NCBI GenBank assembly: GCA_038065655.1
Contig: JBBTQO010000009.1
Coordinates: forward strand, 218-64,217
Direction of reading: 5' to 3'
Source: Patescibacteria group bacterium
GTDB taxonomy: Bacteria; Patescibacteriota; Minisyncoccia; Phycocordibacterales; WO2-35-19
DNA: 64,000 bases
Positions 1 through 64,000 of the stretch are shown here, in pieces. Below the pieces are notes generated by a model. The model saw only the letters and a program-made list of their open reading frames with translations. It was not told the DNA's origin and made no database searches. The translations under genes and the position numbers were made by a program. Every line of letters starts with the position of its first letter. Positions within the stretch are counted from its first letter, which is position 1.

Positions 1-611
1 TGGGACTTTAGCAAATTTATCATACTTATGATGAGTTTGAAATACTTACCTCCCTTTTTAACTCTGATTCGGCACATGCCAAACCTAAGCTTTCCCTCTT
101 TTTTACCCTTTAAAATATTGATATTGCTAATTTGTGAAATGGGAATATTTAATAAATTACTCCAAAACTTTTTGACCCTTGAAACATCATTATCTTCATA
201 TATACGAAGCGTTATTTTTAAGTCTTCTTTATTGATTCCAATAAAATACAAACACTCAACAAATACTTTTACAAGAGCAGGATCACTGTTTATTAAATTT
301 AGTTCTTTTTTATTTCCTTCTCCCCAATACAAGGCTGCCAATACAACAAAAGGGTTTTGTTTATTAAATGGTAATAGCAACTCTTTTGCCATTGTTTCAG
401 CGTTTTCCCACCCAACCTTAGAAAGATTTTTTGAATTGAAACGTTTTAAGCTAAAAGCTTCTTTAAACTCTTCTTTCACTTGCACATCTTTTATGTACTT
501 AAAAATGGTTCCTTTACCGGCTGAAACAATGTTTTTTATTTCTGATAAAGTGTGTCCACTAGAGCGCAAATTTCTAATCAATTCTATTTTTGCTTCTGAT
601 AATTTTTCCAT
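1..611 (-). CDS. HTH + LAGLIDADG-like domain protein (partial, continues past window start)
   Basis: Absent from the ORF track because it runs off the window edge. My own minus-strand translation from ATG at 611 gives MEKLSEAKIELIRNLRSSGHTLSEIKNIVSAGKGTIFKYIKDV...PFVVLAALYWGEGNKKELNLINSDPALVKVFVECLYFIGINKEDLKITLRIYEDND.... It is a clear paralog of 49378..50058, sharing the ALYWxEGxK and DPxxLKVFV motifs. A TATAAT box sits 6 nt upstream of the ATG, so the mRNA may be leaderless. Confidence 0.5.
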   Translation of the reverse strand, partial: MEKLSEAKIELIRNLRSSGHTLSEIKNIVSAGKGTIFKYIKDVQVKEEFKEAFSLKRFNSKNLSKVGWENAETMAKELLLPFNKQNPFVVLAALYWGEGNKKELNLINSDPALVKVFVECLYFIGINKEDLKITLRIYEDNDVSRVKKFWSNLLNIPISQISNINILKGKKEGKLRFGMCRIRVKKGGKYFKLIISMINLLKS

Positions 612-694
612 ATGTAAATTATACACCGTTCAGTAAAGGGTCTACAGTTCAAATTGTGGAAAACTAAGGGTTTTGTGTTAATATAATTTGTATT

Positions 695-765
695 GCGGGT
701 ATGGTTTAGTGGTAGAACGCGATCCTTCCAAGATCGTCGCGCCGGTTCGATTCCGGCTACCCGCA
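695..765 (+). tRNA. tRNA-Gly (anticodon TCC)
   Basis: Hand-folded cloverleaf. Acceptor GCGGGTA/TACCCGC, D-stem GTTT/GAAC, anticodon stem CGATC/GATCG with loop CTTCCAA, T-arm GCCGG-TTCGATT-CCGGC, discriminator A. No CCA is encoded. Confidence 0.8.
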
Positions 766-794
766 CAGGTGAAAAGAAGTGGTAAGATATTTAT

Positions 795-1115
795 ATGATT
801 TGGGTAATACCTTTAGTGATCCTTATATTTTTTGAAGCAATTGCTGATATTCTTGCCAAGGAGTGGTCTTTGGGTAATAGGTCTATAACTTATGCATTTC
901 TATCTCTAGTTGTCTACCTTTTAGCCAATTCCTCGTGGCTTATTGCCTTGAAATATGGCTCTGGATTGGCTAGAGGGGCAATAATATTTTCTGTGGCTTC
1001 GGCCATATTAGCTTCCGTAATCGGTATTGTTTTCTATAAAGAGCATCTGTCACCAATTCAACTTGTGGGAGTCTTTCTTGGCGTTTTTTCAATTATCTTG
1101 ATAGTTTGGGAATAG
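795..1115 (+). CDS. small 4-TM membrane protein, SMR/EamA-like (ArnE/ArnF-like) transporter
   Basis: 106 aa, highly hydrophobic, with four predicted membrane spans. Its size and pattern resemble small multidrug-resistance family proteins. Confidence 0.45.
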   Translation: MIWVIPLVILIFFEAIADILAKEWSLGNRSITYAFLSLVVYLLANSSWLIALKYGSGLARGAIIFSVASAILASVIGIVFYKEHLSPIQLVGVFLGVFSIILIVWE

Positions 1116-1138
1116 GTATTATTTCCCTTGAGAGATTT

Positions 1139-1228
1139 CTACAACTTTATCAAAATCATCTTCTGTAGAGATTTTGTTTTTTTGGAGTTTGTCGCATTTT
1201 TGACACATGTTGATTTTGAGTTTGCCAT
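1139..1228 (-). pseudogene. degraded duplicate of the 3' end of the RNHCP-domain gene at 2219..2515
   Basis: Plus-strand 1132..1196 is about 90% identical to 2229..2293. In the minus frame it encodes ...MCQKCDKLQKNKISTEDDFDKVVEISQGK*, matching the C-terminus ...HKCQKCDKLQKNKISTEDDFDKVVEISVK of the intact gene. No intact N-terminal part is present. Confidence 0.6.
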
Positions 1229-1327
1229 ATGTTGATAAATTACCAAAGTGCCACAAAGGTCATGATGCATTACGCAGATTTGACTTTTTTGTTTAACTGT
1301 GTATAATATAGAACAGGAGGTTACTGT

Positions 1328-1714
1328 GTGGTGCAAAAAATTCTGTTTTCTGTCACATTTTTGGTCATGTTTGGGCTTTCGTCGTGTGGTGCTCAGAAGG
1401 AGATTGCCTGCCACGGCGTTATTTTCCATGTGAACGATCGTGACGCGTGGTTTGGAGAAAGCCAGAGTTGGATTTGGAACAAAAACCAATACCCAATTGA
1501 AATTACAAAGAACTCCACATACGCAAACAAGTTCCACCATGACTGGGAGATACTCTGGGTCAAAAATCTTATTGGAGGTGAAAAAATGACAGATAGTATG
1601 CACCTTGATGTCATTTACTTCGTCTCAGTCAACAATAAAGAAAGAACTGGGGGATTTATTTTTAATCCCAACAGTTCTGCGCAGCAGCAGTGCGGTGACT
1701 TTGGTACGAAGTGA
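1328..1714 (+). CDS. putative lipoprotein
   Basis: GTG start 7 nt after an AGGAGG SD. N-terminus MVQKILFSVTFLVMFGLSSCGAQ has a signal peptide with lipobox LSSC. Confidence 0.5.
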   Translation: MVQKILFSVTFLVMFGLSSCGAQKEIACHGVIFHVNDRDAWFGESQSWIWNKNQYPIEITKNSTYANKFHHDWEILWVKNLIGGEKMTDSMHLDVIYFVSVNNKERTGGFIFNPNSSAQQQCGDFGTK

Positions 1715-1770
1715 TCGATAGGTGAATGGCCGCGTTCGCATGAGCGCGGCATTTCGTATATAATAATTTT

Positions 1771-2202
1771 ATGTCTTCACTTCCAAAACCGCCGCCAAAA
1801 TCTATTATTTATGATAATGAGTGGTTATATGTATGTTTGGCTCTTTTCCCCATTACCAAGGGACACGTAGTTGTTGTTTGGAAAAAAGACATGCCAGATT
1901 TGCATGATCTTTCAGATTCTGAATATGACTATCTAATGGAAATTGTTGATATTGCTCGTGATGCACTTTTAAAAACTTTAAATTTAGAAAAGGTATATTT
2001 GATGTATATGGATGAAGTAAAACAAGTGCACTGGCATTTAGTGCCCCGATACAATGAGCAAGGATTTGATGTTTTTTCTCATGAACCAAAAGAGACTCAT
2101 GATTTTTCCCTTGTTTCCGAGGTACAAAAAGCATTTTTGGAAAGATTACAGATAAGAGAAATTAAATTACCCAAAATAGTTTCCATAGCGTCCCATAACT
2201 AA
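1771..2202 (+). CDS. HIT-like (histidine triad family) protein
   Basis: 143 aa. C-terminal motif QVHWHLVP is a variant of the HxHxHxx triad with two of the three His retained. N-terminal region resembles the HIT fold. Confidence 0.5.
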   Translation: MSSLPKPPPKSIIYDNEWLYVCLALFPITKGHVVVVWKKDMPDLHDLSDSEYDYLMEIVDIARDALLKTLNLEKVYLMYMDEVKQVHWHLVPRYNEQGFDVFSHEPKETHDFSLVSEVQKAFLERLQIREIKLPKIVSIASHN

Positions 2203-2218
2203 CATAAACAAAAAAACA

Positions 2219-2515
2219 TTATTTAACTGAAATCTCTACAACCTTATCAAAATCATCTTCAGTAGAGATTTTGTTTTTTTGGAGTTTGTCGCACTTTTGG
2301 CATTTGTGGACTATAGACCACTCTCCCCCATTTTCTTCAGCTGAGAGGGGCTCCATAAGCCCACAACAAGTCTCTTCCCTATCGCCCGGAAAAATATCAA
2401 CATGCTTTGAATACAGGCAGTTTGGACAATGATTAGTAAAGCCGTTCCCCGTTATTTTAGTTTTACAATTTTCGCACACGAAATTTTCAATCTTCTTTTT
2501 AAATTTTGAAGACAT
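2219..2515 (-). CDS. RNHCP-domain zinc-ribbon protein
   Basis: 98 aa with multiple CxxC pairs and the diagnostic FTNHCPNC (RNHCP-like) motif. Confidence 0.5.
   Translation of the reverse strand: MSSKFKKKIENFVCENCKTKITGNGFTNHCPNCLYSKHVDIFPGDREETCCGLMEPLSAEENGGEWSIVHKCQKCDKLQKNKISTEDDFDKVVEISVK
2229..2293 (+). repeat. direct repeat partner of 1132..1196 (3' end of RNHCP gene)
   Basis: About 65 nt, about 90% identical. Confidence 0.6.
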
Positions 2516-2555
2516 ATACTATTTAATTTATTAGCTGTTTCAAATCAGAGTCTGA

Positions 2556-5486
2556 CTACTGGGAAACATATTCGAAGGCTCCCAAATCGTAAGCTGTACC
2601 CTGAGGTCTTGATATCGCTGTGTAGTCGGTTGTTACATAACCGCTGACCGTATTTGATCCGGCATTTATAGCCGGACTTCCAGCCTGTAATCTTAGGTCT
2701 GAAGTTGAAACAAACAACGGATCTACTGTTTTTGCGCCTGATACTGTTATTCCATCACCAGATGGGGCTGATGTACCGTAGAACAGGTCGTTTTGGCTAT
2801 TGTAAGTACCACCCTGATAGGTTTCCAAGTTAAGTACATTAGCTCCAAGACTTCGGTAAATATTATTGCGAGATATAACTTGTGCGGTGCCAGTAATACA
2901 CATCATAATACTACTCCCATTCAACCCATAGAAAGTATTGTTGTAGAGATAGGCGTTGCGTGTGCCCCATGCAAAATACATTCCACCACAACCGTTAGTG
3001 TTTTCTCGCAATACATTGTTATAGATCCAAATATCTCCGTTGTGTGGAGTGGTATCACCGGTGTAGATAAATTCCATGTTTCCACCGTGGAAGTAGTTGG
3101 AGTGAATAAAGACGTGGTCAACTGTCTTTGTGCCTCCAGCGCCACGACTGACGAATATTGCTCCACCTCGGTTGTCACTACCAGCATAAGGTGAGTCAAA
3201 CTCATTCCAGCCCACTGTCACATAGTCAATGCTTTTATCTCCCGTGATGTAATCAGGGTGAGTCTTGATATAAACATTGTGTTTGTAACTGTCATATCCG
3301 TTGTTTTTAAATAAGTTTCCAAGAACTTGAACTTGTTGACTGTTGTCTACCATCACGACTCCAGTCCAGGCATCTGTGCGCATATCCTCCATACTGTTAC
3401 CTATAACTCGTATATAATCTCCCCAAAGACCAAACGCTTGCGTCCCACCTGTAATTCGAAGTTTTGCAAAGGTGAAATAGTTGTTACGTCCATATGGTGA
3501 GTAGTTGGCGTTCCAAATTACTCCTCGGTCGGCATTGAGATTATTGATGAGTGGGGTTTCGCCAGGATAACCTATTAACGCCTTACGCTTTGTACTGCTA
3601 CCATATGGCCCACGAAGTGCTACGAAGGTATCATCAACATCTAAGGCTGTATAGGTTCCATTTTTAACATAGACAATATATTGCCCATCGCCTGAAGGGT
3701 TTAACCCAGGATTAAATTTAAGGATATCTTTCCATGCTGTAGCTACGGTTGTACCATTGTTTGAGTTGCTTCCTGTAGGAGAAATAAAGTAAATTGCTCC
3801 TGCCATAACTTTAAATGGTAATGAATTTGAAGTGACACCGTTTACATTAACCGTGATTGATCCATCGCCATCAGTTGCAGAACTTTGAATCCAGAAAGTA
3901 ATTCTTTCTAACCCTCTGACTGAGCTGGTTATTCCCCATTCAACATATTCAGTAACTTTAGCACCGTTTATTGTCACATAACTTGTTCCTCTGGTGCTAC
4001 CTAAGTTTTCACCCCAAATGGTTATAGCTGCTCCTTTTGATGAGGAGCCCTCCCATCCTGTCTTTGGCCCCCAATCAAGATCGGAGAAAAATATTACTGG
4101 TCCTCCGGTAACACCTGGAGTTGGAATAGGGGTAGGTGTGGGAGTAGGCGTAGGAGTTGGGGTAGGAGTCGGAGCTGTATACTTAACTATATAATCTTCA
4201 ACAGCCCATCCATCTACTTCAGAATCAAAATTTATATTCCACCAAAACATACTATTTGCGTACGATGAACCACCAGTGACTGTTCCCAAGGAACCCAAAA
4301 TTTGGGTACCCAATAGACTTCCTGAAGTAGAAGGGGTTGATCGAACATTTAGATTGTCGGTTGTCTGAACTTTGTCACTAATTATAAATTTAGTACTGAT
4401 TGGGTCTGGGACCGGATCTGGAACAGGTTGAGATACTGTAATTGTTACGCTTTTATTAACGGAACCGCCTGTGCAAGTGATGGTGTAACTTGAATTACTT
4501 GTTGGAGCGACACTATAGGTACCGCTAGTTGATATTGATCCAGATAATGCACCACTTGCAGTACAAGAAGTAGTATTTTGAGAACTCCATGTAATTGTTG
4601 AACTTTGTCCAGAAGTTATTGATGTTGGAGACGCGCTAATCGAAACTGTTGGGGCAGGTGTTGGAGTAGGTGTGGGAGTTGGGGTAGGGCTATCTGAAGA
4701 TGTTTTAGGTTTAAATGATGCAAATACCGAAATAATATTGTAATCGGAATTGGTGTTGTTGGTTCCATTAAAACTATAACTACCTGAATTAACCGCCAAC
4801 TTTTCTGCAAGCAACAATCCATCAGCGCTTATTCTTGAAGTAAAACTTGGGTCTGGATTTAAAATGATAGACGATGAGCCATAAATTTCGGTGGCGCAAC
4901 CGACTAGCAATTCATTTGTCGATGAAGTATTTAACTGACCCGAATCCCATTTTGAACCGCCCTTATACCCTGAGTCATTTGCTACAAAACTATCTAATAC
5001 ATCAATCCCGCTATATTCCGCTGCCATCAAAATCGAAGGTCCCCAAGGGAAATTGGCTGACACTTGAGTTGCCCCACCATAATTATCGGTGGCATAATAG
5101 ATACTTAAATATCCGGCTGAACTGCTATTTTTTATACTACTTACCAATTTATAAATGTTTGATTTGTCGTCAGTAATTTTTGTTGGTACATCTCTACCAA
5201 CAAAACATGCAATAATGGTGTCACCTTTTAAAGTTTGATTTAATTTTGTGTATGTTGATGAGCCCCCAGTTGATTCATCTTTGTAACTTGATTGAATAAA
5301 TTTTATTTCTGAAGGTAATGACAAAATGACTGTTGAAGAATTATTGAAAATAGAATTATATATACTTGCAATATTTAATCTTTCTATATTTTGGGTAATA
5401 AAGGAATTGTTTCCCCACAAAATATATCCGGACAAAAAAAGTAGCAATCCGCTTATTGTCAGAAGAATCTTATTTCTAAATTTCAT
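2556..5486 (-). CDS. large secreted/surface multidomain protein with Pro-Thr linkers, Ig-like and SH3b-like modules and a C-terminal right-handed beta-helix (pectin-lyase-fold-like) region
   Basis: 976 aa. N-terminal signal anchor MKFRNKILLTISGLLLFLSGYILWG. Two PT-rich linkers (PTPTPTPTPAPT and PTPTPTPTPTPTPIPTP). An SH3b-like stretch (LNVRSTPSTSGSLLGTQ...GWAVEDYI). Repetitive NNxxxxN/G beta-helix-like repeats near the C-terminus. Confidence 0.55.
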   Translation of the reverse strand: MKFRNKILLTISGLLLFLSGYILWGNNSFITQNIERLNIASIYNSIFNNSSTVILSLPSEIKFIQSSYKDESTGGSSTYTKLNQTLKGDTIIACFVGRDVPTKITDDKSNIYKLVSSIKNSSSAGYLSIYYATDNYGGATQVSANFPWGPSILMAAEYSGIDVLDSFVANDSGYKGGSKWDSGQLNTSSTNELLVGCATEIYGSSSIILNPDPSFTSRISADGLLLAEKLAVNSGSYSFNGTNNTNSDYNIISVFASFKPKTSSDSPTPTPTPTPTPAPTVSISASPTSITSGQSSTITWSSQNTTSCTASGALSGSISTSGTYSVAPTSNSSYTITCTGGSVNKSVTITVSQPVPDPVPDPISTKFIISDKVQTTDNLNVRSTPSTSGSLLGTQILGSLGTVTGGSSYANSMFWWNINFDSEVDGWAVEDYIVKYTAPTPTPTPTPTPTPTPIPTPGVTGGPVIFFSDLDWGPKTGWEGSSSKGAAITIWGENLGSTRGTSYVTINGAKVTEYVEWGITSSVRGLERITFWIQSSATDGDGSITVNVNGVTSNSLPFKVMAGAIYFISPTGSNSNNGTTVATAWKDILKFNPGLNPSGDGQYIVYVKNGTYTALDVDDTFVALRGPYGSSTKRKALIGYPGETPLINNLNADRGVIWNANYSPYGRNNYFTFAKLRITGGTQAFGLWGDYIRVIGNSMEDMRTDAWTGVVMVDNSQQVQVLGNLFKNNGYDSYKHNVYIKTHPDYITGDKSIDYVTVGWNEFDSPYAGSDNRGGAIFVSRGAGGTKTVDHVFIHSNYFHGGNMEFIYTGDTTPHNGDIWIYNNVLRENTNGCGGMYFAWGTRNAYLYNNTFYGLNGSSIMMCITGTAQVISRNNIYRSLGANVLNLETYQGGTYNSQNDLFYGTSAPSGDGITVSGAKTVDPLFVSTSDLRLQAGSPAINAGSNTVSGYVTTDYTAISRPQGTAYDLGAFEYVSQ

Positions 5487-5615
5487 AATATAAAATTATC
5501 TTGTAATAAAACTTATAAAACCCAACTACTATAGTTTAACAGACTATTGCTGTGTAAAATGTCCTATATGGGGATATCAAATTGTGCCACTTCGCTAAAG
5601 CTTCGCGGCATACTA

Positions 5616-5686
5616 TCGGAGTGCCGAGAATCGAACTCGGACCTAATGCTCCCAAAGCATTTATACTACCACTATACTACACTCCG
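5616..5686 (-). tRNA. tRNA-Pro (anticodon TGG)
   Basis: Minus-strand fold. Acceptor CGGAGUG/CACUCCG (7 bp), U8, D-stem GUAU/GUAU (with wobbles), anticodon stem AAUGC/GCAUU with loop UUUGGGA, T-arm CCGAG-UUCGAUU-CUCGG, discriminator A. No CCA is encoded. Confidence 0.75.
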
Positions 5687-5703
5687 TTAACTCAAATATA
5701 CTA

Positions 5704-6096
5704 TCACAAAATTATATTTTCCATAAATTTGACTTTGGCTACTCGTCTTTCTTGATCTAAAAACACACAAGCCAAATCAAATTGCCATAGAGGTTCCTTC
5801 TTGTATTTCTCCAGTAAGTAGGTTTGGATGGCTCTCCTTAGTCTTTTAAGCTTCCATGGGTGCATATTATCTTCTGGCCGGTAGTTGTTTATCTCTTGCT
5901 CAAATCTTCCCCCATAGCTATTGCGACTAACAGTCTTAACTTCCACAAAATGAAGGACTTTGTCTTTTTCCATTATGATATCTATTTCTCCCCATTTCCT
6001 TCTATAATTCCGGCAAATTAAAATATAGCCTTTTTTTGAAAGGAAATTGGTAACGATGTTCTCCCCCATTTCTCCAGTTTTGTTATGTTTTGCCAT
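5704..6096 (-). CDS. yraN: YraN-family (UPF0102) predicted endonuclease
   Basis: 130 aa. GEMGENIVTNFLSKKGYILICRNYRRKWGEIDIIMEKDKVLHFVEVKT matches the conserved YraN pattern (GExxA...GY.IL.RN.R...GEIDII....LVFVEVK). Confidence 0.8.
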   Translation of the reverse strand: MAKHNKTGEMGENIVTNFLSKKGYILICRNYRRKWGEIDIIMEKDKVLHFVEVKTVSRNSYGGRFEQEINNYRPEDNMHPWKLKRLRRAIQTYLLEKYKKEPLWQFDLACVFLDQERRVAKVKFMENIIL

Positions 6097-6264
6097 AAAA
6101 AATCAAAAAGTCTTTGACTTTTAAAAAACCCTTATTTAGAGCCATATTTTATTTTTAATGACCTTGACTTATACACACTGTCCCCTCAGTTATCCCCAGT
6201 TTTGTTGAAAACTAAGGCCAACTACACCACAAAGACATTTTAACAAATTTTAGGACAAATTTAT

Positions 6265-6376
6265 ATAACTCACCCTACCCTCTCTTATTTCTTTAGAAAC
6301 ACGAAGTACAACAAGAGAGGGTTTTCGGAAAGTCCCTTCCCTTGTTGTAAGGGAAGGGATTTAGGGATGAGTTATT
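6265..6376. repeat. Family-A hairpin elements, two head-to-head copies (GTTGT-loop hairpin + GGG(A/T)GAGTTATT tail)
   Basis: 6334..6376 is cccttccc-ttgttgtaa-gggaaggg then atttagggatgagttatt. 6265..6325 is the reverse-orientation copy (ataactcaccc...ccctctctt...acaacaagagaggg) with an insertion in the loop. Confidence 0.6.
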
Positions 6377-6418
6377 GAATTTTGTATTATGAAATATTTA
6401 TGCTAAATTATTAGCATC

Positions 6419-6489
6419 GCGGCCATAGTTTAATGGTATGACACGTCCTTGCCAAGGATGAGATGGGAGTTCGATTCTCCCTGGCCGCA
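6419..6489 (+). tRNA. tRNA-Gly (anticodon GCC)
   Basis: Acceptor GCGGCCA/TGGCCGC, anticodon stem CGTCC/GGATG with loop TTGCCAA, T-arm GGGAG-TTCGATT-CTCCC, discriminator A. No CCA is encoded. Confidence 0.75.
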
Positions 6490-6528
6490 CAAAGAATTGT
6501 CTCTTTGTTTGTGTTATTATGATTTTAT

Positions 6529-6600
6529 GCGCCCGTGGTGAAACGGATATCATGAATGCCTTCGAAGCATTTGTTGGGGGTTCGAATCCCTCCGGGCGCG
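6529..6600 (+). tRNA. tRNA-Arg (anticodon TCG)
   Basis: Acceptor GCGCCCG/CGGGCGC, D-stem GTGA/TCAT, anticodon stem AATGC/GCATT with loop CTTCGAA, T-loop TTCGAAT, discriminator G. Confidence 0.7.
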
Positions 6601-6613
6601 CACCACACAGAAA

Positions 6614-8101
6614 ATGTCTAACAAAGCTAAAATAGAAAAATTTAAGATACCAGAAGAAGTTTCCCATGTAACTAAGGCGCTCAAGGATGCTAGTTTTGAG
6701 GCGTATTTGGTTGGTGGCTGTGTCAGGGATCTCTTTATGGGGAAAAAGCCTAAAGATTGGGATATTACAACCAATGCCATTCCAGAACAGATTATTCCCC
6801 TATTCCCTAAAACTTTTTACGAAAATGATTTTGGTACAGTTGGAGTTGTAAATGAAGAGGTTTCTGATGAAACTCTTAAGATTATAGAAATCACTCCATA
6901 CCGCATTGAAAGCTCATATTCTGACCATAGAAGGCCTGATAGTGTTCAATTCAGTAAAAACATACAGGATGATTTAAAAAGACGTGATTTTACTATAAAT
7001 GCTATTGCCTATGATGTTGAGACCGGAGAAATAATTGATCCTTTTGCTGGAGTGGCTGATTTGGCCAGAGGAATTATAAAAACGGTTGGAGAACCAAAAG
7101 AAAGGTTTTTTGAAGATGGCCTAAGAATATTGAGAGCTGTCCGGTTTCATGTGCAACTCGGCTTCCCTCTTGATTCAGAAACAGAAAAATCAATACTAGA
7201 AAATAGGGACATTTTGGGAGAAGTTTCTAAAGAAAGAGTTAAGGATGAATTTATGAGTATAATTATGTCCTTAAATCCCTCTAGTGGCCTTTTCCTATTA
7301 AGAAAATTAGGTTTGCTACATTATATTATTCCAGAACTTGAAGAATCGTTTGACGTAGAACAAAACCAGGCCCACTCCTATGATGTCTGGAATCACCTCC
7401 TTAAGACGGTCCAACATTCTGCTGACAAGGAATACCCGTTACATGTGAGACTTGCCGCTCTCCTTCATGATATAGCAAAGCCTAGAACTAGAAGATGGGA
7501 CAAAGAGGCAAATCAATGGACTTTTTATGGTCACGAGGTCGTGGGTTCACGTGTAACTAAAGATATACTTGAAAGATTAAAGTTCTCACGTGAAACAATT
7601 GAGAATGTAACTAACCTAGTTCGCTGGCATATGTTCTTCTCAGATACTGAGCAAATTACCCATTCTGCCGTTAGGCGTCTTATAGCCAATGTGGGCAAAG
7701 AAAATGTATGGGATTTGATAGATATGCGCATGTGTGATCGTATAGGTACTGGTAGACCTAAAGAAAGTCCCTACAGGCTTAGAAAATACAAGTCTATGAT
7801 AGAGGAGGTAATGAGAGACCCGGTTTCGGTTGGGATGCTTAAAATTGACGGTCGGAAAATAATTGAATTACTAAATATTGCTCCAGGTCCAAAAGTCGGG
7901 CAAATACTAAATGCCTTATTGGAAGAGGTTTTAGAAGATCCAACATTAAATAATGAGGAGTATTTAAATAAAAGGACAATAGAATTGTCAAATATGTCTG
8001 ATACAGAATTAAAGAGTTTAGGGGAAAGTGGTAAGAAAAAGAAGGAAAAAGAAGAAGAAAAAAAGATAAAAGAAATAAGGGGCAAACATTATGTTCAATA
8101 A
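6614..8101 (+). CDS. cca: CCA-adding tRNA nucleotidyltransferase with HD domain
   Basis: 495 aa. Head motif LVGGCVRDLFMGKKPKDWDITT is the classic GGxVRD...D.D signature. An HD domain follows (HSYDVWNHLLKT...LLHDIAKP). Lys/Glu-rich C-terminal tail. Starts 14 nt after the tRNA-Arg gene. Confidence 0.85.
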   Translation: MSNKAKIEKFKIPEEVSHVTKALKDASFEAYLVGGCVRDLFMGKKPKDWDITTNAIPEQIIPLFPKTFYENDFGTVGVVNEEVSDETLKIIEITPYRIESSYSDHRRPDSVQFSKNIQDDLKRRDFTINAIAYDVETGEIIDPFAGVADLARGIIKTVGEPKERFFEDGLRILRAVRFHVQLGFPLDSETEKSILENRDILGEVSKERVKDEFMSIIMSLNPSSGLFLLRKLGLLHYIIPELEESFDVEQNQAHSYDVWNHLLKTVQHSADKEYPLHVRLAALLHDIAKPRTRRWDKEANQWTFYGHEVVGSRVTKDILERLKFSRETIENVTNLVRWHMFFSDTEQITHSAVRRLIANVGKENVWDLIDMRMCDRIGTGRPKESPYRLRKYKSMIEEVMRDPVSVGMLKIDGRKIIELLNIAPGPKVGQILNALLEEVLEDPTLNNEEYLNKRTIELSNMSDTELKSLGESGKKKKEKEEEKKIKEIRGKHYVQ

Positions 8102-8312
8102 AGATAGAGTTATCCACTTTTTGTCCTTTACATTATTTTTAAAAGACATAAAATTTCTATCAGACAGCTAATATTTTTTAATCGAACATAATCATTAGCA
8201 TTTGTTCTTTATAATCCGATGCATCGGATTGAAAGAAAGTTTGGTTAGACATAAGAATAGGTTATATATATTCTCACTATTTTATTTTTAAAATGGAATA
8301 TCATACGATTTC

Positions 8313-8450
8313 TTATGAATGCGCTTTTTGACGAAACTTACCTTTCAAATACTCTTTTGTCCGCTTACAAGCCGCCTTGTCGTGTGAAATTCCTCCACCA
8401 CATCTTGGCGGTTTTGTTGTGTTTGGAAAATCAAAACTCTTCCTCGTCAT
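8313..8450 (-). CDS. possible small basic protein (45 aa)
   Basis: MTRKSFDFPNTTKPPRCGGGISHDKAACKRTKEYLKGKFRQKAHS. A TATTATAAAA -10-like box lies immediately upstream (leaderless-like). It sits next to the 8474..8525 repeat. No homolog recognised. Confidence 0.25.
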   Translation of the reverse strand: MTRKSFDFPNTTKPPRCGGGISHDKAACKRTKEYLKGKFRQKAHS

Positions 8451-8473
8451 AAGTTTTATAATACACACAAATT

Positions 8474-8525
8474 TTCTTGCTAGAAAATTTGCTCGTGTTC
8501 GCGCCGTCGCGCTCACAAGGCATTC
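8474..8525 (+). repeat. ~52-nt repeat, copy 1 (intergenic)
   Basis: ttcttgctagaaaatttgctcgtgttcgcgccgtcgcgctcacaaggcattc is about 80% identical to 28332..28383. Confidence 0.5.
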
Positions 8526-8554
8526 TAAAACTTACGACTTCAACGAGTTTTGGT

Positions 8555-9379
8555 TTACATTATTTCAATCAAAATAGGGCAGTGGTCTGAGCCTAAAACT
8601 TCCGGAAGTATTTTTGAATTTTTAATATTTGGTAAAAATTCTTTATTTACAAAAAAGTAGTCAATACGCCAACCAACGTTTCTCTCTCTAGCATTGGCCC
8701 AATGTGTCCACCAAGTATAATTGCCATTACCCTTAGTAAAATGGCGAAATGTATCAACAAATCCGGCTTTTATTATATTATCTATTCCTTTACGTTCCTC
8801 GTCTGTAAATCCATGTTCACCCTTGTTTTGCCTGGGGTTGGCCAAATCATCTGGAGTGTGGGCTACATTTAAATCACCACAGAAAATAACTGGTTTTGCT
8901 TGCCCTGAGTTTGTCGAATGGGTCAAATTTTTTATATATTCCAGAAAAGCTTTATCCCATTTTTGGTGACGAAGGGGGAGTCGACTTAAATCCTGTTTAG
9001 AGTTTGGCGTGTAAACATTAACAACAAAAAAATCCTTAAATTCAGCGGTTAAAACACGACCTTCTTTATTAGGATCGCCATAATTATCTTCTCCTAATTT
9101 ATATTTTTTGATAATTTCAGCAGGGAAGCCAAGAGTTATGTTTAGAACTTTCAAGTTGGCTAATTTTTTTACAAATATTGCTGTTCCGCTGTAACCAGCC
9201 TTTTCGGCGGAATTCCATATCTCTTCGTAGTCTTTTAAATCTATTTCATTTTGTTCTTTTTTAGACTTTATTTCTTGTAAACAAATAATATCTGGCTGAT
9301 ACTTCTCCACCATAGGCAAAAACAGTCCTTTCTTGTGAACTGCCCGCAATCCGTTTACGTTCCAAGATATGATTTTCAT
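8555..9379 (-). CDS. xth: exodeoxyribonuclease III / AP endonuclease (Xth family)
   Basis: 274 aa. MKIISWNVNGLRA...DIICLQEIK... and C-terminal ...LGSDHCPILIEI are the canonical ExoIII motifs. Confidence 0.9.
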   Translation of the reverse strand: MKIISWNVNGLRAVHKKGLFLPMVEKYQPDIICLQEIKSKKEQNEIDLKDYEEIWNSAEKAGYSGTAIFVKKLANLKVLNITLGFPAEIIKKYKLGEDNYGDPNKEGRVLTAEFKDFFVVNVYTPNSKQDLSRLPLRHQKWDKAFLEYIKNLTHSTNSGQAKPVIFCGDLNVAHTPDDLANPRQNKGEHGFTDEERKGIDNIIKAGFVDTFRHFTKGNGNYTWWTHWANARERNVGWRIDYFFVNKEFLPNIKNSKILPEVLGSDHCPILIEIM

Positions 9380-9421
9380 TGTCTTTTATTATGGAATTTT
9401 TTGTGGATATCGTGGAGGTGT

Positions 9422-9682
9422 TTATTTATAAACATCGTGATCCCCAACTGATAAAATAGCTGCGATTTTTTTAGAAACATACCGAAAAACGATACAAGTT
9501 TTGTAATTAACTGAAAAACTATATCTGCCAGTTAATTTACCATGCAATTTGTGCACTTTGAGTTGTTGATGATTTTTGCGATTTTTAAAAAGATTTATTT
9601 TATCCAAAACCTCTTCACCTAAAGCATATTCTAATTTTTTAAACTCTTTTATAAAATTGGGAGTATAAATTAACTCAATCAT
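9422..9682 (-). CDS. type II toxin, RelE/ParE family
   Basis: 86 aa. ...KLHGKLTGRYSFSVNYKTCIVFRYVSKKIAAILSVGDHDVYK fits the ParE/RelE C-terminal pattern. Immediately downstream of an RHH antitoxin gene. Confidence 0.75.
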   Translation of the reverse strand: MIELIYTPNFIKEFKKLEYALGEEVLDKINLFKNRKNHQQLKVHKLHGKLTGRYSFSVNYKTCIVFRYVSKKIAAILSVGDHDVYK

Positions 9683-9683
9683 T

Positions 9684-9944
9684 TTAATTCTTAAATTTTT
9701 TAAGGATTTTTCTTAGATCACCATAGAATATTTTGCCATCCAAAAGTTCTTGTTCGGCCCGAAGAACTGAGGCGACAGCTTCATCTTCCGCAAGTAAATC
9801 AATAGCTTTACGAACAACCTCAGCTTTGTTTGAGGCAAATTTTTGTTTGATCATGGAATTTATAAATTCTTCCTGGCTAGAGTTTATGGGTATTGATAGG
9901 GTGGTCATATTTGTATGATTATTTAATATGATAATATCATACAT
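9684..9944 (-). CDS. ParD/RHH-type antitoxin
   Basis: TTLSIPINSSQEEFINSMIKQKFASNKAEVVRKAIDLLAEDEAVASVL resembles ParD (ribbon-helix-helix). The true start may be the internal Met (MTTLSIP, at 9908). There is a 1-nt gap to the toxin gene. Confidence 0.7.
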   Translation of the reverse strand: MYDIIILNNHTNMTTLSIPINSSQEEFINSMIKQKFASNKAEVVRKAIDLLAEDEAVASVLRAEQELLDGKIFYGDLRKILKKFKN

Positions 9945-9967
9945 TAATCAATAAATTACGCAAGTGT

Positions 9968-10912
9968 TTAACCTCTTTTATTATGAAATTTTTTGTGGAT
10001 GTCGCGGAGGTGTTTGTCGGTGACATGGGTGTAGATTTGGGTGGTGCCTATGTTGGCGTGGCCGAGTAGAGCTTGCACAGAGCGCAGGTCGGCGCCATTT
10101 GAGAGTAAGTCGGTAGCAAAAAGATGGCGCATAGTGTGAGGCGTGACTTTTTTTGATATACCAGCTTTAATTGCATAATGTTTTACTATCCTCTCCACTG
10201 ATCTACGAGTAATGGCCAATCCTTTGCCGCGAGATTCTTGGGCCTTGCTGTTTTTTGATAGTTGAACAAAGAGTGCATCGTCCATATCTTTTCTCTTGGC
10301 TAAATATTCCTTCAAAACTTTTTTAGCATAGTCTGATATGAAAACCACTCGGAGCTTTCTGCCTTTGCCCATAATGGAAAGTTCGTCTGTAGTGAGGTCT
10401 ATATCGCGTGTTAGGGAACAAAGTTCAGAAACACGCAATCCGGTGGAAAAAAGTAATTCTAATATTGCCTTATCACGAAGTGCGTCAAGGCTATTATCTT
10501 TTGGGGCGTCTAACAATCTTTTTAATTCAGCGTTAGTGATGAGATCTAGAGATCTTTCAGGGGTTCTGGCCAGTTCAATCCTTTCCGAGGGCATAGACTT
10601 GATTTCTTGCCTAGCGAGATATTTTAGAAATGCCCTAATAGAGATTAAATAATAATTTTGGGTTTTTTTTGACATTGTTTCCCCTGTTTTTCTGTTGTTC
10701 CCTGTGACTTGGCGATTTAACCAAAGGCGGAATTCACGCACTACACTATCGGTAATGTCTTCAGGTTGTTTTGCTCCTGTTTGCTTTAAAAATACATCGA
10801 GATAATGCTGGTAATTCTCAACAGTTTTCAGAGCGCGACCCTTTTCAATCTCCACATATTCCAAAAATTGCCTTTTTAGTTGTTCTAGATCTTGTGCCAT
10901 ATATAACCCCAC
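9968..10912 (-). CDS. tyrosine recombinase XerC/XerD family
   Basis: 314 aa. C-terminal HTMRHLFATDLLSNGADLRSVQALLGHANIGTTQIYTHV carries the R..H..R..Y catalytic signature. Confidence 0.85.
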   Translation of the reverse strand: MGLYMAQDLEQLKRQFLEYVEIEKGRALKTVENYQHYLDVFLKQTGAKQPEDITDSVVREFRLWLNRQVTGNNRKTGETMSKKTQNYYLISIRAFLKYLARQEIKSMPSERIELARTPERSLDLITNAELKRLLDAPKDNSLDALRDKAILELLFSTGLRVSELCSLTRDIDLTTDELSIMGKGRKLRVVFISDYAKKVLKEYLAKRKDMDDALFVQLSKNSKAQESRGKGLAITRRSVERIVKHYAIKAGISKKVTPHTMRHLFATDLLSNGADLRSVQALLGHANIGTTQIYTHVTDKHLRDIHKKFHNKRG

Positions 10913-10939
10913 CCCTGACCCCTCCCCAAAGGGGAGGGG
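10904..10939 (+). repeat. Family-E C-rich leader + GC hairpin (TAACCCCACCCC...CCCCTCCCC-aaa-GGGGAGGGG)
   Basis: Read directly. Located in the xer upstream region. Confidence 0.5.
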
Positions 10940-11025
10940 AATAAGAAGTGAAAGTAAATTGTATCACTTTTTAACGTCGCACAATATTTTTTCAAAACAA
11001 AATTAAGGAGTGTTATAATTTAAAT

Positions 11026-11292
11026 ATGAAAACATTAGAACAATTTAAAAAAGAAGCATTCAGAAGGTCTGGGGTAAAAAGGGCTTATATTGAAATGCAA
11101 CCAGAAATCAAGATAATTCGGGCTCTTATTGTTTCGAGAAATGAAAAGGGGATGTCTCAGAGAAAATTGGCACAAAAAATAGGTATTACTCAATCAGCCC
11201 TTGCTCGTTTTGAGGCAGGTAGGATAAATCCAACTCTTTCTTTTCTTCAAAAAATAACAACAGGTCTTGGTTTGAGGTTATTGGTAAAATAA
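11026..11292 (+). CDS. XRE-family HTH regulator, HigA-like (orphan antitoxin-like)
   Basis: 88 aa. ...MSQRKLAQKIGITQSALARFEAGRINPTLSFLQKITTGLGLRL is a close paralog of the HigA-like protein at 22866..23195. No toxin partner is adjacent. Confidence 0.65.
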   Translation: MKTLEQFKKEAFRRSGVKRAYIEMQPEIKIIRALIVSRNEKGMSQRKLAQKIGITQSALARFEAGRINPTLSFLQKITTGLGLRLLVK

Positions 11293-11408
11293 TTCCTCTT
11301 CCTATTTCTTTATCTCTACCACTATTAGATACCCGTTTTAGGTGTTTGTAAACGAAAATTATCTGATGCTTTCAAGAAATCTATCAATTTCTTTAAATGA
11401 AGAAAGCG

Positions 11409-11861
11409 TCACAACACTTTGTTTTTGTATGGTTCTAGAAGTTCTGAATGAGACATTTTCCCTTTTTTATATCCGAGCTTATATCTTTTATAGAAAACAT
11501 GCTTCATAAGACTCAAAATCCCTGAGATAGTCTCTTCTTTTCTAAATAATCCCCTTTTTAAAATAGAAAACCATTGGGATAAAATATTTTTATAACGGAG
11601 GTAGATAATAACATCTGCAGATTTTAATCCTGGTTCTAGAAGCCAATATGTTGTCCCCTCAACTATCCACTTACCACTTAAATAATTTTCGGATATCAAT
11701 TTTAAAGCTTCCTGTCTATCACGCGATTTTGAAAACTTTACCTCATAAAAATAATCGTCTGTTGAATGGTGTTGTATATTCAGCTTTTCTGAAATTATTT
11801 TTGCTAAAGTTGATTTTCCTCTACCAGCATCGCCTGTGATTATTATTTTATTGTAGTTCAT
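11409..11861 (-). CDS. P-loop NTP kinase (adenylate-kinase / topology-modulation FlaR-like)
   Basis: 150 aa. Walker A GDAGRGKSTLAK near the N-terminus. Small-kinase architecture. Confidence 0.55.
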   Translation of the reverse strand: MNYNKIIITGDAGRGKSTLAKIISEKLNIQHHSTDDYFYEVKFSKSRDRQEALKLISENYLSGKWIVEGTTYWLLEPGLKSADVIIYLRYKNILSQWFSILKRGLFRKEETISGILSLMKHVFYKRYKLGYKKGKMSHSELLEPYKNKVL

Positions 11862-11902
11862 TATATCTTTATGAAATATTTAATTTTAGTATATCAAATA
11901 TT

Positions 11903-11937
11903 TTATTAAAAAAGACCGCTCATCGCTGAGCGGTCTT
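11903..11937 (-). terminator. intrinsic terminator of E4
   Basis: Perfect stem AAGACCGCTCA/TGAGCGGTCTT with loop TCGC, followed by a T-run on the minus strand. Confidence 0.6.
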
Positions 11938-11997
11938 GTGAACTCTGATCACCTCCTCTCAGGTGAGACCTTTTTGTGGCTGGTCAGGCCGTTTACT

Positions 11998-12318
11998 TTA
12001 CCCTACACTCGGAACACGTCCGAATTTTTCTTGCACCTCTGCAAATGTTTGGGGTAGAGTTTGTTTTTCGACGTCAAAATCTTCAATAATAATGACGCCT
12101 TGTTCTTCCAGAGGTTCAAACGAGCCCTCTGCACAGTCGCTCCCCTGTCTTTTGCGGGGGAGGGTTACTACGCAGTTAGCCGTCTTGAGAGAGCATAGAA
12201 GAAACGAACCTTCTCCGTCACATCGGATGCACTTTCCTTTTGGAATGTGCAGAGCGATGTAATCGTTGTGTCCCTGAAGAACATAACCGTGTTCGTTAGT
12301 AAATCGAAATGCGTTCAT
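11998..12318 (-). CDS. hypothetical Cys-containing small protein (GC-rich cassette E4)
   Basis: 107 aa, MNAFRFTNEHGYVLQGHNDYIALHIPKGKCIRCDGEGSF.... AAGGAG SD 7 nt upstream. TTGACT-N17-TGnTATAAT promoter at 12407..12436 (minus). Intrinsic terminator at 11903..11937. Confidence 0.5.
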   Translation of the reverse strand: MNAFRFTNEHGYVLQGHNDYIALHIPKGKCIRCDGEGSFLLCSLKTANCVVTLPRKRQGSDCAEGSFEPLEEQGVIIIEDFDVEKQTLPQTFAEVQEKFGRVPSVG

Positions 12319-12406
12319 GGTCAAACTCCTTATCCATACCTGCCTTTCGGTCAGGATTTTACTGGATTAAACTCAAAGAACTTTGGGCTTTTCAGCCTGC
12401 CCTTAT

Positions 12407-12436
12407 ATTATACACCCAATCAATATAAAAGTCAAG
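12407..12436 (-). promoter_or_regulatory. sigma70-like promoter (TTGACT-17-TATAAT with TG extension) for cassette E4
   Basis: Read directly on the minus strand: TTGACTtttatattgattgggTGTATAAT. Confidence 0.5.
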
Positions 12437-12483
12437 TAAAACGAAGGAAAATGGCTAAAAATAAAGTTTTTTGTGAAATAACG

Positions 12484-12545
12484 CCCATCACCTTCGCAAG
12501 GTGAGGGGCAACTTGCCGTGGGGCAAGTGGGGTGGGGTCGGAAGG
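12484..12545 (-). repeat. Family-C double-hairpin element (reverse orientation) in the rpsO leader
   Basis: Its reverse complement reads ccttccgaccccacccca-cttgccccacggcaag-ttgcccctcaccttgcgaaggtgatggg. Compare 56930..56990. Confidence 0.55.
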
Positions 12546-12639
12546 AAATTTGAAGATGGTCTTTTGGGGTAGGATATTCAAAGATCATCTTCGGGAAAGA
12601 GGATTTGCAAAAAAATGGGGTTTATGCTATCCTTTTGCC

Positions 12640-12912
12640 ATGCTTACAAAGAATAAAAAGCAAAGAATTATAAAGGAAGTAAAGGTACACGACACTGACA
12701 CTGGTTCTCCAGAAGTACAAATCGCGGTTCTTTCTCGTCGCATTGATGATTTGGCGGCACATTTAAAGAAAAACAAAAAAGATAAACATTCTCGTCGCGG
12801 TCTTTTGGGTTTAGTTGCTGACCGAAAGGCTCATATGAAATATTTGGAGAAAAAGGACACAAAGAGATATAATGCTCTTATTAAGAAGTTAGGACTTAAG
12901 AAAACTTCTTAA
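12640..12912 (+). CDS. rpsO: 30S ribosomal protein S15
   Basis: MLTKNKKQRIIKEVKVHDTDTGSPEVQIAVLSRRIDDLAAHLKKNKKDKHSRRGLLGLV...ALIKKLGL is the typical S15 sequence. A hairpin-rich leader with a 17-codon uORF lies upstream. Confidence 0.9.
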   Translation: MLTKNKKQRIIKEVKVHDTDTGSPEVQIAVLSRRIDDLAAHLKKNKKDKHSRRGLLGLVADRKAHMKYLEKKDTKRYNALIKKLGLKKTS

Positions 12913-12928
12913 ATTAATTTTTAATAAA

Positions 12929-13462
12929 ATGAGTGTAATTAAACATAAAAACCAGAGAGTTGGTATTTTTATTGATACGCAAAATTTATATCATAGTGCC
13001 AAAAACATTTATGGCGCCAAAGTAAATTTTGACCAAGTGGTCAAAGAAGGTTTGGCCGGAAGGTCACTTACTCGAGCAGTCGCCTATGTCATCACCACCG
13101 AATCTGGTGAAGAAAAAAGTTTTTTTGACGCTCTAGAAAAAATGGGGATTGAAACTAAAACCAAAAACTTACAAATTTTTGCCGGTGGCGCCAAGAAAGG
13201 GGATTGGGATGTGGGGCTTGCGGTTGACGCTATCAAACTAGCCCCTAAACTCGATGCTGTTATTTTAATCACTGGAGATGGGGACTTCGTACCATTGGTA
13301 GAATTTTTAAAAAATAATGGTTGCCAAGTGGAAGTGGCTTCTTTCGGTAAATCAACCTCGGCTCGCCTCATTGAGGCGGCGGATGATTTCATTGACCTCG
13401 ACAAAAATCCTCGCAAATATTTGATTTCAGCAATCAGAAACAAATCCCGAAATAGAATTTAA
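12929..13462 (+). CDS. NYN-domain (LabA-like, PIN-like) protein
   Basis: 177 aa. VGIFIDTQNLYHSAK...ILITGDGDFVPLVEFLKNNGCQVEVASF matches the NYN/DUF88 pattern. Confidence 0.7.
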   Translation: MSVIKHKNQRVGIFIDTQNLYHSAKNIYGAKVNFDQVVKEGLAGRSLTRAVAYVITTESGEEKSFFDALEKMGIETKTKNLQIFAGGAKKGDWDVGLAVDAIKLAPKLDAVILITGDGDFVPLVEFLKNNGCQVEVASFGKSTSARLIEAADDFIDLDKNPRKYLISAIRNKSRNRI

Positions 13463-13501
13463 TTTTATTTTTGCTATAATTAATCTTCCATCATATAAAT
13501 T

Positions 13502-15253
13502 ATGCATGTAGAAGATTCACAAATAAGAGATTTCATTATTGATGCCGGGCTTATCTCCAAATCAGAAGCCGAAGAAGCGGAGAAAGAAGCCAAATCAAAA
13601 AAGAAACCATTGGGTGAAATCCTGATATCAAAAGGCAAGTTTTCTGATGATGATTTAAGGAGGGTGCAAGCTTACATACTTGGTATCCCGTTTATAAATT
13701 TAAAAGGTCAAATCTTAAATAGAGATATTTTAAATCTTATTCCTGAACCGATTGCCAGAAAGCACAACATTGTGGCTTTTGAAAAAAAGGACGACTCGCT
13801 CGAGGTGGCGATGCTCGATACCGATGACCTCCAGGCCCTGAACTCAATCAAGAAAAAAGTGGGTTTGAAAATATTACCCCGCCTCACTGACTCGGAGTCA
13901 ATGCGTGGTGCTCTTATTCAATATCAAAAAAATCTTAAAGATGAATTTGGCGATATCATCAAAACTGATTCCGATGAGATAAAAACTATTACTGAAAAAT
14001 TACCAAACGAAAGCTCTTCCTTGGGAGATTTGAAAAAACTAGCCGAAGAATTGCCAGTAGTTAGGATTGTCGATACATTGCTCAAACACGCTATCATCCA
14101 AAATGCTTCTGATATTCACATTGAACCGTTGGAAGACCAGATTTTAGTGCGTTATCGCATTGACGGTATCTTGCACGATGCCATGATTTTACCTAAACAT
14201 ATTGGCTACTCTTTGGTAGCTCGTATCAAAGTGCTTTCCAGTTTAAAGCTAGATGAAAAAAGATTACCACAAGACGGCCGATTTAAAATTGATATGAATG
14301 GCGAGAAGGTTTCTTTTCGTGTTTCTACTTTACCGGTTTATTATGGAGAAAAGACGGTGATGCGACTTTTGCGCGAGTCGGTTTCCGGTTTTACTCTTGA
14401 GTCTTTAGGTTTTCATGGTCAAGGTTTAGAGCTTTTACATAAATCATTGCAACATACAACGGGTATGATTTTAACCACCGGCCCGACTGGATCAGGTAAA
14501 TCAACCACTTTGTATACAATGTTAGATATTTTAAATACTGCTGACGTCAACATTTCTACCATTGAAGATCCGATTGAATATCAAATGAAAAGAATAAACC
14601 AGACTCAGGTAAAACCGGAAATTGGGCTAACTTTTGCATCAGGCCTCCGAACTTTGGTGCGTCAAGACCCAGATATTATTATGGTGGGTGAAATTCGTGA
14701 TAATGAGACAGCCTCTTTGGCTATCAATGCATCATTAACTGGCCACTTAGTGCTATCAACTTTGCACACCAACTCCGCGGCTGGAGCAGTGCCTCGTTTG
14801 ATTGATATGAAAGTTGAACCATTTCTTATTATTTCCACCATTGACGCCATCATTGGCCAAAGATTAGTCAGAAAACTTTCAGATAAGAAAGAAAAATATT
14901 ATCTTTCTAAATCAGAAGTAGAATCAATTTCAAAAGTGGTCAATCTTGATATAGTCATTCAGGTTTTACAAGATGAAAAAATAGTAGGCAAAAAAGATGA
15001 TTGGGAAAATATACCATTTTATAGACCATCAAAAGATGCTGGAGAAGATGCTTTCAAAAGTCGTATCGGCATCTATGAAGTGCTCAATGTCTCTACTGCC
15101 ATTAAAGATTTAATTATCAAAGGTGCTTCCACTGAAGATATGGAACTGCAGGCCAAAAAAGAGGGAATGCTCACTATGCTTGAAGACGGTATTTTCAAAG
15201 CCGCCCAAGGTTTAACCACCATTGAAGAAGTTTTGCGAGTAGTGTCGGAATAA
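13502..15253 (+). CDS. pilB: type IV pilus assembly ATPase PilB/GspE
   Basis: 583 aa. GspE N-terminal domain. Walker A ILTTGPTGSGKSTTLY. Conserved Asp/His boxes. Confidence 0.9.
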   Translation: MHVEDSQIRDFIIDAGLISKSEAEEAEKEAKSKKKPLGEILISKGKFSDDDLRRVQAYILGIPFINLKGQILNRDILNLIPEPIARKHNIVAFEKKDDSLEVAMLDTDDLQALNSIKKKVGLKILPRLTDSESMRGALIQYQKNLKDEFGDIIKTDSDEIKTITEKLPNESSSLGDLKKLAEELPVVRIVDTLLKHAIIQNASDIHIEPLEDQILVRYRIDGILHDAMILPKHIGYSLVARIKVLSSLKLDEKRLPQDGRFKIDMNGEKVSFRVSTLPVYYGEKTVMRLLRESVSGFTLESLGFHGQGLELLHKSLQHTTGMILTTGPTGSGKSTTLYTMLDILNTADVNISTIEDPIEYQMKRINQTQVKPEIGLTFASGLRTLVRQDPDIIMVGEIRDNETASLAINASLTGHLVLSTLHTNSAAGAVPRLIDMKVEPFLIISTIDAIIGQRLVRKLSDKKEKYYLSKSEVESISKVVNLDIVIQVLQDEKIVGKKDDWENIPFYRPSKDAGEDAFKSRIGIYEVLNVSTAIKDLIIKGASTEDMELQAKKEGMLTMLEDGIFKAAQGLTTIEEVLRVVSE

Positions 15254-15273
15254 ATAAACTCAGTAAGAAAAGA

Positions 15274-15318
15274 ATAACTCATCCCTAACCCTTCTCTTAC
15301 AACAAGAGAAGGGTTTCC
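15274..15318 (-). repeat. Family-A element (reverse orientation)
   Basis: ataactcatccctaacccttctcttacaacaagagaagggtt. Confidence 0.6.
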
Positions 15319-15348
15319 GTGCAACTAGTACAAATAAGGCATTAATTT

Positions 15349-15684
15349 ATGTATAACGACCAGAAACAAAAAGAAAGAAGAAGAGAGCTTCGCAAAAATC
15401 AAACCGAAGCAGAAAAGATTTTGTGGCAGAAAATTAGAAATAGACAAATTAACAATTTTAAATTTCATCGTCAATATAGTGCTGGACCATATATTCTCGA
15501 TTTTTTCTGTCCAGAGATTCGTTTGGTAATAGAATTGGACGGTGAACAACATAAAGATACCAAAGAGTATGACAAAGAAAGAGAATTATTTCTGAAAGAC
15601 AAAGATATTAACGTGATCAGATTTTGGAATAATGAAGTTTTGGAGAATATTGAGAATATTTTAAATATCATTAGAGCATGCTAG
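15349..15684 (+). CDS. DUF559 endonuclease-domain protein (Vsr-like fold)
   Basis: 111 aa. ...ILWQKIRNRQINNFKFHRQYSAGPYILDFFCPEIRLVIELDGEQH...VIRFWNNEV is the classic DUF559 pattern. Confidence 0.75.
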   Translation: MYNDQKQKERRRELRKNQTEAEKILWQKIRNRQINNFKFHRQYSAGPYILDFFCPEIRLVIELDGEQHKDTKEYDKERELFLKDKDINVIRFWNNEVLENIENILNIIRAC

Positions 15685-15693
15685 ATTTAAGAG

Positions 15694-16277
15694 GTGAAAA
15701 TTAATAAATTACAGATAAACAAAAAAGCTTGGGATAAAGTTGCAGAACAATTTTTTTCTCACAGTGCTTTGCCGATATGGGGACCTTTTAATATAGGGAA
15801 GAACACAGATTTAATTGGTTCAATCAAAGGTAAAACATTTTTAGATATAGGATTTGGAAGCGGGCATTCAATAAAATATTTGATTGAAAGAGGAGCAAAA
15901 AAGGTATATGGCGTTGATATTTCAAACGCACAATTTCAATTTGCCAGTAAGCTCAACAAAAAACATGTTGAAGCTGGGACCACTCCTTTTTTACTGATGT
16001 AGAGGATTTGAAGGATAAGTTGGAAGTAAAGTATTCATATCACGATGAACATGAGGTATTTTAAAAAGAATGGAAAGGGGGGGCTCCTGTTTATTTAACT
16101 TATCGCAAAACTTCTACATGGTTTAAATTACTTCGAGAAACCGGTTTTAATGTAGTGGATTATCTGGAGCCGGAACCGATTTTAAAGAAAGATTTGAGCA
16201 AGTCGTATTACACAATAAACAAAGCTCAAAAAGTTCCTTGCTCAATGATTTGGGTGTGTGAAAAATCTGAAAAATAA
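15694..16277 (+). pseudogene. class I SAM-dependent methyltransferase, disrupted by two frameshifts
   Basis: The N-terminal part (LDIGFGSGHS...GAKKVYGVDIS) stops at 16002. Reading continues in other frames through a T6 run (~15990) and a G7 run (~16075). The C-terminal part ...WKGGAPVYLTYRKTSTWFKLLRETGFNVVDYLEP... ends at 16277. Confidence 0.6.
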
Positions 16278-16310
16278 AAAACGGCAACAAACAATATATT
16301 TTTGTTCTTA

Positions 16311-16359
16311 CCCCTCTCTTGTTGTAAGAGAGGTCGAGACGAAGTCCGGGTGAGTTATT
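16311..16359 (+). repeat. Family-A element
   Basis: cccctctctt-gttgt-aagagagg...gggtgagttatt. Confidence 0.6.
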
Positions 16360-16442
16360 TTAAAGAAAAAGAAATTGAGGCTAGTTATTTATACCCAAAA
16401 TTTTTTTATTATTTTTTATTATTGCTATAATTAAGACAAGTT

Positions 16443-17657
16443 ATGCCATTTTATAAATACAAATATTTAAAAGAAGGGAAGGAGTATGAAGAAACAAAAG
16501 AGTTTGCTGACAAAGCAACTCTCTATGCGGCAGTGCGTTCAAACAACGGATCGATACTTTCAGCCGAGGGAGTAAAATCCAAGAAAATTCCTTTCAAATT
16601 TTTCTCTTTTAGAAAAAAAGTAAAACCTCAAGAGGTTATTACCTTTGCCAAAAATCTTTCGGTGATGATAGATGCCGGGCTCTCGGTTTCTAGGGCGTTG
16701 GCTGTTTTAAGCAAACAAACAAAAAATAAAAATTTGGTTGCAGTTTTTGAGAGTATAAACACTTCAGTAAATGCTGGTGAAACACTATCAAAATCTTTAG
16801 AAGCGCATTCAGAAATATTTTCCAGTTTGTTTGTCTCTATGGTTAGAGCCGGTGAGGAATCAGGTAAATTATCCTATTCTCTAAAAGTTATTGCTGATCA
16901 ACTTGAAAAATCTCATGCTATTTCTAAAAAAATAAAAGGAGCGATGATTTATCCTATTGTTATTGTTTGTGTGATGGTGGTTATCGGTATTGTTTTGATG
17001 GTTTATATGGTGCCAACCCTGACTGAAACTTTTAAAGGGCTTAATATTAAATTACCATTACCAACTAGAGTTATTATAGCAATCAGTGATTTTTTGATAG
17101 CTAATCTTCTTTTGACTGTGGGGACTCTTGTTGCTATTGGCATCAGTTTTGCTTATAGTCTTAAAACCCAAAGAGGCAAAAATACTTTAGATTTTATTAC
17201 CTTGCATATGCCAATGATTAAAAATATGTCTAAAGAAGTAAACGCCGCCAGGACGGCTAGAACTCTTTCTTCTCTCATTTCGTCTGGAGTAGATATTGTT
17301 TCTGCCGTTGGTATCACCAGTGCAGTATTGCAAAACCATTATTTCAAAGATTTGTTAGATGTGGCAGCTAAAAAAGTAGAAGTAGGTGAACTATTATCGG
17401 TCTCTCTTTCCAATGCAAACGGCAATCTTTACCCCGTTTTTGTGAGTGAAATGCTTAGTGTGGGCGAGGAAACCGGCAAAATAACCGAAATGCTCGACAA
17501 TATCGCTACCTATTATGAAAGCGAAACAGATCAAAAAACCAAGGACTTGTCGACTATTATTGAACCATTCCTTATGATTTTGATTGGTATTGTAGTTGGT
17601 ATCTTTGCGATCGCCATGATGCTCCCGACTTATTCTTTGGTTGACGCAATTCAGTAA
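16443..17657 (+). CDS. pilC: type IV pilus / T2SS platform protein PilC/GspF
   Basis: 404 aa polytopic membrane protein with two GspF repeats. Confidence 0.85.
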   Translation: MPFYKYKYLKEGKEYEETKEFADKATLYAAVRSNNGSILSAEGVKSKKIPFKFFSFRKKVKPQEVITFAKNLSVMIDAGLSVSRALAVLSKQTKNKNLVAVFESINTSVNAGETLSKSLEAHSEIFSSLFVSMVRAGEESGKLSYSLKVIADQLEKSHAISKKIKGAMIYPIVIVCVMVVIGIVLMVYMVPTLTETFKGLNIKLPLPTRVIIAISDFLIANLLLTVGTLVAIGISFAYSLKTQRGKNTLDFITLHMPMIKNMSKEVNAARTARTLSSLISSGVDIVSAVGITSAVLQNHYFKDLLDVAAKKVEVGELLSVSLSNANGNLYPVFVSEMLSVGEETGKITEMLDNIATYYESETDQKTKDLSTIIEPFLMILIGIVVGIFAIAMMLPTYSLVDAIQ

Positions 17658-17659
17658 TA

Positions 17660-17701
17660 TAACCTCACCCCCCAACCCCTCTCCTAGAAGCAGGAGAGGG
17701 G
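17660..17701 (+). repeat. Family-E element right after the pilC stop
   Basis: taacctcaccccccaa-cccctctcct-agaagc-aggagagggg. Confidence 0.5.
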
Positions 17702-17714
17702 AGAAAAAAGAAAA

Positions 17715-19538
17715 ATGGAAATTAATAACTGCAAATTAAAAAGAGCCTGCCCCGCGAAGCTTAAGCGAAGTGGGGGATTTTCTTTGATTGAAGCTATTTT
17801 TGCCGCAGCCATATTTGCCATTGTATCGGTAGCAATTTATCAAGGATTTATTTCTGTCACCTCACTTATATCTGCTTCGCGTGATAAAGTGGTGGCCATA
17901 AATTTAATAAATAGCGAATTTGAGCTTGTTAGAAATTTATCTTACGACGATGTAGGTCTACAAGGAGGTGTTCCTGCTGGAGTTTTAACAGGAACTTCAA
18001 CTACTTCTGTTGACGGTAGAGATTTTATAATAACTAGAACGATTAGAAATATTGACGACCCTTTTGACGGCACCATTGGCGGTTCACCAAATGATCTTTC
18101 GCCAGCTGACTATAAAATGGTACAAATAAACATATCTTGTAGCTCCTGCAAAAAGCCAATAGATTTTAGTACAATCTCAAATGTTTCTCCGAAAAATTTG
18201 GAAACCGCTTCAACCAACGGCGCTTTGTTTGTGAGAGTTTTTGATGCAAACGGTAATCCGGTACCACAAGCTAGTGTCCATGTTGAAAACTCAGCATTGG
18301 GTATAAATATTAATGAAACTACTAACAATGAAGGACTTTTGGCGATCGTAGATGCGCCACCCGCCTTAAATTCTTATAAAATTACTACAACCAAAAGTGG
18401 TTTTACTACTGATAAAACTTATGCGTCAACAGTTAGTAATCCCAATCCTATAAAACTTGATGCCTCTGTAATTTTGCAACAACTTACTCAAATTTCTTTT
18501 ATTATTGATCAGACCAGTGATATTTCAGTACATACGATCACAGACCGCTGCGTACCAGTTGCAAATGTCCCTTTTGAAATAAAAGGTACTAAGCTCATCG
18601 GTACTTCTCCAGATGTCTATAAATGGGTGGAAAATTTCACTACCGACTCAAACGGGTATAAGGATATTGCTGATGTCGAATGGGATGTTTTCACTTTTTT
18701 AGCAACTGGTGGATTTTATTTGGCCGGTACAAACCCAATATCTCCTATATCAATTTTGCCAAACTCAGAACAAAATATAGATTTGATAATAACCGATGAA
18801 ACTCCGGCGCTACTTTTGGTTAATGTTAAGGAATCTTCAACAAATCTCCCGGTATCTGATGCGACGGTCACTCTTTCGGGAGGTACTTATAACAAAACCC
18901 TAACAACAAATAAGGGATTTTTAATTCAATCTGATTGGCAAGGGGGAGCGGGTCAAGCAAATTTTAGTGATGAGACAAAATACTTTTCTTCAGACGGTAA
19001 TATTGACACTGATAGTCCGATAGGAGAGCTTAAACTTGCAAATTCATTAGGCAATTATGTTGCCTCGGGGGAGCTCACGTCATCAATATTTGATACAGGC
19101 ACTTCCTCAAATTGGAGCCGAGTTGATATTTCACCAACAGATCAACCTGTTGAGACAGGGGTGGGCTCGGTCAGGTTTCAAATAGCAACTGCCCTCGAAA
19201 ATACGGCGACAACTACCTGGGATTTTAAAGGCCCAGATGGAACTAGCGCAACTTTTTATACAATTACTGACAATAACATCAACTCAATTCACAACGGAGA
19301 TAGATACATTAGATACAAAATATATTTAAGAACTGCTGATTCTGATTTTACTCCAAATGTTTCTGATTTTGCCATTTCATTTTCTTCATCCTGTATTCCA
19401 CCAGGGCAGGCTCTATTTTCAAATTTAGAGATGGGCGTCTATACTTTAGATGTATCGGCAGCGGGTTTTTCTACTCAAACTGTACCAGTTAATATGAATT
19501 CAGATTGGCAAAGTCAAAATGTTTTATTATCACCATGA
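17715..19538 (+). CDS. large prepilin-type (pseudopilin/minor-pilin-like) protein
   Basis: 607 aa. Class III signal KRSGG|FSLIEAIFAAAIFAIV, the prepilin cleavage/methylation motif. Confidence 0.7.
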   Translation: MEINNCKLKRACPAKLKRSGGFSLIEAIFAAAIFAIVSVAIYQGFISVTSLISASRDKVVAINLINSEFELVRNLSYDDVGLQGGVPAGVLTGTSTTSVDGRDFIITRTIRNIDDPFDGTIGGSPNDLSPADYKMVQINISCSSCKKPIDFSTISNVSPKNLETASTNGALFVRVFDANGNPVPQASVHVENSALGININETTNNEGLLAIVDAPPALNSYKITTTKSGFTTDKTYASTVSNPNPIKLDASVILQQLTQISFIIDQTSDISVHTITDRCVPVANVPFEIKGTKLIGTSPDVYKWVENFTTDSNGYKDIADVEWDVFTFLATGGFYLAGTNPISPISILPNSEQNIDLIITDETPALLLVNVKESSTNLPVSDATVTLSGGTYNKTLTTNKGFLIQSDWQGGAGQANFSDETKYFSSDGNIDTDSPIGELKLANSLGNYVASGELTSSIFDTGTSSNWSRVDISPTDQPVETGVGSVRFQIATALENTATTTWDFKGPDGTSATFYTITDNNINSIHNGDRYIRYKIYLRTADSDFTPNVSDFAISFSSSCIPPGQALFSNLEMGVYTLDVSAAGFSTQTVPVNMNSDWQSQNVLLSP

Positions 19539-20143
19539 TCAATAATTTTAAAAAAGGATTCAGCTTGGTTGAAATAATCATTGTTATTGCTATAGCGACA
19601 GCGATATTTTTGGCAGTTTTTAATTTTGGTAATAGTATTTTTTCTTTTAATTCCAATGCTCAAAAAAACTTAAGTGCTCAAACAGACGCGAGGCGAGTGC
19701 TTAAAACCATAGTAAGGGAGCTTCGAAGTGCATCACCATCAAGCCTTGGTTCGTACCCGGTAGCACTCGCTAGCAGTACTGCTATTACTTTTTTTTCAAA
19801 TATAGATAGTGATTCATATAAGGAGCAAGTCAGGTATTTTATGCAAGGTAATGAATTAAAAAAAGGAGTAATAAAGCCTTCTGGCTCGCCACTAACTTAT
19901 AATCCGGCAAATGAAAAAATCACCCTATTAATTAGAGATATAAATAATGAAGGGGCAGCGGTTTTTGAGTATTTTGATTCAAGCTATGCTGGTACAAGTA
20001 CTCCACTCGTACAACCGGTACAAGCTACGAAGGTCAGACTAGTGAGAATAAATGTTTATATAGAAAAGGATCCAAATAAATCGCTTGGCCCAGTAATGGT
20101 AACAAGCCAAGTTTTTTTGCGTAATCTTAAAGATAATCTATGA
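19535..20143 (+). CDS. prepilin-type N-terminal domain protein (pseudopilin)
   Basis: MINNFKKG|FSLVEIIIVIAIATAIF. Its ATG overlaps the upstream stop (ATGA). Confidence 0.65.
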   Translation: MINNFKKGFSLVEIIIVIAIATAIFLAVFNFGNSIFSFNSNAQKNLSAQTDARRVLKTIVRELRSASPSSLGSYPVALASSTAITFFSNIDSDSYKEQVRYFMQGNELKKGVIKPSGSPLTYNPANEKITLLIRDINNEGAAVFEYFDSSYAGTSTPLVQPVQATKVRLVRINVYIEKDPNKSLGPVMVTSQVFLRNLKDNL

Positions 20144-21615
20144 AAATTAAAAATTTAAAATTAAAAATTACGAACAAAGGGAGTTTGTTGATTCCCATAA
20201 TTATATTTTCTTCGGTTGCGCTAGTTATTATCGGTGGCATTATGAAATGGGCTCAAATAACTATAGTAGCCAACAGACAACTTATAGTGAGGGAAAAAGC
20301 CATTCAAATAGCTGAATCTGGTATTGATTATTATCGTTGGCATTTAGCTCACAATCAAACAGACTATCAGGATGGTACTGGGGCCGCAGGGCCATATGTA
20401 CATCAGGTACTAGATAAAGATGGAAATATTGTAGGCGAATTTAGTCTTTCAATCACCCCGCCTGTTACCGGCTCAACCAAAGTGAGAATAGAGTCAACTG
20501 GTACTCCAGCAAGCTCAACCATTTCAAGAAAGATAAGGGTGGAAATGGCGATTCCATCACTTGCTAAATATGCGGTAGCGGCTAATGATGTGATGCGTTT
20601 TGGAGAGGGGACAGAAGTTTTTGGGCCAATACATTCAAACAAAGGTATTCGTTTTGATGGCCTGATTCACAATCTTATCACTAGCGCGCTTTCTTCTTAT
20701 GATGATCCGGATCATGATGAATGGGGTACTGATAAAGTTGAGTTTGCTGTTCATACTCACGTGAATGTGCCACCAAATGTTGGTGTCAACGATACTTTTA
20801 GAGCGGCTGAAGCTCCACCCATTAACCCTGTTCCAAATAGAACTGATGTTTTTGAGGTTGGTCGGCAGTTTCCGGTACCGGCAGTTGACTTTACCGGACT
20901 AACCAACAATCTGGCCAATATTAAATCAAGTGCCCAAACAAATGGCAGATATTTCGCCGCCTCGGGTTCACAAGGATATAGAATTGTTCTCAATACGGAT
21001 GATACTTTTACTATACGCAAAGTGACTTCACAGTATAACGACAATAATTGTAGTAATCCGGGTAATCAAACCGGCTGGGGTATCTGGAGTGTCCAAAACA
21101 CCTCTGCTGTCGGTACATACCCGATTCCGGCGAATGGTCTTATTTTTGTAGAAGATAATGTTTGGATAGAGGGGGCCATAAATAGCACCAGAGTGACCAT
21201 TGCTGCTGGGCGTTTTCCTGATAACCCTTCTACTCGACCACAGTTAACTATAAATAATGATTTAACTTACACCAATTATGACGGCACAGATGTGGTGGCC
21301 TTGATTTCTCAAGGTAATGTAAATGTGGGGTTAGTTTCAGATACTAATTTGAGGATTGACGCCGCACTAGTTTCTCAAAATGGTAGAGTGGGGAGGTATT
21401 ATTATGAGAGTGATTGTTCGCCATATAATATCAGAAGTTCCATCACGCTTTACGGTATGATTGCCACAAACATAAGGTATGGTTTTGCCTATACCAACGG
21501 CACCGGTTATCAAGACCGAAATATTATATATGATGCCAACCTCTTGTATGGTCCACCACCATCATTTCCATTAACCTCTGATAAATACGAAATTTTGTCG
21601 TGGGAGGAGATATAA
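20140..21615 (+). CDS. pilus-associated large protein (N-terminal hydrophobic anchor)
   Basis: 491 aa. ATGA overlap with the upstream pseudopilin gene. N-terminal TM segment IPIIIFSSVALVIIGGI. Same operon. Confidence 0.45.
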   Translation: MKIKNLKLKITNKGSLLIPIIIFSSVALVIIGGIMKWAQITIVANRQLIVREKAIQIAESGIDYYRWHLAHNQTDYQDGTGAAGPYVHQVLDKDGNIVGEFSLSITPPVTGSTKVRIESTGTPASSTISRKIRVEMAIPSLAKYAVAANDVMRFGEGTEVFGPIHSNKGIRFDGLIHNLITSALSSYDDPDHDEWGTDKVEFAVHTHVNVPPNVGVNDTFRAAEAPPINPVPNRTDVFEVGRQFPVPAVDFTGLTNNLANIKSSAQTNGRYFAASGSQGYRIVLNTDDTFTIRKVTSQYNDNNCSNPGNQTGWGIWSVQNTSAVGTYPIPANGLIFVEDNVWIEGAINSTRVTIAAGRFPDNPSTRPQLTINNDLTYTNYDGTDVVALISQGNVNVGLVSDTNLRIDAALVSQNGRVGRYYYESDCSPYNIRSSITLYGMIATNIRYGFAYTNGTGYQDRNIIYDANLLYGPPPSFPLTSDKYEILSWEEI

Positions 21616-21652
21616 CCCACCCCCCAACCCCTCCCTTAAATTAAGGGAGGGG
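21613..21652 (+). repeat. Family-E element starting with the stop codon
   Basis: TAAcccaccccccaa-cccctccctt-aaatt-aagggagggg. Confidence 0.5.
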
Positions 21653-21660
21653 GGTTCCGA

Positions 21661-21698
21661 GCCCTCTCTTGTTGTAAGAGAGGGTTGGGTGAGTTATT
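21661..21698 (+). repeat. Family-A element
   Basis: gccctctctt-gttgt-aagagaggg-ttgggtgagttatt, 8 nt before the tpiA ATG. Confidence 0.6.
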
Positions 21699-21706
21699 AT
21701 ATAAAT

Positions 21707-22477
21707 ATGAAGCATCGCAATCTAGTAGTGGCTAATTGGAAGATGAGTCCAGAGACTTTAGAAGAGGCCAAAAAAATATTTAATGGCGCTAGGTTGGCAG
21801 CTAAAGGTTTAAAAAATACAGATGTAATTATTTGCCCACCTTTTCTATTTATTCAGCCACTTTTAAAATTGAAATATCCTAAAAATATGTTTTTGGGAGG
21901 GCAGAATATTTCGAGTGAAATCAAAGGTGCTTTTACGGGAGAAGTCAGCGCCTATATGGTAAAAAATTTAGGAGTCGGCTTTTCTATAATTGGTCATTCC
22001 GAAAGAAGGACGATGGGTGAGAGCAATGAAATAATTAGAAAAAAATTACAAATTGCTTTTGATGCCGATTTAACACCAATTTTTTGTATTGGTGAAAAAG
22101 AAAGAGACAAAGAAGGAAGCCATCTCAGTTTTATAAAAAATCAAATCAAAGAATGCTTAACTGGTTTACAGAAAAAACATTTGGTTGGCATCATTGTTGC
22201 CTACGAACCAATTTGGGCCATTGGCAAATCTTACAAAGAAGCAATGAGTGCTACTGACATTCACGAGACAGTTTTATTTATAAAAAAAATTATAAGCGAG
22301 CTTTTTGGTAAGGACATCGCTGATGGTTCTAAAATTCTTTACGGTGGCTCAGTGGAAGCAGAAAATGCTTATGAAATGGCCCATATTGGCAATATTGAAG
22401 GTTTCCTAGTGGGCCACGCCTCACTCCGCCCAGAACAATTTTCTGCCGTCTTAAAATCGGTGGATATGAAGAGGTAA
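21707..22477 (+). CDS. tpiA: triosephosphate isomerase
   Basis: MKHRNLVVANWKM...AYEPIWAIGKS...GGSV are the TIM signatures. Confidence 0.9.
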   Translation: MKHRNLVVANWKMSPETLEEAKKIFNGARLAAKGLKNTDVIICPPFLFIQPLLKLKYPKNMFLGGQNISSEIKGAFTGEVSAYMVKNLGVGFSIIGHSERRTMGESNEIIRKKLQIAFDADLTPIFCIGEKERDKEGSHLSFIKNQIKECLTGLQKKHLVGIIVAYEPIWAIGKSYKEAMSATDIHETVLFIKKIISELFGKDIADGSKILYGGSVEAENAYEMAHIGNIEGFLVGHASLRPEQFSAVLKSVDMKR

Positions 22478-22535
22478 TTTCCCTTCCCAGAAGATGACCT
22501 TTGAAGACCCTGCCTCAAAAGGTCATCTTCAAATT
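22478..22535 (+). terminator. Family-B post-stop hairpin with conserved loop (after tpiA)
   Basis: tttcccttcccaGAAGATGACCTTTgaagaccctgcctcaAAAGGTCATCTTCaaatt. Confidence 0.6.
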
Positions 22536-22583
22536 CCTACATTAGTCAAAAATTCGCGACCGCGAAAATCTGGCTAATTTAGA

Positions 22584-22621
22584 ATACACAGATTTCAGAC
22601 GGTCGTCGCTAATCTGTGTAT
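22584..22621 (+). promoter_or_regulatory. 38-nt palindromic operator-like site (ATACACAG-N-GACGGTCGTC-N-CTGTGTAT), copy 3
   Basis: atacacagatttcagacggtcgtcgctaatctgtgtat overlaps the higB start. Confidence 0.55.
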
Positions 22622-22879
22622 GTAATAAAAAACAAAATTATTTCTTTAGTTGATGTTTTGATGGAAAATAATGGCTCGCTTGGAAACCTTGATTCAAAAA
22701 GTTTAAGAAAAGGACTTTTTGAACTAAGATTAATTGGTTCTGTTAATACAAGAATATTTTATTGTTTTCATAAAGACACAATCTATTTATTACACGCAAT
22801 AATTAAGAAAACTCAAAGAACACCAATAAGAGAAATTGAATTTGCTAGAAAAATGAAAAAGATAGTTGGACAATTATAA
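22616..22879 (+). CDS. HigB-like toxin (Gp49/DUF891-like)
   Basis: ...LRKGLFELRLIGSVNTRIFYCFHKDTIYLLHAIIKKTQRTPIREIEFARK matches Gp49-like killer proteins. Overlaps the downstream XRE antitoxin gene. The track start is a GTG inside a palindrome, so the true start may instead be Met at 22661. Confidence 0.65.
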   Translation: MYVIKNKIISLVDVLMENNGSLGNLDSKSLRKGLFELRLIGSVNTRIFYCFHKDTIYLLHAIIKKTQRTPIREIEFARKMKKIVGQL

Positions 22880-23195
22880 CGCATATGTTATCATAAACAA
22901 TATGGAAAAAACATATAAAAAAATAAAACTAATTTCTCATGAAGACTTCAAAAAAAAGCTTTTAAAGAAGCCATCTTTCCGTAAGTACTATGAAGAAACA
23001 AGTTTTGAAAGAGAAATTTTCAAGGCAATTATAAAGGCAAGAGCTCAAAAAGATCTTACCCAAAGAGAGCTAGCGGAAAAAATCGGTGTCAAACAATCAG
23101 CCTTGGCGCGTTTTGAATCTGGCAGAACCAACCCCACACTCGGTTTTCTTAAAAAAGTTGTTTCAGGATTAGGTTTGAATGTGACGGTAAAATAA
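22866..23195 (+). CDS. HigA-like XRE-family antitoxin
   Basis: ...LTQRELAEKIGVKQSALARFESGRTNPTLGFLKKVVSGLGLNV is an HTH_XRE domain. Confidence 0.7.
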   Translation: MDNYNAYVIINNMEKTYKKIKLISHEDFKKKLLKKPSFRKYYEETSFEREIFKAIIKARAQKDLTQRELAEKIGVKQSALARFESGRTNPTLGFLKKVVSGLGLNVTVK

Positions 23196-23210
23196 CTATA
23201 ATTAAAATTT

Positions 23211-24242
23211 ATGAGTATCAAATCAATTGAAGAAGCGAAAATAGAAAAAGGGACAATGGTTTTGATAAGGGTGGATTGGAACCTGCCAATGAAAGATGGG
23301 GTGATTTTAGATACTTCTAGGATTGGGGCTAGTGTTAAAACTATAAATTTTGCTTTGGACAAAGGAGCCAAGATTATAATATTGAGTCATTTAGGAGACG
23401 GCACAGATTCTTTGGAAATTGTGGCGAAGGAAGCAGAAAAATTTTTCCTAGAAACTCAAGTCAAATTTGTGCGAGATCCTTGGAATGCTTCATCGCCAGA
23501 TGGCAAAAAAGTTTTGGAAAATTTGAAAAGCGGAGAAATTGCGGTTATTGAAAACTTAAGATTTTGGATGGAAAAAGAAAATGATAATTCTTTTGCCCAA
23601 AAATTAGCCGAATTTAGTGATATTTATGTGAATGAAGCCTTTTCTGTTTCTCACCGAGAGCACACTTCTATCGTTAAATTGCCAAAACTTTTGCCTCACT
23701 TTGCCGGATTTCACTTTTTAGAAGAATTTAATAAATTATCAGAGGCTCTAAATCCAGAACACCCGTTTCTTTTTATTTTGGGCGGTCTTAAATTTGAAAC
23801 TAAATTGCCGTTGGTAGAGAAATTTTTAAATATTGCCGATGATATTTTTATCGGCGGAGCCAACGCTTTGCCGGCTTCAGGTGAGTCTTTTGCTGATAAT
23901 CCTAAGATAATCTTCCCAGTTGGCGATATTTCAGCTTTGGATGCAAATACCGAAACTTTGGATGTTTTAAAATTGAAAATTGAAAATTGTAGATTCATCT
24001 TATGGAATGGACCATTAGGTAATTATGAAAAAGGGTTTGTGGCTGGCACAGTGGCTTTGGCTAGAATGCTAGCCGAGTCAAATGCCAAGGTTATAGTGGG
24101 CGGGGGAGACACTTTGGCCGTTCTCAAACCAGAAATTAAAGAAGCCATTTCTGTTCATGGTTTTGTATCCACTGCTGGCGGAGCAATGTTGGATTTTCTC
24201 GCCAATGGCACTTTGCCTGGTATTGAAGCTCTTCAGAACTAA
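23211..24242 (+). CDS. pgk: phosphoglycerate kinase (short form)
   Basis: VLIRVDWNLPMKDGVILDTSRIGASVKTINFALDKGAKIIILSHLG is the PGK N-terminal signature. At 343 aa it is shorter than typical PGK. Confidence 0.8.
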   Translation: MSIKSIEEAKIEKGTMVLIRVDWNLPMKDGVILDTSRIGASVKTINFALDKGAKIIILSHLGDGTDSLEIVAKEAEKFFLETQVKFVRDPWNASSPDGKKVLENLKSGEIAVIENLRFWMEKENDNSFAQKLAEFSDIYVNEAFSVSHREHTSIVKLPKLLPHFAGFHFLEEFNKLSEALNPEHPFLFILGGLKFETKLPLVEKFLNIADDIFIGGANALPASGESFADNPKIIFPVGDISALDANTETLDVLKLKIENCRFILWNGPLGNYEKGFVAGTVALARMLAESNAKVIVGGGDTLAVLKPEIKEAISVHGFVSTAGGAMLDFLANGTLPGIEALQN

Positions 24243-24262
24243 AATAGTTCTTGAGAAAGAAT

Positions 24263-24640
24263 CTATTTTAGTTCTGATATTATTTTTTGAGCGTTTTGAA
24301 CAAAGTTTTTTGGGTCTTCTTTGTTTTCAGAATCCAATCCTGCTTTGGCTGGATAAATCCAAACGTGAGCGTGCTCTACCTCGTCTCCCACTATTTTTGA
24401 AAGTATCCATTTTGTTTTAAATGCTTTTTGTTGAGCTAGTGCTATTTTTTTAACAATTTCAAAATATTCTCCAAAATTTTCTACATCCCATACCCAGCGA
24501 CAATGTTTTTTAGGAATAACTTGAACGTGACCAGGAGATTGGGGGTTTATATCAAGAAAGGCCAAAAAATCATTATCCTCATAAACTTTATGACTTGGTA
24601 TTTGACCCTTTACTATTCTACAAAAAATACAATTTTCCAT
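24263..24640 (-). CDS. HIT-family (Hint-like) protein
   Basis: CIFCRIVKGQIPSHKVYEDNDFLAFLDINPQSPGHVQVIPKKH plus an EHAHVWIYP triad variant. Confidence 0.75.
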   Translation of the reverse strand: MENCIFCRIVKGQIPSHKVYEDNDFLAFLDINPQSPGHVQVIPKKHCRWVWDVENFGEYFEIVKKIALAQQKAFKTKWILSKIVGDEVEHAHVWIYPAKAGLDSENKEDPKNFVQNAQKIISELK

Positions 24641-24754
24641 ATTTTAATTTTATCACATTTACGCACAAAATTACAAAAACATTATTTCTGCGTTAGGTCA
24701 TAAGGATAAGGCTCTTGAAACAATGTTTTTGTAATTTTGTGCTAACATTCTTTT

Positions 24755-26437
24755 ATGTCTAAAAAATACAATATTAAACATAAAATATCTGATAATCTGG
24801 TAGAGCAGTTGTTGTATAACAGGGGAGTAAAAACCAAAGAAGAAAGAGAAATTTTCCTACAACCTGATTTTGTAAAACATTTGCATGACCCTTTTCTTTT
24901 GCCTGATATGAAAAAAGCGGTAAAAAGAATTTTAGTTGCTATTGAAAATAATGAAAGAATAGGAATTTGGAGCGATTATGATGCTGATGGTATCCCCGGT
25001 GGGGCATTACTTCATGATTTTTTTAAACTAATTGGTTTTAATAATTTTATAAATTATATTCCTGACCGGCACATTGAAGGCTATGGTCTAAACAGTGAGG
25101 GCATAGAAGAATTGGCTAAGGATAAAATTAAACTTTTAATAACTATTGATTGTGGTATTAGAGATCATAAAGAAATTGAACATGCCAAAAAACATGGAAT
25201 AGATGTGATTGTTACCGATCACCACGAGCAATCTGATGGATTGCCAAAAGCTTTTGCGATCGTTAATCCGAAAAGGGAAGATTCTAAATATCCAGAAAAA
25301 ATTCTTTGTGGAACTGGAGTGATTTGGAAATTAATTGAAGCCATTTTAAAAACTAAAAGAGAATTGCTAAAAGAAGGGCACGAAAAATGGCTTCTTGATT
25401 TGGTGGGAATGGCCACTCTTTCTGATATGGTGCCACTAATCGGAGAAAACAGAGTCTTGGCTTTCTTTGGTCTTTCTGTCTTGAGGAAAAGTAGACGGCC
25501 GGGACTTTTAAAACTTTTTTCAATGCTCAAAATAAACAAAAACAATATTTCGGAAGATGATATTGCTTTTATGATTACTCCAAGAATTAATGCCGCTTCT
25601 CGAATGGGTCATCCGCGCGACGCTTTTAAACTTTTGATCGCCGAAAATGAAGTGGAAGCGGAAAGTTATGCTAAACATTTGGATAACATAAATAACGAGA
25701 GGAAAGGAGTGGTAGCCAGTATTGTCAAAGAAGTCAAAAAAAGAGTCAGAGAAAAATTTGAAAATGAAGGAGAAAAATCTGTGGTTGTTTTAGGCAATCC
25801 AGATTGGCGACCGGCTCTTTTGGGTTTGGTTGCCAACTCTATTGCCGAAGAATTTAATCGACCGGTTTTTTTATGGGGACGTGCTTCAGATGAAATTGGG
25901 GGTGTGTTGAAAGGGTCCTGCCGATCAGATGGTACCACAAATCTTGTAGCCTTGATGGAAAGAGCCAAAGATCATTTTATTGAATTTGGTGGTCATAAAT
26001 TATCCGGCGGATTTTCGGTTTTGTTTGAAAAAATTCCTACCTTAGAAGAATCCTTAATTGATGCTTCAACCCATATTATAAATAATGATCTAGATATTTT
26101 AGTTGATGCTGAATTAAATTTAAAAGATATTTCAGAAAAATCAGTTACTGAGATTTTAAGTTTGGCACCGTTTGGAGTCGGTAATGAAAAACCATTATTT
26201 ATTTTTAGAAATGTTATACCGGAAAAAATAAATAGGTTTGGTAAAGCTAAAGAACATTTATCAATAAATTTTAGAGACGGACTTCATACAACGAGAGGTA
26301 TTTCATTTTTTACTTCACCTGATCAATTTGGTGATACCCTAAAGGAAGGTATTAAAACAAATCTGGTTGCCAATGTTGAAAAATCTGATTTCGGTGGCCG
26401 ACGAGAAATCCGTTTGAGGATTGTTGATTTTTTTTAG
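24755..26437 (+). CDS. recJ: single-stranded-DNA-specific exonuclease RecJ
   Basis: DHH/DHHA1 architecture: SDYDADGI, VIVTDHH, GGHKLSGG. Confidence 0.85.
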   Translation: MSKKYNIKHKISDNLVEQLLYNRGVKTKEEREIFLQPDFVKHLHDPFLLPDMKKAVKRILVAIENNERIGIWSDYDADGIPGGALLHDFFKLIGFNNFINYIPDRHIEGYGLNSEGIEELAKDKIKLLITIDCGIRDHKEIEHAKKHGIDVIVTDHHEQSDGLPKAFAIVNPKREDSKYPEKILCGTGVIWKLIEAILKTKRELLKEGHEKWLLDLVGMATLSDMVPLIGENRVLAFFGLSVLRKSRRPGLLKLFSMLKINKNNISEDDIAFMITPRINAASRMGHPRDAFKLLIAENEVEAESYAKHLDNINNERKGVVASIVKEVKKRVREKFENEGEKSVVVLGNPDWRPALLGLVANSIAEEFNRPVFLWGRASDEIGGVLKGSCRSDGTTNLVALMERAKDHFIEFGGHKLSGGFSVLFEKIPTLEESLIDASTHIINNDLDILVDAELNLKDISEKSVTEILSLAPFGVGNEKPLFIFRNVIPEKINRFGKAKEHLSINFRDGLHTTRGISFFTSPDQFGDTLKEGIKTNLVANVEKSDFGGRREIRLRIVDFF

Positions 26438-26469
26438 GCATATTGGTATTCTCTTGATGGGAGGTCTTT

Positions 26470-26595
26470 GTGAAGACTACAAAAACTGGAAGTAAAGTAG
26501 GCAAAGAGATTTACAATCTCTGCCTGAAAGGAGGTTTCTCAATCCGCAAAGCGAAGATGTGGGCAAGAATCTTCAGGGAAGAATTTTCTTCCTAA
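26470..26595 (+). CDS. possible 41-aa basic small protein
   Basis: GGGAGG SD, then GTG. VKTTKTGSKVGKEIYNLCLKGGFSIRKAKMWARIFREEFSS. Followed by an intrinsic terminator at 26603..26655. Confidence 0.3.
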   Translation: MKTTKTGSKVGKEIYNLCLKGGFSIRKAKMWARIFREEFSS

Positions 26596-26602
26596 GTGAG
26601 AA

Positions 26603-26655
26603 TGCGCTCCGCAACTCGGGCTCATGTATGAGTTTGGTGCGGAGCGTTTTGTTTG
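26603..26655 (+). terminator. intrinsic terminator
   Basis: Stem GCGCTCCGCAAC...TGCGGAGCG followed by TTTTGTTTG. Confidence 0.55.
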
Positions 26656-26670
26656 TGATAAAATGGTTTC

Positions 26671-26844
26671 ATGAAAAAGGATTTAGCTATAGTACCAATG
26701 GAAATAATTGAAAGAAAAATATCTTTCGGCTCCAAAACCCAAAGAGGGGCGGAAACCACCTCCATACTGGCCTCAGTCATCATGAGCTTGAAGTGGAACC
26801 ACCCAAACGACTGGTTCCAAAAGTATTTAAAATTGAGCACTTAA
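26671..26844 (+). CDS. possible 57-aa small protein
   Basis: MKKDLAIVPMEIIERKISFGSKTQRGAETTSILASVIMSLKWNHPNDWFQKYLKLST. Below the ORF-track size cut-off. An extended -10-like TGTGATAAAAT box lies 6 nt upstream. Confidence 0.25.
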   Translation: MKKDLAIVPMEIIERKISFGSKTQRGAETTSILASVIMSLKWNHPNDWFQKYLKLST

Positions 26845-26918
26845 AATATCCTTGTTTTTAGGGGTGTTTTGAGGGGTGTGGATACTTACATTTCTTTGTT
26901 ATAACTAACCTCTTTTGC

Positions 26919-26947
26919 TTGACAATAAGTTTGGGTAAGAGTATAAA
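26919..26947 (+). promoter_or_regulatory. sigma70-like promoter TTGACA-N17-TATAAA (cassette E3)
   Basis: ttgcTTGACAataagtttgggtaagagTATAAA, read directly. Confidence 0.55.
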
Positions 26948-26973
26948 GTAAATTAGGAAAGGAGCCCGTGAAG

Positions 26974-27246
26974 ATGAACGCACCAACAGGAATGAGATCC
27001 TTGGATGATATCATGGGAGATATCAGACAACATGAAGTGATCCACTATGAGCCTGATGGTTTGGGCGGATTCAGATGCAAAAAGTGTGGCGCCAAAATTC
27101 AGCAAACCACCTGCACCGTTTCTGTCCACACTAACCAATTTAGCAATGTGTGTGCCGGAGGCGGTGAAGTCTTGCAACTGCCTCTGCCGTACTGCTCTTC
27201 TTGTGAAGGGATGCCGACACACACAAGTACTTGTGTTCACGTTTAG
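26974..27246 (+). CDS. hypothetical zinc-ribbon small protein (cassette E3)
   Basis: GGAAAGGAG SD 9 nt upstream of ATG. 90 aa with FRCKKCG...CAGGG...YCSSCEG Cys pairs. Noticeably G+C-richer than its flanks. Terminator at 27258..27292. Confidence 0.5.
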   Translation: MNAPTGMRSLDDIMGDIRQHEVIHYEPDGLGGFRCKKCGAKIQQTTCTVSVHTNQFSNVCAGGGEVLQLPLPYCSSCEGMPTHTSTCVHV

Positions 27247-27257
27247 CAAGCCTATTG

Positions 27258-27292
27258 GGGGGTGATTTCGGTCGCTCCCCTTTGTTTATGCT
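27258..27292 (+). terminator. intrinsic terminator of E3
   Basis: Stem GGGGGGTGA...TCGCTCCCC followed by TTTGTTTAT. Confidence 0.45.
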
Positions 27293-27303
27293 AAAATAGT
27301 TTT

Positions 27304-27924
27304 ATGAATATTTTTAATGATTCAAATAGTGCTCAAAAAAAGTTCCAAGGTAAAATTGCTGGTTCGAAAGGGGCTGGATATGCTGAAATTTTTTTGAATA
27401 AGGAAGTAGAGAAGTTTCTCAGGGAAAATATATCTGATAAAAATACAAAAATAATTATTTATACTGATGGTTCGTCGCGTGGTAATCCTGGGCCGGGTGG
27501 TTTTGGAGCGATTATTTTTAGTAGAGAAAAAGTTTTGGAAATTGGTGGTAGAGAAGAGCAAACAACAAATAATAGGATGGAAATGAAAGCGGCGATTGAA
27601 GCTCTGAAAATAATTCCAGAAAATTCTTTTGTTGAGTTGCATGCAGATTCTGAGTATTTAATAAAAGGTATTACGATTTGGATTAAAAATTGGCAGAAAA
27701 ATAATTGGCGCACTAAAGATAAGAGGGAAGTTTTAAACCGCGATTTGTGGGAAGAACTTTTAGCACAAACAGAAAATAAAAATATAGAATGGAAAAAAGT
27801 AGTGGGCCACTCAGGTCACGAGTTTAATGATCGTTGTGATGAGATTGCTACAAGTTTTGCCGATGGCTTGAATGTTGATTTTTATAATGGCTCAGAATCA
27901 GGGTATTTCTTGTTTCATCAATGA
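27304..27924 (+). CDS. rnhA: ribonuclease HI
   Basis: IIYTDGSSRGNPGPGGFGAII...TTNNRMEMKAAIEAL...HADSEYLIKGIT.WI.NWQKNNW...VGHSGHEFNDRCDEIA are the canonical RNase H motifs. Confidence 0.85.
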   Translation: MNIFNDSNSAQKKFQGKIAGSKGAGYAEIFLNKEVEKFLRENISDKNTKIIIYTDGSSRGNPGPGGFGAIIFSREKVLEIGGREEQTTNNRMEMKAAIEALKIIPENSFVELHADSEYLIKGITIWIKNWQKNNWRTKDKREVLNRDLWEELLAQTENKNIEWKKVVGHSGHEFNDRCDEIATSFADGLNVDFYNGSESGYFLFHQ

Positions 27925-29528
27925 TTGCTTTTGTCGTTTCATTTGTTATAGGAATCGTTTTTGAAAAAATTTTTGGTTTGGGTTGGAGCATCGCCTTGCT
28001 CATAATTTTAGTTTCAGTAACTTTAAGGGCAATCCTTTGGGGCAATTCTTCAAGAGTTGCCCTTGGGGAAGAGAGTCAAAGACGCCCTTTGAAAGTTGTT
28101 CCCAAAAGGGCGTCTTTGACTTTCTTTGCGATTAGTTTGGCTTTTTCTCTCGGAATTTTGAGAATGAATTTTGTTAGCACTTCTCCTGATACAAATCTTT
28201 ACAAACTTATCAGCCAAAAAATTTCTTTTGAGGCCACTATTTCCGATGAGCCCGATATAAGAGATACTTCGGTGCGTTACATAGTCAGACCAGACTTTTC
28301 TTTGGAATATGTTTCTGAATGCACGGATATTTTCTTGCTAGAAAATTCCTCGTGCTCGGCTCAGTCAGCCTCGCAAGGCATTCATAAACACATTCCCTCG
28401 AAAAGTCTTGTACTTTTGGTCGCAAATAGATATCCTGAATTTCAATATGGCGACAAAATAAAAGTTTCTGGTAAATTAGATTTGCCAAAAAATTTCGTAG
28501 CAGAAAATGGTACAGAATTTGATTACATTTCATATTTAGCCAAAGATAAAATTCACTTTTTGATTTATCGTCCTCAAATTGAAAAAATAGAGGGTTATGA
28601 TGGTAGCAAAATTATTACCTCACTCTATTTACTTAAAAATAAATTCATAGAAAAAATTTCAGCGGTAGTGCCCGAACCAAACGCCTCTCTTTTGGGAGGA
28701 GTTATTTTTGGCGTCAAACAATCCTTGGGCACAGATTTGTTGGATGATTTTAGAAAAGTGGGGCTGATTCATATTGTAGTTCTTTCTGGCTATAACATTA
28801 CAATTATTGCGGTTGGCATATTTTACCTTACTTCTTTCTTAGGTAGAAGAAAGTTAGGTTTTGTTATAGGCGCAGTTTCTATTTTACTTTTTGCTATTAT
28901 GGTGGGCCTTGGCGCCACTGTAATCCGAGCTTGCATTATGTCTCTTATTTCTATTTTGGCGGTTTATCTCGGTCGACCTTCAGACGCATTACGCTTCCTT
29001 TTTATTGCTGGGTTTTTAATGCTCCTTTGGAATCCTTTACTTCTTTTTTATGACCCATCCTTTCAACTTTCTTTTATGGCCACATTGGGATTAATTTTAT
29101 TTTCGCCTTTTATTTTTTCTTTTATCACTGAGCACAAGTTTGGAAAGTTTATTTCAATCAAATTTGGTTTAAGAGAAATAGTTTCCTCCACATTAGCTGT
29201 TCAATTTTTTGTCTTACCTTTACTCATCAAGATGTCAGGTTTCGTTTCTTTAATTTCATTTTTAGTTAATCCAATTGTTTTACCACTAGTGCCGTGGGCG
29301 ATGGCCTTTGGCGCTTTGACTGGCGCACTCGGAATATTTTCTCAAATGCTTTCTTGGCCGTTTGGTGTCATTTCCTATTTTATTTCTCAAATAATAATTT
29401 ATATCACCGAACTTTCCGCAAATATTCCTCTTGCCACTTTGCAAACCGGATCAATTTCAATCTGGCTAATTTTTGTTTGGTATGTGGGTTATGGAGTTTT
29501 GTATAAAAAATTGTCAGCAGAAAAATAG
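27921..29528 (+). CDS. comEC: ComEC/Rec2 competence channel (membrane domain only)
   Basis: 535 aa polytopic. LLGGVIFGVKQSLGTDLLDDFRKVGLIHIVVLSGYNITII is the ComEC 'Competence' domain core. No MBL domain in this ORF. Confidence 0.7.
   Translation: MIAFVVSFVIGIVFEKIFGLGWSIALLIILVSVTLRAILWGNSSRVALGEESQRRPLKVVPKRASLTFFAISLAFSLGILRMNFVSTSPDTNLYKLISQKISFEATISDEPDIRDTSVRYIVRPDFSLEYVSECTDIFLLENSSCSAQSASQGIHKHIPSKSLVLLVANRYPEFQYGDKIKVSGKLDLPKNFVAENGTEFDYISYLAKDKIHFLIYRPQIEKIEGYDGSKIITSLYLLKNKFIEKISAVVPEPNASLLGGVIFGVKQSLGTDLLDDFRKVGLIHIVVLSGYNITIIAVGIFYLTSFLGRRKLGFVIGAVSILLFAIMVGLGATVIRACIMSLISILAVYLGRPSDALRFLFIAGFLMLLWNPLLLFYDPSFQLSFMATLGLILFSPFIFSFITEHKFGKFISIKFGLREIVSSTLAVQFFVLPLLIKMSGFVSLISFLVNPIVLPLVPWAMAFGALTGALGIFSQMLSWPFGVISYFISQIIIYITELSANIPLATLQTGSISIWLIFVWYVGYGVLYKKLSAEK
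28332..28383 (+). repeat. ~52-nt repeat, copy 2 (inside comEC CDS)
   Basis: ttcttgctagaaaattcctcgtgctcggctcagtcagcctcgcaaggcattc. Confidence 0.5.
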
Positions 29529-29561
29529 CTTCTTTTGTTCGGTACATAAATTTTTGTTTCG

Positions 29562-29635
29562 TCAAAATGAAAATTTGCAAAAGTCCTCGGGTCACCTCTT
29601 GCAGGGCTCAACCAGATTTTTGAAATTTTATTTTG
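29562..29635 (+). repeat. Family-D nested-IR element
   Basis: tcaaaatgaaaatttgcaaaagtcctcgggtc...ccagatttttgaaattttattttg. Confidence 0.55.
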
Positions 29636-29646
29636 CTTCACAAAAA

Positions 29647-30243
29647 TTATATAACTTCTGTAAAATTCTGTTCAATAACTTGCCAATTCAAATTTTCAAA
29701 AAAATCTTCAATGTATTGTTTTTTACCACTTGGTTGATAATCAGCAACGAAGGCATGTTCCCACATATCCAAAGCTAGGATAGGGGAGCAATTTTGCAGT
29801 TGGCCGATATGTTGTTCATCTATCCAAGTGTTTAAAAGTCTTTTATCTTTTTTATCCCAATAAAGCATAGCCCAACCTATGCCACGAGTGGTTGCCAAAG
29901 ATTTGAAATATGATAGCCATTTATCAAACGAGCCAAATTCTTCTGTAATGACCTTTTTTAATCCACTCGCATCATCCAAATTTTTAGTACCACCGGAAAG
30001 TGATTCAAAATACACCTCATGATTTCGCATACCGTTATATTCAAAACCGAATCTTCTTTGGGTCTCAGCTATAATATAAACATTAGCTTCTAGGTTAGCA
30101 CTCATTTCTTCGATTTTTTCTAAAACCAGATTGGCATTTTTTACATACCCGGCATAAAGTTTTAAATGTTCTTCAATATTTTTTTCTGAAATACCTTTAA
30201 GTTTTGGAATATTAAACTTTTTTTCTTCGAATTTTTGTGCCAT
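29647..30243 (-). CDS. Fe/Mn superoxide dismutase family protein
   Basis: C-terminal ALDMWEHAFVADYQ...NWQVIEQNF is the SOD signature. The N-terminal HHxKHH box is degenerate (EEHLKLY). Confidence 0.6.
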   Translation of the reverse strand: MAQKFEEKKFNIPKLKGISEKNIEEHLKLYAGYVKNANLVLEKIEEMSANLEANVYIIAETQRRFGFEYNGMRNHEVYFESLSGGTKNLDDASGLKKVITEEFGSFDKWLSYFKSLATTRGIGWAMLYWDKKDKRLLNTWIDEQHIGQLQNCSPILALDMWEHAFVADYQPSGKKQYIEDFFENLNWQVIEQNFTEVI

Positions 30244-30285
30244 ATTTTATTGGTTAATGTTATTTGACTATTATATCATTAAAAT

Positions 30286-31203
30286 ATGAGCTTTAAATTA
30301 AAAATTAGGCTGATTATTCTAACTATCTTATTATTTCTAACTATCTTTTCATTTTATATTGCCTGGCGAGAGGAGGACAGAGGTATTTTGACAGTGGTTT
30401 TTTTAAACATTGGTCAGGGCGACGCTACCTTTATTGAAGGGCCAAATGGTAACCAAATTCTTATAGACGGCGGTCCGGGTAAGTCGGTACTTAGAGAATT
30501 GTCTAAAGTTATGCCTTTTTATGACCGAAGTATCGATGTTGTTTTGGCAACTCACGCTGACCAAGACCATGTTGGTGGATTGCCGGATGTTTTAAAAAAG
30601 TATCAAGTAAATATTTTTATGGAAACAGGAGTGGCCGGAGAATCTTCTTCTTATGAAGAACTTGAAAAAATAGTTGGAGAAAAAGAAAGTGCGAGTAGGA
30701 TTAAAAAAATATTAGTCAGAAAGGGTATGGAGATTGATTTGGGAGACGGGGCTATTTTGCAAATTCTTTTTCCCGATAGAGATCCCTCGGGCATGGAGAC
30801 CAATACCGCCTCAATTGTGGCCAGACTTGTTTATGGTGAAAATGAATTCCTACTTACTGGTGACTCGCCACAAGTTATTGAAAAATATCTGGTTTCTTTA
30901 GGTAGTCGAGAGTGTCAAGGGCAACCCTTGAAATGCTCCGGTCCCAAAGGGTTGCCCTTGACACTCGAAAGTGACGTGCTCAAAGCTGGGCATCATGGCT
31001 CAAAAACCTCAACCGGCGCAGTCTTCGTTTCAGCTGTTTCTCCCCAATATGTCGTCATTTCTGCAGGTAAAGACAATCGATACGGCCACCCCAATCAAGA
31101 AGTATTAGATATTGTTTCCAATTTTGGAGCCAAAATATTTCGCACCGACGAGTCGGGCCGCATTATATTCCAAAGCGATGGAGTAAATTTGGAAGTTAAA
31201 TAA
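30286..31203 (+). CDS. MBL-fold metallo-hydrolase, ComEC C-terminal-domain-like, carrying an in-frame palindromic insertion
   Basis: N-terminal TM. HADQDHVGGL (HxHxDH). ...VLKAGHHGSKTS. Residues ...RECQGQPLKCSGPKGLPLTLES are encoded by the 57-nt palindrome at 30910..30966. Confidence 0.7.
   Translation: MSFKLKIRLIILTILLFLTIFSFYIAWREEDRGILTVVFLNIGQGDATFIEGPNGNQILIDGGPGKSVLRELSKVMPFYDRSIDVVLATHADQDHVGGLPDVLKKYQVNIFMETGVAGESSSYEELEKIVGEKESASRIKKILVRKGMEIDLGDGAILQILFPDRDPSGMETNTASIVARLVYGENEFLLTGDSPQVIEKYLVSLGSRECQGQPLKCSGPKGLPLTLESDVLKAGHHGSKTSTGAVFVSAVSPQYVVISAGKDNRYGHPNQEVLDIVSNFGAKIFRTDESGRIIFQSDGVNLEVK
30910..30966 (+). mobile_element. in-frame palindromic mini-insertion element, copy 1
   Basis: Perfect 20-bp arms GAGTGTCAAGGGCAACCCTT / AAGGGTTGCCCTTGACACTC around the loop gaaatgctccggtccca. 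57 nt = 19 codons, inside a CDS. Confidence 0.7.
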
Positions 31204-31267
31204 TAACTCTAAAATGTGTTGTAAAATAAAGCTATTTTGTCATCAACTCAATATTATGCAATAATAC

Positions 31268-31296
31268 TTGACAAATGTATATCTTTTTGCTATACT
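31268..31296 (+). promoter_or_regulatory. consensus sigma70 promoter TTGACA-N17-TATACT (cassette E1)
   Basis: tacTTGACAaatgtatatctttttgcTATACT. Confidence 0.6.
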
Positions 31297-31335
31297 TATA
31301 TCAGATGGGGTTCAAAGAGCCCCTAAGGAGACACA

Positions 31336-31428
31336 ATGAAGATCAGGAAGTTGAAGAAGAATCGACAGGTGCCACCGGCACCGAAACCGATTGCACTTAT
31401 GCTTGCGAACGCCTCCGGTCGAGACTGA
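31336..31428 (+). CDS. 30-aa peptide ORF inside GC-rich transcription unit E1
   Basis: AAGGAG SD 5 nt upstream. MKIRKLKKNRQVPPAPKPIALMLANASGRD. About 150 nt of GC-rich sequence follows before the terminator. Confidence 0.35.
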   Translation: MKIRKLKKNRQVPPAPKPIALMLANASGRD

Positions 31429-31572
31429 CGCCCTGGGCGCCGGCCGACACATTTCACTAGAAAGGAGGTATAGTCCAATGGATTGAACAATTGAGTTGCG
31501 CCAACCCGCGGTACAAGGCACCGTGGTTGCCACAAAGTCCAGTGGTGTATCAGAAACTATGGGCAAAAACTA

Positions 31573-31620
31573 GGGGTCCTGTCGTCATTGAAAACGCAGG
31601 CCCTTTTTGTTTATATTTTT
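31573..31620 (+). terminator. intrinsic terminator of E1
   Basis: AGGGGTCCTG...CAGGCCCT stem followed by TTTTTGTTTATATTTTT. Confidence 0.5.
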
Positions 31621-31661
31621 ACTCTTGTCAAAAATTTTAATATTTTATATAATTTGAATAT

Positions 31662-32273
31662 ATGGAAGGTGTTCAAGGAGAATCAATAGAAGAATCAGGG
31701 GGATATAAACTTTGGAGACAGTCTGATAGCTGTATTGCTCGCTTCTTTCTTAGTGGCGACAAGAATAATCCGCCCGAACTCGAAGATGAATTATTTGAAG
31801 AAATAGTACGTAAAGGTCCAGATGAGTATGCATTGTCAGTGAGAGCATGTTCTCTAGGAGAACTAAAAGAGAACCCACCAAATGATTTAGTTATAGATTG
31901 GAAATACGCAAAGGACTACAATCTATATTTTGATGAGAAAAATTGTAGATGGATTTATTGGATTGAGGGGAATATTACTAATCCAGATCATGACCTGATT
32001 CAACAGGGAATAGAAAAAAGGAGGCAAAAGGGAATAACTCACTCAGCGTTTAGGTTTTTTTTAAAAAATCCAAAAAAATATATTGATAATTTTACTACCA
32101 AAAATTCATACTGCCCTTTTACAAATAAAGAGATAGGATTTATTGAAAAAGCAAGAGAATACTCAAGACATGGAGAATACGAATCTGAAGATGGTGGAGT
32201 TAGGCATGATTATGAATCACTGAAATGTCCTTGTGGTTGTGGCAAAAGTGCAGAAGAAATTATAAATGAATAA
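31662..32273 (+). CDS. hypothetical protein
   Basis: 203 aa, no recognisable family. C-terminal CPFT...CPCGCGKS. TTGTCA-N17-TATAAT promoter whose -10 ends 8 nt before the ATG (leaderless-like). Confidence 0.45.
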   Translation: MEGVQGESIEESGGYKLWRQSDSCIARFFLSGDKNNPPELEDELFEEIVRKGPDEYALSVRACSLGELKENPPNDLVIDWKYAKDYNLYFDEKNCRWIYWIEGNITNPDHDLIQQGIEKRRQKGITHSAFRFFLKNPKKYIDNFTTKNSYCPFTNKEIGFIEKAREYSRHGEYESEDGGVRHDYESLKCPCGCGKSAEEIINE

Positions 32274-32289
32274 TATATAAAAATTTTTC

Positions 32290-32375
32290 TATACACTAAA
32301 TAATCTTTGCTTTTTTGAGGGTGGCGTAGGCGCCGTTTTTTTGGATGGTTTTGAGTTTAACCGTATTGTTTTTAC
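32290..32375 (-). pseudogene. fragment duplicating the 3' end of rpmB (L28)
   Basis: The minus frame encodes ...KNNTVKLKTIQKNGAYATLKKAKII*. Plus-strand 32308..32353 is identical to 32943..32988 (the rpmB 3' end). Confidence 0.6.
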
Positions 32376-32473
32376 GGCTGATGAGGCAAATTTATCATGT
32401 TTAAAATAGCTCTCCAAATAACCCTTATTTTAAGCCACGCTTTGGTTTTTATAAAAAGAAAATGAAATTTTGC

Positions 32474-32502
32474 TTGACAAGAAAAGCATAGTATGCTATA
32501 CT
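32474..32502 (+). promoter_or_regulatory. consensus sigma70 promoter TTGACA-N17-TATACT (cassette E2)
   Basis: tgcTTGACAagaaaagcatagtatgcTATACT. Confidence 0.6.
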
Positions 32503-32564
32503 TATGTAAGATAGTACTCCCAGGCTTATGTCGGGAGGTATAAAGCAAAAAAAAGGAGCCAGTC

Positions 32565-32846
32565 ATGTATAGAGTAAGATTTGAACTGAATTTCCATTCC
32601 GCTGACACAACGGAGTGGCAGGATTTCATCAAGGCCGGGGCTGGTCGGATACGGACTCGGTGCGTGGGGTGGAGTGTAGATTCTCCTCAAGATAAGTTTG
32701 AAATATGGGAGGCTAGGTCTTCCAGACCATTTGTGATCATCATTAACACTCGTGATCACGAGGGTTTCGTCAGGACTGAAAAGGTCCTCGTGGCCACCTC
32801 GGAAAGGTGGCAAGACACTCCAGTCGAACACTGGAGAAAGTTGTAA
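32565..32846 (+). CDS. hypothetical 93-aa protein (cassette E2)
   Basis: AAGGAG SD 7 nt upstream. MYRVRFELNFHSADTTEWQDFIKAGAGRIRTRCVGW.... G+C-richer than its flanks. Terminator at 32855..32900. Confidence 0.5.
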   Translation: MYRVRFELNFHSADTTEWQDFIKAGAGRIRTRCVGWSVDSPQDKFEIWEARSSRPFVIIINTRDHEGFVRTEKVLVATSERWQDTPVEHWRKL

Positions 32847-32854
32847 GAGTTTTA

Positions 32855-32900
32855 GGGCGTCGTGTGGGTTCAAATCCTACCGACGCTCTTTCTTTTTATT
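32855..32900 (+). terminator. intrinsic terminator of E2 with T-arm-like loop
   Basis: GGGCGTCG-tgtGGGTTCAAATCCtac-CGACGCTC followed by TTTCTTTTTATT. Confidence 0.55.
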
Positions 32901-32919
32901 AAAAATTTTTAAAGTTTAT

Positions 32920-33162
32920 TTATATAACTCCAGCTTTTTTGAGGGTGGCGTAGGCGCCGTTTTTTTGGATGGTTTTGATGGCTCGAGTAGAGAGAGTCAG
33001 AGTAAAAGATTTGTTGAGTTCGGGCACGAAAATTTTCTTTTTTTGTAAATTGGCAAATTTCCTTGTATTGCCACAAGGATTAAACTGGGTGGCGCGGGTT
33101 CGGTTTGAATAGGAACCGCCCATCTGAGATGATTTTTTTGTAATTGCACATTCTTTAGCCAT
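32920..33162 (-). CDS. rpmB: 50S ribosomal protein L28
   Basis: MAKECAITKKSSQMGGSYSNRTRATQFNPCGNTRKFANLQKKKIFVPELNKSFTLTLSTRAIKTIQK follows the L28 pattern. Confidence 0.8.
   Translation of the reverse strand: MAKECAITKKSSQMGGSYSNRTRATQFNPCGNTRKFANLQKKKIFVPELNKSFTLTLSTRAIKTIQKNGAYATLKKAGVI
32943..32988 (+). repeat. direct repeat partner of 32308..32353 (3' end of rpmB)
   Basis: 46 nt identical. Confidence 0.65.
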
Positions 33163-33218
33163 GACTCAAGTATACTAACAGATAATCATATCTTTGCAAG
33201 TGTGTTAAAATACAAGAT

Positions 33219-33833
33219 ATGGATTTTTTGTTTATTATCATCATCCTTATAATGTCGGTTGTGATACATGAAGTTTCTCACGGTTATGCGGCACTCGCCC
33301 TTGGCGATTCGACTGCCAAGTATGAGGGACGATTGACTTTGAACCCTTTTTCTCATCTCGACCCAGTGGGCTCGGTTTTGGTGCCTCTCATTGGCTATTT
33401 TGCCGGAGGGTTTATTATCGGTTGGGCTAAGCCAGTCCCTTTTAATCCTTACAATTTAAGAAACCAAAGATGGGGTGAAGCTTTGGTGGCAATAGCTGGG
33501 CCTCTTTCAAATATTTCTTTAGCAATTATATTTGGACTATTTATACGATTGGCCTCCGATTATGGATTTATTAATCCAGCTTTTTTGAGTTTGGCGGGTT
33601 TCGTGGTGATGATAAATATCGTCTTGGCCATATTTAATCTGGTTCCTATTCCACCCCTTGATGGTTCCAAAATACTTTCAGCCTTTTTGCCTTATAAATG
33701 GCATGGTTTTATGCAAAATCTAGAAAAATTTGGTCTAATTTTAGTCTTTGTTTTTATATTTTTATTTTGGCCAGTGATGAGCCCGATTATAAATTTTCTT
33801 TTTACTTTTTTGATTGGTCAGCCAATGCTCTAA
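33219..33833 (+). CDS. M50-family (site-2-protease-like) zinc metallopeptidase
   Basis: HEVSHG (HExxH) in TM1, ...NLVPIPPLDGSKIL, polytopic. Confidence 0.7.
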   Translation: MDFLFIIIILIMSVVIHEVSHGYAALALGDSTAKYEGRLTLNPFSHLDPVGSVLVPLIGYFAGGFIIGWAKPVPFNPYNLRNQRWGEALVAIAGPLSNISLAIIFGLFIRLASDYGFINPAFLSLAGFVVMINIVLAIFNLVPIPPLDGSKILSAFLPYKWHGFMQNLEKFGLILVFVFIFLFWPVMSPIINFLFTFLIGQPML

Positions 33834-33840
33834 AATTGCT

Positions 33841-35166
33841 ATGCGAAAAAATCTTCTTTTAGCAGAACATCTAACCATCTCGTCAGTAGTTCTCTTTATT
33901 ATGCTTGGCGCAGTTTTTGCGTCTTTTTCTTTGGTGGAAGACATTTTAACGAGACCGCAGAGATATTTTAGTACCGAATTATCATCGGAAGAAATACAGT
34001 TTATTCTTGTTCATATATCATTTGTCATAATCAGTGTTCTTGCCTCTTACATTATTTATTTGGTGCTCTCATTACATACCCGTACCGAAATTACTGTTTT
34101 TAATACTACTAAATCGTTAGCGGCTTCATTGGAGCAATTTGTTAAATTTTATGAAGAGGCGCCGGTGCCTTATATTATTATTGATAAATCAGGAAAAATA
34201 ATAAATCCAAACAAAGCCGCCCTGCGCTTCTTTGGAGTAGTTTTGGAAGAAATTAAAGAAAAAGATATTTTTCATTATCAACCAGAAGAAGATAAAGATA
34301 GAATAGAAAAACTGACCAGATATTATAAAGGAAACATTCCTATTAATAGGGAAGAAGTACGGATAGTTACCAAAAGTGGCGCTATTAAATGGGCTCTGCT
34401 ATCAATTTTTGAAACAAAAGATCCTGAGAGCTTTGCTCGTACCGGGCTAGTTACTATTTTTGATATCACTGAACAAAAACAATTGGATCAAGCAAAAACA
34501 GAATTTGTTTCTCTGGCTTCGCATCAATTGCGGACACCGGTGGCTACCGTTAAATGGTATGTAGAGATGTTGCTTTCGGGTAATATGGGGGAATTTTCTC
34601 CTAAACAAAATGATTATCTTGGGACGGTATATAAAGTAAACGAGGAGATGATTGATTTGGTAGAAACTTTGTTAAATGTTTCAAGAGTTGAAATCGGTTC
34701 CGTAAGAGTTGAATCTAAACCAACCAATGCTATTGACCTCACTGAAGGCATATTGGTAGAGCTTTCTCCTCAAATCGAAACAAAAAAGATAAATATTGAA
34801 AGACAGTATGATGATAATTTAAGAAATATAGAAAGTGATCCAAAGTTATTGCGCATAGTGATTCAAAATTTAATTTCTAATGCTGTAAAATATACTCCAG
34901 ATGGGGGCACTGTTGCTATTCGTTTTAAAGAATCTTTAGGAGAGAATATCATTGTTGTTTCCGATAATGGTATTGGTATTCCGGAAAATCAACAAAATAA
35001 GGTCTTTACAAAAATGTTTCGAGCAGACAATGCCCACAATTTAACTGGAAGTCAAGGTACTGGTTTGGGTCTATATTTGGTAAAATCAATAATAGAAGCA
35101 ATGGGCGGGAATATAAGTTTTATATCAAAAGAAGACGAAGGTAGCACCTTCACAATTAAACTTTAA
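33841..35166 (+). CDS. sensor histidine kinase (TM + PAS + HisKA + HATPase)
   Basis: H-box FVSLASHQLRTPVATV. N, G1 and G2 boxes (NLISNAVKYT, DNGIGI, GTGLGL). Confidence 0.8.
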   Translation: MRKNLLLAEHLTISSVVLFIMLGAVFASFSLVEDILTRPQRYFSTELSSEEIQFILVHISFVIISVLASYIIYLVLSLHTRTEITVFNTTKSLAASLEQFVKFYEEAPVPYIIIDKSGKIINPNKAALRFFGVVLEEIKEKDIFHYQPEEDKDRIEKLTRYYKGNIPINREEVRIVTKSGAIKWALLSIFETKDPESFARTGLVTIFDITEQKQLDQAKTEFVSLASHQLRTPVATVKWYVEMLLSGNMGEFSPKQNDYLGTVYKVNEEMIDLVETLLNVSRVEIGSVRVESKPTNAIDLTEGILVELSPQIETKKINIERQYDDNLRNIESDPKLLRIVIQNLISNAVKYTPDGGTVAIRFKESLGENIIVVSDNGIGIPENQQNKVFTKMFRADNAHNLTGSQGTGLGLYLVKSIIEAMGGNISFISKEDEGSTFTIKL

Positions 35167-35183
35167 AAGTTATTTTAAAATAT

Positions 35184-35570
35184 ATGGAAGAAACAAATAA
35201 AAAAAGAATATTAGTTGTTGACGACGATGATAATTTAAGATCAGTTTTAATTGATAAGCTAAATATTTCTGGGTTTGATGTGGCTGGGGCCTCTGATGGG
35301 AGAGAGGGCTTAAACAAAGCGTTTGAATTACGCCCCGATATTATATTGCTTGATGTTTTGATGCCTATAATGAATGGTCAAGAAATGCTTAGAAAATTGA
35401 GAGAGGATGAAGAGTGGGGTAAAAAGGTTAAAGTTATAATGCTCACAGTGGTAGAAGACGCGACAGTTATTGCCCAAGCCGTGCAAGACGGGAGTTTTGC
35501 CTATCTTATAAAAACAGATCAAAGTATAGATGATATAGTGGAGAAAATAAAAGGAATGCTCAAGATGTAA
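35184..35570 (+). CDS. single-domain response regulator (CheY-like receiver)
   Basis: ILVVDDDDNLRSV...DIILLDVLMP. 128 aa with no output domain. Confidence 0.8.
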   Translation: MEETNKKRILVVDDDDNLRSVLIDKLNISGFDVAGASDGREGLNKAFELRPDIILLDVLMPIMNGQEMLRKLREDEEWGKKVKVIMLTVVEDATVIAQAVQDGSFAYLIKTDQSIDDIVEKIKGMLKM

Positions 35571-35677
35571 TTAAAAAGGGGCCTTTATAAGGGGTCATAT
35601 TTTTGGTATGGGGTTGCTTTTTTCTTTGCTTTGTATTAGATTAGTACTTGTCCGCGAGAGCGGTTTTTAAGTTTCAA

Positions 35678-36097
35678 ATGCCTACTATAAATCAATTAGT
35701 TAAAAGAAAAAGAAAAATTCTTCGCTCGAAATCAAAAGCGATAGCTTTGGCGCGTGGTTTTAATACTTTAAAGAACAGACCGGTATATTATGCCTCTCCT
35801 TTTAAAAGAGGTGTTTGTACTAAAGTAACTACCAAAACTCCAAGAAAACCCAACTCAGCTATCCGAAAGATTGCCAGGGTCCGCTTAACCAATGGTATGG
35901 AAGTGACTGCCTATATCCCAGGAATGGGACACAATTTGCAAGAGCACTCAGTGGTTATGCTTAGAGGAGGGAGAGTGAAAGATATTGGAGTACGCTACAC
36001 CATAGTCAGAGGTAAGCTCGACGCTCAGGGCGTAGCCAATAGAAAGACCTCAAGATCAAGTTATGGCGTTAAAAGACCTAAAAAAGATGGAAAATAA
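35678..36097 (+). CDS. rpsL: 30S ribosomal protein S12
   Basis: [13 protein letters not shown]...[45 protein letters not shown]. Confidence 0.9.
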
Positions 36098-36100
36098 AAT

Positions 36101-36571
36101 ATGAGAGGAAAAGTAAAAAACAGAAACATAGCTAAACCGGATATAATTTTTAATTCTCAAAAAGTTGAGAAGTTTATTAATTATGTAATGCAGGAAGGCA
36201 AGAAAAATACTGCCCGAAAAATAGTTTATACCGCTTTTGATTTAATTAAAGAAAAAGCCAAAGTAGAAAGTCCAATGGAAGTATTTGATACTGCTTTAAA
36301 AAATGCCGGACCAACTATGGAGGTTCGTTCTCGCCGAATTGGGGGTGCTAACTATCAAGTGCCGAGAGAAGTTAGACCAGAGAGAAGATCTTATCTTTCA
36401 ATGAAATGGATTATTGATGCCGCTAAAGCTAAAAAAGGCAAACCAATGGCCGAAAAACTTTCCGAGGAAATAATTTTAGCTTCTAAAAACGAAGGCGAAG
36501 CTATCAAAAAACGCGAAAACGTTCACAAAATGGCTGAATCCAACAAAGCTTTTGCCCATTTTGCGTGGTAA
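36101..36571 (+). CDS. rpsG: 30S ribosomal protein S7
   Basis: Typical S7 sequence, ...[19 protein letters not shown].... Confidence 0.9.
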
Positions 36572-36629
36572 TTTTTTCTTTCAATATTTTGTTGCAGAAG
36601 CACCACTCGGTGTTTTTTGTTTTTTAGTA

Positions 36630-36667
36630 ATACACAGATTACTGACAACCGTCAGTGATGTGTGTAT
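36630..36667 (+). promoter_or_regulatory. 38-nt palindromic operator-like site, copy 1 (overlaps a TATAAT box and abuts the paaX-like start)
   Basis: atacacagattactgacaaccgtcagtgatgtgtgtat. -10 TATAAT at 36668..36673, ATG at 36681. Confidence 0.55.
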
Positions 36668-36680
36668 TATAATAAAAGCA

Positions 36681-37250
36681 ATGATAACGAGTTTAGAGAA
36701 AAAAATTAAAAAGGCAAATATACAAAAAGTTATTTTGGAAACGGTAAAATTAGCTGGAATTATTGGTGTTGGAATAATTGCTCCGAATGTATTGAGGGCA
36801 ATGAAAAAAATGGGGTTCATTACACACCCAAGGCAAATTGAATCAATAAAAAGATCTCGAGATGTTCTTATTGAAAGAGGTTTGCTTGAAAATAAAAACG
36901 GGCAACTAAAGATAACGCAAGGAGGAAAAAGGTATTTATTCAGGTGCTTATCTTTGGGAGACAATAAGGAATTAAACAAAAATAAAAAATGGGATGGCAA
37001 ATGGCGGGTTTTAATTTTTGACATTCCCGAAAGCAGGAGATTTGACAGAACAAATATTCGCCAAGCTCTTATTTCAATCGGATTTATGAGGTTGCAGGAT
37101 AGTGTTTGGATATATCCATATAGTTGTGAAAACATAGTATCTCTTTTAAAAGCTGAAACCGAAACGGAAGGAGATGTTTTGTATATGATTGTGGAAGCAT
37201 TGGAAAATGACGAAGAAGTAAAAAAATACTTCGGACTTAGTAAAAAATAG
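36681..37250 (+). CDS. PaaX-family transcriptional regulator-like protein
   Basis: C-terminal KWDGKWRVLIFDIPESRRFDRTNIRQALISIGFMRLQDSVWIYP matches the PaaX_C signature (WDG.W.lv.fdlPe..r..Rd.lr..L...GFg.l..gvWi.P). Inserted between rpsG and fusA. Confidence 0.65.
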   Translation: MITSLEKKIKKANIQKVILETVKLAGIIGVGIIAPNVLRAMKKMGFITHPRQIESIKRSRDVLIERGLLENKNGQLKITQGGKRYLFRCLSLGDNKELNKNKKWDGKWRVLIFDIPESRRFDRTNIRQALISIGFMRLQDSVWIYPYSCENIVSLLKAETETEGDVLYMIVEALENDEEVKKYFGLSKK

Positions 37251-37260
37251 ATTTTTTGGT

Positions 37261-37298
37261 ATACACAGGTTATTGACGGTCGTCGATGATGTGTGTAT
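37261..37298 (+). promoter_or_regulatory. 38-nt palindromic operator-like site, copy 2 (immediately after the paaX-like stop)
   Basis: atacacaggttattgacggtcgtcgatgatgtgtgtat. Confidence 0.5.
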
Positions 37299-37353
37299 AT
37301 GGTTTTAGATTTTATTTTAAATTAAAGCTGATGTAATAAAATTTATAAAAAAT

Positions 37354-37390
37354 GGACGATCGCCTGTTGTGGCGATCGTCCCCTGAATCA
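37354..37390. terminator. bidirectional intrinsic terminator
   Basis: Perfect stem GGACGATCGCC/GGCGATCGTCC with loop TGTTGT, flanked by T/A runs on both strands. Confidence 0.55.
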
Positions 37391-37414
37391 ATTTTTTACT
37401 TCAGAGCCCAGTAT

Positions 37415-37660
37415 TTACCTTGGTAGATCCGAAAGTTTGTGTGGTACCTGAACAAAAACTACCGAGGCCTCAAATTCCAAGTCACTGACTTTCAGTCTCA
37501 ATTTGAAATACTCTTTTTTCTCATTGAGATGAAACCACCCTCTTTTTTTGAGATATTGCACTGCAAAATCAGCAGCCACAAATTCACCATATTGATGGCC
37601 GGCTACTTCAATCCTGTATTTACCGATCATTCCTGTTAAATGCATGGGGCATCTGCGCAT
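37415..37660 (-). CDS. hypothetical 81-aa protein
   Basis: ORF between the paaX-like cassette and the fusA promoter. No recognisable family. Confidence 0.3.
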   Translation of the reverse strand: MRRCPMHLTGMIGKYRIEVAGHQYGEFVAADFAVQYLKKRGWFHLNEKKEYFKLRLKVSDLEFEASVVFVQVPHKLSDLPR

Positions 37661-37777
37661 TTTACACCTTTGCCATTAAACTACCCCTGTTTAGATATTT
37701 TTGCAATTTATTGCTTGTTGGTGTATATTTTCAAGTGTTCCTTACGGAATTTTTTATTTACCTAAATTATTTATTTT

Positions 37778-39931
37778 ATGAATCGTGATTATCCGTTAGA
37801 GAGAGTTAGAAATTTTGGAATTATAGCCCATATTGATGCCGGCAAGACTACTGTTTCCGAGCGTATTTTGTTTTACACCGGAAGCCAGCACAAGATTGGA
37901 GAAGTGCATGAAGGGGAGACTACCACTGACTGGATGGAACAGGAGCGGGAACGAGGAATTACTATCACCGCGGCCGCCATTACTTGTTTTTGGGCACCAA
38001 CATATTTGGGTGAAGAAAGCAGAAAAAACAAAGATAATAAATATCGTTTTAATATTATTGATACTCCAGGGCACATTGATTTTACAGTGGAAGTGAAAAG
38101 ATCAATGCGTGTTTTGGATGCGGCTGTTTGTGTGTTTGATGGCGTAGCCGGAGTTGAGCCTCAGAGCGAAACCAACTGGCGCTATGCCGAGGAAGCCGCT
38201 GTGCCTCGTCTTTGTTTTATAAATAAATTAGATCGAATTGGCGCTAACTTTGAAAAATCATATAAATCAATTTTGGTCAGACTTTCCAAAAAGGCCGTTC
38301 GTATGCAAATACCGGTTGGTGAGGAAGATAAACACGAAGGACAAATTGATTTGTTAAAAATGAAAGCTTACAAATTTGAAGGTCACTTGGGCGGTAATGT
38401 GATTGAGACAGAAGTTCCTGAGAATTTGAAGGAGGAAGCCTTAAAATACCGAGCTGAATTGGTGGAAAGAATTGTAGAGAACAATGATGAAATGATGAAT
38501 AAATATTTAGCTGGGGAGGAAATTGCTGTCGCCGATTTGAAAAAGATTTTGCGCGAAGCTGTTATTGCTAATAAAATTTTCCCAGTTTTTTGTGGTTCTG
38601 CTTTGAAAAATAAAGGAGTGCAGTTGGTTTTGGATGCCGTCGTTGATTATCTACCTAGTCCACTCGATATGCCGGCTATAAAAGGTATTGATCCGAGAAC
38701 TGGCGAAGAGGTAGAAAGACACCCTTCTGACGAAGAACCATTTTCTGCTTTGGCTTTCAAACTTCAAGCCGATCCTTTCGTGGGACAACTCACATTCTTC
38801 CGGGTTTATTCTGGGACAATTGAGTCAGGCTCTTATATATATAATGCTTCAACTGGTGACAAAGAAAGACTTGGTCGTATCGTGCGATTACAGGCCGATA
38901 AGAGAGAAGAAGTGAAAAAAGTTTTTGCCGGAGAAATTGCCGCCGCTGTCGGTTTGAAAGATACCAAAACTTCAAACACATTTTGTGATGAAAATAATCC
39001 TATTATTTTGGAGACCATCATTTTCCCAGAACCAGTTATTTCACTTCGCATTGAACCTAAGACCAAAGCTGACCAAGAGAGAATGGGTATGGCCCTGCAT
39101 CGCCTTTCAGATGAAGACCCAACCTTTAAAGTTAAAGGTGATCCAGAAACAGGAGAAACTGTTATTTCTGGAATGGGCGAATTACATTTGGATATTATTG
39201 TTGATCGTATGAAAAGAGAATTTAATGTGGAAGCTAATGTCGGTGCGCCACAAGTAGCGTACAAAGAGACTATTACCGGTACGGCCGAAGCCGAAACTAA
39301 ATACATCAAACAGACTGGTGGAAAAGGTCAATACGGTCACGTCAAACTCAATATTAAACCTTTGGAGGCAGAAGTGGAAAATAAGAAAAAACAGAAAAAC
39401 ATTCATCGCGAAGAAGGTTTTGAATTCGTTGATTCCATCAAAGGTGGTGTGATTCCTTCTGAATTTATCCCTGCGGTTGAAAAGGGTGTCAAAGAGGCGA
39501 TGGAGCGAGGTATCGTGGCTGGCTACAAAATGGTGGATATTTCTTGTGAACTTACCTTTGGTTCTTACCATGATGTGGACTCATCTGAAATCGCTTACAA
39601 GATTGCCGCATCGCAAGCATTCCAAGAGGCGGCCAAAAAAGCTAAACCAGTGATTCTTGAACCCATTATGAAATTGGAAGTGGTGGTGCCGGAACAGTTT
39701 ATGGGTGATATTACGGGCCACCTTTCATCTAAACGAGGTTTGATTGAAGGTATGGATGATAGAGCTGGACTCAAAGTGGTTAAAGCTAAAGTGCCTCTTT
39801 CAGAATTATTTGGTTATGTTACAACACTTCGCTCTATGACTGAGGGTCGTGGTAATGCTAACATTGAATTTGATCACTATGCTATCGTGCCGGCTAACAT
39901 AGCTTTGGCTATTGTGGAAGCGAGGAAATAA
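37778..39931 (+). CDS. fusA: elongation factor G
   Basis: NFGIIAHIDAGKTTVSERILFYTG, DTPGHIDF, NKLD. 717 aa. Confidence 0.95.
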   Translation: MNRDYPLERVRNFGIIAHIDAGKTTVSERILFYTGSQHKIGEVHEGETTTDWMEQERERGITITAAAITCFWAPTYLGEESRKNKDNKYRFNIIDTPGHIDFTVEVKRSMRVLDAAVCVFDGVAGVEPQSETNWRYAEEAAVPRLCFINKLDRIGANFEKSYKSILVRLSKKAVRMQIPVGEEDKHEGQIDLLKMKAYKFEGHLGGNVIETEVPENLKEEALKYRAELVERIVENNDEMMNKYLAGEEIAVADLKKILREAVIANKIFPVFCGSALKNKGVQLVLDAVVDYLPSPLDMPAIKGIDPRTGEEVERHPSDEEPFSALAFKLQADPFVGQLTFFRVYSGTIESGSYIYNASTGDKERLGRIVRLQADKREEVKKVFAGEIAAAVGLKDTKTSNTFCDENNPIILETIIFPEPVISLRIEPKTKADQERMGMALHRLSDEDPTFKVKGDPETGETVISGMGELHLDIIVDRMKREFNVEANVGAPQVAYKETITGTAEAETKYIKQTGGKGQYGHVKLNIKPLEAEVENKKKQKNIHREEGFEFVDSIKGGVIPSEFIPAVEKGVKEAMERGIVAGYKMVDISCELTFGSYHDVDSSEIAYKIAASQAFQEAAKKAKPVILEPIMKLEVVVPEQFMGDITGHLSSKRGLIEGMDDRAGLKVVKAKVPLSELFGYVTTLRSMTEGRGNANIEFDHYAIVPANIALAIVEARK

Positions 39932-39989
39932 TTCCCTTCCCAAAGGGTGACCCTTGAAGATCCTGCCCCAAAGGGTCATCCTCAAATTT
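39931..39989 (+). terminator. Family-B post-stop hairpin (after fusA), stem with compensatory changes
   Basis: attcccttcccaAAGGGTGACCCTTgaagatcctgccccaAAGGGTCATCCTCaaattt. Confidence 0.6.
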
Positions 39990-40308
39990 TTATAAAATCC
40001 CGTCGATTTTCTGGAGACCGGAAGAGATGTTCGAATTCAAATTTGGGAAACTTCCCGCCAGAGAAGCTTTACCAAAGAAGAACAGGAAGCCAGAAGACGG
40101 CTCCGGAAAATCACTCGTTTTAAGAAAAAGATTCTGAGAAATCAGGATCAGCAATTTGGCCATTAGCTCTGTTTTGCGAGCGCAGGACAGAGCTAATTCT
40201 TTGTGTTATATTAAATGCGTTATAAGTAATTGCGAGATAAATAATTTTTGAATATTTTTGGGCCCAAAATTTGGGAGTAAAAACATTCAAGAATTATCTC
40301 GCGTAAAT

Positions 40309-42462
40309 AGAATGAAGACAAAAAAATATGAAATGGAAATTGGAGGTGAGAAATTGACGGCCGAGTTTAGTGATTTGGCGGAAAATGCTCACGGTTCGGT
40401 AATTTTGAGATTGGGAGACACGACTGTCCTCGCGACGGCGGTTATGTCAAAAGGAGAAAAAGATTTGGAACATTTTCCTCTCTCGGTTGAATATGAGGAA
40501 AGATTTTATGCTTCAGGGCAGATTTTGGGCTCCCGGTTTATGAGAAGAGAGGGGAGACCCTCTGATGAAGCTGTGCTTTCCGGCAGGATCGTTGACCGAA
40601 CTATCCGGCCTCTTTTTGATAGCAATTTGAGAAATGAGATTCAGGTGGTAGTGACAGTGTTTTCTCTTGATAAATATGACCCTGATATTTTGGGAGTTAT
40701 TGCTTCTTCTTTAGCTTTGGCCACTTCAGAAATTCCTTGGAACGGACCTGTGGGCGCCGTGAGAATTGGCAAATTAAAAGGCAAAGAAGAATTTTTAATT
40801 AATCCTTCTTATGAAATGAGAAATTTGTCTGAATTAGAAAATGGAGAAAATAAAAAAGAAGATTATGAATTGGACATGATAGTTTGTGGCCGAGATGGCA
40901 CAGTAAATATGATTGAAGTGGGGTCTAATCAAGTTTCGGAAGACATACTGATGAAGGCTTTAGAAAAAGCAAATGGAGAATTGGCTAAATTGCAAAAATT
41001 TCAGGAAAATATAATAAAAGAAATAGGCAAAGAAAAAAGAGAAATCAAAAAAACAGAAGTGGCCGAAGATTTGAAAAAAGCTTTTGATTCTCAAGTTTTA
41101 ACGAAAATGAAAGATTTGGTGGGTGAAGCTGGTAAACATAAAATTTATGCTTTAGAAGATGAGTGGTTCAAATACTTAAACGAAAATATGCCAGAAGCCG
41201 ACCTTCGAGTGGCCAAAAAACTTTTCCACGGAGCCATTAACGATTTTATTCACCAGATTTCTATTGATGACAACAAACGTATCGATGGTCGCGGTTTTGA
41301 TGAACTTAGAAACTTATATGCTAAGGCAGGAGGTATCTCTCCGATTTTGCACGGTTCGGGTATTTTCTATCGAGGTGGTACTCACATCTTTTCCGCTTTA
41401 ACTTTAGGCGCTCCTGGAGATTCACAAGTGATTGACGGGATGGAAACTCATACTGATAAAAGATTTATGCATCATTACAATTTTCCTCCCTTTTCTGTTG
41501 GTGAAGTTGGCAGAGTGGGTGGCATGAACAGAAGAATGATTGGTCACGGCGCATTGGCCGAAAAAGCTTTGATTCCTATTTTGCCTTCTAAAGATGAATT
41601 TCCTTATACCATTAGAATTGTTTCAGAAGTTTTATCCTCTAACGGTTCTTCTTCTATGGGTTCGGTTTGTGGTTCTACTTTGGCTCTTATGGATGCTGGT
41701 GTGCCAATCAAAAAACCGGTGGCTGGAATAGCATCTGGGCTTATGATGCAACTCTTCGACTCCGCTCAGGGTCAAAATTTTAAATATAAAATTTTGACCG
41801 ATATCCAAGGTCCGGAAGATGAGCACGGCGATATGGATTTTAAAGTAGCGGGAACTCGTGATGGAGTGACGGCAGTTCAGATGGATGTCAAAGTGGATGG
41901 TATTCCTTTACCTATACTTAAAGAAGCTTTTGAAAAAGCCAAAATGGCGCGCATAAAAATATTGGATGTGATTGAAGCGGAAATAAAAGAGCCTAGAAAA
42001 GAATTGTCGCCTAAAGCGCCGAGAATAATTTCTATTAAAATTAAGCCAGAGCAAATCGGGATGGTGATTGGAACTGGTGGCAAGGTTATAAACGAAATCA
42101 AAGATAGTACTGGGGTTGAAATCGATATAGAGGAAGATGGCACGGTTTACATTACTGGCGAAGCCACTGGCGCTGAAAAAGCCAAGGCCCTGATAGAAGA
42201 TATTGTTAAGGAATACAAAGAAGGCGATAGAGTTTTTGGCGAAGTGGTGCGAGTGGCTGATTTTGGTGTGATCGTCAAACTTGGGTCAAAAAGTGACGGC
42301 TTGGTGCATGTTTCCGAAATTGCTCCGTTCCGAATAGAAAAAGTAGAGACTTATATGAAAGTAGGAATGAAAGTACCTGTTATAATAAAAGGCATAGATG
42401 ACAAAGGACGATTGAAACTTTCTATCAAAGATGCTGACCCTAACTTTGTGCAAAAGAAATAG
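40309..42462 (+). CDS. pnp: polynucleotide phosphorylase
   Basis: Two RNase PH domains plus C-terminal KH and S1 domains (GVIVKLGSKSDGLVHVSEI). Confidence 0.9.
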   Translation, partial: RMKTKKYEMEIGGEKLTAEFSDLAENAHGSVILRLGDTTVLATAVMSKGEKDLEHFPLSVEYEERFYASGQILGSRFMRREGRPSDEAVLSGRIVDRTIRPLFDSNLRNEIQVVVTVFSLDKYDPDILGVIASSLALATSEIPWNGPVGAVRIGKLKGKEEFLINPSYEMRNLSELENGENKKEDYELDMIVCGRDGTVNMIEVGSNQVSEDILMKALEKANGELAKLQKFQENIIKEIGKEKREIKKTEVAEDLKKAFDSQVLTKMKDLVGEAGKHKIYALEDEWFKYLNENMPEADLRVAKKLFHGAINDFIHQISIDDNKRIDGRGFDELRNLYAKAGGISPILHGSGIFYRGGTHIFSALTLGAPGDSQVIDGMETHTDKRFMHHYNFPPFSVGEVGRVGGMNRRMIGHGALAEKALIPILPSKDEFPYTIRIVSEVLSSNGSSSMGSVCGSTLALMDAGVPIKKPVAGIASGLMMQLFDSAQGQNFKYKILTDIQGPEDEHGDMDFKVAGTRDGVTAVQMDVKVDGIPLPILKEAFEKAKMARIKILDVIEAEIKEPRKELSPKAPRIISIKIKPEQIGMVIGTGGKVINEIKDSTGVEIDIEEDGTVYITGEATGAEKAKALIEDIVKEYKEGDRVFGEVVRVADFGVIVKLGSKSDGLVHVSEIAPFRIEKVETYMKVGMKVPVIIKGIDDKGRLKLSIKDADPNFVQKK

Positions 42463-42474
42463 TATAATACAAGT

Positions 42475-43461
42475 ATGGATCCTCAAGAAAAAAATGATAA
42501 CCCCAATAAATTTGGGAAGGTAATTGATGCTTTGCATAGCAAGCAAAAGCTTGCTTCTTTGCGTACTTATCAGGGAGACATGGCGGAGTTTATAAAAGAA
42601 AAAAATCAATCTACCATTTCCATTGCCCTAAAAGAGAAGGAAAGAAAAGAAGAAAGAGAAGAAAAAGAAGAGTTGGCTCCAGAGCAAAAAAGGGTAACAG
42701 CAAGTGGTAATGATTTTAAAATGAATTTAACTTCGCTTGCTTTAAGCCTTCTTTTGCTTGCTGGCGGGGCAGTGGCTTCTCTGTATATTTTTCAATTTAT
42801 AGGGAAAGAACCACCGGTAGAGGTTATACTTGATACCGAAATTATTCCTTACAACAATTCAATTATTCTAGCTAACCTAACTAATAAAAATATTGGAGAG
42901 GAATTTACTAAATTAGCATTAAGCAACGGTGTCAGTATTATAAAAGTATCAGATACTAGTGGTTTGGTTCTACAAAAATCCCAAGATTTTCTAGATTTTC
43001 TAGAAATATCTTTACCGGGAACTTTAGAGCGAACTCTAAAAAACGAGTACGCGATTGGAATAATTTCTCAAAATAATCAAAAGGCGTATTTCTTGGTGCT
43101 TGCCGTCAATGATTTTGGTCGCGCTTTCTCAGGTATGCTTGAGTGGGAAAAAACTATGGAAAAAGATCTAACATTCTTTAATGTGGAAATTAAACCAGCA
43201 AGTAATACAAATGTTACAACCAGTACTACTACAAGCACGACGACAAAAGTAATATTGTTTCCTACCCCGCTAGTCAAAGACGTGTTCAATTGGAAAGATT
43301 TAATTATTAAAAATAAGGATACTAGAGCACTGGTCAATCAAAAAAACCAGGCCCAAATTGCCTACACTTTTCTTGATAAAAACACTATTTTGATTACCAA
43401 TAATCTTACTGCTATCGGAGATATGTCAACTGCCTACGCTTCTCGATCATTTGCTAGATAG
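42475..43461 (+). CDS. hypothetical membrane-anchored protein
   Basis: 328 aa. Charged N-terminus, one TM segment (LTSLALSLLLLAGGAVASLYIF), Thr-rich linker. Confidence 0.4.
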   Translation: MDPQEKNDNPNKFGKVIDALHSKQKLASLRTYQGDMAEFIKEKNQSTISIALKEKERKEEREEKEELAPEQKRVTASGNDFKMNLTSLALSLLLLAGGAVASLYIFQFIGKEPPVEVILDTEIIPYNNSIILANLTNKNIGEEFTKLALSNGVSIIKVSDTSGLVLQKSQDFLDFLEISLPGTLERTLKNEYAIGIISQNNQKAYFLVLAVNDFGRAFSGMLEWEKTMEKDLTFFNVEIKPASNTNVTTSTTTSTTTKVILFPTPLVKDVFNWKDLIIKNKDTRALVNQKNQAQIAYTFLDKNTILITNNLTAIGDMSTAYASRSFAR

Positions 43462-43484
43462 CCATATTATGTTAATATATAGAC

Positions 43485-43850
43485 ATGAGAAATGATATAG
43501 ACACAGAATATTTCAAAGAGAAATTAGAAGAGGAACTTCTCTTGGTAGAGAAGGAGCTTAATGATATTGGACGAAAAAATCCCAATAATAAAAATGATTG
43601 GGAAGCGGAGCCAACATTAATGAATGAAGATAGTGCTGATGAAAATGAAACTGCTGACAATATGGAGGAATTTGAGGGCAATACTGCAGTTTTAAAGGAA
43701 TTAGAAATCAGATATAACGACATAAAAACCGCGCTTAAAAAAATTGAAAAAAGTGAATATGGGATTTGTGAAGTTTGTGGTGAGCCGATAGAAGAAGAAA
43801 GATTAATTGCTAATCAAATTGCTCACACCTGCAAAGCCCACATGGGGTAA
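43485..43850 (+). CDS. DksA/TraR-family C4 zinc-finger regulator
   Basis: C-terminal YGICEVCGEPIEEERLIANQIAHTCKAH after a coiled-coil N-terminus. Confidence 0.7.
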   Translation: MRNDIDTEYFKEKLEEELLLVEKELNDIGRKNPNNKNDWEAEPTLMNEDSADENETADNMEEFEGNTAVLKELEIRYNDIKTALKKIEKSEYGICEVCGEPIEEERLIANQIAHTCKAHMG

Positions 43851-43876
43851 AACTTTTGTGTTAGAATATTTCTAAC

Positions 43877-45415
43877 ATGTCATATGCTAAAGTTCACAGC
43901 GCGCAGGCCAATCTTTTAAAACCTTATATTGTTGATGTAGAAGCAGACCTTTCTAGAGGTCTGAATTCTTTTTCCATTGTCGGTTTGGGTGATAAAGCAG
44001 TAGAAGAAGCAAAAGATAGAATCAGTGCTGCCGTTAAAAATACCGGCTTTGAATCTCCAAAATCTAAAAATCATAAAGTAATTATTTCTTTAGCGCCAGC
44101 TGAAATCAGAAAAGAAGGCTCCGGGCTTGATGTGGCGATTGCTCTTTCCTATCTTTTGGCTAGTGGTGATATCATCTTTAATCCCAAATATAAAATATTT
44201 TTAGGCGAACTTTCCCTGGATGGATATTTGCGACCAGTCAAAGGCGCTTTAGCTTTCACTAGAAAAGCTAAAGAGGCTGGTTTTAGAGAAATATATTTAC
44301 CAATCCAAAATGCCCCAGAGGCAGCTCTAGTGGATGGCGTTAAAATTTATGGAGCCGAAACTTTAAAAGAAATTATAAATCATATTGCTGAGGATTCAGA
44401 TATAAATCAAAAAATAAAACCAGAAAAGAGAAGGGAAATCAAAAATTTGCATGATATTTCACTTGATTTGGCAGATATTAAAGGTCAAGAAGCGGCCAAA
44501 CGAGCGCTTGAGATAGCCGCTGCCGGAGGACATAACATTGCTCTCTATGGTCCACCGGGTACAGGCAAGACAATGTTAGCTAAAGCATTACCAGGCATTT
44601 TACCACCACTTTCGTTTGACGAAGCTCTAGAGGTGACTGAAATACATTCCATGACTGGGGCTTTGAATGATAATTTAGTAGCCGAAAGACCTTTCCGCTC
44701 TCCACATCACACTGCCTCCTATGTTGCTTTGATTGGTGGTGGCACTAATCCGAGACCGGGGGAGGTCACTTTGGCCCACAAGGGAATATTATTTCTTGAC
44801 GAATTTCCAGAATTTGAAAACAAAGCGATTGAATCTTTGCGGGAGCCATTAGAGGAAAAAGTAGTTTCGGTTTCGCGAGCCCGCGGTACTGTCAAATTTC
44901 CCGCTCATTTTATATTGGTCGCTGCTATGAACCCATGTCCTTGTGGTAATTTTGGTATCAAAGGTAAACCCTGTATTTGCGCGCCGCTTCAAATTGAGAG
45001 ATACAAGAGAAAAATATCTGGACCCATAATAGATCGTATTGACATCTGGACGGAAGTTTCCAAAGTTGATCACGAGAAACTTACTGAAAAAGCTGAAAAA
45101 AGTGAAAGTATTCCCGCAAGAGAAAGAATAATGAAAGCCAGAAATATTCAAGAGAAAAGATTCAAAGATGCTGGTAGAAAAATAAGTACTAACTCTGAAA
45201 TGAGTGCCAGAGATATTACTCTTATTTTAAAAATATCTGATGATGTTAAAGAAATTTTAAATAAATCGGCTCGCACCTTAGATCTTTCCGCCCGCTCCTA
45301 TCACAAAATTATTAAACTGGCTCGTACTATCGCCGACCTAGACTCCTCTCTAGAAATTTCTCCCTCCCACATCCTCGAAGCCATCTCTTACCGCCCCAAA
45401 CAGCAACAGTATTAA
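43877..45415 (+). CDS. YifB/ComM-family Mg-chelatase-like AAA+ ATPase
   Basis: IKGQEAAKRALEIAAAGGHNIALYGPPGTGKTMLAKALPGILPPL. Confidence 0.85.
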   Translation: MSYAKVHSAQANLLKPYIVDVEADLSRGLNSFSIVGLGDKAVEEAKDRISAAVKNTGFESPKSKNHKVIISLAPAEIRKEGSGLDVAIALSYLLASGDIIFNPKYKIFLGELSLDGYLRPVKGALAFTRKAKEAGFREIYLPIQNAPEAALVDGVKIYGAETLKEIINHIAEDSDINQKIKPEKRREIKNLHDISLDLADIKGQEAAKRALEIAAAGGHNIALYGPPGTGKTMLAKALPGILPPLSFDEALEVTEIHSMTGALNDNLVAERPFRSPHHTASYVALIGGGTNPRPGEVTLAHKGILFLDEFPEFENKAIESLREPLEEKVVSVSRARGTVKFPAHFILVAAMNPCPCGNFGIKGKPCICAPLQIERYKRKISGPIIDRIDIWTEVSKVDHEKLTEKAEKSESIPARERIMKARNIQEKRFKDAGRKISTNSEMSARDITLILKISDDVKEILNKSARTLDLSARSYHKIIKLARTIADLDSSLEISPSHILEAISYRPKQQQY

Positions 45416-45422
45416 AATTATT

Positions 45423-46313
45423 ATGAAAAAAGTTTACTTTATTACTTTTGTTTTTGTTATTTTGTTTGGTAGCTTTTTTTTGTATGAAAAAAGAGAAGTT
45501 AAAATTTTGTTTGTTGGTGATATGAATTTTGATCGCTATATTAGGCAAGTGGGGGAGAATAAAGGCGAAGATTTCGTTTTTTCTTGCATTAGCAATTTTT
45601 TGAAAGATTCTGATTTGGTGGTTGGCAATTTGGAGGGACCAATTACCGATAATTCATCAGTCAGTTTAGGAAGTGTAATAGAAAGTTCAGAGAATTACAC
45701 TTTTACTTTCCCTCCAAATACTGCCAAACTTTTAGCCAAAAATAATATAAAACTAGTGAATCTTGGCAATAATCATATAGGCAATTTTGGTAACGAAGGA
45801 ATCACTTCAACTAAAAAATATTTAAATAAAGCTGGGGTTAATTATTTATACAATAATGAAATATATCGCACTAAAATTGGTGGCACAAAAATAAGTTTTA
45901 TTTCCTTCAATGAATTTGGTGGAGATTCTCCAGAAAAAGTAGCTCAAAGTATTTTAGAGGAGAAAGCTAATAAGCAGATGGTTTTTGTTTATGCTCATTG
46001 GGGAGATGAATATATTAAGCCACCAAAAAGAGTTAAAGATAATGCAAAAATGTTTGCTGAAACTGGAGCAGATTTAATTATCGGTTCTCATCCGCATATT
46101 ATTTTACCTTCTGACCCTTCGATAAACTCATGGCAGGAAAAATATCAAACAATTGTTTACTACTCATTGGGAAATTTTATATTTGACCAATATTGGAATA
46201 AAGATGTTTCAACTGGGCTGGTTTTGGAAGTTGATATTAAAAATGGTGAACTCAGTGTTATTGAACATCAAGTTTCTTTGAATCGTGACGGCCGAACGTG
46301 TTTGGTAAATTAA
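45423..46313 (+). CDS. CapA/PGA_cap-family metallophosphatase-like protein
   Basis: Signal anchor. ...NLGNNHIGNFGNEGI...AHWGDEY...GSHPH are CapA-like motifs. Confidence 0.65.
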   Translation: MKKVYFITFVFVILFGSFFLYEKREVKILFVGDMNFDRYIRQVGENKGEDFVFSCISNFLKDSDLVVGNLEGPITDNSSVSLGSVIESSENYTFTFPPNTAKLLAKNNIKLVNLGNNHIGNFGNEGITSTKKYLNKAGVNYLYNNEIYRTKIGGTKISFISFNEFGGDSPEKVAQSILEEKANKQMVFVYAHWGDEYIKPPKRVKDNAKMFAETGADLIIGSHPHIILPSDPSINSWQEKYQTIVYYSLGNFIFDQYWNKDVSTGLVLEVDIKNGELSVIEHQVSLNRDGRTCLVN

Positions 46314-46786
46314 ATTTGTGGAGATGCCGATATTGAAACCGGATGCAAATAAGTTTTGATAATGCTTCTACGCGATGTAGTTAATTTTATTCTGTTTTGC
46401 AACAGAAATTTGATATTTGTTCTAAAAAATTAACAAAACAAACAAATATCTAGTTTCTTATTTCAAAAACAAGCCGAAACATTTCTTGTTTTTAAAGTCC
46501 GAAGTTATTACAATTCCTTTCTCTAACAGACTTCAAGAGGGAACCGTCGCTTAGGGGAACTTAAAATTAAGTTCTAACGTAAGCGAAAGCAAAATCGTTG
46601 ACTCCAAAATATGGAGAAACAACAGACTTAGCTTGTGCAAGAATGTTTTTAGCATTTATGCTTTGGAAACTTTTTAAGAGTTTTTCCAGCTCTATCGCGC
46701 GCATTGTCAAAGAATCTCATCTGTCTAAACCTGTCATCCCCCTAAAACATTTTATGAAATAAAATATTTTGGGCGAACTTTTGGTT

Positions 46787-47227
46787 TTAATTTTTTATCT
46801 CTCGCCTTATCTCTCGCTCAACATCACGCTTTTTAATAGTCTCGCGTTTGTCGTATTTTTTCTTACCACGGACAATAGCAATCTCTAATTTTAGCTTCCT
46901 ACCCTTATTATACACCGAAAGGGGTACGATCGTCAACCCCTTTTGATTTTCTGACTTAGTTAGGTCAGTTATTTCTTTTTTAGTCAAAAGTAGACGGCGG
47001 TTTCGTAAAGGATTGTAATCATTTGGGGTGTTGGCTGGCTGATAGGGAGGAATCTGCATATTTATCACAAAGGCTTCATTCCCTCGCAAAGTAATATGGG
47101 CGCCTTCCAAAGAGCCCTGACCCTTTTTTAATGATTTAACTTCAAAACCAAGTAATTCTATACCCGCCTCGGTTTTTTCGAGTATTTCATAATTAAAATG
47201 TGCTTTTTTGTTCTGTATTAAAGGCAT
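46787..47227 (-). CDS. smpB: SsrA-binding protein
   Basis: NKKAHFNYEILEKTEAGIELLGFEVKSLK...AHITLRGNEAFVINMQIPPY are SmpB signatures. Confidence 0.9.
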   Translation of the reverse strand: MPLIQNKKAHFNYEILEKTEAGIELLGFEVKSLKKGQGSLEGAHITLRGNEAFVINMQIPPYQPANTPNDYNPLRNRRLLLTKKEITDLTKSENQKGLTIVPLSVYNKGRKLKLEIAIVRGKKKYDKRETIKKRDVEREIRREIKN

Positions 47228-47264
47228 ATTCGATATTTTAACATTTTTATGCTATTATTGTCTT

Positions 47265-47354
47265 GTCACCAAATCAAAATGAAAATTCGCAAAAGTCCTC
47301 GGATCCCGGCTTCGCTTCGGCCAGACTTTTGAAATTTTATTTTGATTTGGTGAC
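47265..47354 (+). repeat. Family-D nested-IR element with perfect 16-bp outer IR
   Basis: gtcaccaaatcaaaat-gaaaattcgcaaaagtcctcggatc...ccagacttttgaaatttt-attttgatttggtgac. Lies in the divergent smpB/ftsH promoter region. Confidence 0.55.
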
Positions 47355-47363
47355 TGCAAAAAT

Positions 47364-49268
47364 ATGGCAAAACAAAAACTAAACAAAAAAAATATTGAAA
47401 AAAAGCCGGAGGGAGGAATTAAAAACTCGTTTTTTAGTAATTTTCTGATAAGCGTTCTCATTTTGTTTTTTGTAGTTTCTATATATTCTTTGATTTCTAA
47501 TAACAAAAGCAAACCCGAAATTAGTATTTCCGAACTGGCCAAAGCGGTGCAAGTCGGTGATGTTAAAGAAATTTCAGTCAAAAGTGATTCTATAGATGCC
47601 ACATTTAAAGATGGGGTTATTAAAACTTCCAAAAAAGAAGACACTGCTGGTCTTACTGAAACTCTTTCTGCCTACGGAGTGACCACCGAAGAACTTGGCA
47701 AAATAAAAGTAAGCGTTGACCAGGGTGGCGGCTTTTTCTATTGGTTCTTAAATCTTTCACCTATATTATTCCCCATACTTTTTATTGCGGTTTTCATTTG
47801 GATGATGACCCGCCAGATAAAGGGAGCTGGTATGCAAGCCTTTTCTTTTGGTCAATCAAGGGCCAGGCTGACGGCGCCGGATGACCAGAAACAAAGAGTA
47901 ACTTTTAAAGATGTGGCTGGTTGTAAAGAAGCCAAAGAAGAACTTTCCGAAATTGTAGATTTTCTTAAAAATCCTAAAAAGTTTCTAGAAATTGGCGCCA
48001 GAATTCCCAAGGGTATTCTATTGATGGGCGCTCCAGGAACAGGCAAAACTCTTTTAGCTAGAGCAGTTGCTGGCGAAGCGGGAGTGGCTTTCTTTTCAAT
48101 CTCTGGTTCTGAATTCGTAGAAATGTTTGTCGGGGTAGGTGCTTCTCGAGTGCGCGACCTTTTCCAAATAGCCAAAAAAGCGGCACCAGCCATTATATTT
48201 ATGGATGAGATTGATGCAGTTGGTAGAGTGAGAGGTGGAGGCTTGGGTGGTGGCAATGATGAGAGGGAGCAAACTCTAAACCAAATTTTAGTTGAGATGG
48301 ATGGTTTTGAACCTGCTGAGAAGGTAGTAGTGATGGCGGCCACCAACAGGCCTGATGTATTAGACCCAGCCTTATTGCGCCCAGGCAGATTTGACCGCCG
48401 AGTGACTATTGATTTACCTGACCGAGCTGATAGAGAAGAAATTTTAAAAATACATTCCAAAGAAAAACCTTTTGCTGAAGATGTAAATTTGATGGTTATC
48501 GCCGAACGAACTCCCGGTTTTTCTGGCGCCGATTTATATTCTCTTATGAATGAAGGAGCTATTTTGGCAGCTAGGGAAAACAGGACCAAAGTTTCTCAAT
48601 TTGATTTGGTGCGTTCTATTGAAAAGGTAATGCTCGGCCCAGAAAGACGCAGTCATATTTTATCCAAAAAAGAAAAAGAAATTACCGCATATCACGAAGC
48701 TGGTCACGCCCTAGTCGCTAGCATTTTACCTTACGCTGATCCGGTTCATAAAATTTCAATTATTTCTCGTGGTCGAGCGGCCGGTTATACTCTCAAATTA
48801 CCCATTGAAGACAGAAGACTTCAATCTAAAAAAGAATTTCTAGATGATATTGCTATGTCTCTGGGTGGTTATGTCACGGAGAAAATGGTTTTTGGTGATT
48901 TGACCACTGGACCATCAAACGATTTACAGGTTTCCACCGCTTTGGCTCGCGATATGGTCACTAAATATGGCATGTCAGAAAATATGGGACCGATTGCTCT
49001 TGAGGGGACAGAGGGCAAAGCTCTCTTTGGCCGAGGAGTGAATGAAAAAGAATATTCAGAAGAAGTGAGTGCTCTTATAGATAAAGAAGTTTCCAAAATA
49101 ATGAAAGATGCTCACGATAAAGCAGAGAAAATAATTACCGAGCATCGTCCCCTCCTTGATGTTATTGCTCGGCGGTTGATTGAAGTAGAAAACATTGAAC
49201 GTGAAGAATTTGAAAACATTCTTATTACAAACGGTGTTCAACCTAAAAGAAAAGAGGAATTGGTTTAA
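47364..49268 (+). CDS. ftsH: ATP-dependent zinc metalloprotease FtsH
   Basis: Two TM segments. [28 protein letters not shown]. Zinc site HEAGHAL. Confidence 0.95.
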
Positions 49269-49377
49269 ATATTTTTTGTTACGTTTTGATTTCTCGCCAT
49301 TTTTCTGGTTATCCACCTTGTTGTTGGTATTAAACGAACCTTTGAATTATAATGTAAAAAACATAATTTAAAGGTTT

Positions 49378-50058
49378 ATGAAACGACTACAAAAGGAAAA
49401 AGAAGAAGCAATAAGAATGAGATTAGGGGGGATGAGTTATTCTCAAATAAAATCAAAAATTAAAGTAAGCAAGAGCTCTCTTAGTGCTTGGCTTGCTAAA
49501 TATCCGTTGTCTGATGAGAGAATTAGAGAATTAAGGGATGTTAATCCTAGAAGAATAGAAAATTACAGAAAAACCATGGCACTCAAATGGCAAGCCAAAC
49601 TAAATGTTGCTCTTGAGAAAGCCAAAAAAGACATTAAACATCTTTCAAAAAGAGAATTATTTATTTTAGGTTTTGCACTATATTGGGCAGAAGGTGGGAA
49701 GACTCGAAAGAGCACATTACATTTTGGAAACACTGACCCCGACATGTTGAAAGTTTTTGTTAAATGGCTTATATTATTGGGAGTTCCTAAGGAGAGACTA
49801 AGGGTCAAACTTCATATGTATAAAGATATGGACAAGGAGAAAACTATTTCTTTTTGGGAAAAAACACTTGGAATTAAATCCGATCAATTTGGAAAACCGT
49901 ATGTCAAAAATTCTTATCTGACGGGGTTGACTTACAAACATGGTTTTGGACACGGTACATGTAATATTGTTTATCATAATACTGAATTGGCAAGCTATGT
50001 TTTGATGGGAATAAGGCATATTATAAATGATTTGATTGATTCAAAAATGCGCGCTTAG
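49378..50058 (+). CDS. HTH + LAGLIDADG-like domain protein
   Basis: 226 aa. N-terminal HTH (GGMSYSQIKSKIKVSKSSLSAWL). LGFALYWAEGGK resembles a LAGLIDADG catalytic motif followed by NTDPDMLKVFVKWLILLGV. Paralog of the partial gene at 1..611. Its last 10 nt overlap the tRNA-Ile(TAT) gene. Confidence 0.5.
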   Translation: MKRLQKEKEEAIRMRLGGMSYSQIKSKIKVSKSSLSAWLAKYPLSDERIRELRDVNPRRIENYRKTMALKWQAKLNVALEKAKKDIKHLSKRELFILGFALYWAEGGKTRKSTLHFGNTDPDMLKVFVKWLILLGVPKERLRVKLHMYKDMDKEKTISFWEKTLGIKSDQFGKPYVKNSYLTGLTYKHGFGHGTCNIVYHNTELASYVLMGIRHIINDLIDSKMRA

Positions 50059-50121
50059 CTCAGTTGGTAGAGCATTCCGCTTATACCGGAACGGTCGGGG
50101 GTTCGAGACCCTCAGCGCGCA
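50049..50121 (+). tRNA. tRNA with anticodon TAT (AUA-decoding tRNA-Ile-like)
   Basis: Acceptor GCGCGCT/AGCGCGC, D-arm GCTC-AGTTGGTA-GAGC, anticodon stem TTCCG/CGGAA with loop CTTATAC, T-loop TTCGAGA, discriminator A. Followed by a terminator at 50135..50160. Confidence 0.65.
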
Positions 50122-50134
50122 CAGCGTTAAGAAA

Positions 50135-50160
50135 AACCTGCACTGTTGCAGGTTTTTTAG
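50135..50160 (+). terminator. intrinsic terminator after the tRNA
   Basis: AAAAACCTGCA-ctgt-TGCAGGTTTTT. Confidence 0.6.
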
Positions 50161-50275
50161 CTGTGCGAGCCGGAGCCATGTTTTGCTAGCAAGCAAAACA
50201 GGCGAGGCGGGGTCGCGGAAATTTCGTTTTGAAGAAAACGAAATTATCTGTGACCACAAAGTCGTATTTTTTTAT

Positions 50276-52471
50276 TCACTCCATATGCACTGTGGTTTTT
50301 TCTGCCAGGTGCTTCGCGAGGAGGGGGTAATTTTTTAATTCAAAATCTTTTTCAATTAAAGTATGAGCTTCCAAACGAGCAGCTTCAACCATTTTGATAT
50401 TGCGGAGCGCTTCCATGGCAAGGTCAGAGACACCCCACTGTTTGGCACCAGCCAAATCACCACTGCCTCTTTGTTGTAAGTCGGCTTCAGCTAACTCAAA
50501 ACCATTATGGGCGGTGGTAAAAGATTTTAGGCGAGAGATAGTTTTTTGGGATTTACTATCGGCGAAAACAAAACAATATGGTTTGTAGGAACTGCGAAGA
50601 ACTCTACCCCGAAGCTGATGCAGTTGAGCTAAGCCAAACCTCTCGGCGTTTTCTATTATGATAACCGTGGCATTGGGTATATTTACTCCCACCTCCACTA
50701 CAGAGGTGGCCACCAAAATATCAATTTTTTTATCCTTGAAATCTCTCATCACATTTTCTTTTTCCATCGGTTTTAATTTACCGGTGATAGCCCCCACTTT
50801 AAATTCAGGGAAAACCTTTTTTTGCAGTCTTTCAGTTTCAGATTTTACTGATTTGGCATTGATAGTGTTTTCTTTATCTGGATCCGGGTCATTTACTCGC
50901 GGGCAAACAACAAAAACTTGCCGACCTGTTTTTAATTCTTCCCTTACTCTTTCATAAATTTCTTCTCTTTGGTGAGGCAAAACAATTTTTGTTTCCGGAA
51001 TTTGTCTGCCAGCCGGTAATTCGTCTAGCAGAGATAAATCCAAATCGCCAAAAATTGTTAAGGCCAGTGTGCGGGGGATGGGGGTAGCGGTCATACTAAG
51101 TAAATGTGGAGCAATATCATGCTTACGACGTAGTTGCATTCTTTGTTTAACACCAAAACGGTGTTGCTCGTCTATGATTATTAGAGCTAAATTTTTAAAT
51201 TGGACGGTTTTTTGAATTAAGGCATGAGTGCCAATCAAAATAGGTATTTCACCATTAGCCACCCATTTTAGAAGTTGTGGTTTAGATATTTTGGTCCAAG
51301 CCAAGGTCGGACCTTTGGGACCGGAGCAGTTTAAGGTCCGACCTTGGCTTGTCTTGGAAGGAAATTTTTTTGCGCCACTGCCGGTAATGAGGCCGACCGA
51401 TAATTTATATTTGGCAAAATATTCTATAAAAGATTCAAAATGTTGCTCGGCCAAAATTTCGGTGGGTGCCATATAGGCAACTTGCAAATTGCCGTATTCT
51501 CTATTTAGAGGAGCGGTAGTTACAGTGGCGAAACTGGCAGTGGCGGCCACCGCTGTTTTACCAGAACCAACATCTCCTTCAAGCAGGCGTGACATTGGGT
51601 GGCCAGTTTTAAAATCGCTCAGTATTACTTCAATTGATTTATTTTGAGCGCTAGTTAAGGGGAAGGGGAATGTATCTATAAAATCTTTTATTTCTTTGTC
51701 TTTTTTTGAAATTAAAAAAGATTTTTCTTTTTGGGCGATATATTTTTCTTTCTGGCGGTCAAGCTGAATAAAAAATATTTCCTCAAAAGCAAATCTTTTT
51801 CTGGCTATTTCGGCGTCTTCTTTTTTGCGTGGAGCATGTATCCAAATGAGAGAGGTTTTGAGTGATGGTAAATTATATTTTTTTAAAATTTCTAGTGGAA
51901 TGGGGTCTATCAAATTGTCTAAAAACTCGGAAGAAAATATTTTTTGGATGGCATGATAAATCCAATTGGTAGAAATACTGCGGCTTTCCGAATAAACGGG
52001 GGAGAGGTTATGATTGTCTTCGCCGGTAAACAAAGAGCCGCTGGTTCCCTCGGGTATTTCTGACACTTTTTCTATTTTTGGATTAGAAAAATAGAGCTCT
52101 CCCTTTCTTTCTGAAATTTTTCCTTCAATCCTCACCAGTGATCCTTCAAAATACATTTTGGCTATGTAAGGCTGAGAAAACCAAATAATTTTAACTTTGC
52201 CAGTAGTGTCTTCTATCTCTGCCGTTGAAATGGCTACTCTGGATTTAAAAGTTTTGGCTGTTTTTAATTTAGAAATTCTACCAAAGACAACGGCATTTTC
52301 CCCGACGTTTAAAAATTCTATCGCTTTTACATCTCCCGCTTCTCCGTATCTGGTGGGGAAATGTCTCAATAAATCTTCGGTTGTTTTGAGACGCATTTTA
52401 GCCAACGCTTTTTTTTGAAAAGGAGAAAGTCTAAAAATTTGTTCAAGCGGAGTATCTGTTTGAATTTTCAT
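50276..52471 (-). CDS. recG: ATP-dependent DNA helicase RecG (with in-frame palindromic insertion)
   Basis: Wedge, helicase motifs (GDVGSGKT, DEQHRFG) and C-terminal domain. ...SQGRTLNCSGPKGPTLAW... is encoded by the palindrome at 51295..51349. Confidence 0.9.
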   Translation of the reverse strand: MKIQTDTPLEQIFRLSPFQKKALAKMRLKTTEDLLRHFPTRYGEAGDVKAIEFLNVGENAVVFGRISKLKTAKTFKSRVAISTAEIEDTTGKVKIIWFSQPYIAKMYFEGSLVRIEGKISERKGELYFSNPKIEKVSEIPEGTSGSLFTGEDNHNLSPVYSESRSISTNWIYHAIQKIFSSEFLDNLIDPIPLEILKKYNLPSLKTSLIWIHAPRKKEDAEIARKRFAFEEIFFIQLDRQKEKYIAQKEKSFLISKKDKEIKDFIDTFPFPLTSAQNKSIEVILSDFKTGHPMSRLLEGDVGSGKTAVAATASFATVTTAPLNREYGNLQVAYMAPTEILAEQHFESFIEYFAKYKLSVGLITGSGAKKFPSKTSQGRTLNCSGPKGPTLAWTKISKPQLLKWVANGEIPILIGTHALIQKTVQFKNLALIIIDEQHRFGVKQRMQLRRKHDIAPHLLSMTATPIPRTLALTIFGDLDLSLLDELPAGRQIPETKIVLPHQREEIYERVREELKTGRQVFVVCPRVNDPDPDKENTINAKSVKSETERLQKKVFPEFKVGAITGKLKPMEKENVMRDFKDKKIDILVATSVVEVGVNIPNATVIIIENAERFGLAQLHQLRGRVLRSSYKPYCFVFADSKSQKTISRLKSFTTAHNGFELAEADLQQRGSGDLAGAKQWGVSDLAMEALRNIKMVEAARLEAHTLIEKDFELKNYPLLAKHLAEKTTVHME
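51295..51349 (-). mobile_element. in-frame palindromic mini-insertion element, copy 2
   Basis: Perfect 19-bp arms CAAGCCAAGGTCGGACCTT / AAGGTCCGACCTTGGCTTG around the loop tgggaccggagcagttt. This loop is the reverse complement of copy 1's loop, i.e. it is the same on the coding strand. Confidence 0.7.
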
Positions 52472-52473
52472 TA

Positions 52474-52734
52474 CTATTGGGGCGCTATTTCATTTAGAGT
52501 GCCGTCTTCAAATATGGCATCTGGTGGAATGGGACAGTCCTCAAATTCACAATTTGGGCCAGTGCGACCGACATAACTGCCATCTGGACAAAGTTTGGCC
52601 TCCATTGTACAAGCTACCGATGGGGTATCATTGGGATTTTTGTATTCTATTGGATCTGGGTTATAAATATAAAGCAGGCCTCCGAGAATGAAGACGACGA
52701 TGATAAATATAAATACAAAAATTTTGTTGTTCAT
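52474..52734 (-). CDS. small membrane-anchored Cys-rich protein
   Basis: MNNKIFVFIFIIVVFILGGLLYIY (TM) followed by a C...C...C...C ectodomain. The longer track ORF would overlap the tRNA-Ser. Confidence 0.45.
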   Translation of the reverse strand: MNNKIFVFIFIIVVFILGGLLYIYNPDPIEYKNPNDTPSVACTMEAKLCPDGSYVGRTGPNCEFEDCPIPPDAIFEDGTLNEIAPQ

Positions 52735-52735
52735 C

Positions 52736-52827
52736 TGGCGGAGGGGGAGGGATTCGAACCCTCGGTGCCTTTTAAAGGGCACGCATCTTTAGCAAAGATG
52801 CACGATAGACCACTCTGACACCCCTCC
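52736..52827 (-). tRNA. tRNA-Ser (anticodon GCT), CCA encoded
   Basis: Minus strand: GGAGGGG...anticodon stem CATCT/AGATG with loop TTGCTAA, long variable arm, T-loop TTCGAAT, acceptor CCCCTCC, G, then CCA. Confidence 0.8.
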
Positions 52828-52915
52828 AACGAATTTAGATTAGCATATTTATTATGTTGACTCCAGAAGTTATATTTGTTAGTCTATATTGGCCCGAAAG
52901 GGCATTTTAATAGAT

Positions 52916-53101
52916 ATGGCAAAAACTTCAGTTATAGCAAGGTCTTTAAAGAAGCCGAAATTTAGCACTCGGATCGTTAGACGATGCTTCAAATGCGGCC
53001 GAGGCAGAGCATATATGGGAGATTTCGGTCTCTGCAGGATATGTTTTAGGGAACTAGCCAATGAAGGGAGAATTCCGGGAGTTAAGAAATCATCTTGGTA
53101 A
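52916..53101 (+). CDS. rpsN: 30S ribosomal protein S14 type Z (zinc-binding)
   Basis: [61 protein letters not shown]. Confidence 0.9.
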
Positions 53102-53164
53102 GTCCCTCGACTTCGCTCGGGATAAATCGAGTGGGGAATAAAAGAGATACTGCCTCGAAAAAAC

Positions 53165-53557
53165 ATGAACGATCCAATAGGAGATTTTATAATAAGAATT
53201 AAAAATGCTGGGAATGTAGGCAAAGAAAGTATTTCGCTGCCTTTTTCTAAAGTTAAATTAGCCATTGCTGAATTACTTTCGGCTAAGGGTTATATTGGCG
53301 CAGTCAGCCAAAAGAGCAAAGGCAATGCTAAATATTTAAATGTAGTTTTGCTTTATACCGAAAATAGAAGTCCAGTGATTTCAGGCGTCAAAAGAATATC
53401 AAAACCTTCCAGACGTTTATACGAAAAAGCCAAAAGTATAAAGAGATTTCGTCGAGGTTTTGGTTTATCAGTTTTCTCTACTCCCAAAGGCATTATGGCA
53501 GATGTGGATGCTAAGAAAGAAAATTTAGGAGGAGAATTTTTGTTTAATATATGGTAG
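53165..53557 (+). CDS. rpsH: 30S ribosomal protein S8
   Basis: MNDPIGDFIIRIKNA...GEFLFNIW. Confidence 0.9.
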   Translation: MNDPIGDFIIRIKNAGNVGKESISLPFSKVKLAIAELLSAKGYIGAVSQKSKGNAKYLNVVLLYTENRSPVISGVKRISKPSRRLYEKAKSIKRFRRGFGLSVFSTPKGIMADVDAKKENLGGEFLFNIW

Positions 53558-53586
53558 TTCGACTACGCTCACTATAAATAATCACA

Positions 53587-54120
53587 ATGAGTAGAATAGG
53601 TAAAAAAGGAATATTGGTACCAGAAAAAACAGAAACCACTTTTAATAATGGAGTTTTTTCAGTAAAAGGCCCAAAGGGTTCTTTGGAAAGAAGTTTCAAA
53701 TCAGACATTTCTATCAAAATTGATGGCAAAGATATTTCTCTTTCTTTAACTAAAGAAAATAAACAAACTAAAGCTTTGTGGGGAACCTATGCCTCACATA
53801 TTAAAAATATGGTTAAAGGTGTGAATGATGGTTTTGAGAAAAAACTTATTTTGGAAGGAGTGGGTTTCAAGTCTCAGGTGAGTGGCAATAAACTAGTTTT
53901 AGCTTTGGGTTTTTCTCATCCGGTAGAAGTTATTATCCCTGCAGGACTAGAAGTGAAGGCTGAAAAAAATCTTTTGACCATATCAGGTATTGATAAGGAA
54001 TTGGTTGGTAGTTTTACTGCTAAAATCAGATCTCTGAAAAAACCAGAACCATACAAAGGCAAAGGTTTCCGTTATCATGATGAAGTTATAAGGAGAAAAC
54101 AAGGGAAGAAATCAGTATAA
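53587..54120 (+). CDS. rplF: 50S ribosomal protein L6
   Basis: MSRIGKKGILVPEKTE...two L6 repeats. Confidence 0.9.
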   Translation: MSRIGKKGILVPEKTETTFNNGVFSVKGPKGSLERSFKSDISIKIDGKDISLSLTKENKQTKALWGTYASHIKNMVKGVNDGFEKKLILEGVGFKSQVSGNKLVLALGFSHPVEVIIPAGLEVKAEKNLLTISGIDKELVGSFTAKIRSLKKPEPYKGKGFRYHDEVIRRKQGKKSV

Positions 54121-54125
54121 AGTTT

Positions 54126-54473
54126 ATGAATACAAAAACAAAAACAGAACAAAGAGACAGAAGAAGAAAGCGCATCAGAGCTAAGATTTTTGGTACTGGT
54201 GATAAACCAAGATTTTCAATTTTCAGGTCAAATAAATATATTTCTGCTCAGCTGATTGATGATTCAAATGGAATAACTTTGGCATCAGCTACAAGTAAAG
54301 ATATAAAGGGTAAGAACGTGGTCGAGAAAGCTAAAGCGGTAGGTGCTTCTATCGCCGAACAAGCTAAGACCCAAAAAATAAGCGTGGCGGTTTTTGATAG
54401 AGGAGGTTACCTTTATACTGGCTCGGTTTCTGCCATAGCCCAAGGAGCAAGAGAAGCTGGTCTTAAATTTTAA
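54126..54473 (+). CDS. rplR: 50S ribosomal protein L18
   Basis: ...RFSIFRSNKYISAQLIDDSNGITLASAT.... Confidence 0.85.
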   Translation: MNTKTKTEQRDRRRKRIRAKIFGTGDKPRFSIFRSNKYISAQLIDDSNGITLASATSKDIKGKNVVEKAKAVGASIAEQAKTQKISVAVFDRGGYLYTGSVSAIAQGAREAGLKF

Positions 54474-54490
54474 TTTAAAAATATTTAATT

Positions 54491-55147
54491 ATGCCAAAAG
54501 AAGAAGAAAAAATAATAGAAGAAGAACTTGTCCCGCAAAGCGATAGCGAAGTGGGGGAGACAACTGAAGAGATAGCTATTCCTGTTGTGGCTGAAAAGGA
54601 GGTTTTACCTGCTGATAATTTTAATGCAAATAATAGAGACAACCGAGACAGAAGAAAAAATGAACGTCGACCATCTCGCAGACCAGAGAGAGTCAGACAA
54701 GAATTTGATAATAAAGTTATCAGTGTCAGAAGAGTGACTCGAGTGGTTTCCGGAGGACGCCGATTTAGTTTCAGTATTGCTATGGTGATTGGTGACAGAA
54801 AAGGGAGAGTCGGAGTTGGCATCGGCAAAGCCAGTGATACTCCAGTGGCTATAGACAAAGCAATGCGGGCGGCTAAGAAAAATATCGTCAAAATTTCTTT
54901 GACTAATAAAAATTCTATTGCTCACCCAGTAGAGGCAAAATATTCTAGCATCAGGATTTCTCTGATGCCGGCTCCGGGCAAAGGAGTGATCGCCGGAAGC
55001 GCAGTGAGAGTAGTCTTGGAGTTAGCTGGTATAACTGAAGTTTCTTCTAAAATTCTTTCCAGATCAAAAAATAAATTAAATATTGCCAGAGCGACCATCA
55101 AGGCATTGGGGCAATTAAAAGAAAAAAAGATTAAAATTAAGGAATAA
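54491..55147 (+). CDS. rpsE: 30S ribosomal protein S5 (with N-terminal charged extension)
   Basis: ...VISVRRVTRVVSGGRRFSFSIAMVIGDRKGRVGVGIGKA.... Confidence 0.9.
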   Translation: MPKEEEKIIEEELVPQSDSEVGETTEEIAIPVVAEKEVLPADNFNANNRDNRDRRKNERRPSRRPERVRQEFDNKVISVRRVTRVVSGGRRFSFSIAMVIGDRKGRVGVGIGKASDTPVAIDKAMRAAKKNIVKISLTNKNSIAHPVEAKYSSIRISLMPAPGKGVIAGSAVRVVLELAGITEVSSKILSRSKNKLNIARATIKALGQLKEKKIKIKE

Positions 55148-55164
55148 ATTTTACCCCAATAATC

Positions 55165-55584
55165 ATGCAATTTCATAATTTAAAAAAGAATAAAACAAAC
55201 CGGAAGGCCAAACAAGTTGGTCGTGGCGGTACTCGTGGTAAGACTTCTGGTAGAGGCACTAAAGGTCAAAATGCTAGAGCTGGTAGAAAGAAAAGACCAG
55301 AAATGCGAGACATTATAAAAAGATTGCCCAAACTCAGAGGTAGAGGCAAAAATTCTCTCAAGACTAGATTTGAAGATATTTTTATCGTAAAGCTCTCCGT
55401 TTTGGAAGATAAATTTGGAACTGGGGAAAAAGTTAATCCTAAAGTTTTACTGGAAAAAGGTATTATAAAGACCAGAAATGGTAAAATCCCGGTAGTGAAG
55501 ATTTTGGCGGACAAGGAGATAAAGAAATCTTTTGTCTTTGAAAATGTTAAAATGTCAGAGAAGGTTAAGAAGTTGAACGGATAA
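55165..55584 (+). CDS. rplO: 50S ribosomal protein L15
   Basis: MQFHNLKKNKTNRKAKQVGRGGTRGKTSGRGTKGQNARAG.... It directly follows rpsE; no L30 gene lies between them. Confidence 0.9.
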   Translation: MQFHNLKKNKTNRKAKQVGRGGTRGKTSGRGTKGQNARAGRKKRPEMRDIIKRLPKLRGRGKNSLKTRFEDIFIVKLSVLEDKFGTGEKVNPKVLLEKGIIKTRNGKIPVVKILADKEIKKSFVFENVKMSEKVKKLNG

Positions 55585-55592
55585 AAGAATAA

Positions 55593-56864
55593 ATGAATAA
55601 TTTTATTCACAAATTCAAATTGGTATTAGGGGACAAGATATTGAGAGGTAGAATCTTGTTTACGCTTTTTATTTTGGTCTTATTTCGCTTGATGGCCACT
55701 ATTCCGATTCCGGGTATTGATACTTTAAGATTAGAGCAATTTATTTCTGGTAACGATTTCTTTGGTCTACTCAACATATTTTCTGGAGGTGGTCTTTCCA
55801 ACCTTTCAATTATTATGCTTGGGGTTTCTCCTTATATCACCGCTTCTATTATTATGCAGCTTATGACAGTGATGTTCCCAAAATTGAAAGCTATGTATCA
55901 AGAAGAGGGGGACGCCGGCAGAAAAAAGTTTTCTCAATATTCAAGATTACTGACAGTGCCGCTCGCTTTTATGCAGGGGTATGCTTTTATTATTTTACTT
56001 CAAAATCAAGGTATATTAGCAAAGTTAGCCACCTTTGATTTAGTAACCAATCTTATTGTGATTAGTGTCGGCTCTCTGTTGCTTATGTGGTTGGGTGAGC
56101 TTATAAGTGAATTTGGTATCGGCAACGGTGTTTCTCTTATAATCTTTGCCGGTATCGTTTCAGTTTTACCGGGGGCAATGGGCAAACTTTTGTTTGCTTT
56201 TGACCCATCTCAACTTCCTGCTTATGTTGGTTTTATCGCGGCAGCACTGGTGGTTATTTGGGGCGTGGTGGTTATTACTGAAGCCGAAAGACCAATCCCG
56301 GTAACTTATGCTAAACAAGTGAGAGGCAACAAAGTGTATGGGGGTGTTTCTACTTATTTACCGCTTAGAGTCAACCAGGCCGGAGTAATCCCAATTATCT
56401 TCGCCCTTTCTATATTACTTTTCCCTCAAATGATTGTTCGTTTCTTGGTTAATGTTAATAATGTGATTGTTCAGAAAATTTCAGCTTTCTTCCTTTCAAT
56501 CCTATCAAACCAGTTGTTTTACGGTATTGCTTATTTCTTACTAGTATTTATTTTTACTTACTTTTACACTGCTATTACTTTTGATCCAGATTCAATTTCA
56601 AAAAATTTGCAAAGAAGCGGGGCTTTCATTCCAGGAGTTCGTCCAGGCGTTTCCACATCTGCTTATATCGCCAAAACTCTTTTCCGTTTGACTATGGTTG
56701 GTGCGCTTTTCCTTGGTGTTATAGCTGTTTTGCCTCTAGTAGTAAAATATTTTACAGGTATTAGCGCGGTGGCTATCGGTGGCACCAGCCTTCTCATCGT
56801 AGTCTCGGTGGTCATTGACCTCATCAAAAAAGTGGACGCTCAAATTTCTGCGAGGGAATATTAA
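55593..56864 (+). CDS. secY: preprotein translocase subunit SecY
   Basis: 423 aa, 10-TM SecY pattern. Confidence 0.9.
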   Translation: MNNFIHKFKLVLGDKILRGRILFTLFILVLFRLMATIPIPGIDTLRLEQFISGNDFFGLLNIFSGGGLSNLSIIMLGVSPYITASIIMQLMTVMFPKLKAMYQEEGDAGRKKFSQYSRLLTVPLAFMQGYAFIILLQNQGILAKLATFDLVTNLIVISVGSLLLMWLGELISEFGIGNGVSLIIFAGIVSVLPGAMGKLLFAFDPSQLPAYVGFIAAALVVIWGVVVITEAERPIPVTYAKQVRGNKVYGGVSTYLPLRVNQAGVIPIIFALSILLFPQMIVRFLVNVNNVIVQKISAFFLSILSNQLFYGIAYFLLVFIFTYFYTAITFDPDSISKNLQRSGAFIPGVRPGVSTSAYIAKTLFRLTMVGALFLGVIAVLPLVVKYFTGISAVAIGGTSLLIVVSVVIDLIKKVDAQISAREY

Positions 56865-56876
56865 TCTCATTCTTCA

Positions 56877-56929
56877 TTTCCCAGAAGATGACCTTTGAAT
56901 ATCCTGCCCCAAAAGGTCATCTTCAAATT
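56877..56929 (+). terminator. Family-B post-stop hairpin (after secY)
   Basis: tttcccaGAAGATGACCTTTgaatatcctgccccaAAAGGTCATCTTCaaatt. Confidence 0.6.
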
Positions 56930-56990
56930 TTCCGACCCCACCCCATCCGACTTGCGCCGGATTGCCCCTCACCTTGCGAAGGTGAGGGAA
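56930..56990 (+). repeat. Family-C double-hairpin element
   Basis: ttccgaccccacccca-tccgacttgcgccggat-tgcccctcaccttgcgaaggtgagggaag. Confidence 0.55.
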
Positions 56991-57021
56991 GAAATAAAAA
57001 TATGTTGGAAAATAACCCTTT

Positions 57022-57369
57022 TTAAACGAGTTGGATTTGTTTGCCGAGAGCTGTGGCTATTTTGTAGATAGTGCTATAAGAAAACCCGTGTCTCGTGTTT
57101 TCAACGCGAGCAATCATAGACTGGGTCATACTTGCTCTTTTGGCTAGGGTTTTTTGAGACATTTTTTTCTTGAGACGAGCTTCTCTTATTTGCTTTTTTA
57201 TTCTCATTTCTGCTAATTCTGTATTGTAAGCATCCCTGAAAGCTTTTGATTTCATACTTTTTTCAAAAACTTCATCAAATGTATAAAATTTGTGTCCTTT
57301 TATTATTAATTTGTAATATTTTTCTGCATAATCTATTTCTTGTAATGGTGTTTTGTTACTTTTCTTCAA
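57022..57369 (-). CDS. XRE-family HTH protein
   Basis: C-terminal MSQKTLAKRASMTQSMIARVENTRHGFSYSTIYKIATALG HTH. Inserted between secY and adk on the opposite strand. Confidence 0.6.
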   Translation of the reverse strand: MKKSNKTPLQEIDYAEKYYKLIIKGHKFYTFDEVFEKSMKSKAFRDAYNTELAEMRIKKQIREARLKKKMSQKTLAKRASMTQSMIARVENTRHGFSYSTIYKIATALGKQIQLV

Positions 57370-57580
57370 GAATACGTTTGCAAAATAAATTGTATTTTTA
57401 TAAATGAAAAATATAAAAAGGAGTTTATAAAATCATTAACTTTTGTTACAAAAGTTGTGCCCAGCGGGTAACTCATAAATCCAAGTATAGCAAAATTGCT
57501 ATATTGATGTCAAGCGGTTTACTTATTCTTACTTTTCCTTTATTCTATATTCATTATTCTTACTTCATAATTCATATCTC

Positions 57581-58171
57581 ATGACACCACAAACATTTAT
57601 ATTTTTTGGGCCATCTGGCTCAGGCAAGGGAAAACAGGCTAAGCTTTTACAGGATGAAATTAAAAAAAGAGACCCTGAAAGGAATATTCTTTATATTGAA
57701 ACTGGTCAAAAGTTTAGAGAATTAGCTGAAAGCGATTCTTATACTGCTAAAAAAATTAAAGAGGTTATTCAAAATGGAGGATTACTCCCCGAATTTTTAT
57801 CAATCTGGGTTTGGACCGGTTTGATGATGGAAAATATAAAAGGTGATGAGCATATTTTTATGGATGGACTTTCCAGACAACCTAAAGAAGCGCCAGTATT
57901 GGACTCGGCTATTAAATTTTATGAAAGGAAAAATCCAACCGTTGTTTCAATAAAGGTTTCAGATGAATGGGCTACTAAATTATTAAAAGGCAGGGGCCGG
58001 AGCGATGATAATGATGAAGAAATAAAAAAGAGGCTTGATTGGTACAAAAAAAAAGTGGTACCTGCCATGGAATATTTTAAAAAAGATCCTTACTACAAAT
58101 TTATTTCCATAGACGGCGAGCACACCATCCCTGAAGTTCATCAAGAAATAATGCAGAAAGTGGGCCTATGA
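57581..58171 (+). CDS. adk: adenylate kinase
   Basis: FFGPSGSGKGKQAKLL, LID-like GRGRSDDNDEEIKKRL. Confidence 0.8.
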   Translation: MTPQTFIFFGPSGSGKGKQAKLLQDEIKKRDPERNILYIETGQKFRELAESDSYTAKKIKEVIQNGGLLPEFLSIWVWTGLMMENIKGDEHIFMDGLSRQPKEAPVLDSAIKFYERKNPTVVSIKVSDEWATKLLKGRGRSDDNDEEIKKRLDWYKKKVVPAMEYFKKDPYYKFISIDGEHTIPEVHQEIMQKVGL

Positions 58172-58941
58172 TTAAATACAAAACAGAAGAAGAGATAGCT
58201 ATTATGCGAGAAGGAGGTAAGATTCACGCTCGGATTTTGAAAGAGGTGGCTAAAAAAGTGAAGCCGGGAATAAAAACCAATGAACTCAATACTTACGCCG
58301 AACAGTTAATTGATGAAGCTGGATGTGTGGCTTCTTTTTTAGGTTATCAACCTCAAGACGTAAAAAGGCCTTACCCAGCCGCCCTTTGTGTTTCAATAAA
58401 TGAAGAGATAGTGCACGGCATACCAAACGACGGCAATGAAAGAATTTTATTTGAGGGTGATGTTGTTACCTTAGATTTGGGTTTAACTTATAATAATTTT
58501 ATAACCGATGCCGCTATCACTGTGCCAGTGGGTAAAATAAGCAAAGAAGCCCAGACTCTTATCCAAGCGACCAAAGAAGCTCTAGATCGGGCAATCACGG
58601 CTATGCGTTTACACGGCCATATAGGTGATATAGGCGATGCTATAATGCAGGTAGCCAAGAAACACGGCCTCGGTATTATAGAAGGCTTGTCAGGTCATGG
58701 GGTTGGTTATAGCGTGCATGAGGAGCCATTTGTGCCCAATAAGGCGAAAAGAGGAGAAGGTCCAGAGCTTCGTGAAGGATTGGTTATAGCTATAGAACCC
58801 ATGTTTTCTCTTGGTAGTCGGGATATAAAAAGATTAAATGACGGCTATACTTACATCACTCGCGACAAATCACTTTCAGCCCATTTTGAACATACGGTGG
58901 CAATGGGATATAATGGTAAAGTTGAAATTTTAACAAAATAA
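58168..58941 (+). CDS. map: type I methionine aminopeptidase
   Basis: Pita-bread fold motifs (HGIP, D..L.L....DAA.T, GHGVG, E.HEEP...IAIEPM). Confidence 0.9.
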   Translation: MIKYKTEEEIAIMREGGKIHARILKEVAKKVKPGIKTNELNTYAEQLIDEAGCVASFLGYQPQDVKRPYPAALCVSINEEIVHGIPNDGNERILFEGDVVTLDLGLTYNNFITDAAITVPVGKISKEAQTLIQATKEALDRAITAMRLHGHIGDIGDAIMQVAKKHGLGIIEGLSGHGVGYSVHEEPFVPNKAKRGEGPELREGLVIAIEPMFSLGSRDIKRLNDGYTYITRDKSLSAHFEHTVAMGYNGKVEILTK

Positions 58942-59084
58942 TTATTAATTAATTTTAGTTCATCAAAACAAAATAGCTTCTTTCGCTCGATACAGAAATT
59001 TTTTGCTAAAAATTTCTTTGTCCTCACCTTTTCACAGGTTCCGGAATCTCGCTTAAGAACTATTTTGTTTTAATTCAAAAGAAT

Positions 59085-59690
59085 ATGTCACATCCAAAAC
59101 AAGAAAGAACTTTAGTAATCATTAAACCAGATGGAGTGCAGAGGACACTCATTGGTGAAATTATAAAAAGATTGGAAAGACCTGGGCTAAAGTTGGTAGC
59201 AATGAAAATGTGTCTGCCGACCGCTGAACATGTGGAAAAACATTACACACTGGACCCAGAATGGCGTCGTATTACTGGTGAAAAAAGAGTCAAAGCGGCT
59301 AAAGAAAAAGGTGAAAAATTGCCAACTGAAGACCCTTTTGAAATCACCGCTAAAATTTTGGAAGTTTTAATAAAATATATAACTTCGGGTCCCGTGGTCG
59401 CTATGGTTTGGCAGGGAGCGCATTCAACTGAGTTGGTTAGAAAAATTGTTGGTGGCACAGAGCCCAGAAGTTCCGATGTGGGCACTATCAGGGGGGATTA
59501 TGTTTTGGATTCTTATGTTATGGCTGATACTGACGGCCGAGCGGTGAGAAATCTGATTCACGCTTCCAGCACTGCTAAAGAATCTGAAGCCGAAATAAAT
59601 CATTGGTTTAAAAAAAATGAAATCCTGGACTACAAACTTGTTCAAGAACAAATTTTGTATGATGTAAATATGGATGGAATTTTGGAATAA
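59085..59690 (+). CDS. ndk: nucleoside diphosphate kinase (with insertions)
   Basis: ERTLVIIKPDGVQR...NLIHASS (active-site His). Confidence 0.8.
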   Translation: MSHPKQERTLVIIKPDGVQRTLIGEIIKRLERPGLKLVAMKMCLPTAEHVEKHYTLDPEWRRITGEKRVKAAKEKGEKLPTEDPFEITAKILEVLIKYITSGPVVAMVWQGAHSTELVRKIVGGTEPRSSDVGTIRGDYVLDSYVMADTDGRAVRNLIHASSTAKESEAEINHWFKKNEILDYKLVQEQILYDVNMDGILE

Positions 59691-60107
59691 ATTTTCAAAC
59701 ATGTTTTTTCTTAAAAGAAAAATTGTTGTAGTAACTCATAGCGGGTCATTTCATGCCGATGATGTTTTCGCTTGTGCCACGATTTCACTTTGGGCAGAGA
59801 AAAATAATTTAAGACTAAAAATAATTAGAGATAGGGATGAAAAAATTATAAAATTAAATTAGTTGTTTATTTACATAAAAATGGTAAAAATTGGTGTGTC
59901 CAAACCGGAAGAGATGATTTGGAAGATTATGATTCGGATCGAGCAAATATGCCAAAAACATGGTGGGGACTTAAGGAAAACGAATTAGTAAATATTTCTG
60001 GTGTTAAGGATGCTTCTTTTTGCATTAATAATGGTGGCTGGTTCGGTACTGCTAAAAGCAAAGAAGGTGCGATAGAAATGGCCGAAAAAGCAGAAATAAA
60101 TAGCTAA
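59674..60107 (+). pseudogene. MYG1/UPF0160-family hydrolase remnant (N- and C-terminal pieces; middle missing)
   Basis: N-terminal piece VVTHSGSFHADDVFACATISL stops at 59862. The C-terminal piece ...DASFCINNGGWFGTAKSKEGAIEMAEKA is readable in another frame up to 60107. About 200 codons of a normal MYG1 are absent. Confidence 0.5.
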
Positions 60108-60352
60108 AATTTGGATATTTATGGACGGATACATGGACTTTAAAATAAGTGCGAATTAGATTATAATTACTACAGGGTTACTTGGATATTTTCTAACTTG
60201 CAAATATTCAGGGAGGCTAACTTTCCCCGCACCAAATTTTGGTGCGGGGTCGAGGCCACCCACCTAATTTTTTTCAATTAGGGAATTATCCCAGGTAGCC
60301 CTACATAGAAATCCCAGCGGAAGCGAGGGATTTTTATGTTATTATTATTTTT

Positions 60353-60760
60353 ATGTTAAAGAAACCACTTTTTATAGAAGCTTTCATTCTTTTGGCGATT
60401 GTCGGGGTGTTGGATAGGATAGCCAACATATATCATTTGTATTGGTCCGTTAATGAGTTTGATAGCTTAGTTCATTTTTTGGGCGGAGCAGCATTGGCAG
60501 CTTTTTTCCTTTGGCTTTACTTTTCTTCTGGTTATTTTAATCCCGCCAAAAGAGATTTGAAAAAATTTTTGTTGGTTTCAATTTTTGGCGCAATGTTCGT
60601 GGCGGTTTCTTGGGAAATTTATGAACTTTTTTTGGGAGAGGCGGTGGTGAATAAAGCTGAATATCCTTTTGACACGATGCTAGATTTAATAATGGATTTT
60701 TTGGGTGCGGTGGCGATATGTTTTTATGGATACTTAAAGGAACACAATGCAAAATCCTAA
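60353..60760 (+). CDS. hypothetical 4-TM membrane protein
   Basis: 135 aa, hydrophobic. Confidence 0.4.
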   Translation: MLKKPLFIEAFILLAIVGVLDRIANIYHLYWSVNEFDSLVHFLGGAALAAFFLWLYFSSGYFNPAKRDLKKFLLVSIFGAMFVAVSWEIYELFLGEAVVNKAEYPFDTMLDLIMDFLGAVAICFYGYLKEHNAKS

Positions 60761-62186
60761 ACTTATATTTTATGGGGGAGTTGGCACAACAACTGGAGCT
60801 AATATAATGCTTCAGTTTAATGATAAGAAAATTTTAGTTGATTGCGGACTTTTGCAAGGCGCTAAATTTGCCGAGGATAAAAATTTTGAACCTTTTAAAT
60901 ATAATCCTGCCGAGGTTGATTTTCTTTTGATTACGCACGCTCATATGGATCATATCGGCAAAATGCCAAAGTTAGTGAGAGATGGGTTTAAAGGCAAAAT
61001 ATTTTCTACTCTTGAAACAATGGAGCTTGCCTCGCCAATGCTGAGGGATGCTTTAAAAGTAATGCAGATAAAACACAAAGGGAGGGTGCTTTTTGAGGAA
61101 AATGATATCCAAAATACTTTAGCCCTTTGGCAAGGTAAAAAATATGGAGAGAGAATGGAGCTTTTCGAAAATTGCAGTTTGATTATGCAAGATGCTGGAC
61201 ATATTTTGGGTTCAGCTATTATAAATGTTTCTTGTGGGGCAGGGGAAGAAAAAAGAATGATAGCTTTTACGGGAGACTTGGGCAATTCTCCGTCACCACT
61301 TTTGCCAGATACCGAGTCCCCAAAAGGGGTTGATTATATTGTGATGGAAAGTGTTTATGGCAATAGAAATCATGAAAGCAAAGAGGAAAGAAGAAAAAAA
61401 TTAAAAGAAGTGATTTTAAACGGTATAAAAAAAGGTGGCACTATGGTCATACCGGCCTTTTCCATTGAAAGAACTCAGGTCCTGCTTTATGAAATAAATA
61501 ATATGATTGAGGATAAGGAAATCCCGCAGATTCCGGTTTTTGTAGACTCTCCTTTGGCTCTAAAAGTGACCGATATTTATAAAAAATATCAAAAAGATTT
61601 TAAGGCATCGATTCAGCAAGAAATAAAAAGTGGAGATGATATTTTTGATTTTCCGGGGTTGCATATTGTGGGAAGAGCTTCAGAATCAGCAGAAATAGAA
61701 AAAATAGCAGGGGCCAAAATAATATTGGCCGGTTCAGGTATGTCTGAAGGGGGACGGGTGGTCAGTCACGAAGCTCGTTTTTTGCCAGATCCAAACGCCA
61801 CTATTATTTTGGTTGGCTATCAATCAGTAGGCTCTTTGGGCAGAGCAATTGCCGATGGAGTTAAAGAAGTTTTTATTGATACGGATGGTAATGCTAAAAA
61901 TGGTAAAGAGAAAGTAAAAGTACGGGCGACAATAGAAAATATTACCGGCTATTCTTCGCATAAAGATTCTGAGCATTTGTTGGAGTTTGTCGAGAAAGTT
62001 AATGAAAATAACGCCCCCCAGCCCCCTCTTATATTAAGAGGGGGAGAGGAAAAAAAAGGATTGAAGAGGGTTTTTGTCATAATGGGCGAACCAAAGTCCT
62101 CCCTTTTCCTCACCCAACGCATCCGCGATTATTTAGATGTAGATGCGGTTTATCCGGAGGAGGGGAAGGAGTATGATTTAAATTAG
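60747..62186 (+). CDS. beta-CASP family MBL-fold ribonuclease (RNase J / CPSF-like)
   Basis: ITHAHMDHIGKMP (HxHxDH). beta-CASP motifs. C-terminal RNA-metabolising domain. Confidence 0.7.
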   Translation: MQNPKLIFYGGVGTTTGANIMLQFNDKKILVDCGLLQGAKFAEDKNFEPFKYNPAEVDFLLITHAHMDHIGKMPKLVRDGFKGKIFSTLETMELASPMLRDALKVMQIKHKGRVLFEENDIQNTLALWQGKKYGERMELFENCSLIMQDAGHILGSAIINVSCGAGEEKRMIAFTGDLGNSPSPLLPDTESPKGVDYIVMESVYGNRNHESKEERRKKLKEVILNGIKKGGTMVIPAFSIERTQVLLYEINNMIEDKEIPQIPVFVDSPLALKVTDIYKKYQKDFKASIQQEIKSGDDIFDFPGLHIVGRASESAEIEKIAGAKIILAGSGMSEGGRVVSHEARFLPDPNATIILVGYQSVGSLGRAIADGVKEVFIDTDGNAKNGKEKVKVRATIENITGYSSHKDSEHLLEFVEKVNENNAPQPPLILRGGEEKKGLKRVFVIMGEPKSSLFLTQRIRDYLDVDAVYPEEGKEYDLN

Positions 62187-62189
62187 TTT

Positions 62190-63719
62190 TTATCTAGCAA
62201 ACTCTATAGTTCTTGATTCTCTTATCACAACCACGCGGATTTCACCTGGATATTTTAGTTCGTTTTCGATGCGAACAGCAATGTCACGAGCAATATTTTT
62301 AGCTTCTAAATCATTGACTTGAGATGGGGTAACAAATATACGAAGTTCTCTCCCTGCTTGTAGAGCATAAGCTTTTTCTACACCGCTAACGGAAATGGCA
62401 ATGGCCTCAAGTTCACCGAGACGCTTCAAATAATTTTCCACACTGTCTCTTCTGGCTCCCGGCCTTGCACCGGAGATAGCGTCAGCTGATTGAACGATGT
62501 AAGACTCTAAAGTGGAATATGGATATTCGCCGTGATGAGACTCCATAGCTCTGATTATTTTTTCATCCGCGCCAAATTTTTGTAAAATGCGACGACCGAT
62601 ATCAACATGAGTACCAGCAATTTCATGGTCTACCGCTTTGCCTATGTCGTGAAGGAGGGCTCCGGCTTTGGCGATGGCGACATTGGCGCCTATCTCGGTG
62701 GCGAGCATCCCGGCAATGTGAGACATTTCAATTGAATGTTGCAAAACATTTTGACCATAAGAGGTTCGGAAATGTAACCTGCCTAAGATGGAAATAATTC
62801 TTGGGTCAAGATTAAAAACGCCACATTCGTAAGCGGCCGCTTCACCCTTTTCTTTGATTATTTTATTTATTTCTTGTTTGGCTTTTTCCACCATTTCCTC
62901 AATTTTGGCCGGCTGAATACGGCCATCCTGGATGAGGTTTTCTAAAGCAACTCTAGCTACTTGGCGGCGAACCGAATCGTAGGAAGAGATGGTAATAAGG
63001 CCGGGGGTATCATCAACTATAATTTCCACACCAGAAACTCTTTCAAAAGCCTTAATATTTCTGCCTTCTTTACCAATAATTTTACCTTTTATTTCATCTG
63101 AAGGAATAGCCACGGAAGTAGAAAAGACTTCTGAAGAAACCGAATTAGCCAATCTTTGAATTGAAGTGGTTAATATTTCCTTGGCCTTTGCTTCTATCTT
63201 TTCAGCACCGCCATTTTCCAATTTTTGCAGTCTGATTGTGATATCCTCTTCAGATTTTTTCTCAATTTCCTTGATTAAGGATTCTTTGGCTTCTTCCTCC
63301 GTCATTTTTGACACTTTTTGAAGTTCTTCGTATCTTTGTTTTTCTAATGTTTCCGCTTTTTCTCTGATAGACTTTATTTCAGAGACTCTTTCTTTCACTT
63401 GTTCGATTTCTTTATCTATATCGAGTTGTCTTTTATCCAAAAATTCCTCTTTTTTAATGAGGCGATCTTCGGTTTTTTGAACTTTTTCTTCTCTTTCTTT
63501 GTACTCCTCTCTTTTTTCTTTGGCAGTTTCCTCCGCTTTAATTGTAGCCTCTTCAACAATTTTTTTGGCTTCTTCTCTGGCATGGAGCTCCATTTGCTTG
63601 ATGCGAAGTTCTACCGAACCGCGCTGTCCCAATGAAATAATCCATCGCAAGAAATAACCAAAACCGACACCAACTAGAGCTGCTAGGCCCGCCAGTAGCA
63701 CTGCTAATTTTAATGACAT
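62190..63719 (-). CDS. rny: ribonuclease Y
   Basis: N-terminal TM. Long coiled coil. KH (GKIIGKEGRNIKAFERVSGVEIIVDD). HD domain (HSIEMSHIAGMLA...LLHDIGKA). Confidence 0.9.
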   Translation of the reverse strand: MSLKLAVLLAGLAALVGVGFGYFLRWIISLGQRGSVELRIKQMELHAREEAKKIVEEATIKAEETAKEKREEYKEREEKVQKTEDRLIKKEEFLDKRQLDIDKEIEQVKERVSEIKSIREKAETLEKQRYEELQKVSKMTEEEAKESLIKEIEKKSEEDITIRLQKLENGGAEKIEAKAKEILTTSIQRLANSVSSEVFSTSVAIPSDEIKGKIIGKEGRNIKAFERVSGVEIIVDDTPGLITISSYDSVRRQVARVALENLIQDGRIQPAKIEEMVEKAKQEINKIIKEKGEAAAYECGVFNLDPRIISILGRLHFRTSYGQNVLQHSIEMSHIAGMLATEIGANVAIAKAGALLHDIGKAVDHEIAGTHVDIGRRILQKFGADEKIIRAMESHHGEYPYSTLESYIVQSADAISGARPGARRDSVENYLKRLGELEAIAISVSGVEKAYALQAGRELRIFVTPSQVNDLEAKNIARDIAVRIENELKYPGEIRVVVIRESRTIEFAR

Positions 63720-63895
63720 ATATTTTGCTGTAATTCCGCTTTAATTTAAAGCGGCGAGAGATTTATGCTTGATTTTGTTGGAAAACAAAGACATTTTGGT
63801 TTTTGTAACTAATCCATCACCGATTATCTAACGAAATTACTATAATTTAATGTTAATGCCAGTATTATACAAAATTCAGCTCAAATATGCAAATT

Positions 63896-64000
63896 CTAGA
63901 GAATTTTATCTACAATACCGTATTTCTTGGCTTCGTCTGCGGTCATGAAGAAATCACGCTCAACGTCGGTGTCTATTTTAGCAAGAGTTTGGCCAGTGTT
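63896..64000 (-). CDS. clpP: ATP-dependent Clp protease proteolytic subunit (C-terminal end; partial at window edge)
   Basis: Minus-strand translation ...[34 protein letters not shown] matches the ClpP C-terminus. Confidence 0.7.

What the first reader, a model, noticed from the sequence alone, without database searches (positions are those of the whole stretch)
36630..37298. PaaX-like regulator gene inserted between rpsG and fusA, bracketed by two copies of a 38-nt palindrome; a third copy overlaps the higBA start
The normally contiguous str operon (rpsL-rpsG-fusA) is interrupted by a 570-nt gene whose C-terminus matches the PaaX_C signature. Copy 1 (ATACACAG-N9-GACaaccGTC-N9-tGTGTAT) overlaps a TATAAT box 7 nt before the ATG, a leaderless-type arrangement; copy 2 starts 11 nt after the stop. 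A third, near-identical palindrome sits on the start of the HigB-like toxin gene at 22584-22621. Two readings are possible. (a) The palindromes are operators of one regulator, most plausibly this PaaX-like protein, which then autoregulates, gates read-through into fusA and controls the toxin-antitoxin module. (b) The palindromes are attC-like or recombination sites marking a mobile gene cassette. Either reading would be unusual inside a ribosomal-protein operon.
Basis: partly seen in the sequence, partly recalled or inferred. Interest (0 to 1): 0.75.

Follow-up and report, generated by a model that had tools for sequence, protein, structure and literature searches.

The report
Mini-PaaX gene bracketed by cognate palindromes
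A small DNA-binding protein gene sits between two ribosomal-operon genes in a Patescibacteria genome. It is flanked on both sides by copies of its own probable 38-bp binding site, and this layout recurs, with locus-specific palindromes, in most of 81 related loci examined.

Summary
Three copies of ATACACA-N24-TGTGTAT lie at 22584, 36630 and 37261, and no shuffle reaches three. Two of them bracket a 189-aa gene between rpsG and fusA. That gene is not PaaX_C-like. It is a short PaaX relative: a winged helix plus the Cas2-like PaaX_M domain, with no C-terminal effector domain.

The main new result is family-wide. In 64 of 81 loci from Paceibacteria, homologues are bracketed by a locus-specific 36-46-bp palindrome upstream and downstream. 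The upstream copy holds a -10-like box, and the ATG often sits at a fixed position inside it, which points to a leaderless, self-repressed gene. The site geometry (ATACAC-N26-GTGTAT) matches the E. coli PaaX operator (TGATTC-N27-GAATCA).

I read the palindromes as cognate binding sites of this protein. Solo copies in relatives are few. They lie upstream of higBA, but also often between convergent genes, and their occupancy varies between relatives. This resembles REP elements more than a classical regulon.

An attC-like cassette and gating of fusA are both poorly supported. The site has no polarity, there are no target duplications, and fusA has its own conserved promoter-like site. Binding and any nuclease activity are untested.

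The parts
35678..36097 (+). rpsL (context, start of the str operon)
   Evidence: ORF. Orthologues in L001-L005 and L007 are 83-90% identical.
36101..36571 (+). rpsG
   Evidence: ORF. Orthologues are 88-96% identical and sit directly upstream of the module in relatives.
36596..36627 (+). Terminator-like hairpin plus T-run after rpsG. It ends 2 nt before the upstream palindrome.
   Evidence: stem 36596-36617, tail TGTTTTTTAG. A T-run is the only conserved feature left of the palindrome in orthologues.
36630..36667 (.). Upstream palindrome (copy 1), the proposed operator of the adjacent gene
   Evidence: It is a conserved island in orthologues found by protein similarity. It overlaps the promoter-like site.
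36642..36673 (+). Promoter-like site: CTGACA (36642-36647), 17 nt, TATTAT (36665-36670), overlapping TATAAT (36668-36673). The ATG follows 7 nt later, so the mRNA would be leaderless or nearly so.
   Evidence: 10 of 12 matches, the best in the region. Sequence. The TATAAT and the ATG are conserved in orthologues.
36681..37250 (+). Gene for a 189-aa short PaaX-family protein: winged helix plus Cas2-like PaaX_M domain, no PaaX_C
37261..37298 (.). Downstream palindrome (copy 2), the second cognate site
   Evidence: Its outer arms and core are conserved in orthologues while the flanks are not. Family-wide it is tied to the gene's own stop codon (median 37.5 nt from stop to centre).
37354..37381 (-). 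Terminator-like hairpin of the antisense small gene
   Evidence: 11 pairs, 8 G-C, T-run.
37415..37660 (-). orf81, a small antisense gene of unknown function between the module and fusA
   Evidence: ORF. No Pfam, NCBIfam, PADLOC or PHROG match. A 73% identical homologue lies on the other side of the module in L083 and L099.
37701..37729 (+). fusA's own promoter-like site, TTGCAA-17-TATATT
   Evidence: The same sequence block precedes fusA in L083 and L092.
37778..39931 (+). fusA (EF-G)
   Evidence: ORF. Orthologues are 88-92% identical.
22584..22621 (.). Solo palindrome (copy 3) between tpiA and the higBA remnant
   Evidence: The same site is kept upstream of higBA in L081, L086 and L087.
22616..22879 (+). 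5'-truncated higB-like gene (Gp49/RelE family)
   Evidence: PF05973 E 7.2e-15, with the profile match starting at position 11. An alignment shows a roughly 140-nt deletion relative to the intact 103-aa genes.
22902..23195 (+). higA-like HTH antitoxin gene
   Evidence: PF01381 E 1.5e-15. 96% identical to the L081 gene. It has its own promoter-like site at 22867-22894.

Best explanation
The 189-aa gene encodes a short PaaX-type DNA-binding protein. It has an N-terminal winged helix and a Cas2-like dimerisation domain, and it lacks the C-terminal effector domain. The 38-bp palindromes are its cognate double-stranded DNA binding sites.

Proposed mechanism: a dimer places its two winged helices about three helical turns apart on the outer hexamers (ATACAC-N26-GTGTAT), as E. 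coli PaaX does on TGATTC-N27-GAATCA. The upstream site covers the -35, the -10 and the start of a leaderless or nearly leaderless mRNA, so the protein represses its own gene. The downstream site and the few solo sites are further binding sites of the same protein. They most likely act as an auxiliary operator (a loop of about 630 bp) and as protein-bound boundaries at gene ends. This would insulate the small gene, which sits inside a strongly transcribed ribosomal-protein region.

The arrangement is a family trait. Paralogues in Paceibacteria each carry their own palindrome pair, so protein and site have diversified together.

Shown here: the sequence architecture, its conservation and the fold. 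Inferred: binding, repression, looping and the roadblock role.
For: Protein identity:
- PaaX_M E 2.4e-20.
- The AlphaFold2 model shows helix-helix-hairpin at residues 36-78, then a beta-alpha-beta-beta-alpha-beta domain.

Operator geometry: it equals the published PaaX site (PMC9493321).

Family-wide bracketing:
- 64 of 81 loci have both copies.
- Identity between the upstream and downstream copies of one locus, versus copies from different loci: arms 0.66 vs 0.38, outer hexamer 0.83 vs 0.58.
- There is no similarity beyond the palindrome edge (0.31 vs 0.29).

Promoter integration:
- The first in-frame ATG lies at +18 from the dyad in 35 of 73 upstream copies.
- A TAnnnT box occurs in the gene-facing arm in 44 of 73 copies, against 22-28 of 70-73 in each of the other three arms.
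- In the window, CTGACA-17-TATTAT lies inside the palindrome.

Conservation: in orthologues found by protein only, the palindromes are conserved islands within diverged intergenic DNA.

Co-variation: half-site similarity tracks the helix-plus-wing segment (rho 0.22) more than the Cas2-like domain (0.10) or the N-terminus (0.00). Distinct recognition-helix motifs go with distinct outer motifs: EFI with TACGT, DVV with GTAC, SSSASKL with TACATC.

Symmetry: the site has no polarity. There is no significant G.U over A.C strand bias. Both fit a symmetric dimer on duplex DNA.

Rarity: only 34 stretches in the metagenome collection carry the site, and only 3 copies occur in 64 kb.

higBA link: the palindrome-higBA association is kept in three other loci.
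Against: - No binding data exist.
- The N-terminal Pfam PaaX model does not match. Residues 1-34 are modelled with low confidence, and the overall pLDDT is 69.6.
- A dimer contacting only the outer hexamers does not explain why the arms and the centre (CGRYCG or CTATAG) are also symmetric and conserved.
- Solo sites are not where operators are expected. Counting distinct positions: 7 convergent, 4 co-directional, 0 divergent. The background by length is 29%, 56% and 15%.
- Occupancy of orthologous solo positions varies between relatives.
- A 38-bp site cannot arise by point mutation, so some DNA copying process is needed that a plain regulon model does not supply.
- The co-variation between helix and half-site is weak and is confounded by phylogeny.
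- The protein has no effector domain, so it is unclear what would relieve repression.
Confidence: 0.55

Rival explanations
1. REP/RAYT-like system. The palindromes are a low-copy dispersed repeat family. The bracketed gene is their vertically inherited partner, which binds them and also spreads or maintains them. The Cas2-fold domain would supply a nuclease activity in place of the HUH transposase of RAYTs. Autoregulation at the upstream copy would be a secondary feature.
For: - The gene is flanked on both sides by its cognate palindrome, and each paralogue has its own class. This is the hallmark of RAYT genes and their REPs (the RAYT comparison comes from my own knowledge).
- Solo copies lie in intergenic DNA and are enriched between convergent genes and next to terminators and other hairpin repeats.
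- Occupancy varies between relatives.
- Exact duplicate copies occur in L061 and L063.
- Two palindrome classes cluster in L105, L110 and L101.
- The module is absent from the rpsG-fusA spacer of a close relative and shifted relative to orf81 in another.
- Cas2 signature residues are kept. The Asp at the end of strand 1 (D114) and the Q-x-S-V-W motif are invariant in 26 sequences. The protein passes the NCBIfam cas2 cut-off.
Against: - Copy number is low: about 1 solo copy per 60-90 kb, against tens to hundreds for REPs.
- There is no HUH or any known transposase domain.
- The module has stayed at rpsG-fusA in orthologues down to 66% identity, and a 52%-identical family member occupies the same position.
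- The sites are symmetric, with no 5' tetranucleotide polarity.
- The exact register of the upstream copy with the -10 box and the ATG is what a repressor needs, not what a mobilising enzyme needs.
- The family is absent from IMG/VR.
- In PaaX relatives the Cas2-like domain is a dimerisation module. Rv0674 has Thr at the D114 position.
Confidence: 0.2
2. The palindromes act as RNA hairpins. The downstream and solo copies would be 3'-end hairpins that terminate transcription or stabilise mRNA. The upstream copy, when transcribed by read-through from rpsG, would fold over the ATG and block translation. The adjacent protein would be irrelevant, or would bind RNA through its Cas2/RRM-like fold.
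For: - In the window the sense-strand RNA hairpins are strong: -26.1 and -23.2 kcal/mol, z -9.3 and -6.1. The antisense strand of copy 2 folds poorly (-9.3 kcal/mol), because three mismatches are G.U on the sense strand.
- Many copies lie just after stop codons.
- The genome uses other long hairpin repeats directly after stop codons.
Against: - Family-wide there is no significant excess of G.U over A.C on the sense strand: 53 vs 39 (p 0.17) downstream and 53 vs 42 (p 0.30) upstream.
- The copies of one locus share sequence, not just pairing, which a hairpin does not require.
- No consistent T-run follows the downstream copies.
- From its own promoter only the right arm of the upstream copy would be transcribed.
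- Outer hexamers 26 bp apart match a known DNA operator geometry.
Confidence: 0.1
3. The palindromes are site-specific recombination sites (attC-, dif- or att-like), and the gene is a cassette that is excised and inserted between them. Solo copies would be empty sites or scars.
For: - Two direct copies bracket one gene.
- The module is present, absent or shifted in close relatives.
- Solo copies exist.
- One solo copy is linked to a toxin-antitoxin pair, a typical cassette cargo.
Against: - No recombinase or any conserved neighbour across 77 loci.
- The central dinucleotide is in the same orientation in 9 loci and flipped in 13, so the site has no polarity to direct excision.
- There are no target duplications.
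- The upstream copy is built into the promoter and start codon.
- The position is stable over long divergence.
- The higB truncation is an ordinary deletion that begins about 5 nt beyond the palindrome, not at its edge.
Confidence: 0.04

Closest known systems
E. coli PaaX repressor and its operators (paa, pac and paaXY promoters)
   Same: - The operator is two 6-bp inverted repeats about 27 bp apart: TGATTC-N27-GAATCA versus ATACAC-N26-GTGTAT.
- Autorepression by occlusion of its own promoter is documented for PaaX and inferred here.
   Different: - No C-terminal PaaX_C effector domain. The protein has 189 aa; the E. coli PaaX chain 8a39 has 305 residues.
- It scores 30 bits against the 264.55-bit TIGR02277 cut-off.
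- There are no paa genes nearby.
- The whole 38 bp is symmetric, not only the outer hexamers.
- A second site lies directly after the stop codon in most family members.
- Several paralogues with distinct sites occur per genome.
- The family is restricted to Patescibacteria.
REP elements and their RAYT genes (REPtrons)
   Same: - A single-copy, vertically inherited gene flanked by its cognate palindromic repeats.
- One repeat class per paralogue.
- Extra copies in extragenic DNA, often between convergent genes and clustered with other repeats.
   Different: - The protein is not an HUH/Y1 transposase.
- Copy number is one to two orders of magnitude lower.
- The repeats are symmetric and lack polarity.
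- The upstream copy is part of the promoter and start codon.
Cas2 of CRISPR-Cas adaptation modules
   Same: - Ferredoxin-like Cas2 fold with the conserved Asp after strand 1 and the Q-x-S-V-(F/W) motif.
- The repeats next to it are 36-38 nt and palindromic, a size typical of CRISPR repeats.
   Different: - The Cas2 fold is fused to a winged helix.
- There is no cas1, no array and no leader.
- The 'spacer' between the two repeats is the gene itself (593 nt).
- The Cas2-like domain of PaaX is described as a dimerisation module.
Repressors with auxiliary operators and DNA looping (LacI, GalR, DeoR, lambda CI)
   Same: A primary operator over the promoter plus a second cognate site hundreds of bp away. 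Here the spacing is 588-769 bp, median 635.5.
   Different: - The second site always lies just past the repressor's own stop codon, so the loop would enclose exactly the repressor gene.
- Oligomerisation beyond a dimer is not known for this family.

Membership tests
PaaX family (phenylacetyl-CoA-responsive repressor) | Central Cas2-like domain (PF20803 PaaX_M) | tested here: met
   E 2.4e-20, 72.8 bits against a cut-off of 24, residues 102-177.
PaaX family (phenylacetyl-CoA-responsive repressor) | N-terminal PaaX winged-helix domain | tested here: inconclusive
   No Pfam hit to an N-terminal PaaX model at E up to 1. The AlphaFold2 model has helix-helix-hairpin at residues 36-78. Foldseek alignments to 3kfw and 8a39 span 143-171 columns. 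Residues 1-34 have pLDDT below 50.
PaaX family (phenylacetyl-CoA-responsive repressor) | C-terminal PaaX_C helical effector domain | tested here: not met
   The protein ends at residue 189, just after the Cas2-like domain. There is no PaaX_C hit.
PaaX family (phenylacetyl-CoA-responsive repressor) | Equivalog score (TIGR02277) and paa gene neighbourhood | tested here: not met
   30.3 bits against a cut-off of 264.55. No conserved neighbour family across 77 loci.
PaaX family (phenylacetyl-CoA-responsive repressor) | Operator of two 6-bp inverted repeats about 27 bp apart, bound by the protein | not testable with these tools
   The sequence geometry is present (ATACAC-N26-GTGTAT, versus TGATTC-N27-GAATCA). 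Binding itself cannot be tested here.
Cas2 (CRISPR adaptation) | Cas2 sequence profile | tested here: met
   TIGR01573 scores 25.5 bits against a cut-off of 24.5, a marginal pass. PADLOC Cas2 E 1.2e-6.
Cas2 (CRISPR adaptation) | Adjacent cas1 and a CRISPR array | tested here: not met
   No recurrent neighbour in 77 loci. Only two repeats bracket the gene, and no array was seen in the window.
REP/RAYT (REPtron) | Gene flanked by its cognate palindromic repeats, one class per paralogue | tested here: met
   64 of 81 loci have both copies. Same-locus copies are more alike than copies from different loci.
REP/RAYT (REPtron) | HUH/Y1 transposase fold of the flanked gene | tested here: not met
   Only PaaX_M and Cas2 matches.
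REP/RAYT (REPtron) | Many dispersed extragenic copies (tens to hundreds per genome) | tested here: not met
   3 copies in 64 kb, including the two flanking ones. Eight or fewer extra same-class copies in about 680 kb of family loci. 34 stretches in the whole metagenome collection. No complete genome was available.
Integron cassette / attC | Integrase nearby and a polar, imperfect attC hairpin | tested here: not met
   No conserved neighbour. The site is symmetric, with the central dinucleotide in the same orientation 9 times and flipped 13 times.
Insertion sequence / MITE | Terminal inverted repeats with target-site duplication and a transposase | tested here: not met
   The longest shared direct flank averages 3.66 nt against a null of 3.55 +/- 0.11. 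No transposase domain. Each end is itself a complete palindrome.
HigBA toxin-antitoxin (copy 3 neighbour) | Intact Gp49/RelE-type toxin plus HTH antitoxin | tested here: not met
   The antitoxin is intact (PF01381 E 1.5e-15). The toxin matches PF05973 from profile position 11 onward. It lacks about 21 codons relative to the 103-aa orthologues.

The most novel reading that the evidence does not exclude
The winged-helix-Cas2-fold protein and its palindromes form a REP/RAYT-like partnership in which a Cas2-fold domain, rather than an HUH transposase, recognises and propagates its own 36-46-bp palindromic repeats. This would be a new class of repeat-associated protein in the minimal genomes of Paceibacteria. 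It would also be a free-living 'Cas2 plus palindromic repeat' module with no Cas1, which bears on how CRISPR repeats and Cas2 first came together.
Probability: 0.15. Interest if true: 0.9.

Novelty: new variant of a known kind. Interest (0 to 1): 0.6.

Why it matters
Almost nothing is known about gene regulation in Patescibacteria (CPR), and these organisms cannot be grown alone.

This family is large. It has 325 clusters at 50% identity with E up to 1e-30 and 533 loci in species-representative genomes. At least 14 genomes carry two or more paralogues among the 80 loci shown.

Each member carries two copies of its probable binding site next to it. That gives dozens of natural protein-site pairs, from which a recognition code could be read and tested in vitro without culturing the organisms.

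The bracketing of a repressor gene by its own sites, inside ribosomal-protein operons, suggests a self-insulating regulatory module that I have not seen described. If the solo copies turn out to be propagated by the protein, this would be a new kind of repeat-associated system built on the Cas2 fold.

Tried and rejected
- Chance: rejected. 0 of 100 shuffles give 3 matches. Random 230-nt windows reach 10-11 of 19 symmetric pairs, whereas the flanks reach 13-19.
- Recent segmental duplication of the flanks: rejected. Similarity stops exactly at the palindrome edge (0.31 vs 0.29 at positions 20-22).
- Downstream copy as operator of the next gene: rejected as a general rule. The downstream neighbour is on the same strand in 38 loci and the opposite strand in 28, at widely varying distance, whereas the distance to the family gene's own stop is tight. 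Only L019 and L020 have a sizeable ORF starting at +18, and these look spurious.
- Target-site duplications: none found.
- Polarity of the centre: none found.
- Strand-specific G.U signature of an RNA hairpin: not significant.
- Phage origin: no family member in IMG/VR and no PHROG match.
- Defence-system membership: only Cas2 profiles match in PADLOC.
- Conserved partner gene: none.
- Palindrome-mediated truncation of higB: rejected. It is an ordinary deletion of about 140 nt that starts about 5 nt past the palindrome.
- Sequence search of the PDB with the single protein found nothing. The profile search found only Rv0674, weakly.
- Literature searches for this family in CPR found nothing.
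- I could not obtain whole genomes, so no per-genome census of solo sites was possible.
Full report
**What is in the window**

The window comes from a Patescibacteria genome. An exact copy of the protein is annotated in a 'Patescibacteria group bacterium' MAG, and all close homologues are from Zambryskibacteria or Paceibacterota.

rpsL (35678-36097), rpsG (36101-36571) and fusA (37778-39931) are present. They are separated by 1.2 kb, which holds the following features:
- a terminator-like hairpin after rpsG (36596-36617 plus a T-run);
- a 38-bp palindrome (36630-36667);
- a 189-aa gene (36681-37250);
- a second palindrome (37261-37298);
- a small antisense gene with its own terminator (37415-37660 and 37354-37381);
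- a promoter-like site for fusA (37701-37729).

A third palindrome lies at 22584-22621, between tpiA and a higBA pair. Three matches to ATACACA-N24-TGTGTAT are far above chance: 0.18 are expected and 0 of 100 shuffles reach three. No weaker copy exists in the 64 kb.

**Two corrections to the observation**

First, the protein matches PaaX_M, the central Cas2-like domain (E 2.4e-20), not PaaX_C. It has no C-terminal effector domain. It also passes, marginally, the NCBIfam Cas2 cut-off.

Second, the higB gene is a remnant. Compared with L086, L087 and L081, about 140 nt are missing, starting about 5 nt after the palindrome. The deletion removed the leader and about 21 codons. In those relatives the palindrome lies roughly 60-90 nt upstream of an intact 103-aa higB.

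**The bracketing is a family trait**

A scan of species-representative genomes found 533 loci encoding relatives. I examined the best 80 plus the window, and at least 14 genomes carry two or more paralogues among them.

In 64 of 81 loci there is a 36-46-bp palindrome both upstream and downstream of the gene. The palindromes differ between loci, but the two copies of one locus resemble each other:

| Region of the half-site | Same locus | Different loci |
|---|---|---|
| Arms (positions 5-13) | 0.66 | 0.38 |
| Outer hexamer (positions 14-19) | 0.83 | 0.58 |
| Centre (positions 1-4) | 0.88 | 0.61 |
| Beyond the edge (positions 20-22) | 0.31 | 0.29 |

The repeated unit is therefore the palindrome itself, not a duplicated segment.

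No neighbouring gene family recurs, so the module stands alone. The downstream copy is tied to the gene's own stop codon (median 37.5 nt from stop to centre). The next gene lies on either strand, at any distance.

**The upstream copy is built into the promoter**

- In 35 of 73 upstream copies the first in-frame ATG lies at +18 from the dyad, inside the right arm.
- A TAnnnT box sits in the gene-facing arm in 44 of 73 copies, against 22-28 of 70-73 in each of the other three arms.
- The most common gap between that box and the ATG is 6 nt.

This is the layout of a leaderless mRNA whose -10 box and start site are covered by the site. In the window's own subgroup, the best promoter-like site of the region, CTGACA-17-TATTAT, lies within the palindrome. 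TATAAT follows directly, 7 nt before the ATG.

In orthologues retrieved by protein similarity alone, the palindrome, the TATAAT and the ATG form a conserved island. The outer arms and core of the downstream copy are also conserved. The surrounding intergenic DNA is not.

**Why I read the palindromes as binding sites of this protein**

- The E. coli PaaX site is TGATTC-N27-GAATCA (PMC9493321). The site here is ATACAC-N26-GTGTAT, the same unusual wide spacing expected from two winged helices held apart by a Cas2-like dimer.
- Recognition-helix motifs sort with outer half-site classes: Q-x-E-F-I with TACGT, D-V-V with GTAC, S-S-S-A-S-K-L with TACATC.
- Half-site similarity correlates better with the helix-plus-wing segment (rho 0.22) than with the Cas2-like domain (0.10) or the N-terminus (0.00). 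This correlation is weak and confounded by descent.
- The site is symmetric. Its centre is CGRYCG or CTATAG in 56 of 64 loci, and the central dinucleotide is in the same orientation in 9 loci and flipped in 13.
- Mismatches show no significant G.U over A.C bias on the sense strand: 53 vs 39 and 53 vs 42. That argues for duplex DNA rather than an RNA hairpin, even though the window's own copies fold well as sense RNA.

**What the other copies do is less clear**

The exact window-type pattern occurs in only 34 stretches of the metagenome collection. About nine of these flank the gene between rpsG and fusA, or flank more distant homologues. Three lie upstream of higBA. About twenty are solo copies elsewhere:
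- after the rplL terminator (in L090, L103 and L111/L112, the last two carrying identical sequence);
- after alaS;
- after a PGA_cap gene (in the window that gene is followed directly by the tmRNA gene);
- after a NifU-like gene;
- downstream of secY;
- between dnaE and a class II tRNA synthetase gene;
- downstream of rpsJ.

Counting distinct positions, 7 lie between convergent genes, 4 between co-directional genes and none between divergent genes. The background by length is 29%, 56% and 15%. By my own binomial estimate p is about 0.02, on a small sample de-duplicated by eye.

The window has orthologues of two of these positions but lacks the palindrome there. Density is about one solo copy per 60-90 kb.

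This pattern is not that of classical operators. A 38-bp site also cannot arise by point mutation, so copies must have spread by some DNA copying process. The overall picture resembles REP elements and their RAYT genes: a gene bracketed by cognate palindromes, one class per paralogue, and solo copies in extragenic DNA. I keep this as the main rival and as the most novel reading. Four points count against it: low copy number, no transposase fold, lack of polarity, and the exact promoter register of the upstream copy.

**Mobility of the module**

The position between rpsG and fusA is kept in orthologues of 66-91% identity. A 52%-identical family member with a different palindrome class also sits directly downstream of rpsG. 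The module is therefore inherited vertically over long periods.

Stability is not absolute, however:
- A close relative (fusA 92% identical) has a 437-nt rpsG-fusA spacer with another antisense ORF and no module.
- In L083 and L099 the small gene orf81 lies on the other side of the module.
- A 72%-identical homologue sits between argS-like and purN-like genes, as judged by eye.

There are no target-site duplications, no recombinase and no phage copies. An attC-like or IS-like mechanism is therefore poorly supported.

**fusA**

Gating of fusA by read-through is unlikely. rpsG has a terminator-like hairpin. A convergent gene with a strong terminator lies between the downstream palindrome and fusA. 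fusA is preceded by TTGCAA-17-TATATT, which is conserved in L083 and L092.

**Verdict**

The locus encodes a short PaaX-type DNA-binding protein flanked by its own cognate sites. The upstream site most likely mediates autorepression of a leaderless gene. The downstream and solo sites are further binding sites. Their role (looping, insulation at gene ends, or REP-like propagation) is inferred, not shown.

The bracketing across a large Patescibacteria-specific family is, as far as the searchable literature shows, undescribed.

Three things remain unexplained:
- why the whole 38 bp, and not only the outer hexamers, is symmetric and conserved;
- what reads the CGRYCG or CTATAG centre;
- what signal, if any, relieves repression in a protein with no effector domain.

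Noticed in passing
window 22479-22535, 39932-39988, 56873-56929; inverted copy at 12547-12606: A 57-nt hairpin repeat (86-91% identical copies) starts 1-12 nt after the stop codons of tpiA, fusA and secY. It is probably a REP-like or terminator element. In L105 the copy after secY is split by an insertion.
   Followed up: partly
window 12485-12543 and 56930-56988: A 59-nt GC-rich inverted repeat pair directly abuts two of the 57-nt hairpin copies, forming a composite repeat.
   Followed up: no
window 22616-22879: The higB-like toxin gene is 5'-truncated by a deletion of about 140 nt, while higA is intact and has its own promoter-like site at 22867-22894. The module is probably a decaying toxin-antitoxin pair.
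   Followed up: yes
window 46316-46741 (-): A tmRNA gene abuts the end of a PGA_cap gene (46310). Relatives L084, L088 and L100 carry an ATACACA palindrome just after the stop of the orthologous PGA_cap gene. The window does not.
   Followed up: partly
L105:989-1022, L110:2503-2536, L101:131-164; L085:4945-4978: A second palindrome class, ATTRACA-N5-GACNNNNGTC-N5-TGTYAAT, shares the core of the window palindrome but has outer arms that read like TTGACA...TAAAAT. It lies 6-27 nt from ATACACA palindromes at three places. L085 has a third variant with the same core.
   Followed up: partly
window 37415-37660 (-); L083:10977-11216; L092:6950-7200: The rpsG-fusA spacer is a hotspot for small antisense ORFs of unknown function. 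orf81 lies downstream of the module here and upstream of it in L083 and L099. L092 has a different antisense ORF and no module. L083 also has a small membrane-like ORF.
   Followed up: partly
L061 (centres 907 and about 999); L063 (centre 2904); L028 (centre 4670): Some family loci have extra copies of their palindrome close to the module. These include exact 38-nt duplicates 92 nt apart (L061) and 170 nt upstream of the upstream copy (L063).
   Followed up: no
L009:4608-5183; L006:3696-3908 (-): An exonuclease-like ORF (my reading of the sequence) starts at the edge of the downstream palindrome in L009. A fragment of a similar ORF lies just upstream of the module in L006.
   Followed up: no
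window 32309-32354 and 32933-32978; 1132-1213 and 2229-2310; 9382-9423 and 9974-10015; 4117-4700: Other repeats: an exact 46-nt direct repeat 624 nt apart; an 82-nt repeat (89%) 1097 nt apart; a 42-nt repeat (93%) 592 nt apart; and 12-nt-period GGxGTxGGxGTx repeats. These are probably paralogous or repetitive coding sequence.
   Followed up: no
L023 and similar Kaiserbacteria loci (L026, L031, L033, L052 group): In another lineage, ORF clusters that I read by eye as secY-, adk- and map-like lie 2-5 ORFs upstream of the module. It again sits at the end of a ribosomal-protein super-operon.
   Followed up: no

Follow-up and report, generated by a model that had tools for sequence, protein, structure and literature searches.

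A lineage-restricted family of palindromic repeats with in-frame copies in recG and other genes of ultra-small groundwater bacteria

The recG gene in the window (the whole 64,000-nucleotide stretch of DNA that was analysed) contains a perfect hairpin that, by sequence comparison, is a member of a lineage-restricted family of palindromic repeats in ultra-small groundwater bacteria. We consider it probable that this hairpin is a copy of a selfish, mobile and translated repeat, one that behaves like the Rickettsia palindromic elements (RPEs) while lying outside the RPE family. The recG copy (51297..51351, minus strand; 55 nt) is of the A-type, scores 65.8 bits with the family covariance model, and has a perfect 19-bp stem and a 17-nt loop. 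Its arms, CAAGCCAAGGTCGGACCTT (51297-51315) and AAGGTCCGACCTTGGCTTG (51333-51351), enclose the loop (51316-51332), and on the gene strand the element reads CAAGCCAAGGTCGGACCTT-AAACTGCTCCGGTCCCA-AAGGTCCGACCTTGGCTTG. The first-pass annotation had placed a perfect 55-nt hairpin at 51295-51349, which holds apart from an offset of +2 nt, and had assigned it to the helicase-domain coding region of recG, an assignment that Pfam bears out. The host gene (50276..52471, minus strand; 731 aa) encodes wedge, DEAD/ResIII, Helicase_C and RecG_dom3_C domains, and the insert lies in the DEAD/ResIII helicase domain, in frame and with zero stop codons, where it covers codons T374-W392 (TSQGRTLNCSGPKGPTLAW). The encoded peptide segment is SQGRTLNCSGPKGPTLA, and the peptide stretch across the insert is SQGRTLNCSGPK. 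It is flanked by motif Ib (LITGS) and GEIPILIGTHA, and falls between helicase motifs Ib and II. The same annotation called recG an essential gene; as is known from E. coli, this is not generally so.

The recG hairpin far exceeds chance expectation. In an 86-nt context its mRNA strand is predicted to fold at -38.7 kcal/mol (z = -7.2; 0 of 200 shuffles as stable), the calculation of RNA folding energy that had been asked for earlier, and the DNA at -23.5 kcal/mol (z = -7.75), making it very stable in either form. The whole window holds seven hairpins with perfect stems of at least 13 bp, the longest reaching 20 bp, whereas 30 composition-preserving shuffles of the window gave longest stems of 9-14 bp and zero or one hairpin with a perfect stem of at least 13 bp. 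An intrinsic transcription terminator was rejected for the recG copy because the hairpin lies mid-ORF and its 3' flank is GACCAAAATATC, not a U-tract at the end of a gene. A permissive Rfam scan of 51200-51450 gave one miRNA match at chance level, and no Rfam family fits the element; at gathering thresholds, the Rfam search of the window recovered tRNAs and tmRNA only.

Members of the family are about 43-71 nt long, palindromic, dispersed and relatively GC-rich. They share an architecture in which a variable outer stem is followed by CAARG, five variable but always compensated base pairs, CYTT, the loop and the complementary arm. The loop is conserved (14-17 nt), with the A-type consensus GAACTGCCCCGGTCCCA. 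Stem pairing is maintained. Seven orthologous recG copies show seven compensated double changes and five single changes, the latter mostly at stem ends. Across the family, 14 of 19 pairs have double changes and 83% of cells are paired; 0 of 500 shuffles reach the observed paired percentage or covariation score, and sliding the stem partners lowers pairing to 31-52%. The repeated unit is the whole hairpin, outer stem included: the AAGCCAAAGTCGGACTTT stem is identical along its full length, outer stem included, in recG (locus L003) and a cysteine desulfurase gene (L080), and AAAACCAAAGTCGGACTTT is found in L081 and in ComEC (L090) with one T/C difference, in the left arm only. Since different genes carry identical outer stems, we rejected the idea that these were copied from the target flank. 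A TIGR/CRISPR-like array was also dropped, because the copies are dispersed rather than tandem and the variable parts are 5 bp long and mutually complementary.

With the covariance model (R1) we identified eight family copies in the window, four of them intragenic (recG, an MBL hydrolase gene and two in ComEC) and four intergenic, sitting just after or before genes. These are more copies than the first-pass annotation had listed. The MBL-fold gene (30286-31203; ComEC C-terminal-like) carries an A-type copy at 30909..30966 (plus strand, in frame; 65.4 bits), with the hairpin at 30910-30966; it has a perfect 20-bp stem and encodes ..RECQGQPLKCSGPKGLPLTLE... Its loop core, TGCTCCGGTCCCAAAGG, is identical to that of the recG hairpin, which bears out the earlier description of the latter as a second copy of an element, whereas the stems differ in sequence yet are complementary in each. 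The ComEC channel gene (27921-29528) carries a copy at 28070..28122 (plus strand, in frame; stem 17 bp, loop 14 nt; 58.2 bits) that encodes ..ESQRRPLKVVPKRASLTF.., and a neighbouring copy in the same ORF but in opposite orientation at 28020..28072 (minus strand; imperfect stem; 43.7 bits) that encodes ..LRAILWGNSSRVALG...

The intergenic copies are B-type. One, with a 15-nt loop (22482..22535, plus strand; 65.1 bits), begins 5 nt past the stop codon of ORF 21689-22477. Another (39935..39988, plus strand; 65.1 bits) is directly 3' of the EF-G gene (37778-39931) and has an orthologous copy in the closest relative (L090:18074-18127). The copy after secY (55593-56864) at 56876..56929 (plus strand; 71.5 bits) has an orthologue in L001 (3016-3077) and is missing in L003 and L068. 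Upstream of the ribosomal protein S15 gene, the copy at 12547..12600 (minus strand; 60.3 bits) has a decayed stem and belongs to a composite GC-rich repeat found again at 56876-56990. B-type intergenic copies just past stop codons are followed by CAAATT(TT), and it is possible that they act as intrinsic terminators.

Contigs from related Patescibacteria (Zambryskibacteria-type) contain about 35 non-redundant copies recognized by model R1, with stems of 13-27 bp. Host genes among these relatives include TatD, Dus, FolD, TsaD, two tRNA synthetases and cysteine desulfurase. At least 11 unrelated genes contain the element, in either orientation and in three reading frames, and further copies lie between genes; 19 of 24 A-type copies are intragenic. 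Searching 185,579 species genomes (596 Gb) with a 25-nt degenerate pattern of the loop returned 16 matches. Of these, 14 carry a perfect stem of 13-27 bp, and every one of the 14 comes from a Patescibacteria MAG (labelled as Zambryskibacteria, Paceibacterota, Patescibacteria group or uncultured Candidatus Saccharibacteria); the two matches outside Patescibacteria are stemless. Viral contigs contained zero exact matches to the A-type or B-type loop pattern, and thus give no sign of a phage vector. A concatenated 51-aa profile of the encoded peptides, compared with a collection of 5.8 billion proteins to count host families, yielded only 11 candidates, none of which scored.

Orthologous sites are found in many states. 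The element is present in 18 of 120 RecG orthologues, where it replaces the usual four residues (NKEK-like), and about 85% are without it. The carriers are patchily placed on the tree: in bootstrapped neighbour-joining trees of recG, clades mixing filled and empty sites were recovered in 40 of 40 and monophyly of the filled alleles in 0 of 40. The MBL site is empty in 44 of 121 orthologues, and the other 77 have forward, flipped, tandem, B-type or collapsed forms. At the ComEC site there are two copies in the window, one flipped copy in the closest relative and none in two others. The loop is inverted in the recG of L068 and the MBL gene of L082, a B-type element is nested within the recG hairpin loop of L007, and L089 retains an arm-only remnant. 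Some other recG orthologues have unrelated inserts at the same codon positions, among which an 'LRLRSGQA' insert of other lineages was set aside as it forms no strong hairpin and is apparently a different element. Presence and absence, the inverted loop, the nested element and the unrelated inserts at the same codons agree with the earlier suggestion of a rearrangement hotspot. The same three sites (recG, MBL and ComEC) are occupied repeatedly; a single old insertion with later allelic exchange, and not several insertions, could be the cause. What separates filled from empty sites is a replacement of 4-16 nt (in recG, 4 codons become 17) and not a clean insertion, so they do not look like products of classical cut-and-paste transposition. 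No consistent direct repeat indicative of a target-site duplication flanks the 27 copies examined, and Pfam scans of 20 window ORFs identified no transposase or RAYT, only a XerC/D-like integrase.

The position of the insert in RecG points to a site where additions are tolerated. HMMER alignment of RecG to Thermotoga RecG (1GM5) is interrupted exactly around residues 370-393, and the counterpart of the insert is absent from the Thermotoga protein. In an AlphaFold2 model, pLDDT falls below 50 at residues 375-388, between strands 367-370 and 393-395. In the model the insert (~17 residues) thus makes up the tip, predicted at low confidence, of a beta-hairpin that protrudes in helicase domain 1, and these extra residues are probably disordered. 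On this model the site would be a structurally tolerant surface position, an assessment made for RecG alone.

All intragenic copies keep the frame of the host gene and are stop-free. Moreover, in the 'SQ..' phase an A at one position would produce a TAA stop; five of five flipped copies have G there, compared with two of nine forward copies. Preservation of the frame, the lack of stop codons and the avoidance of a potential TAA favour read-through, and intragenic copies are very probably translated with the host protein. Translational bypass of the byp or T4 gene 60 type was rejected on the same observations.

We propose that the whole hairpin is a non-autonomous selfish mobile unit that lands in, or is copied into, both intergenic and coding DNA, and that intragenic copies survive only where the frame is kept, no stop arises and the protein offers a tolerant surface loop. 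The recG copy would be transcribed and translated as ~17 extra residues (net +13), most likely with a neutral or slightly harmful effect on the enzyme. Arm-to-arm recombination or template switching may keep the arms perfectly complementary, and would account for loop inversion, loop replacement (nesting) and arm-only collapse. The element would then be a local rearrangement hot spot and not a recG regulator. We infer both mobility, as the source of the copies, and arm conversion. Against this proposal, the conservation of the loop across species could reflect a function at the DNA or RNA level.

A more far-reaching and distinctly tentative proposal, which we regard as possible but on balance doubtful, is that the hairpins are substrates of an active and new hairpin-DNA mobility or recombination process in the Candidate Phyla Radiation that homes to particular loops or to pre-existing hairpins. 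If true, it would account for the reuse of the recG, MBL and ComEC sites by different subfamilies, and for the nesting, flips and replacement-type junctions. It would operate with no conventional transposase, and the surface loops of core proteins would be continually remodelled.

The first-pass annotation had suggested that a cruciform or RNA hairpin could modulate recG expression. Such cis-regulation, in which the mRNA hairpin or cruciform tunes recG translation, mRNA stability or transcription, is consistent with the very stable RNA and DNA folds and with the maintenance of the stem by compensated changes among recG orthologues. A role specific to recG is nevertheless unlikely because so many unrelated genes, and intergenic DNA as well, carry the same element in both orientations and three frames, and most RecG orthologues lack it. 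The loop is also inverted or replaced at the recG site with the ORF retained, and no known RNA family matches.

Alternatively, the repeat could be a selected DNA signal, such as a ComEC uptake sequence or the site of a genome-maintenance protein, that is useful genome-wide and hence tolerated in genes. Its 17-nt loop is near-identical across species and genes, and the use of three reading frames excludes selection at the protein level as the cause. Coding DNA is not strongly avoided, with 12 of 17 independent A-type loci in ORFs at an ORF coverage of 83.5% in the window. The uptake sequences of Haemophilus and Neisseria likewise lie in coding regions and form inverted pairs. We nonetheless judge this reading improbable given the low density of the repeat (8 copies per 64 kb), the restriction of the family, among 67 fetched loci, to RecG relatives with 79% identity or more, and the tendency of copies to decay, collapse and differ in presence between close relatives. 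To our knowledge, no protein is known to bind the repeat.

Selection on the peptide itself, with SQGRTLNCSGPKGPTLA giving RecG and other proteins a useful surface loop, seems very unlikely. The same DNA yields three quite different peptides in the frames used (F1, R1 and R2), AlphaFold2 confidence is low in the segment, and the insert is patchy among orthologues and found in unrelated host enzymes. Most independent intragenic loci do share an arm phase that leads to similar peptides, and frames F2 and R3 are open yet unused; the use of just three of the five stop-free frames hints at some constraint.

We find it harder still to accept that the palindromes are immobile and arise repeatedly in place by template-switch (quasi-palindrome) mutation at fragile sites, their similarity being convergent. 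This would fit the repeated involvement of the same sites, the replacement junctions without target-site duplication and the resemblance of the recG left outer stem to the empty-site sequence (CAAGCCAAGG vs CAAACAAAGA). However, convergence is disfavoured because the 17-nt loop and stems of up to 21 bp are shared by unrelated genes and species, and 14 of the 16 pattern matches in 596 Gb come from one phylum, all of them stemmed.

An assembly artefact in the form of a chimeric fold-back, named by the first-pass annotation as the case that would refute the palindrome, is already refuted and has next to no probability, as the recG gene and hairpin are identical (0 mismatches) across five independently assembled contigs from different Hainich groundwater samples at 4-53x coverage, sequence-variant orthologous copies are present in JGI, ENA, NCBI and Logan assemblies, and the frame is intact in every case, although one low-coverage contig (L044) does stop just short of the hairpin. 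The five contigs were fetched from nine on record for this RecG protein, and being nucleotide-identical consensus assemblies they show no visible within-population polymorphism at recG.

Our preferred reading, a selfish and mobile translated repeat, has its closest parallel in the Rickettsia palindromic elements (Ogata et al. 2000, 2002; reviewed in PMC10969869 and PMC2229807). In each case palindromic repeats are dispersed through the genome of a reduced-genome bacterium, lying in intergenic DNA and, with unusual frequency, in frame within conserved housekeeping genes at tolerant surface positions, where they are translated with the host protein (presumably so here). Neither has a known transposase, and a clear target-site duplication is not seen in RPEs nor, among the 27 copies examined, here. 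As a dispersed stem-loop family with in-frame copies and, in RecG, a tolerant position, the element belongs to the RPE-like functional class. It is not one of the RPE family proper (RPE-1 to RPE-10), whose members are 105-146 bp long (PMC2229807), in contrast to the simple hairpins of 43-71 nt described here, all of which have Patescibacteria hosts, a phylum unrelated to the Alphaproteobacteria; the sequences are probably unrelated too. The present family also differs in that one and the same DNA sequence serves three reading frames, the stem has a hypervariable compensated 5-bp core, and orthologous sites show loop inversion, nesting and arm-only collapse. The enzyme encoded by Rickettsia gmk is biochemically equivalent with and without its RPE (reviewed in PMC2229807).

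Bacterial MITEs (the 107-bp form of Correia/NEMIS, ERIC and YPAL; PMC2229807) are likewise small non-autonomous stem-loop repeats that are sometimes fused in frame to ORFs. They are, however, AT-rich repeats of 100-200 bp that end in TA and have target-site duplications, and some have a matching IS transposase. None of these features is apparent here, among the 27 copies examined for duplications and the 64 kb of the window for a transposase. The REP/BIME repeats (RAYT; IS200/IS605-like Y1 transposases) are short (20-40 nt), GC-rich imperfect palindromes in which structure is conserved over sequence and the single-strand hairpin is thought to be the recognised substrate. Unlike the present family, REPs are extragenic, with a conserved GTAG end and a co-occurring RAYT gene, and we rejected this assignment given the intragenic location of most A-type copies, the lack of a GTAG end and the lack of a Y1 transposase in the window. 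The GC clusters and 'byp' elements of yeast mitochondria, reportedly described by Weiller and colleagues in 1989 and Lang and colleagues in 2014, are short, GC-rich, palindromic mobile elements of an AT-rich compact genome and are sometimes found in protein genes. Byps are skipped by the ribosome, which leaves their frame unconstrained, whereas the intragenic copies here are in frame and stop-free.

In the literature searched, we found no report of an element of this kind in this phylum. With this family, the rare phenomenon of selfish DNA in coding genes, hitherto known mainly from Rickettsia, would also include the Candidate Phyla Radiation, in which genomes are tiny and thought to be poor in mobile elements. 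Much smaller and simpler than RPEs, and with natural filled, empty, flipped, nested and collapsed alleles, it could be a tractable system for asking how palindromes are kept perfect, how an element moves without an obvious transposase and how protein loops tolerate insertions. In practical terms, the elements make marker proteins vary in length and could be used to mark strains; they may also interrupt assemblies of low coverage, as seen in one instance here (L044).

The recG gene (50276-52471, minus strand; 731 aa) carries a perfect 55-nt inverted repeat, CAAGCCAAGGTCGGACCTT and AAGGTCCGACCTTGGCTTG on either side of a 17-nt loop, that covers codons T374-W392. The first-pass annotation had described a perfect hairpin of this length at 51295-51349; it is present, and its real coordinates are 2 nt further right, at 51297-51351. 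Folding energies are -38.7 kcal/mol for the mRNA strand (z = -7.2), the check that the annotation had proposed, and -23.5 kcal/mol for the DNA (z = -7.75). Perfect-stem hairpins of at least 13 bp occur seven times in the window, versus 0-1 times in block shuffles. The chimeric fold-back that had been considered as an artefactual origin is ruled out, because five Hainich groundwater metagenomes, each assembled independently, contain this same gene and its hairpin with 0 mismatches. Another Hainich contig (L044, from H43; 1711 nt, 100% identical to the window) stops at RecG residue 363, ~10 codons ahead of the hairpin, and is probably a low-coverage assembly broken beside the palindrome.

The annotation had also taken the recG hairpin to be a second copy of an element, and a repeat search pairs it with a hairpin in an MBL-fold (ComEC C-terminal-like) gene (30910-30966) that has the same loop core and different, yet complementary, stems. 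Scanning for hairpins revealed a further copy, in ComEC (28074-28121), together with a set of related intergenic ones. With a covariance model built from 12 copies, we identified eight in the window: those in recG and the MBL gene, two in ComEC that are adjacent and in opposite orientation, and four of B type, three of them just past the stop codons of ORF 21689-22477, EF-G and SecY, the fourth upstream of the S15 gene. Across 67 fetched loci from recG relatives (748 kb), copies are present only where RecG identity is at least 79%. One genome from each of 185,579 species was searched with a degenerate 25-nt pattern for the loop, giving 16 matches. Perfect 13-27-bp stems flank 14 of these, all 14 in Patescibacteria MAGs; the other two, in Bacteroidota, lack a stem and represent the expected chance background. 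Viral contigs contained no match to the pattern.

The pooled catalogue holds ~35 non-redundant copies in two forms. Most A-type copies, whose 17-nt loop is GAACTGCCCCGGTCCCA, lie within genes (19/24 copies and 12/17 independent loci; 83.5% of the window is ORF), and most B-type copies, with a 15-nt loop and conserved ends (TTCCCA...CAAATT), lie between genes. Among the host genes are those for TatD, Dus, FolD, TsaD, ArgRS, a class I (Val/Ile-type) tRNA synthetase, and cysteine desulfurase at two different positions, in addition to RecG, ComEC and the MBL protein. Different genes carry identical stems, outer parts included, and therefore the whole hairpin is the repeated unit.

All intragenic copies keep the host frame, and three reading modes occur: F1 (SQG..L[NK]C.GPKG..L), R1 (SQ.RTFGTGAVQ..TL; loop flipped, arm phase as in F1) and R2 (SKG.FWDRGSSK.PF). 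Because one DNA sequence gives three peptides, loop conservation does not stem from protein-level selection. When read in R1, TT[A/G]AAC contains a TAA stop if its variable base is A; that base is G in 5/5 R1 copies versus 2/9 F1 copies. Such a bias is consistent with read-through translation and speaks against the copies being bypassed by the ribosome or excised from the RNA.

We compared 120 RecG orthologues (65-92% identity; those named are labelled Zambryskibacteria, Parcubacteria, Paceibacterota or Patescibacteria). Most read KFPSK-T-NKEK-WTKISKPQ at the hairpin position; in 18 of the 120, a SQGRTLNCSGPKGPTLA-like sequence replaces four variable residues. At the DNA level the empty site, CCAAGACAA-ACAAAGAAAAG-TGGACC, becomes CCAAGACAA-GCCAAGG...CCTTGGCT-TGGACC when filled; this replacement lengthens the site by a net 39 nt and leaves no target-site duplication. 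When the protein is aligned with HMMER to its Thermotoga counterpart (1GM5), the alignment breaks exactly around residues 370-393. In an AlphaFold2 model (mean pLDDT 77), residues 375-388 (pLDDT <50; true numbering, from which that of the model is offset by one) are predicted to form the tip of a beta-hairpin between strands 367-370 and 393-395, preceding the helix that leads to GEIPILIGTHA. Other lineages have unrelated inserts at exactly the 374-392 site (LRLRSGQAT, SLSTSSRQAT, VRSPSTSSGQT, INPPAGGKNT); the DNA of the LRLRSGQA insert (CTTCGACTGCGCTCAGGGCAGGC; 11108-11188 of relative locus L087) is GC-rich and does not form a strong hairpin.

Orthologous sites vary. In the recG tree, clades mixing filled and empty alleles were recovered in 40/40 bootstrap replicates and monophyly of filled alleles in 0/40. 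Stem changes among recG copies of relatives are mostly compensated (two in L003, three in L069, where mid-stem TCGGA has become ACAGT, and one each in L070 and L068); five are uncompensated, mostly at stem ends. The L068 loop is inverted (TTTGGGACTGGGGCAGTTCAA), giving SQSRTFGTGAVQCPTLA, and the recG hairpin of L007 has a B-type element in place of its loop, so that the elements are nested. The MBL site, between YLVSLG and GLxSDVLKAGHHGS, is empty in 44/121 orthologues; the rest have an element there in forward, flipped, B-type, tandem or short ('ESQGQ-TLA') form. In L089 this short form reads AAGCCAAGGTCAGACCTTGGCTT and matches the remnant expected from deletion between the GACCTT repeats of both arms. 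At ComEC, the window has two copies and the closest relative a single flipped one, and two others are empty.

The evidence is best explained by a palindromic repeat that is selfish, non-autonomous and spreading within one Patescibacteria clade. Within genes, selection would filter for in-frame, stop-free copies in tolerant loops. Arm-arm recombination or template switching could keep stems perfect despite divergence, flip loops, and cause them to be replaced or to collapse; we infer that this is the most economical joint account of these features. Pfam scans of 20 ORFs in the window found no transposase, and no consistent target-site duplication flanks the 27 copies inspected. That the repeat acts as a DNA signal across the genome, for example in uptake, is a possible though less likely reading, and the annotation's proposal that the hairpin modulates recG expression, a function specific to this gene, is unlikely. 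The closest known analogue is the Rickettsia palindromic elements (RPEs), which are 105-146 bp long, sit in frame within numerous housekeeping genes and are translated there, with consequences for the host protein that range from neutral to slightly detrimental (PMC10969869, PMC2229807). The Patescibacteria hairpins match RPEs in behaviour and are set apart from them by size and host phylum. They show neither of the MITE hallmarks, TA ends and a consistent target-site duplication, and they differ from REPs, which are extragenic, have a GTAG end and accompany a RAYT gene, of which the window has none. Searches of the full-text literature found no description of palindromic or MITE-like elements of such type in CPR, Patescibacteria or Parcubacteria.

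The window contains other repeats. A separate palindromic family (ATACACAGATT...AATCTGTGTAT; 11-bp stem, 16-nt loop) is present three times, in intergenic DNA or close to it (22584-22621, 36611-36667, 37242-37298). A composite GC-rich repeat of ~115 nt, comprising a B-type hairpin, TTCCGACCCCACCCC and two more hairpins (e.g. GCCCCTCACCTTGCGAAGGTGAGGG), occurs twice in opposite orientation (12485-12606, minus; 56876-56990, plus). The 716-nt secY-adk spacer (56865-57580) holds repeats and an HTH_3 ORF (57022-57369, minus strand), and looks like a lineage-specific insertion because adk follows secY by only ~15-47 nt in relatives L003 and L068. The ComEC ORF (27921-29528) has an extra 33-aa in-frame insert, SLEYVSECTDIFLLENSSCSAQSASQGIHKHIP (~28299-28400), that is specific to the window, three orthologues lacking it. 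At the DNA level this insert, possibly a coding repeat of a second kind, is similar to intergenic 8436-8489, where an AT-rich hairpin sits. Long intergenic inverted repeats lie between smpB and ftsH (47244-47375; 45-nt arms, 16 bp perfect) and between a HIT gene and recJ (24663-24742; 26-nt arms, 96% complementary). A 226-aa ORF (49378-50058) with no Pfam match overlaps tRNA-Ile (anticodon TAT, 50049-50122) by 10 nt, and a similar, unannotated ORF adjoins recG in L070. Two G-rich tandem repeats with a 12-nt period (GGAGTAGGTGTG-like; 4117-4178 and 4639-4700) lie ~500 nt apart within a 976-aa ORF (2556-5486, minus strand).
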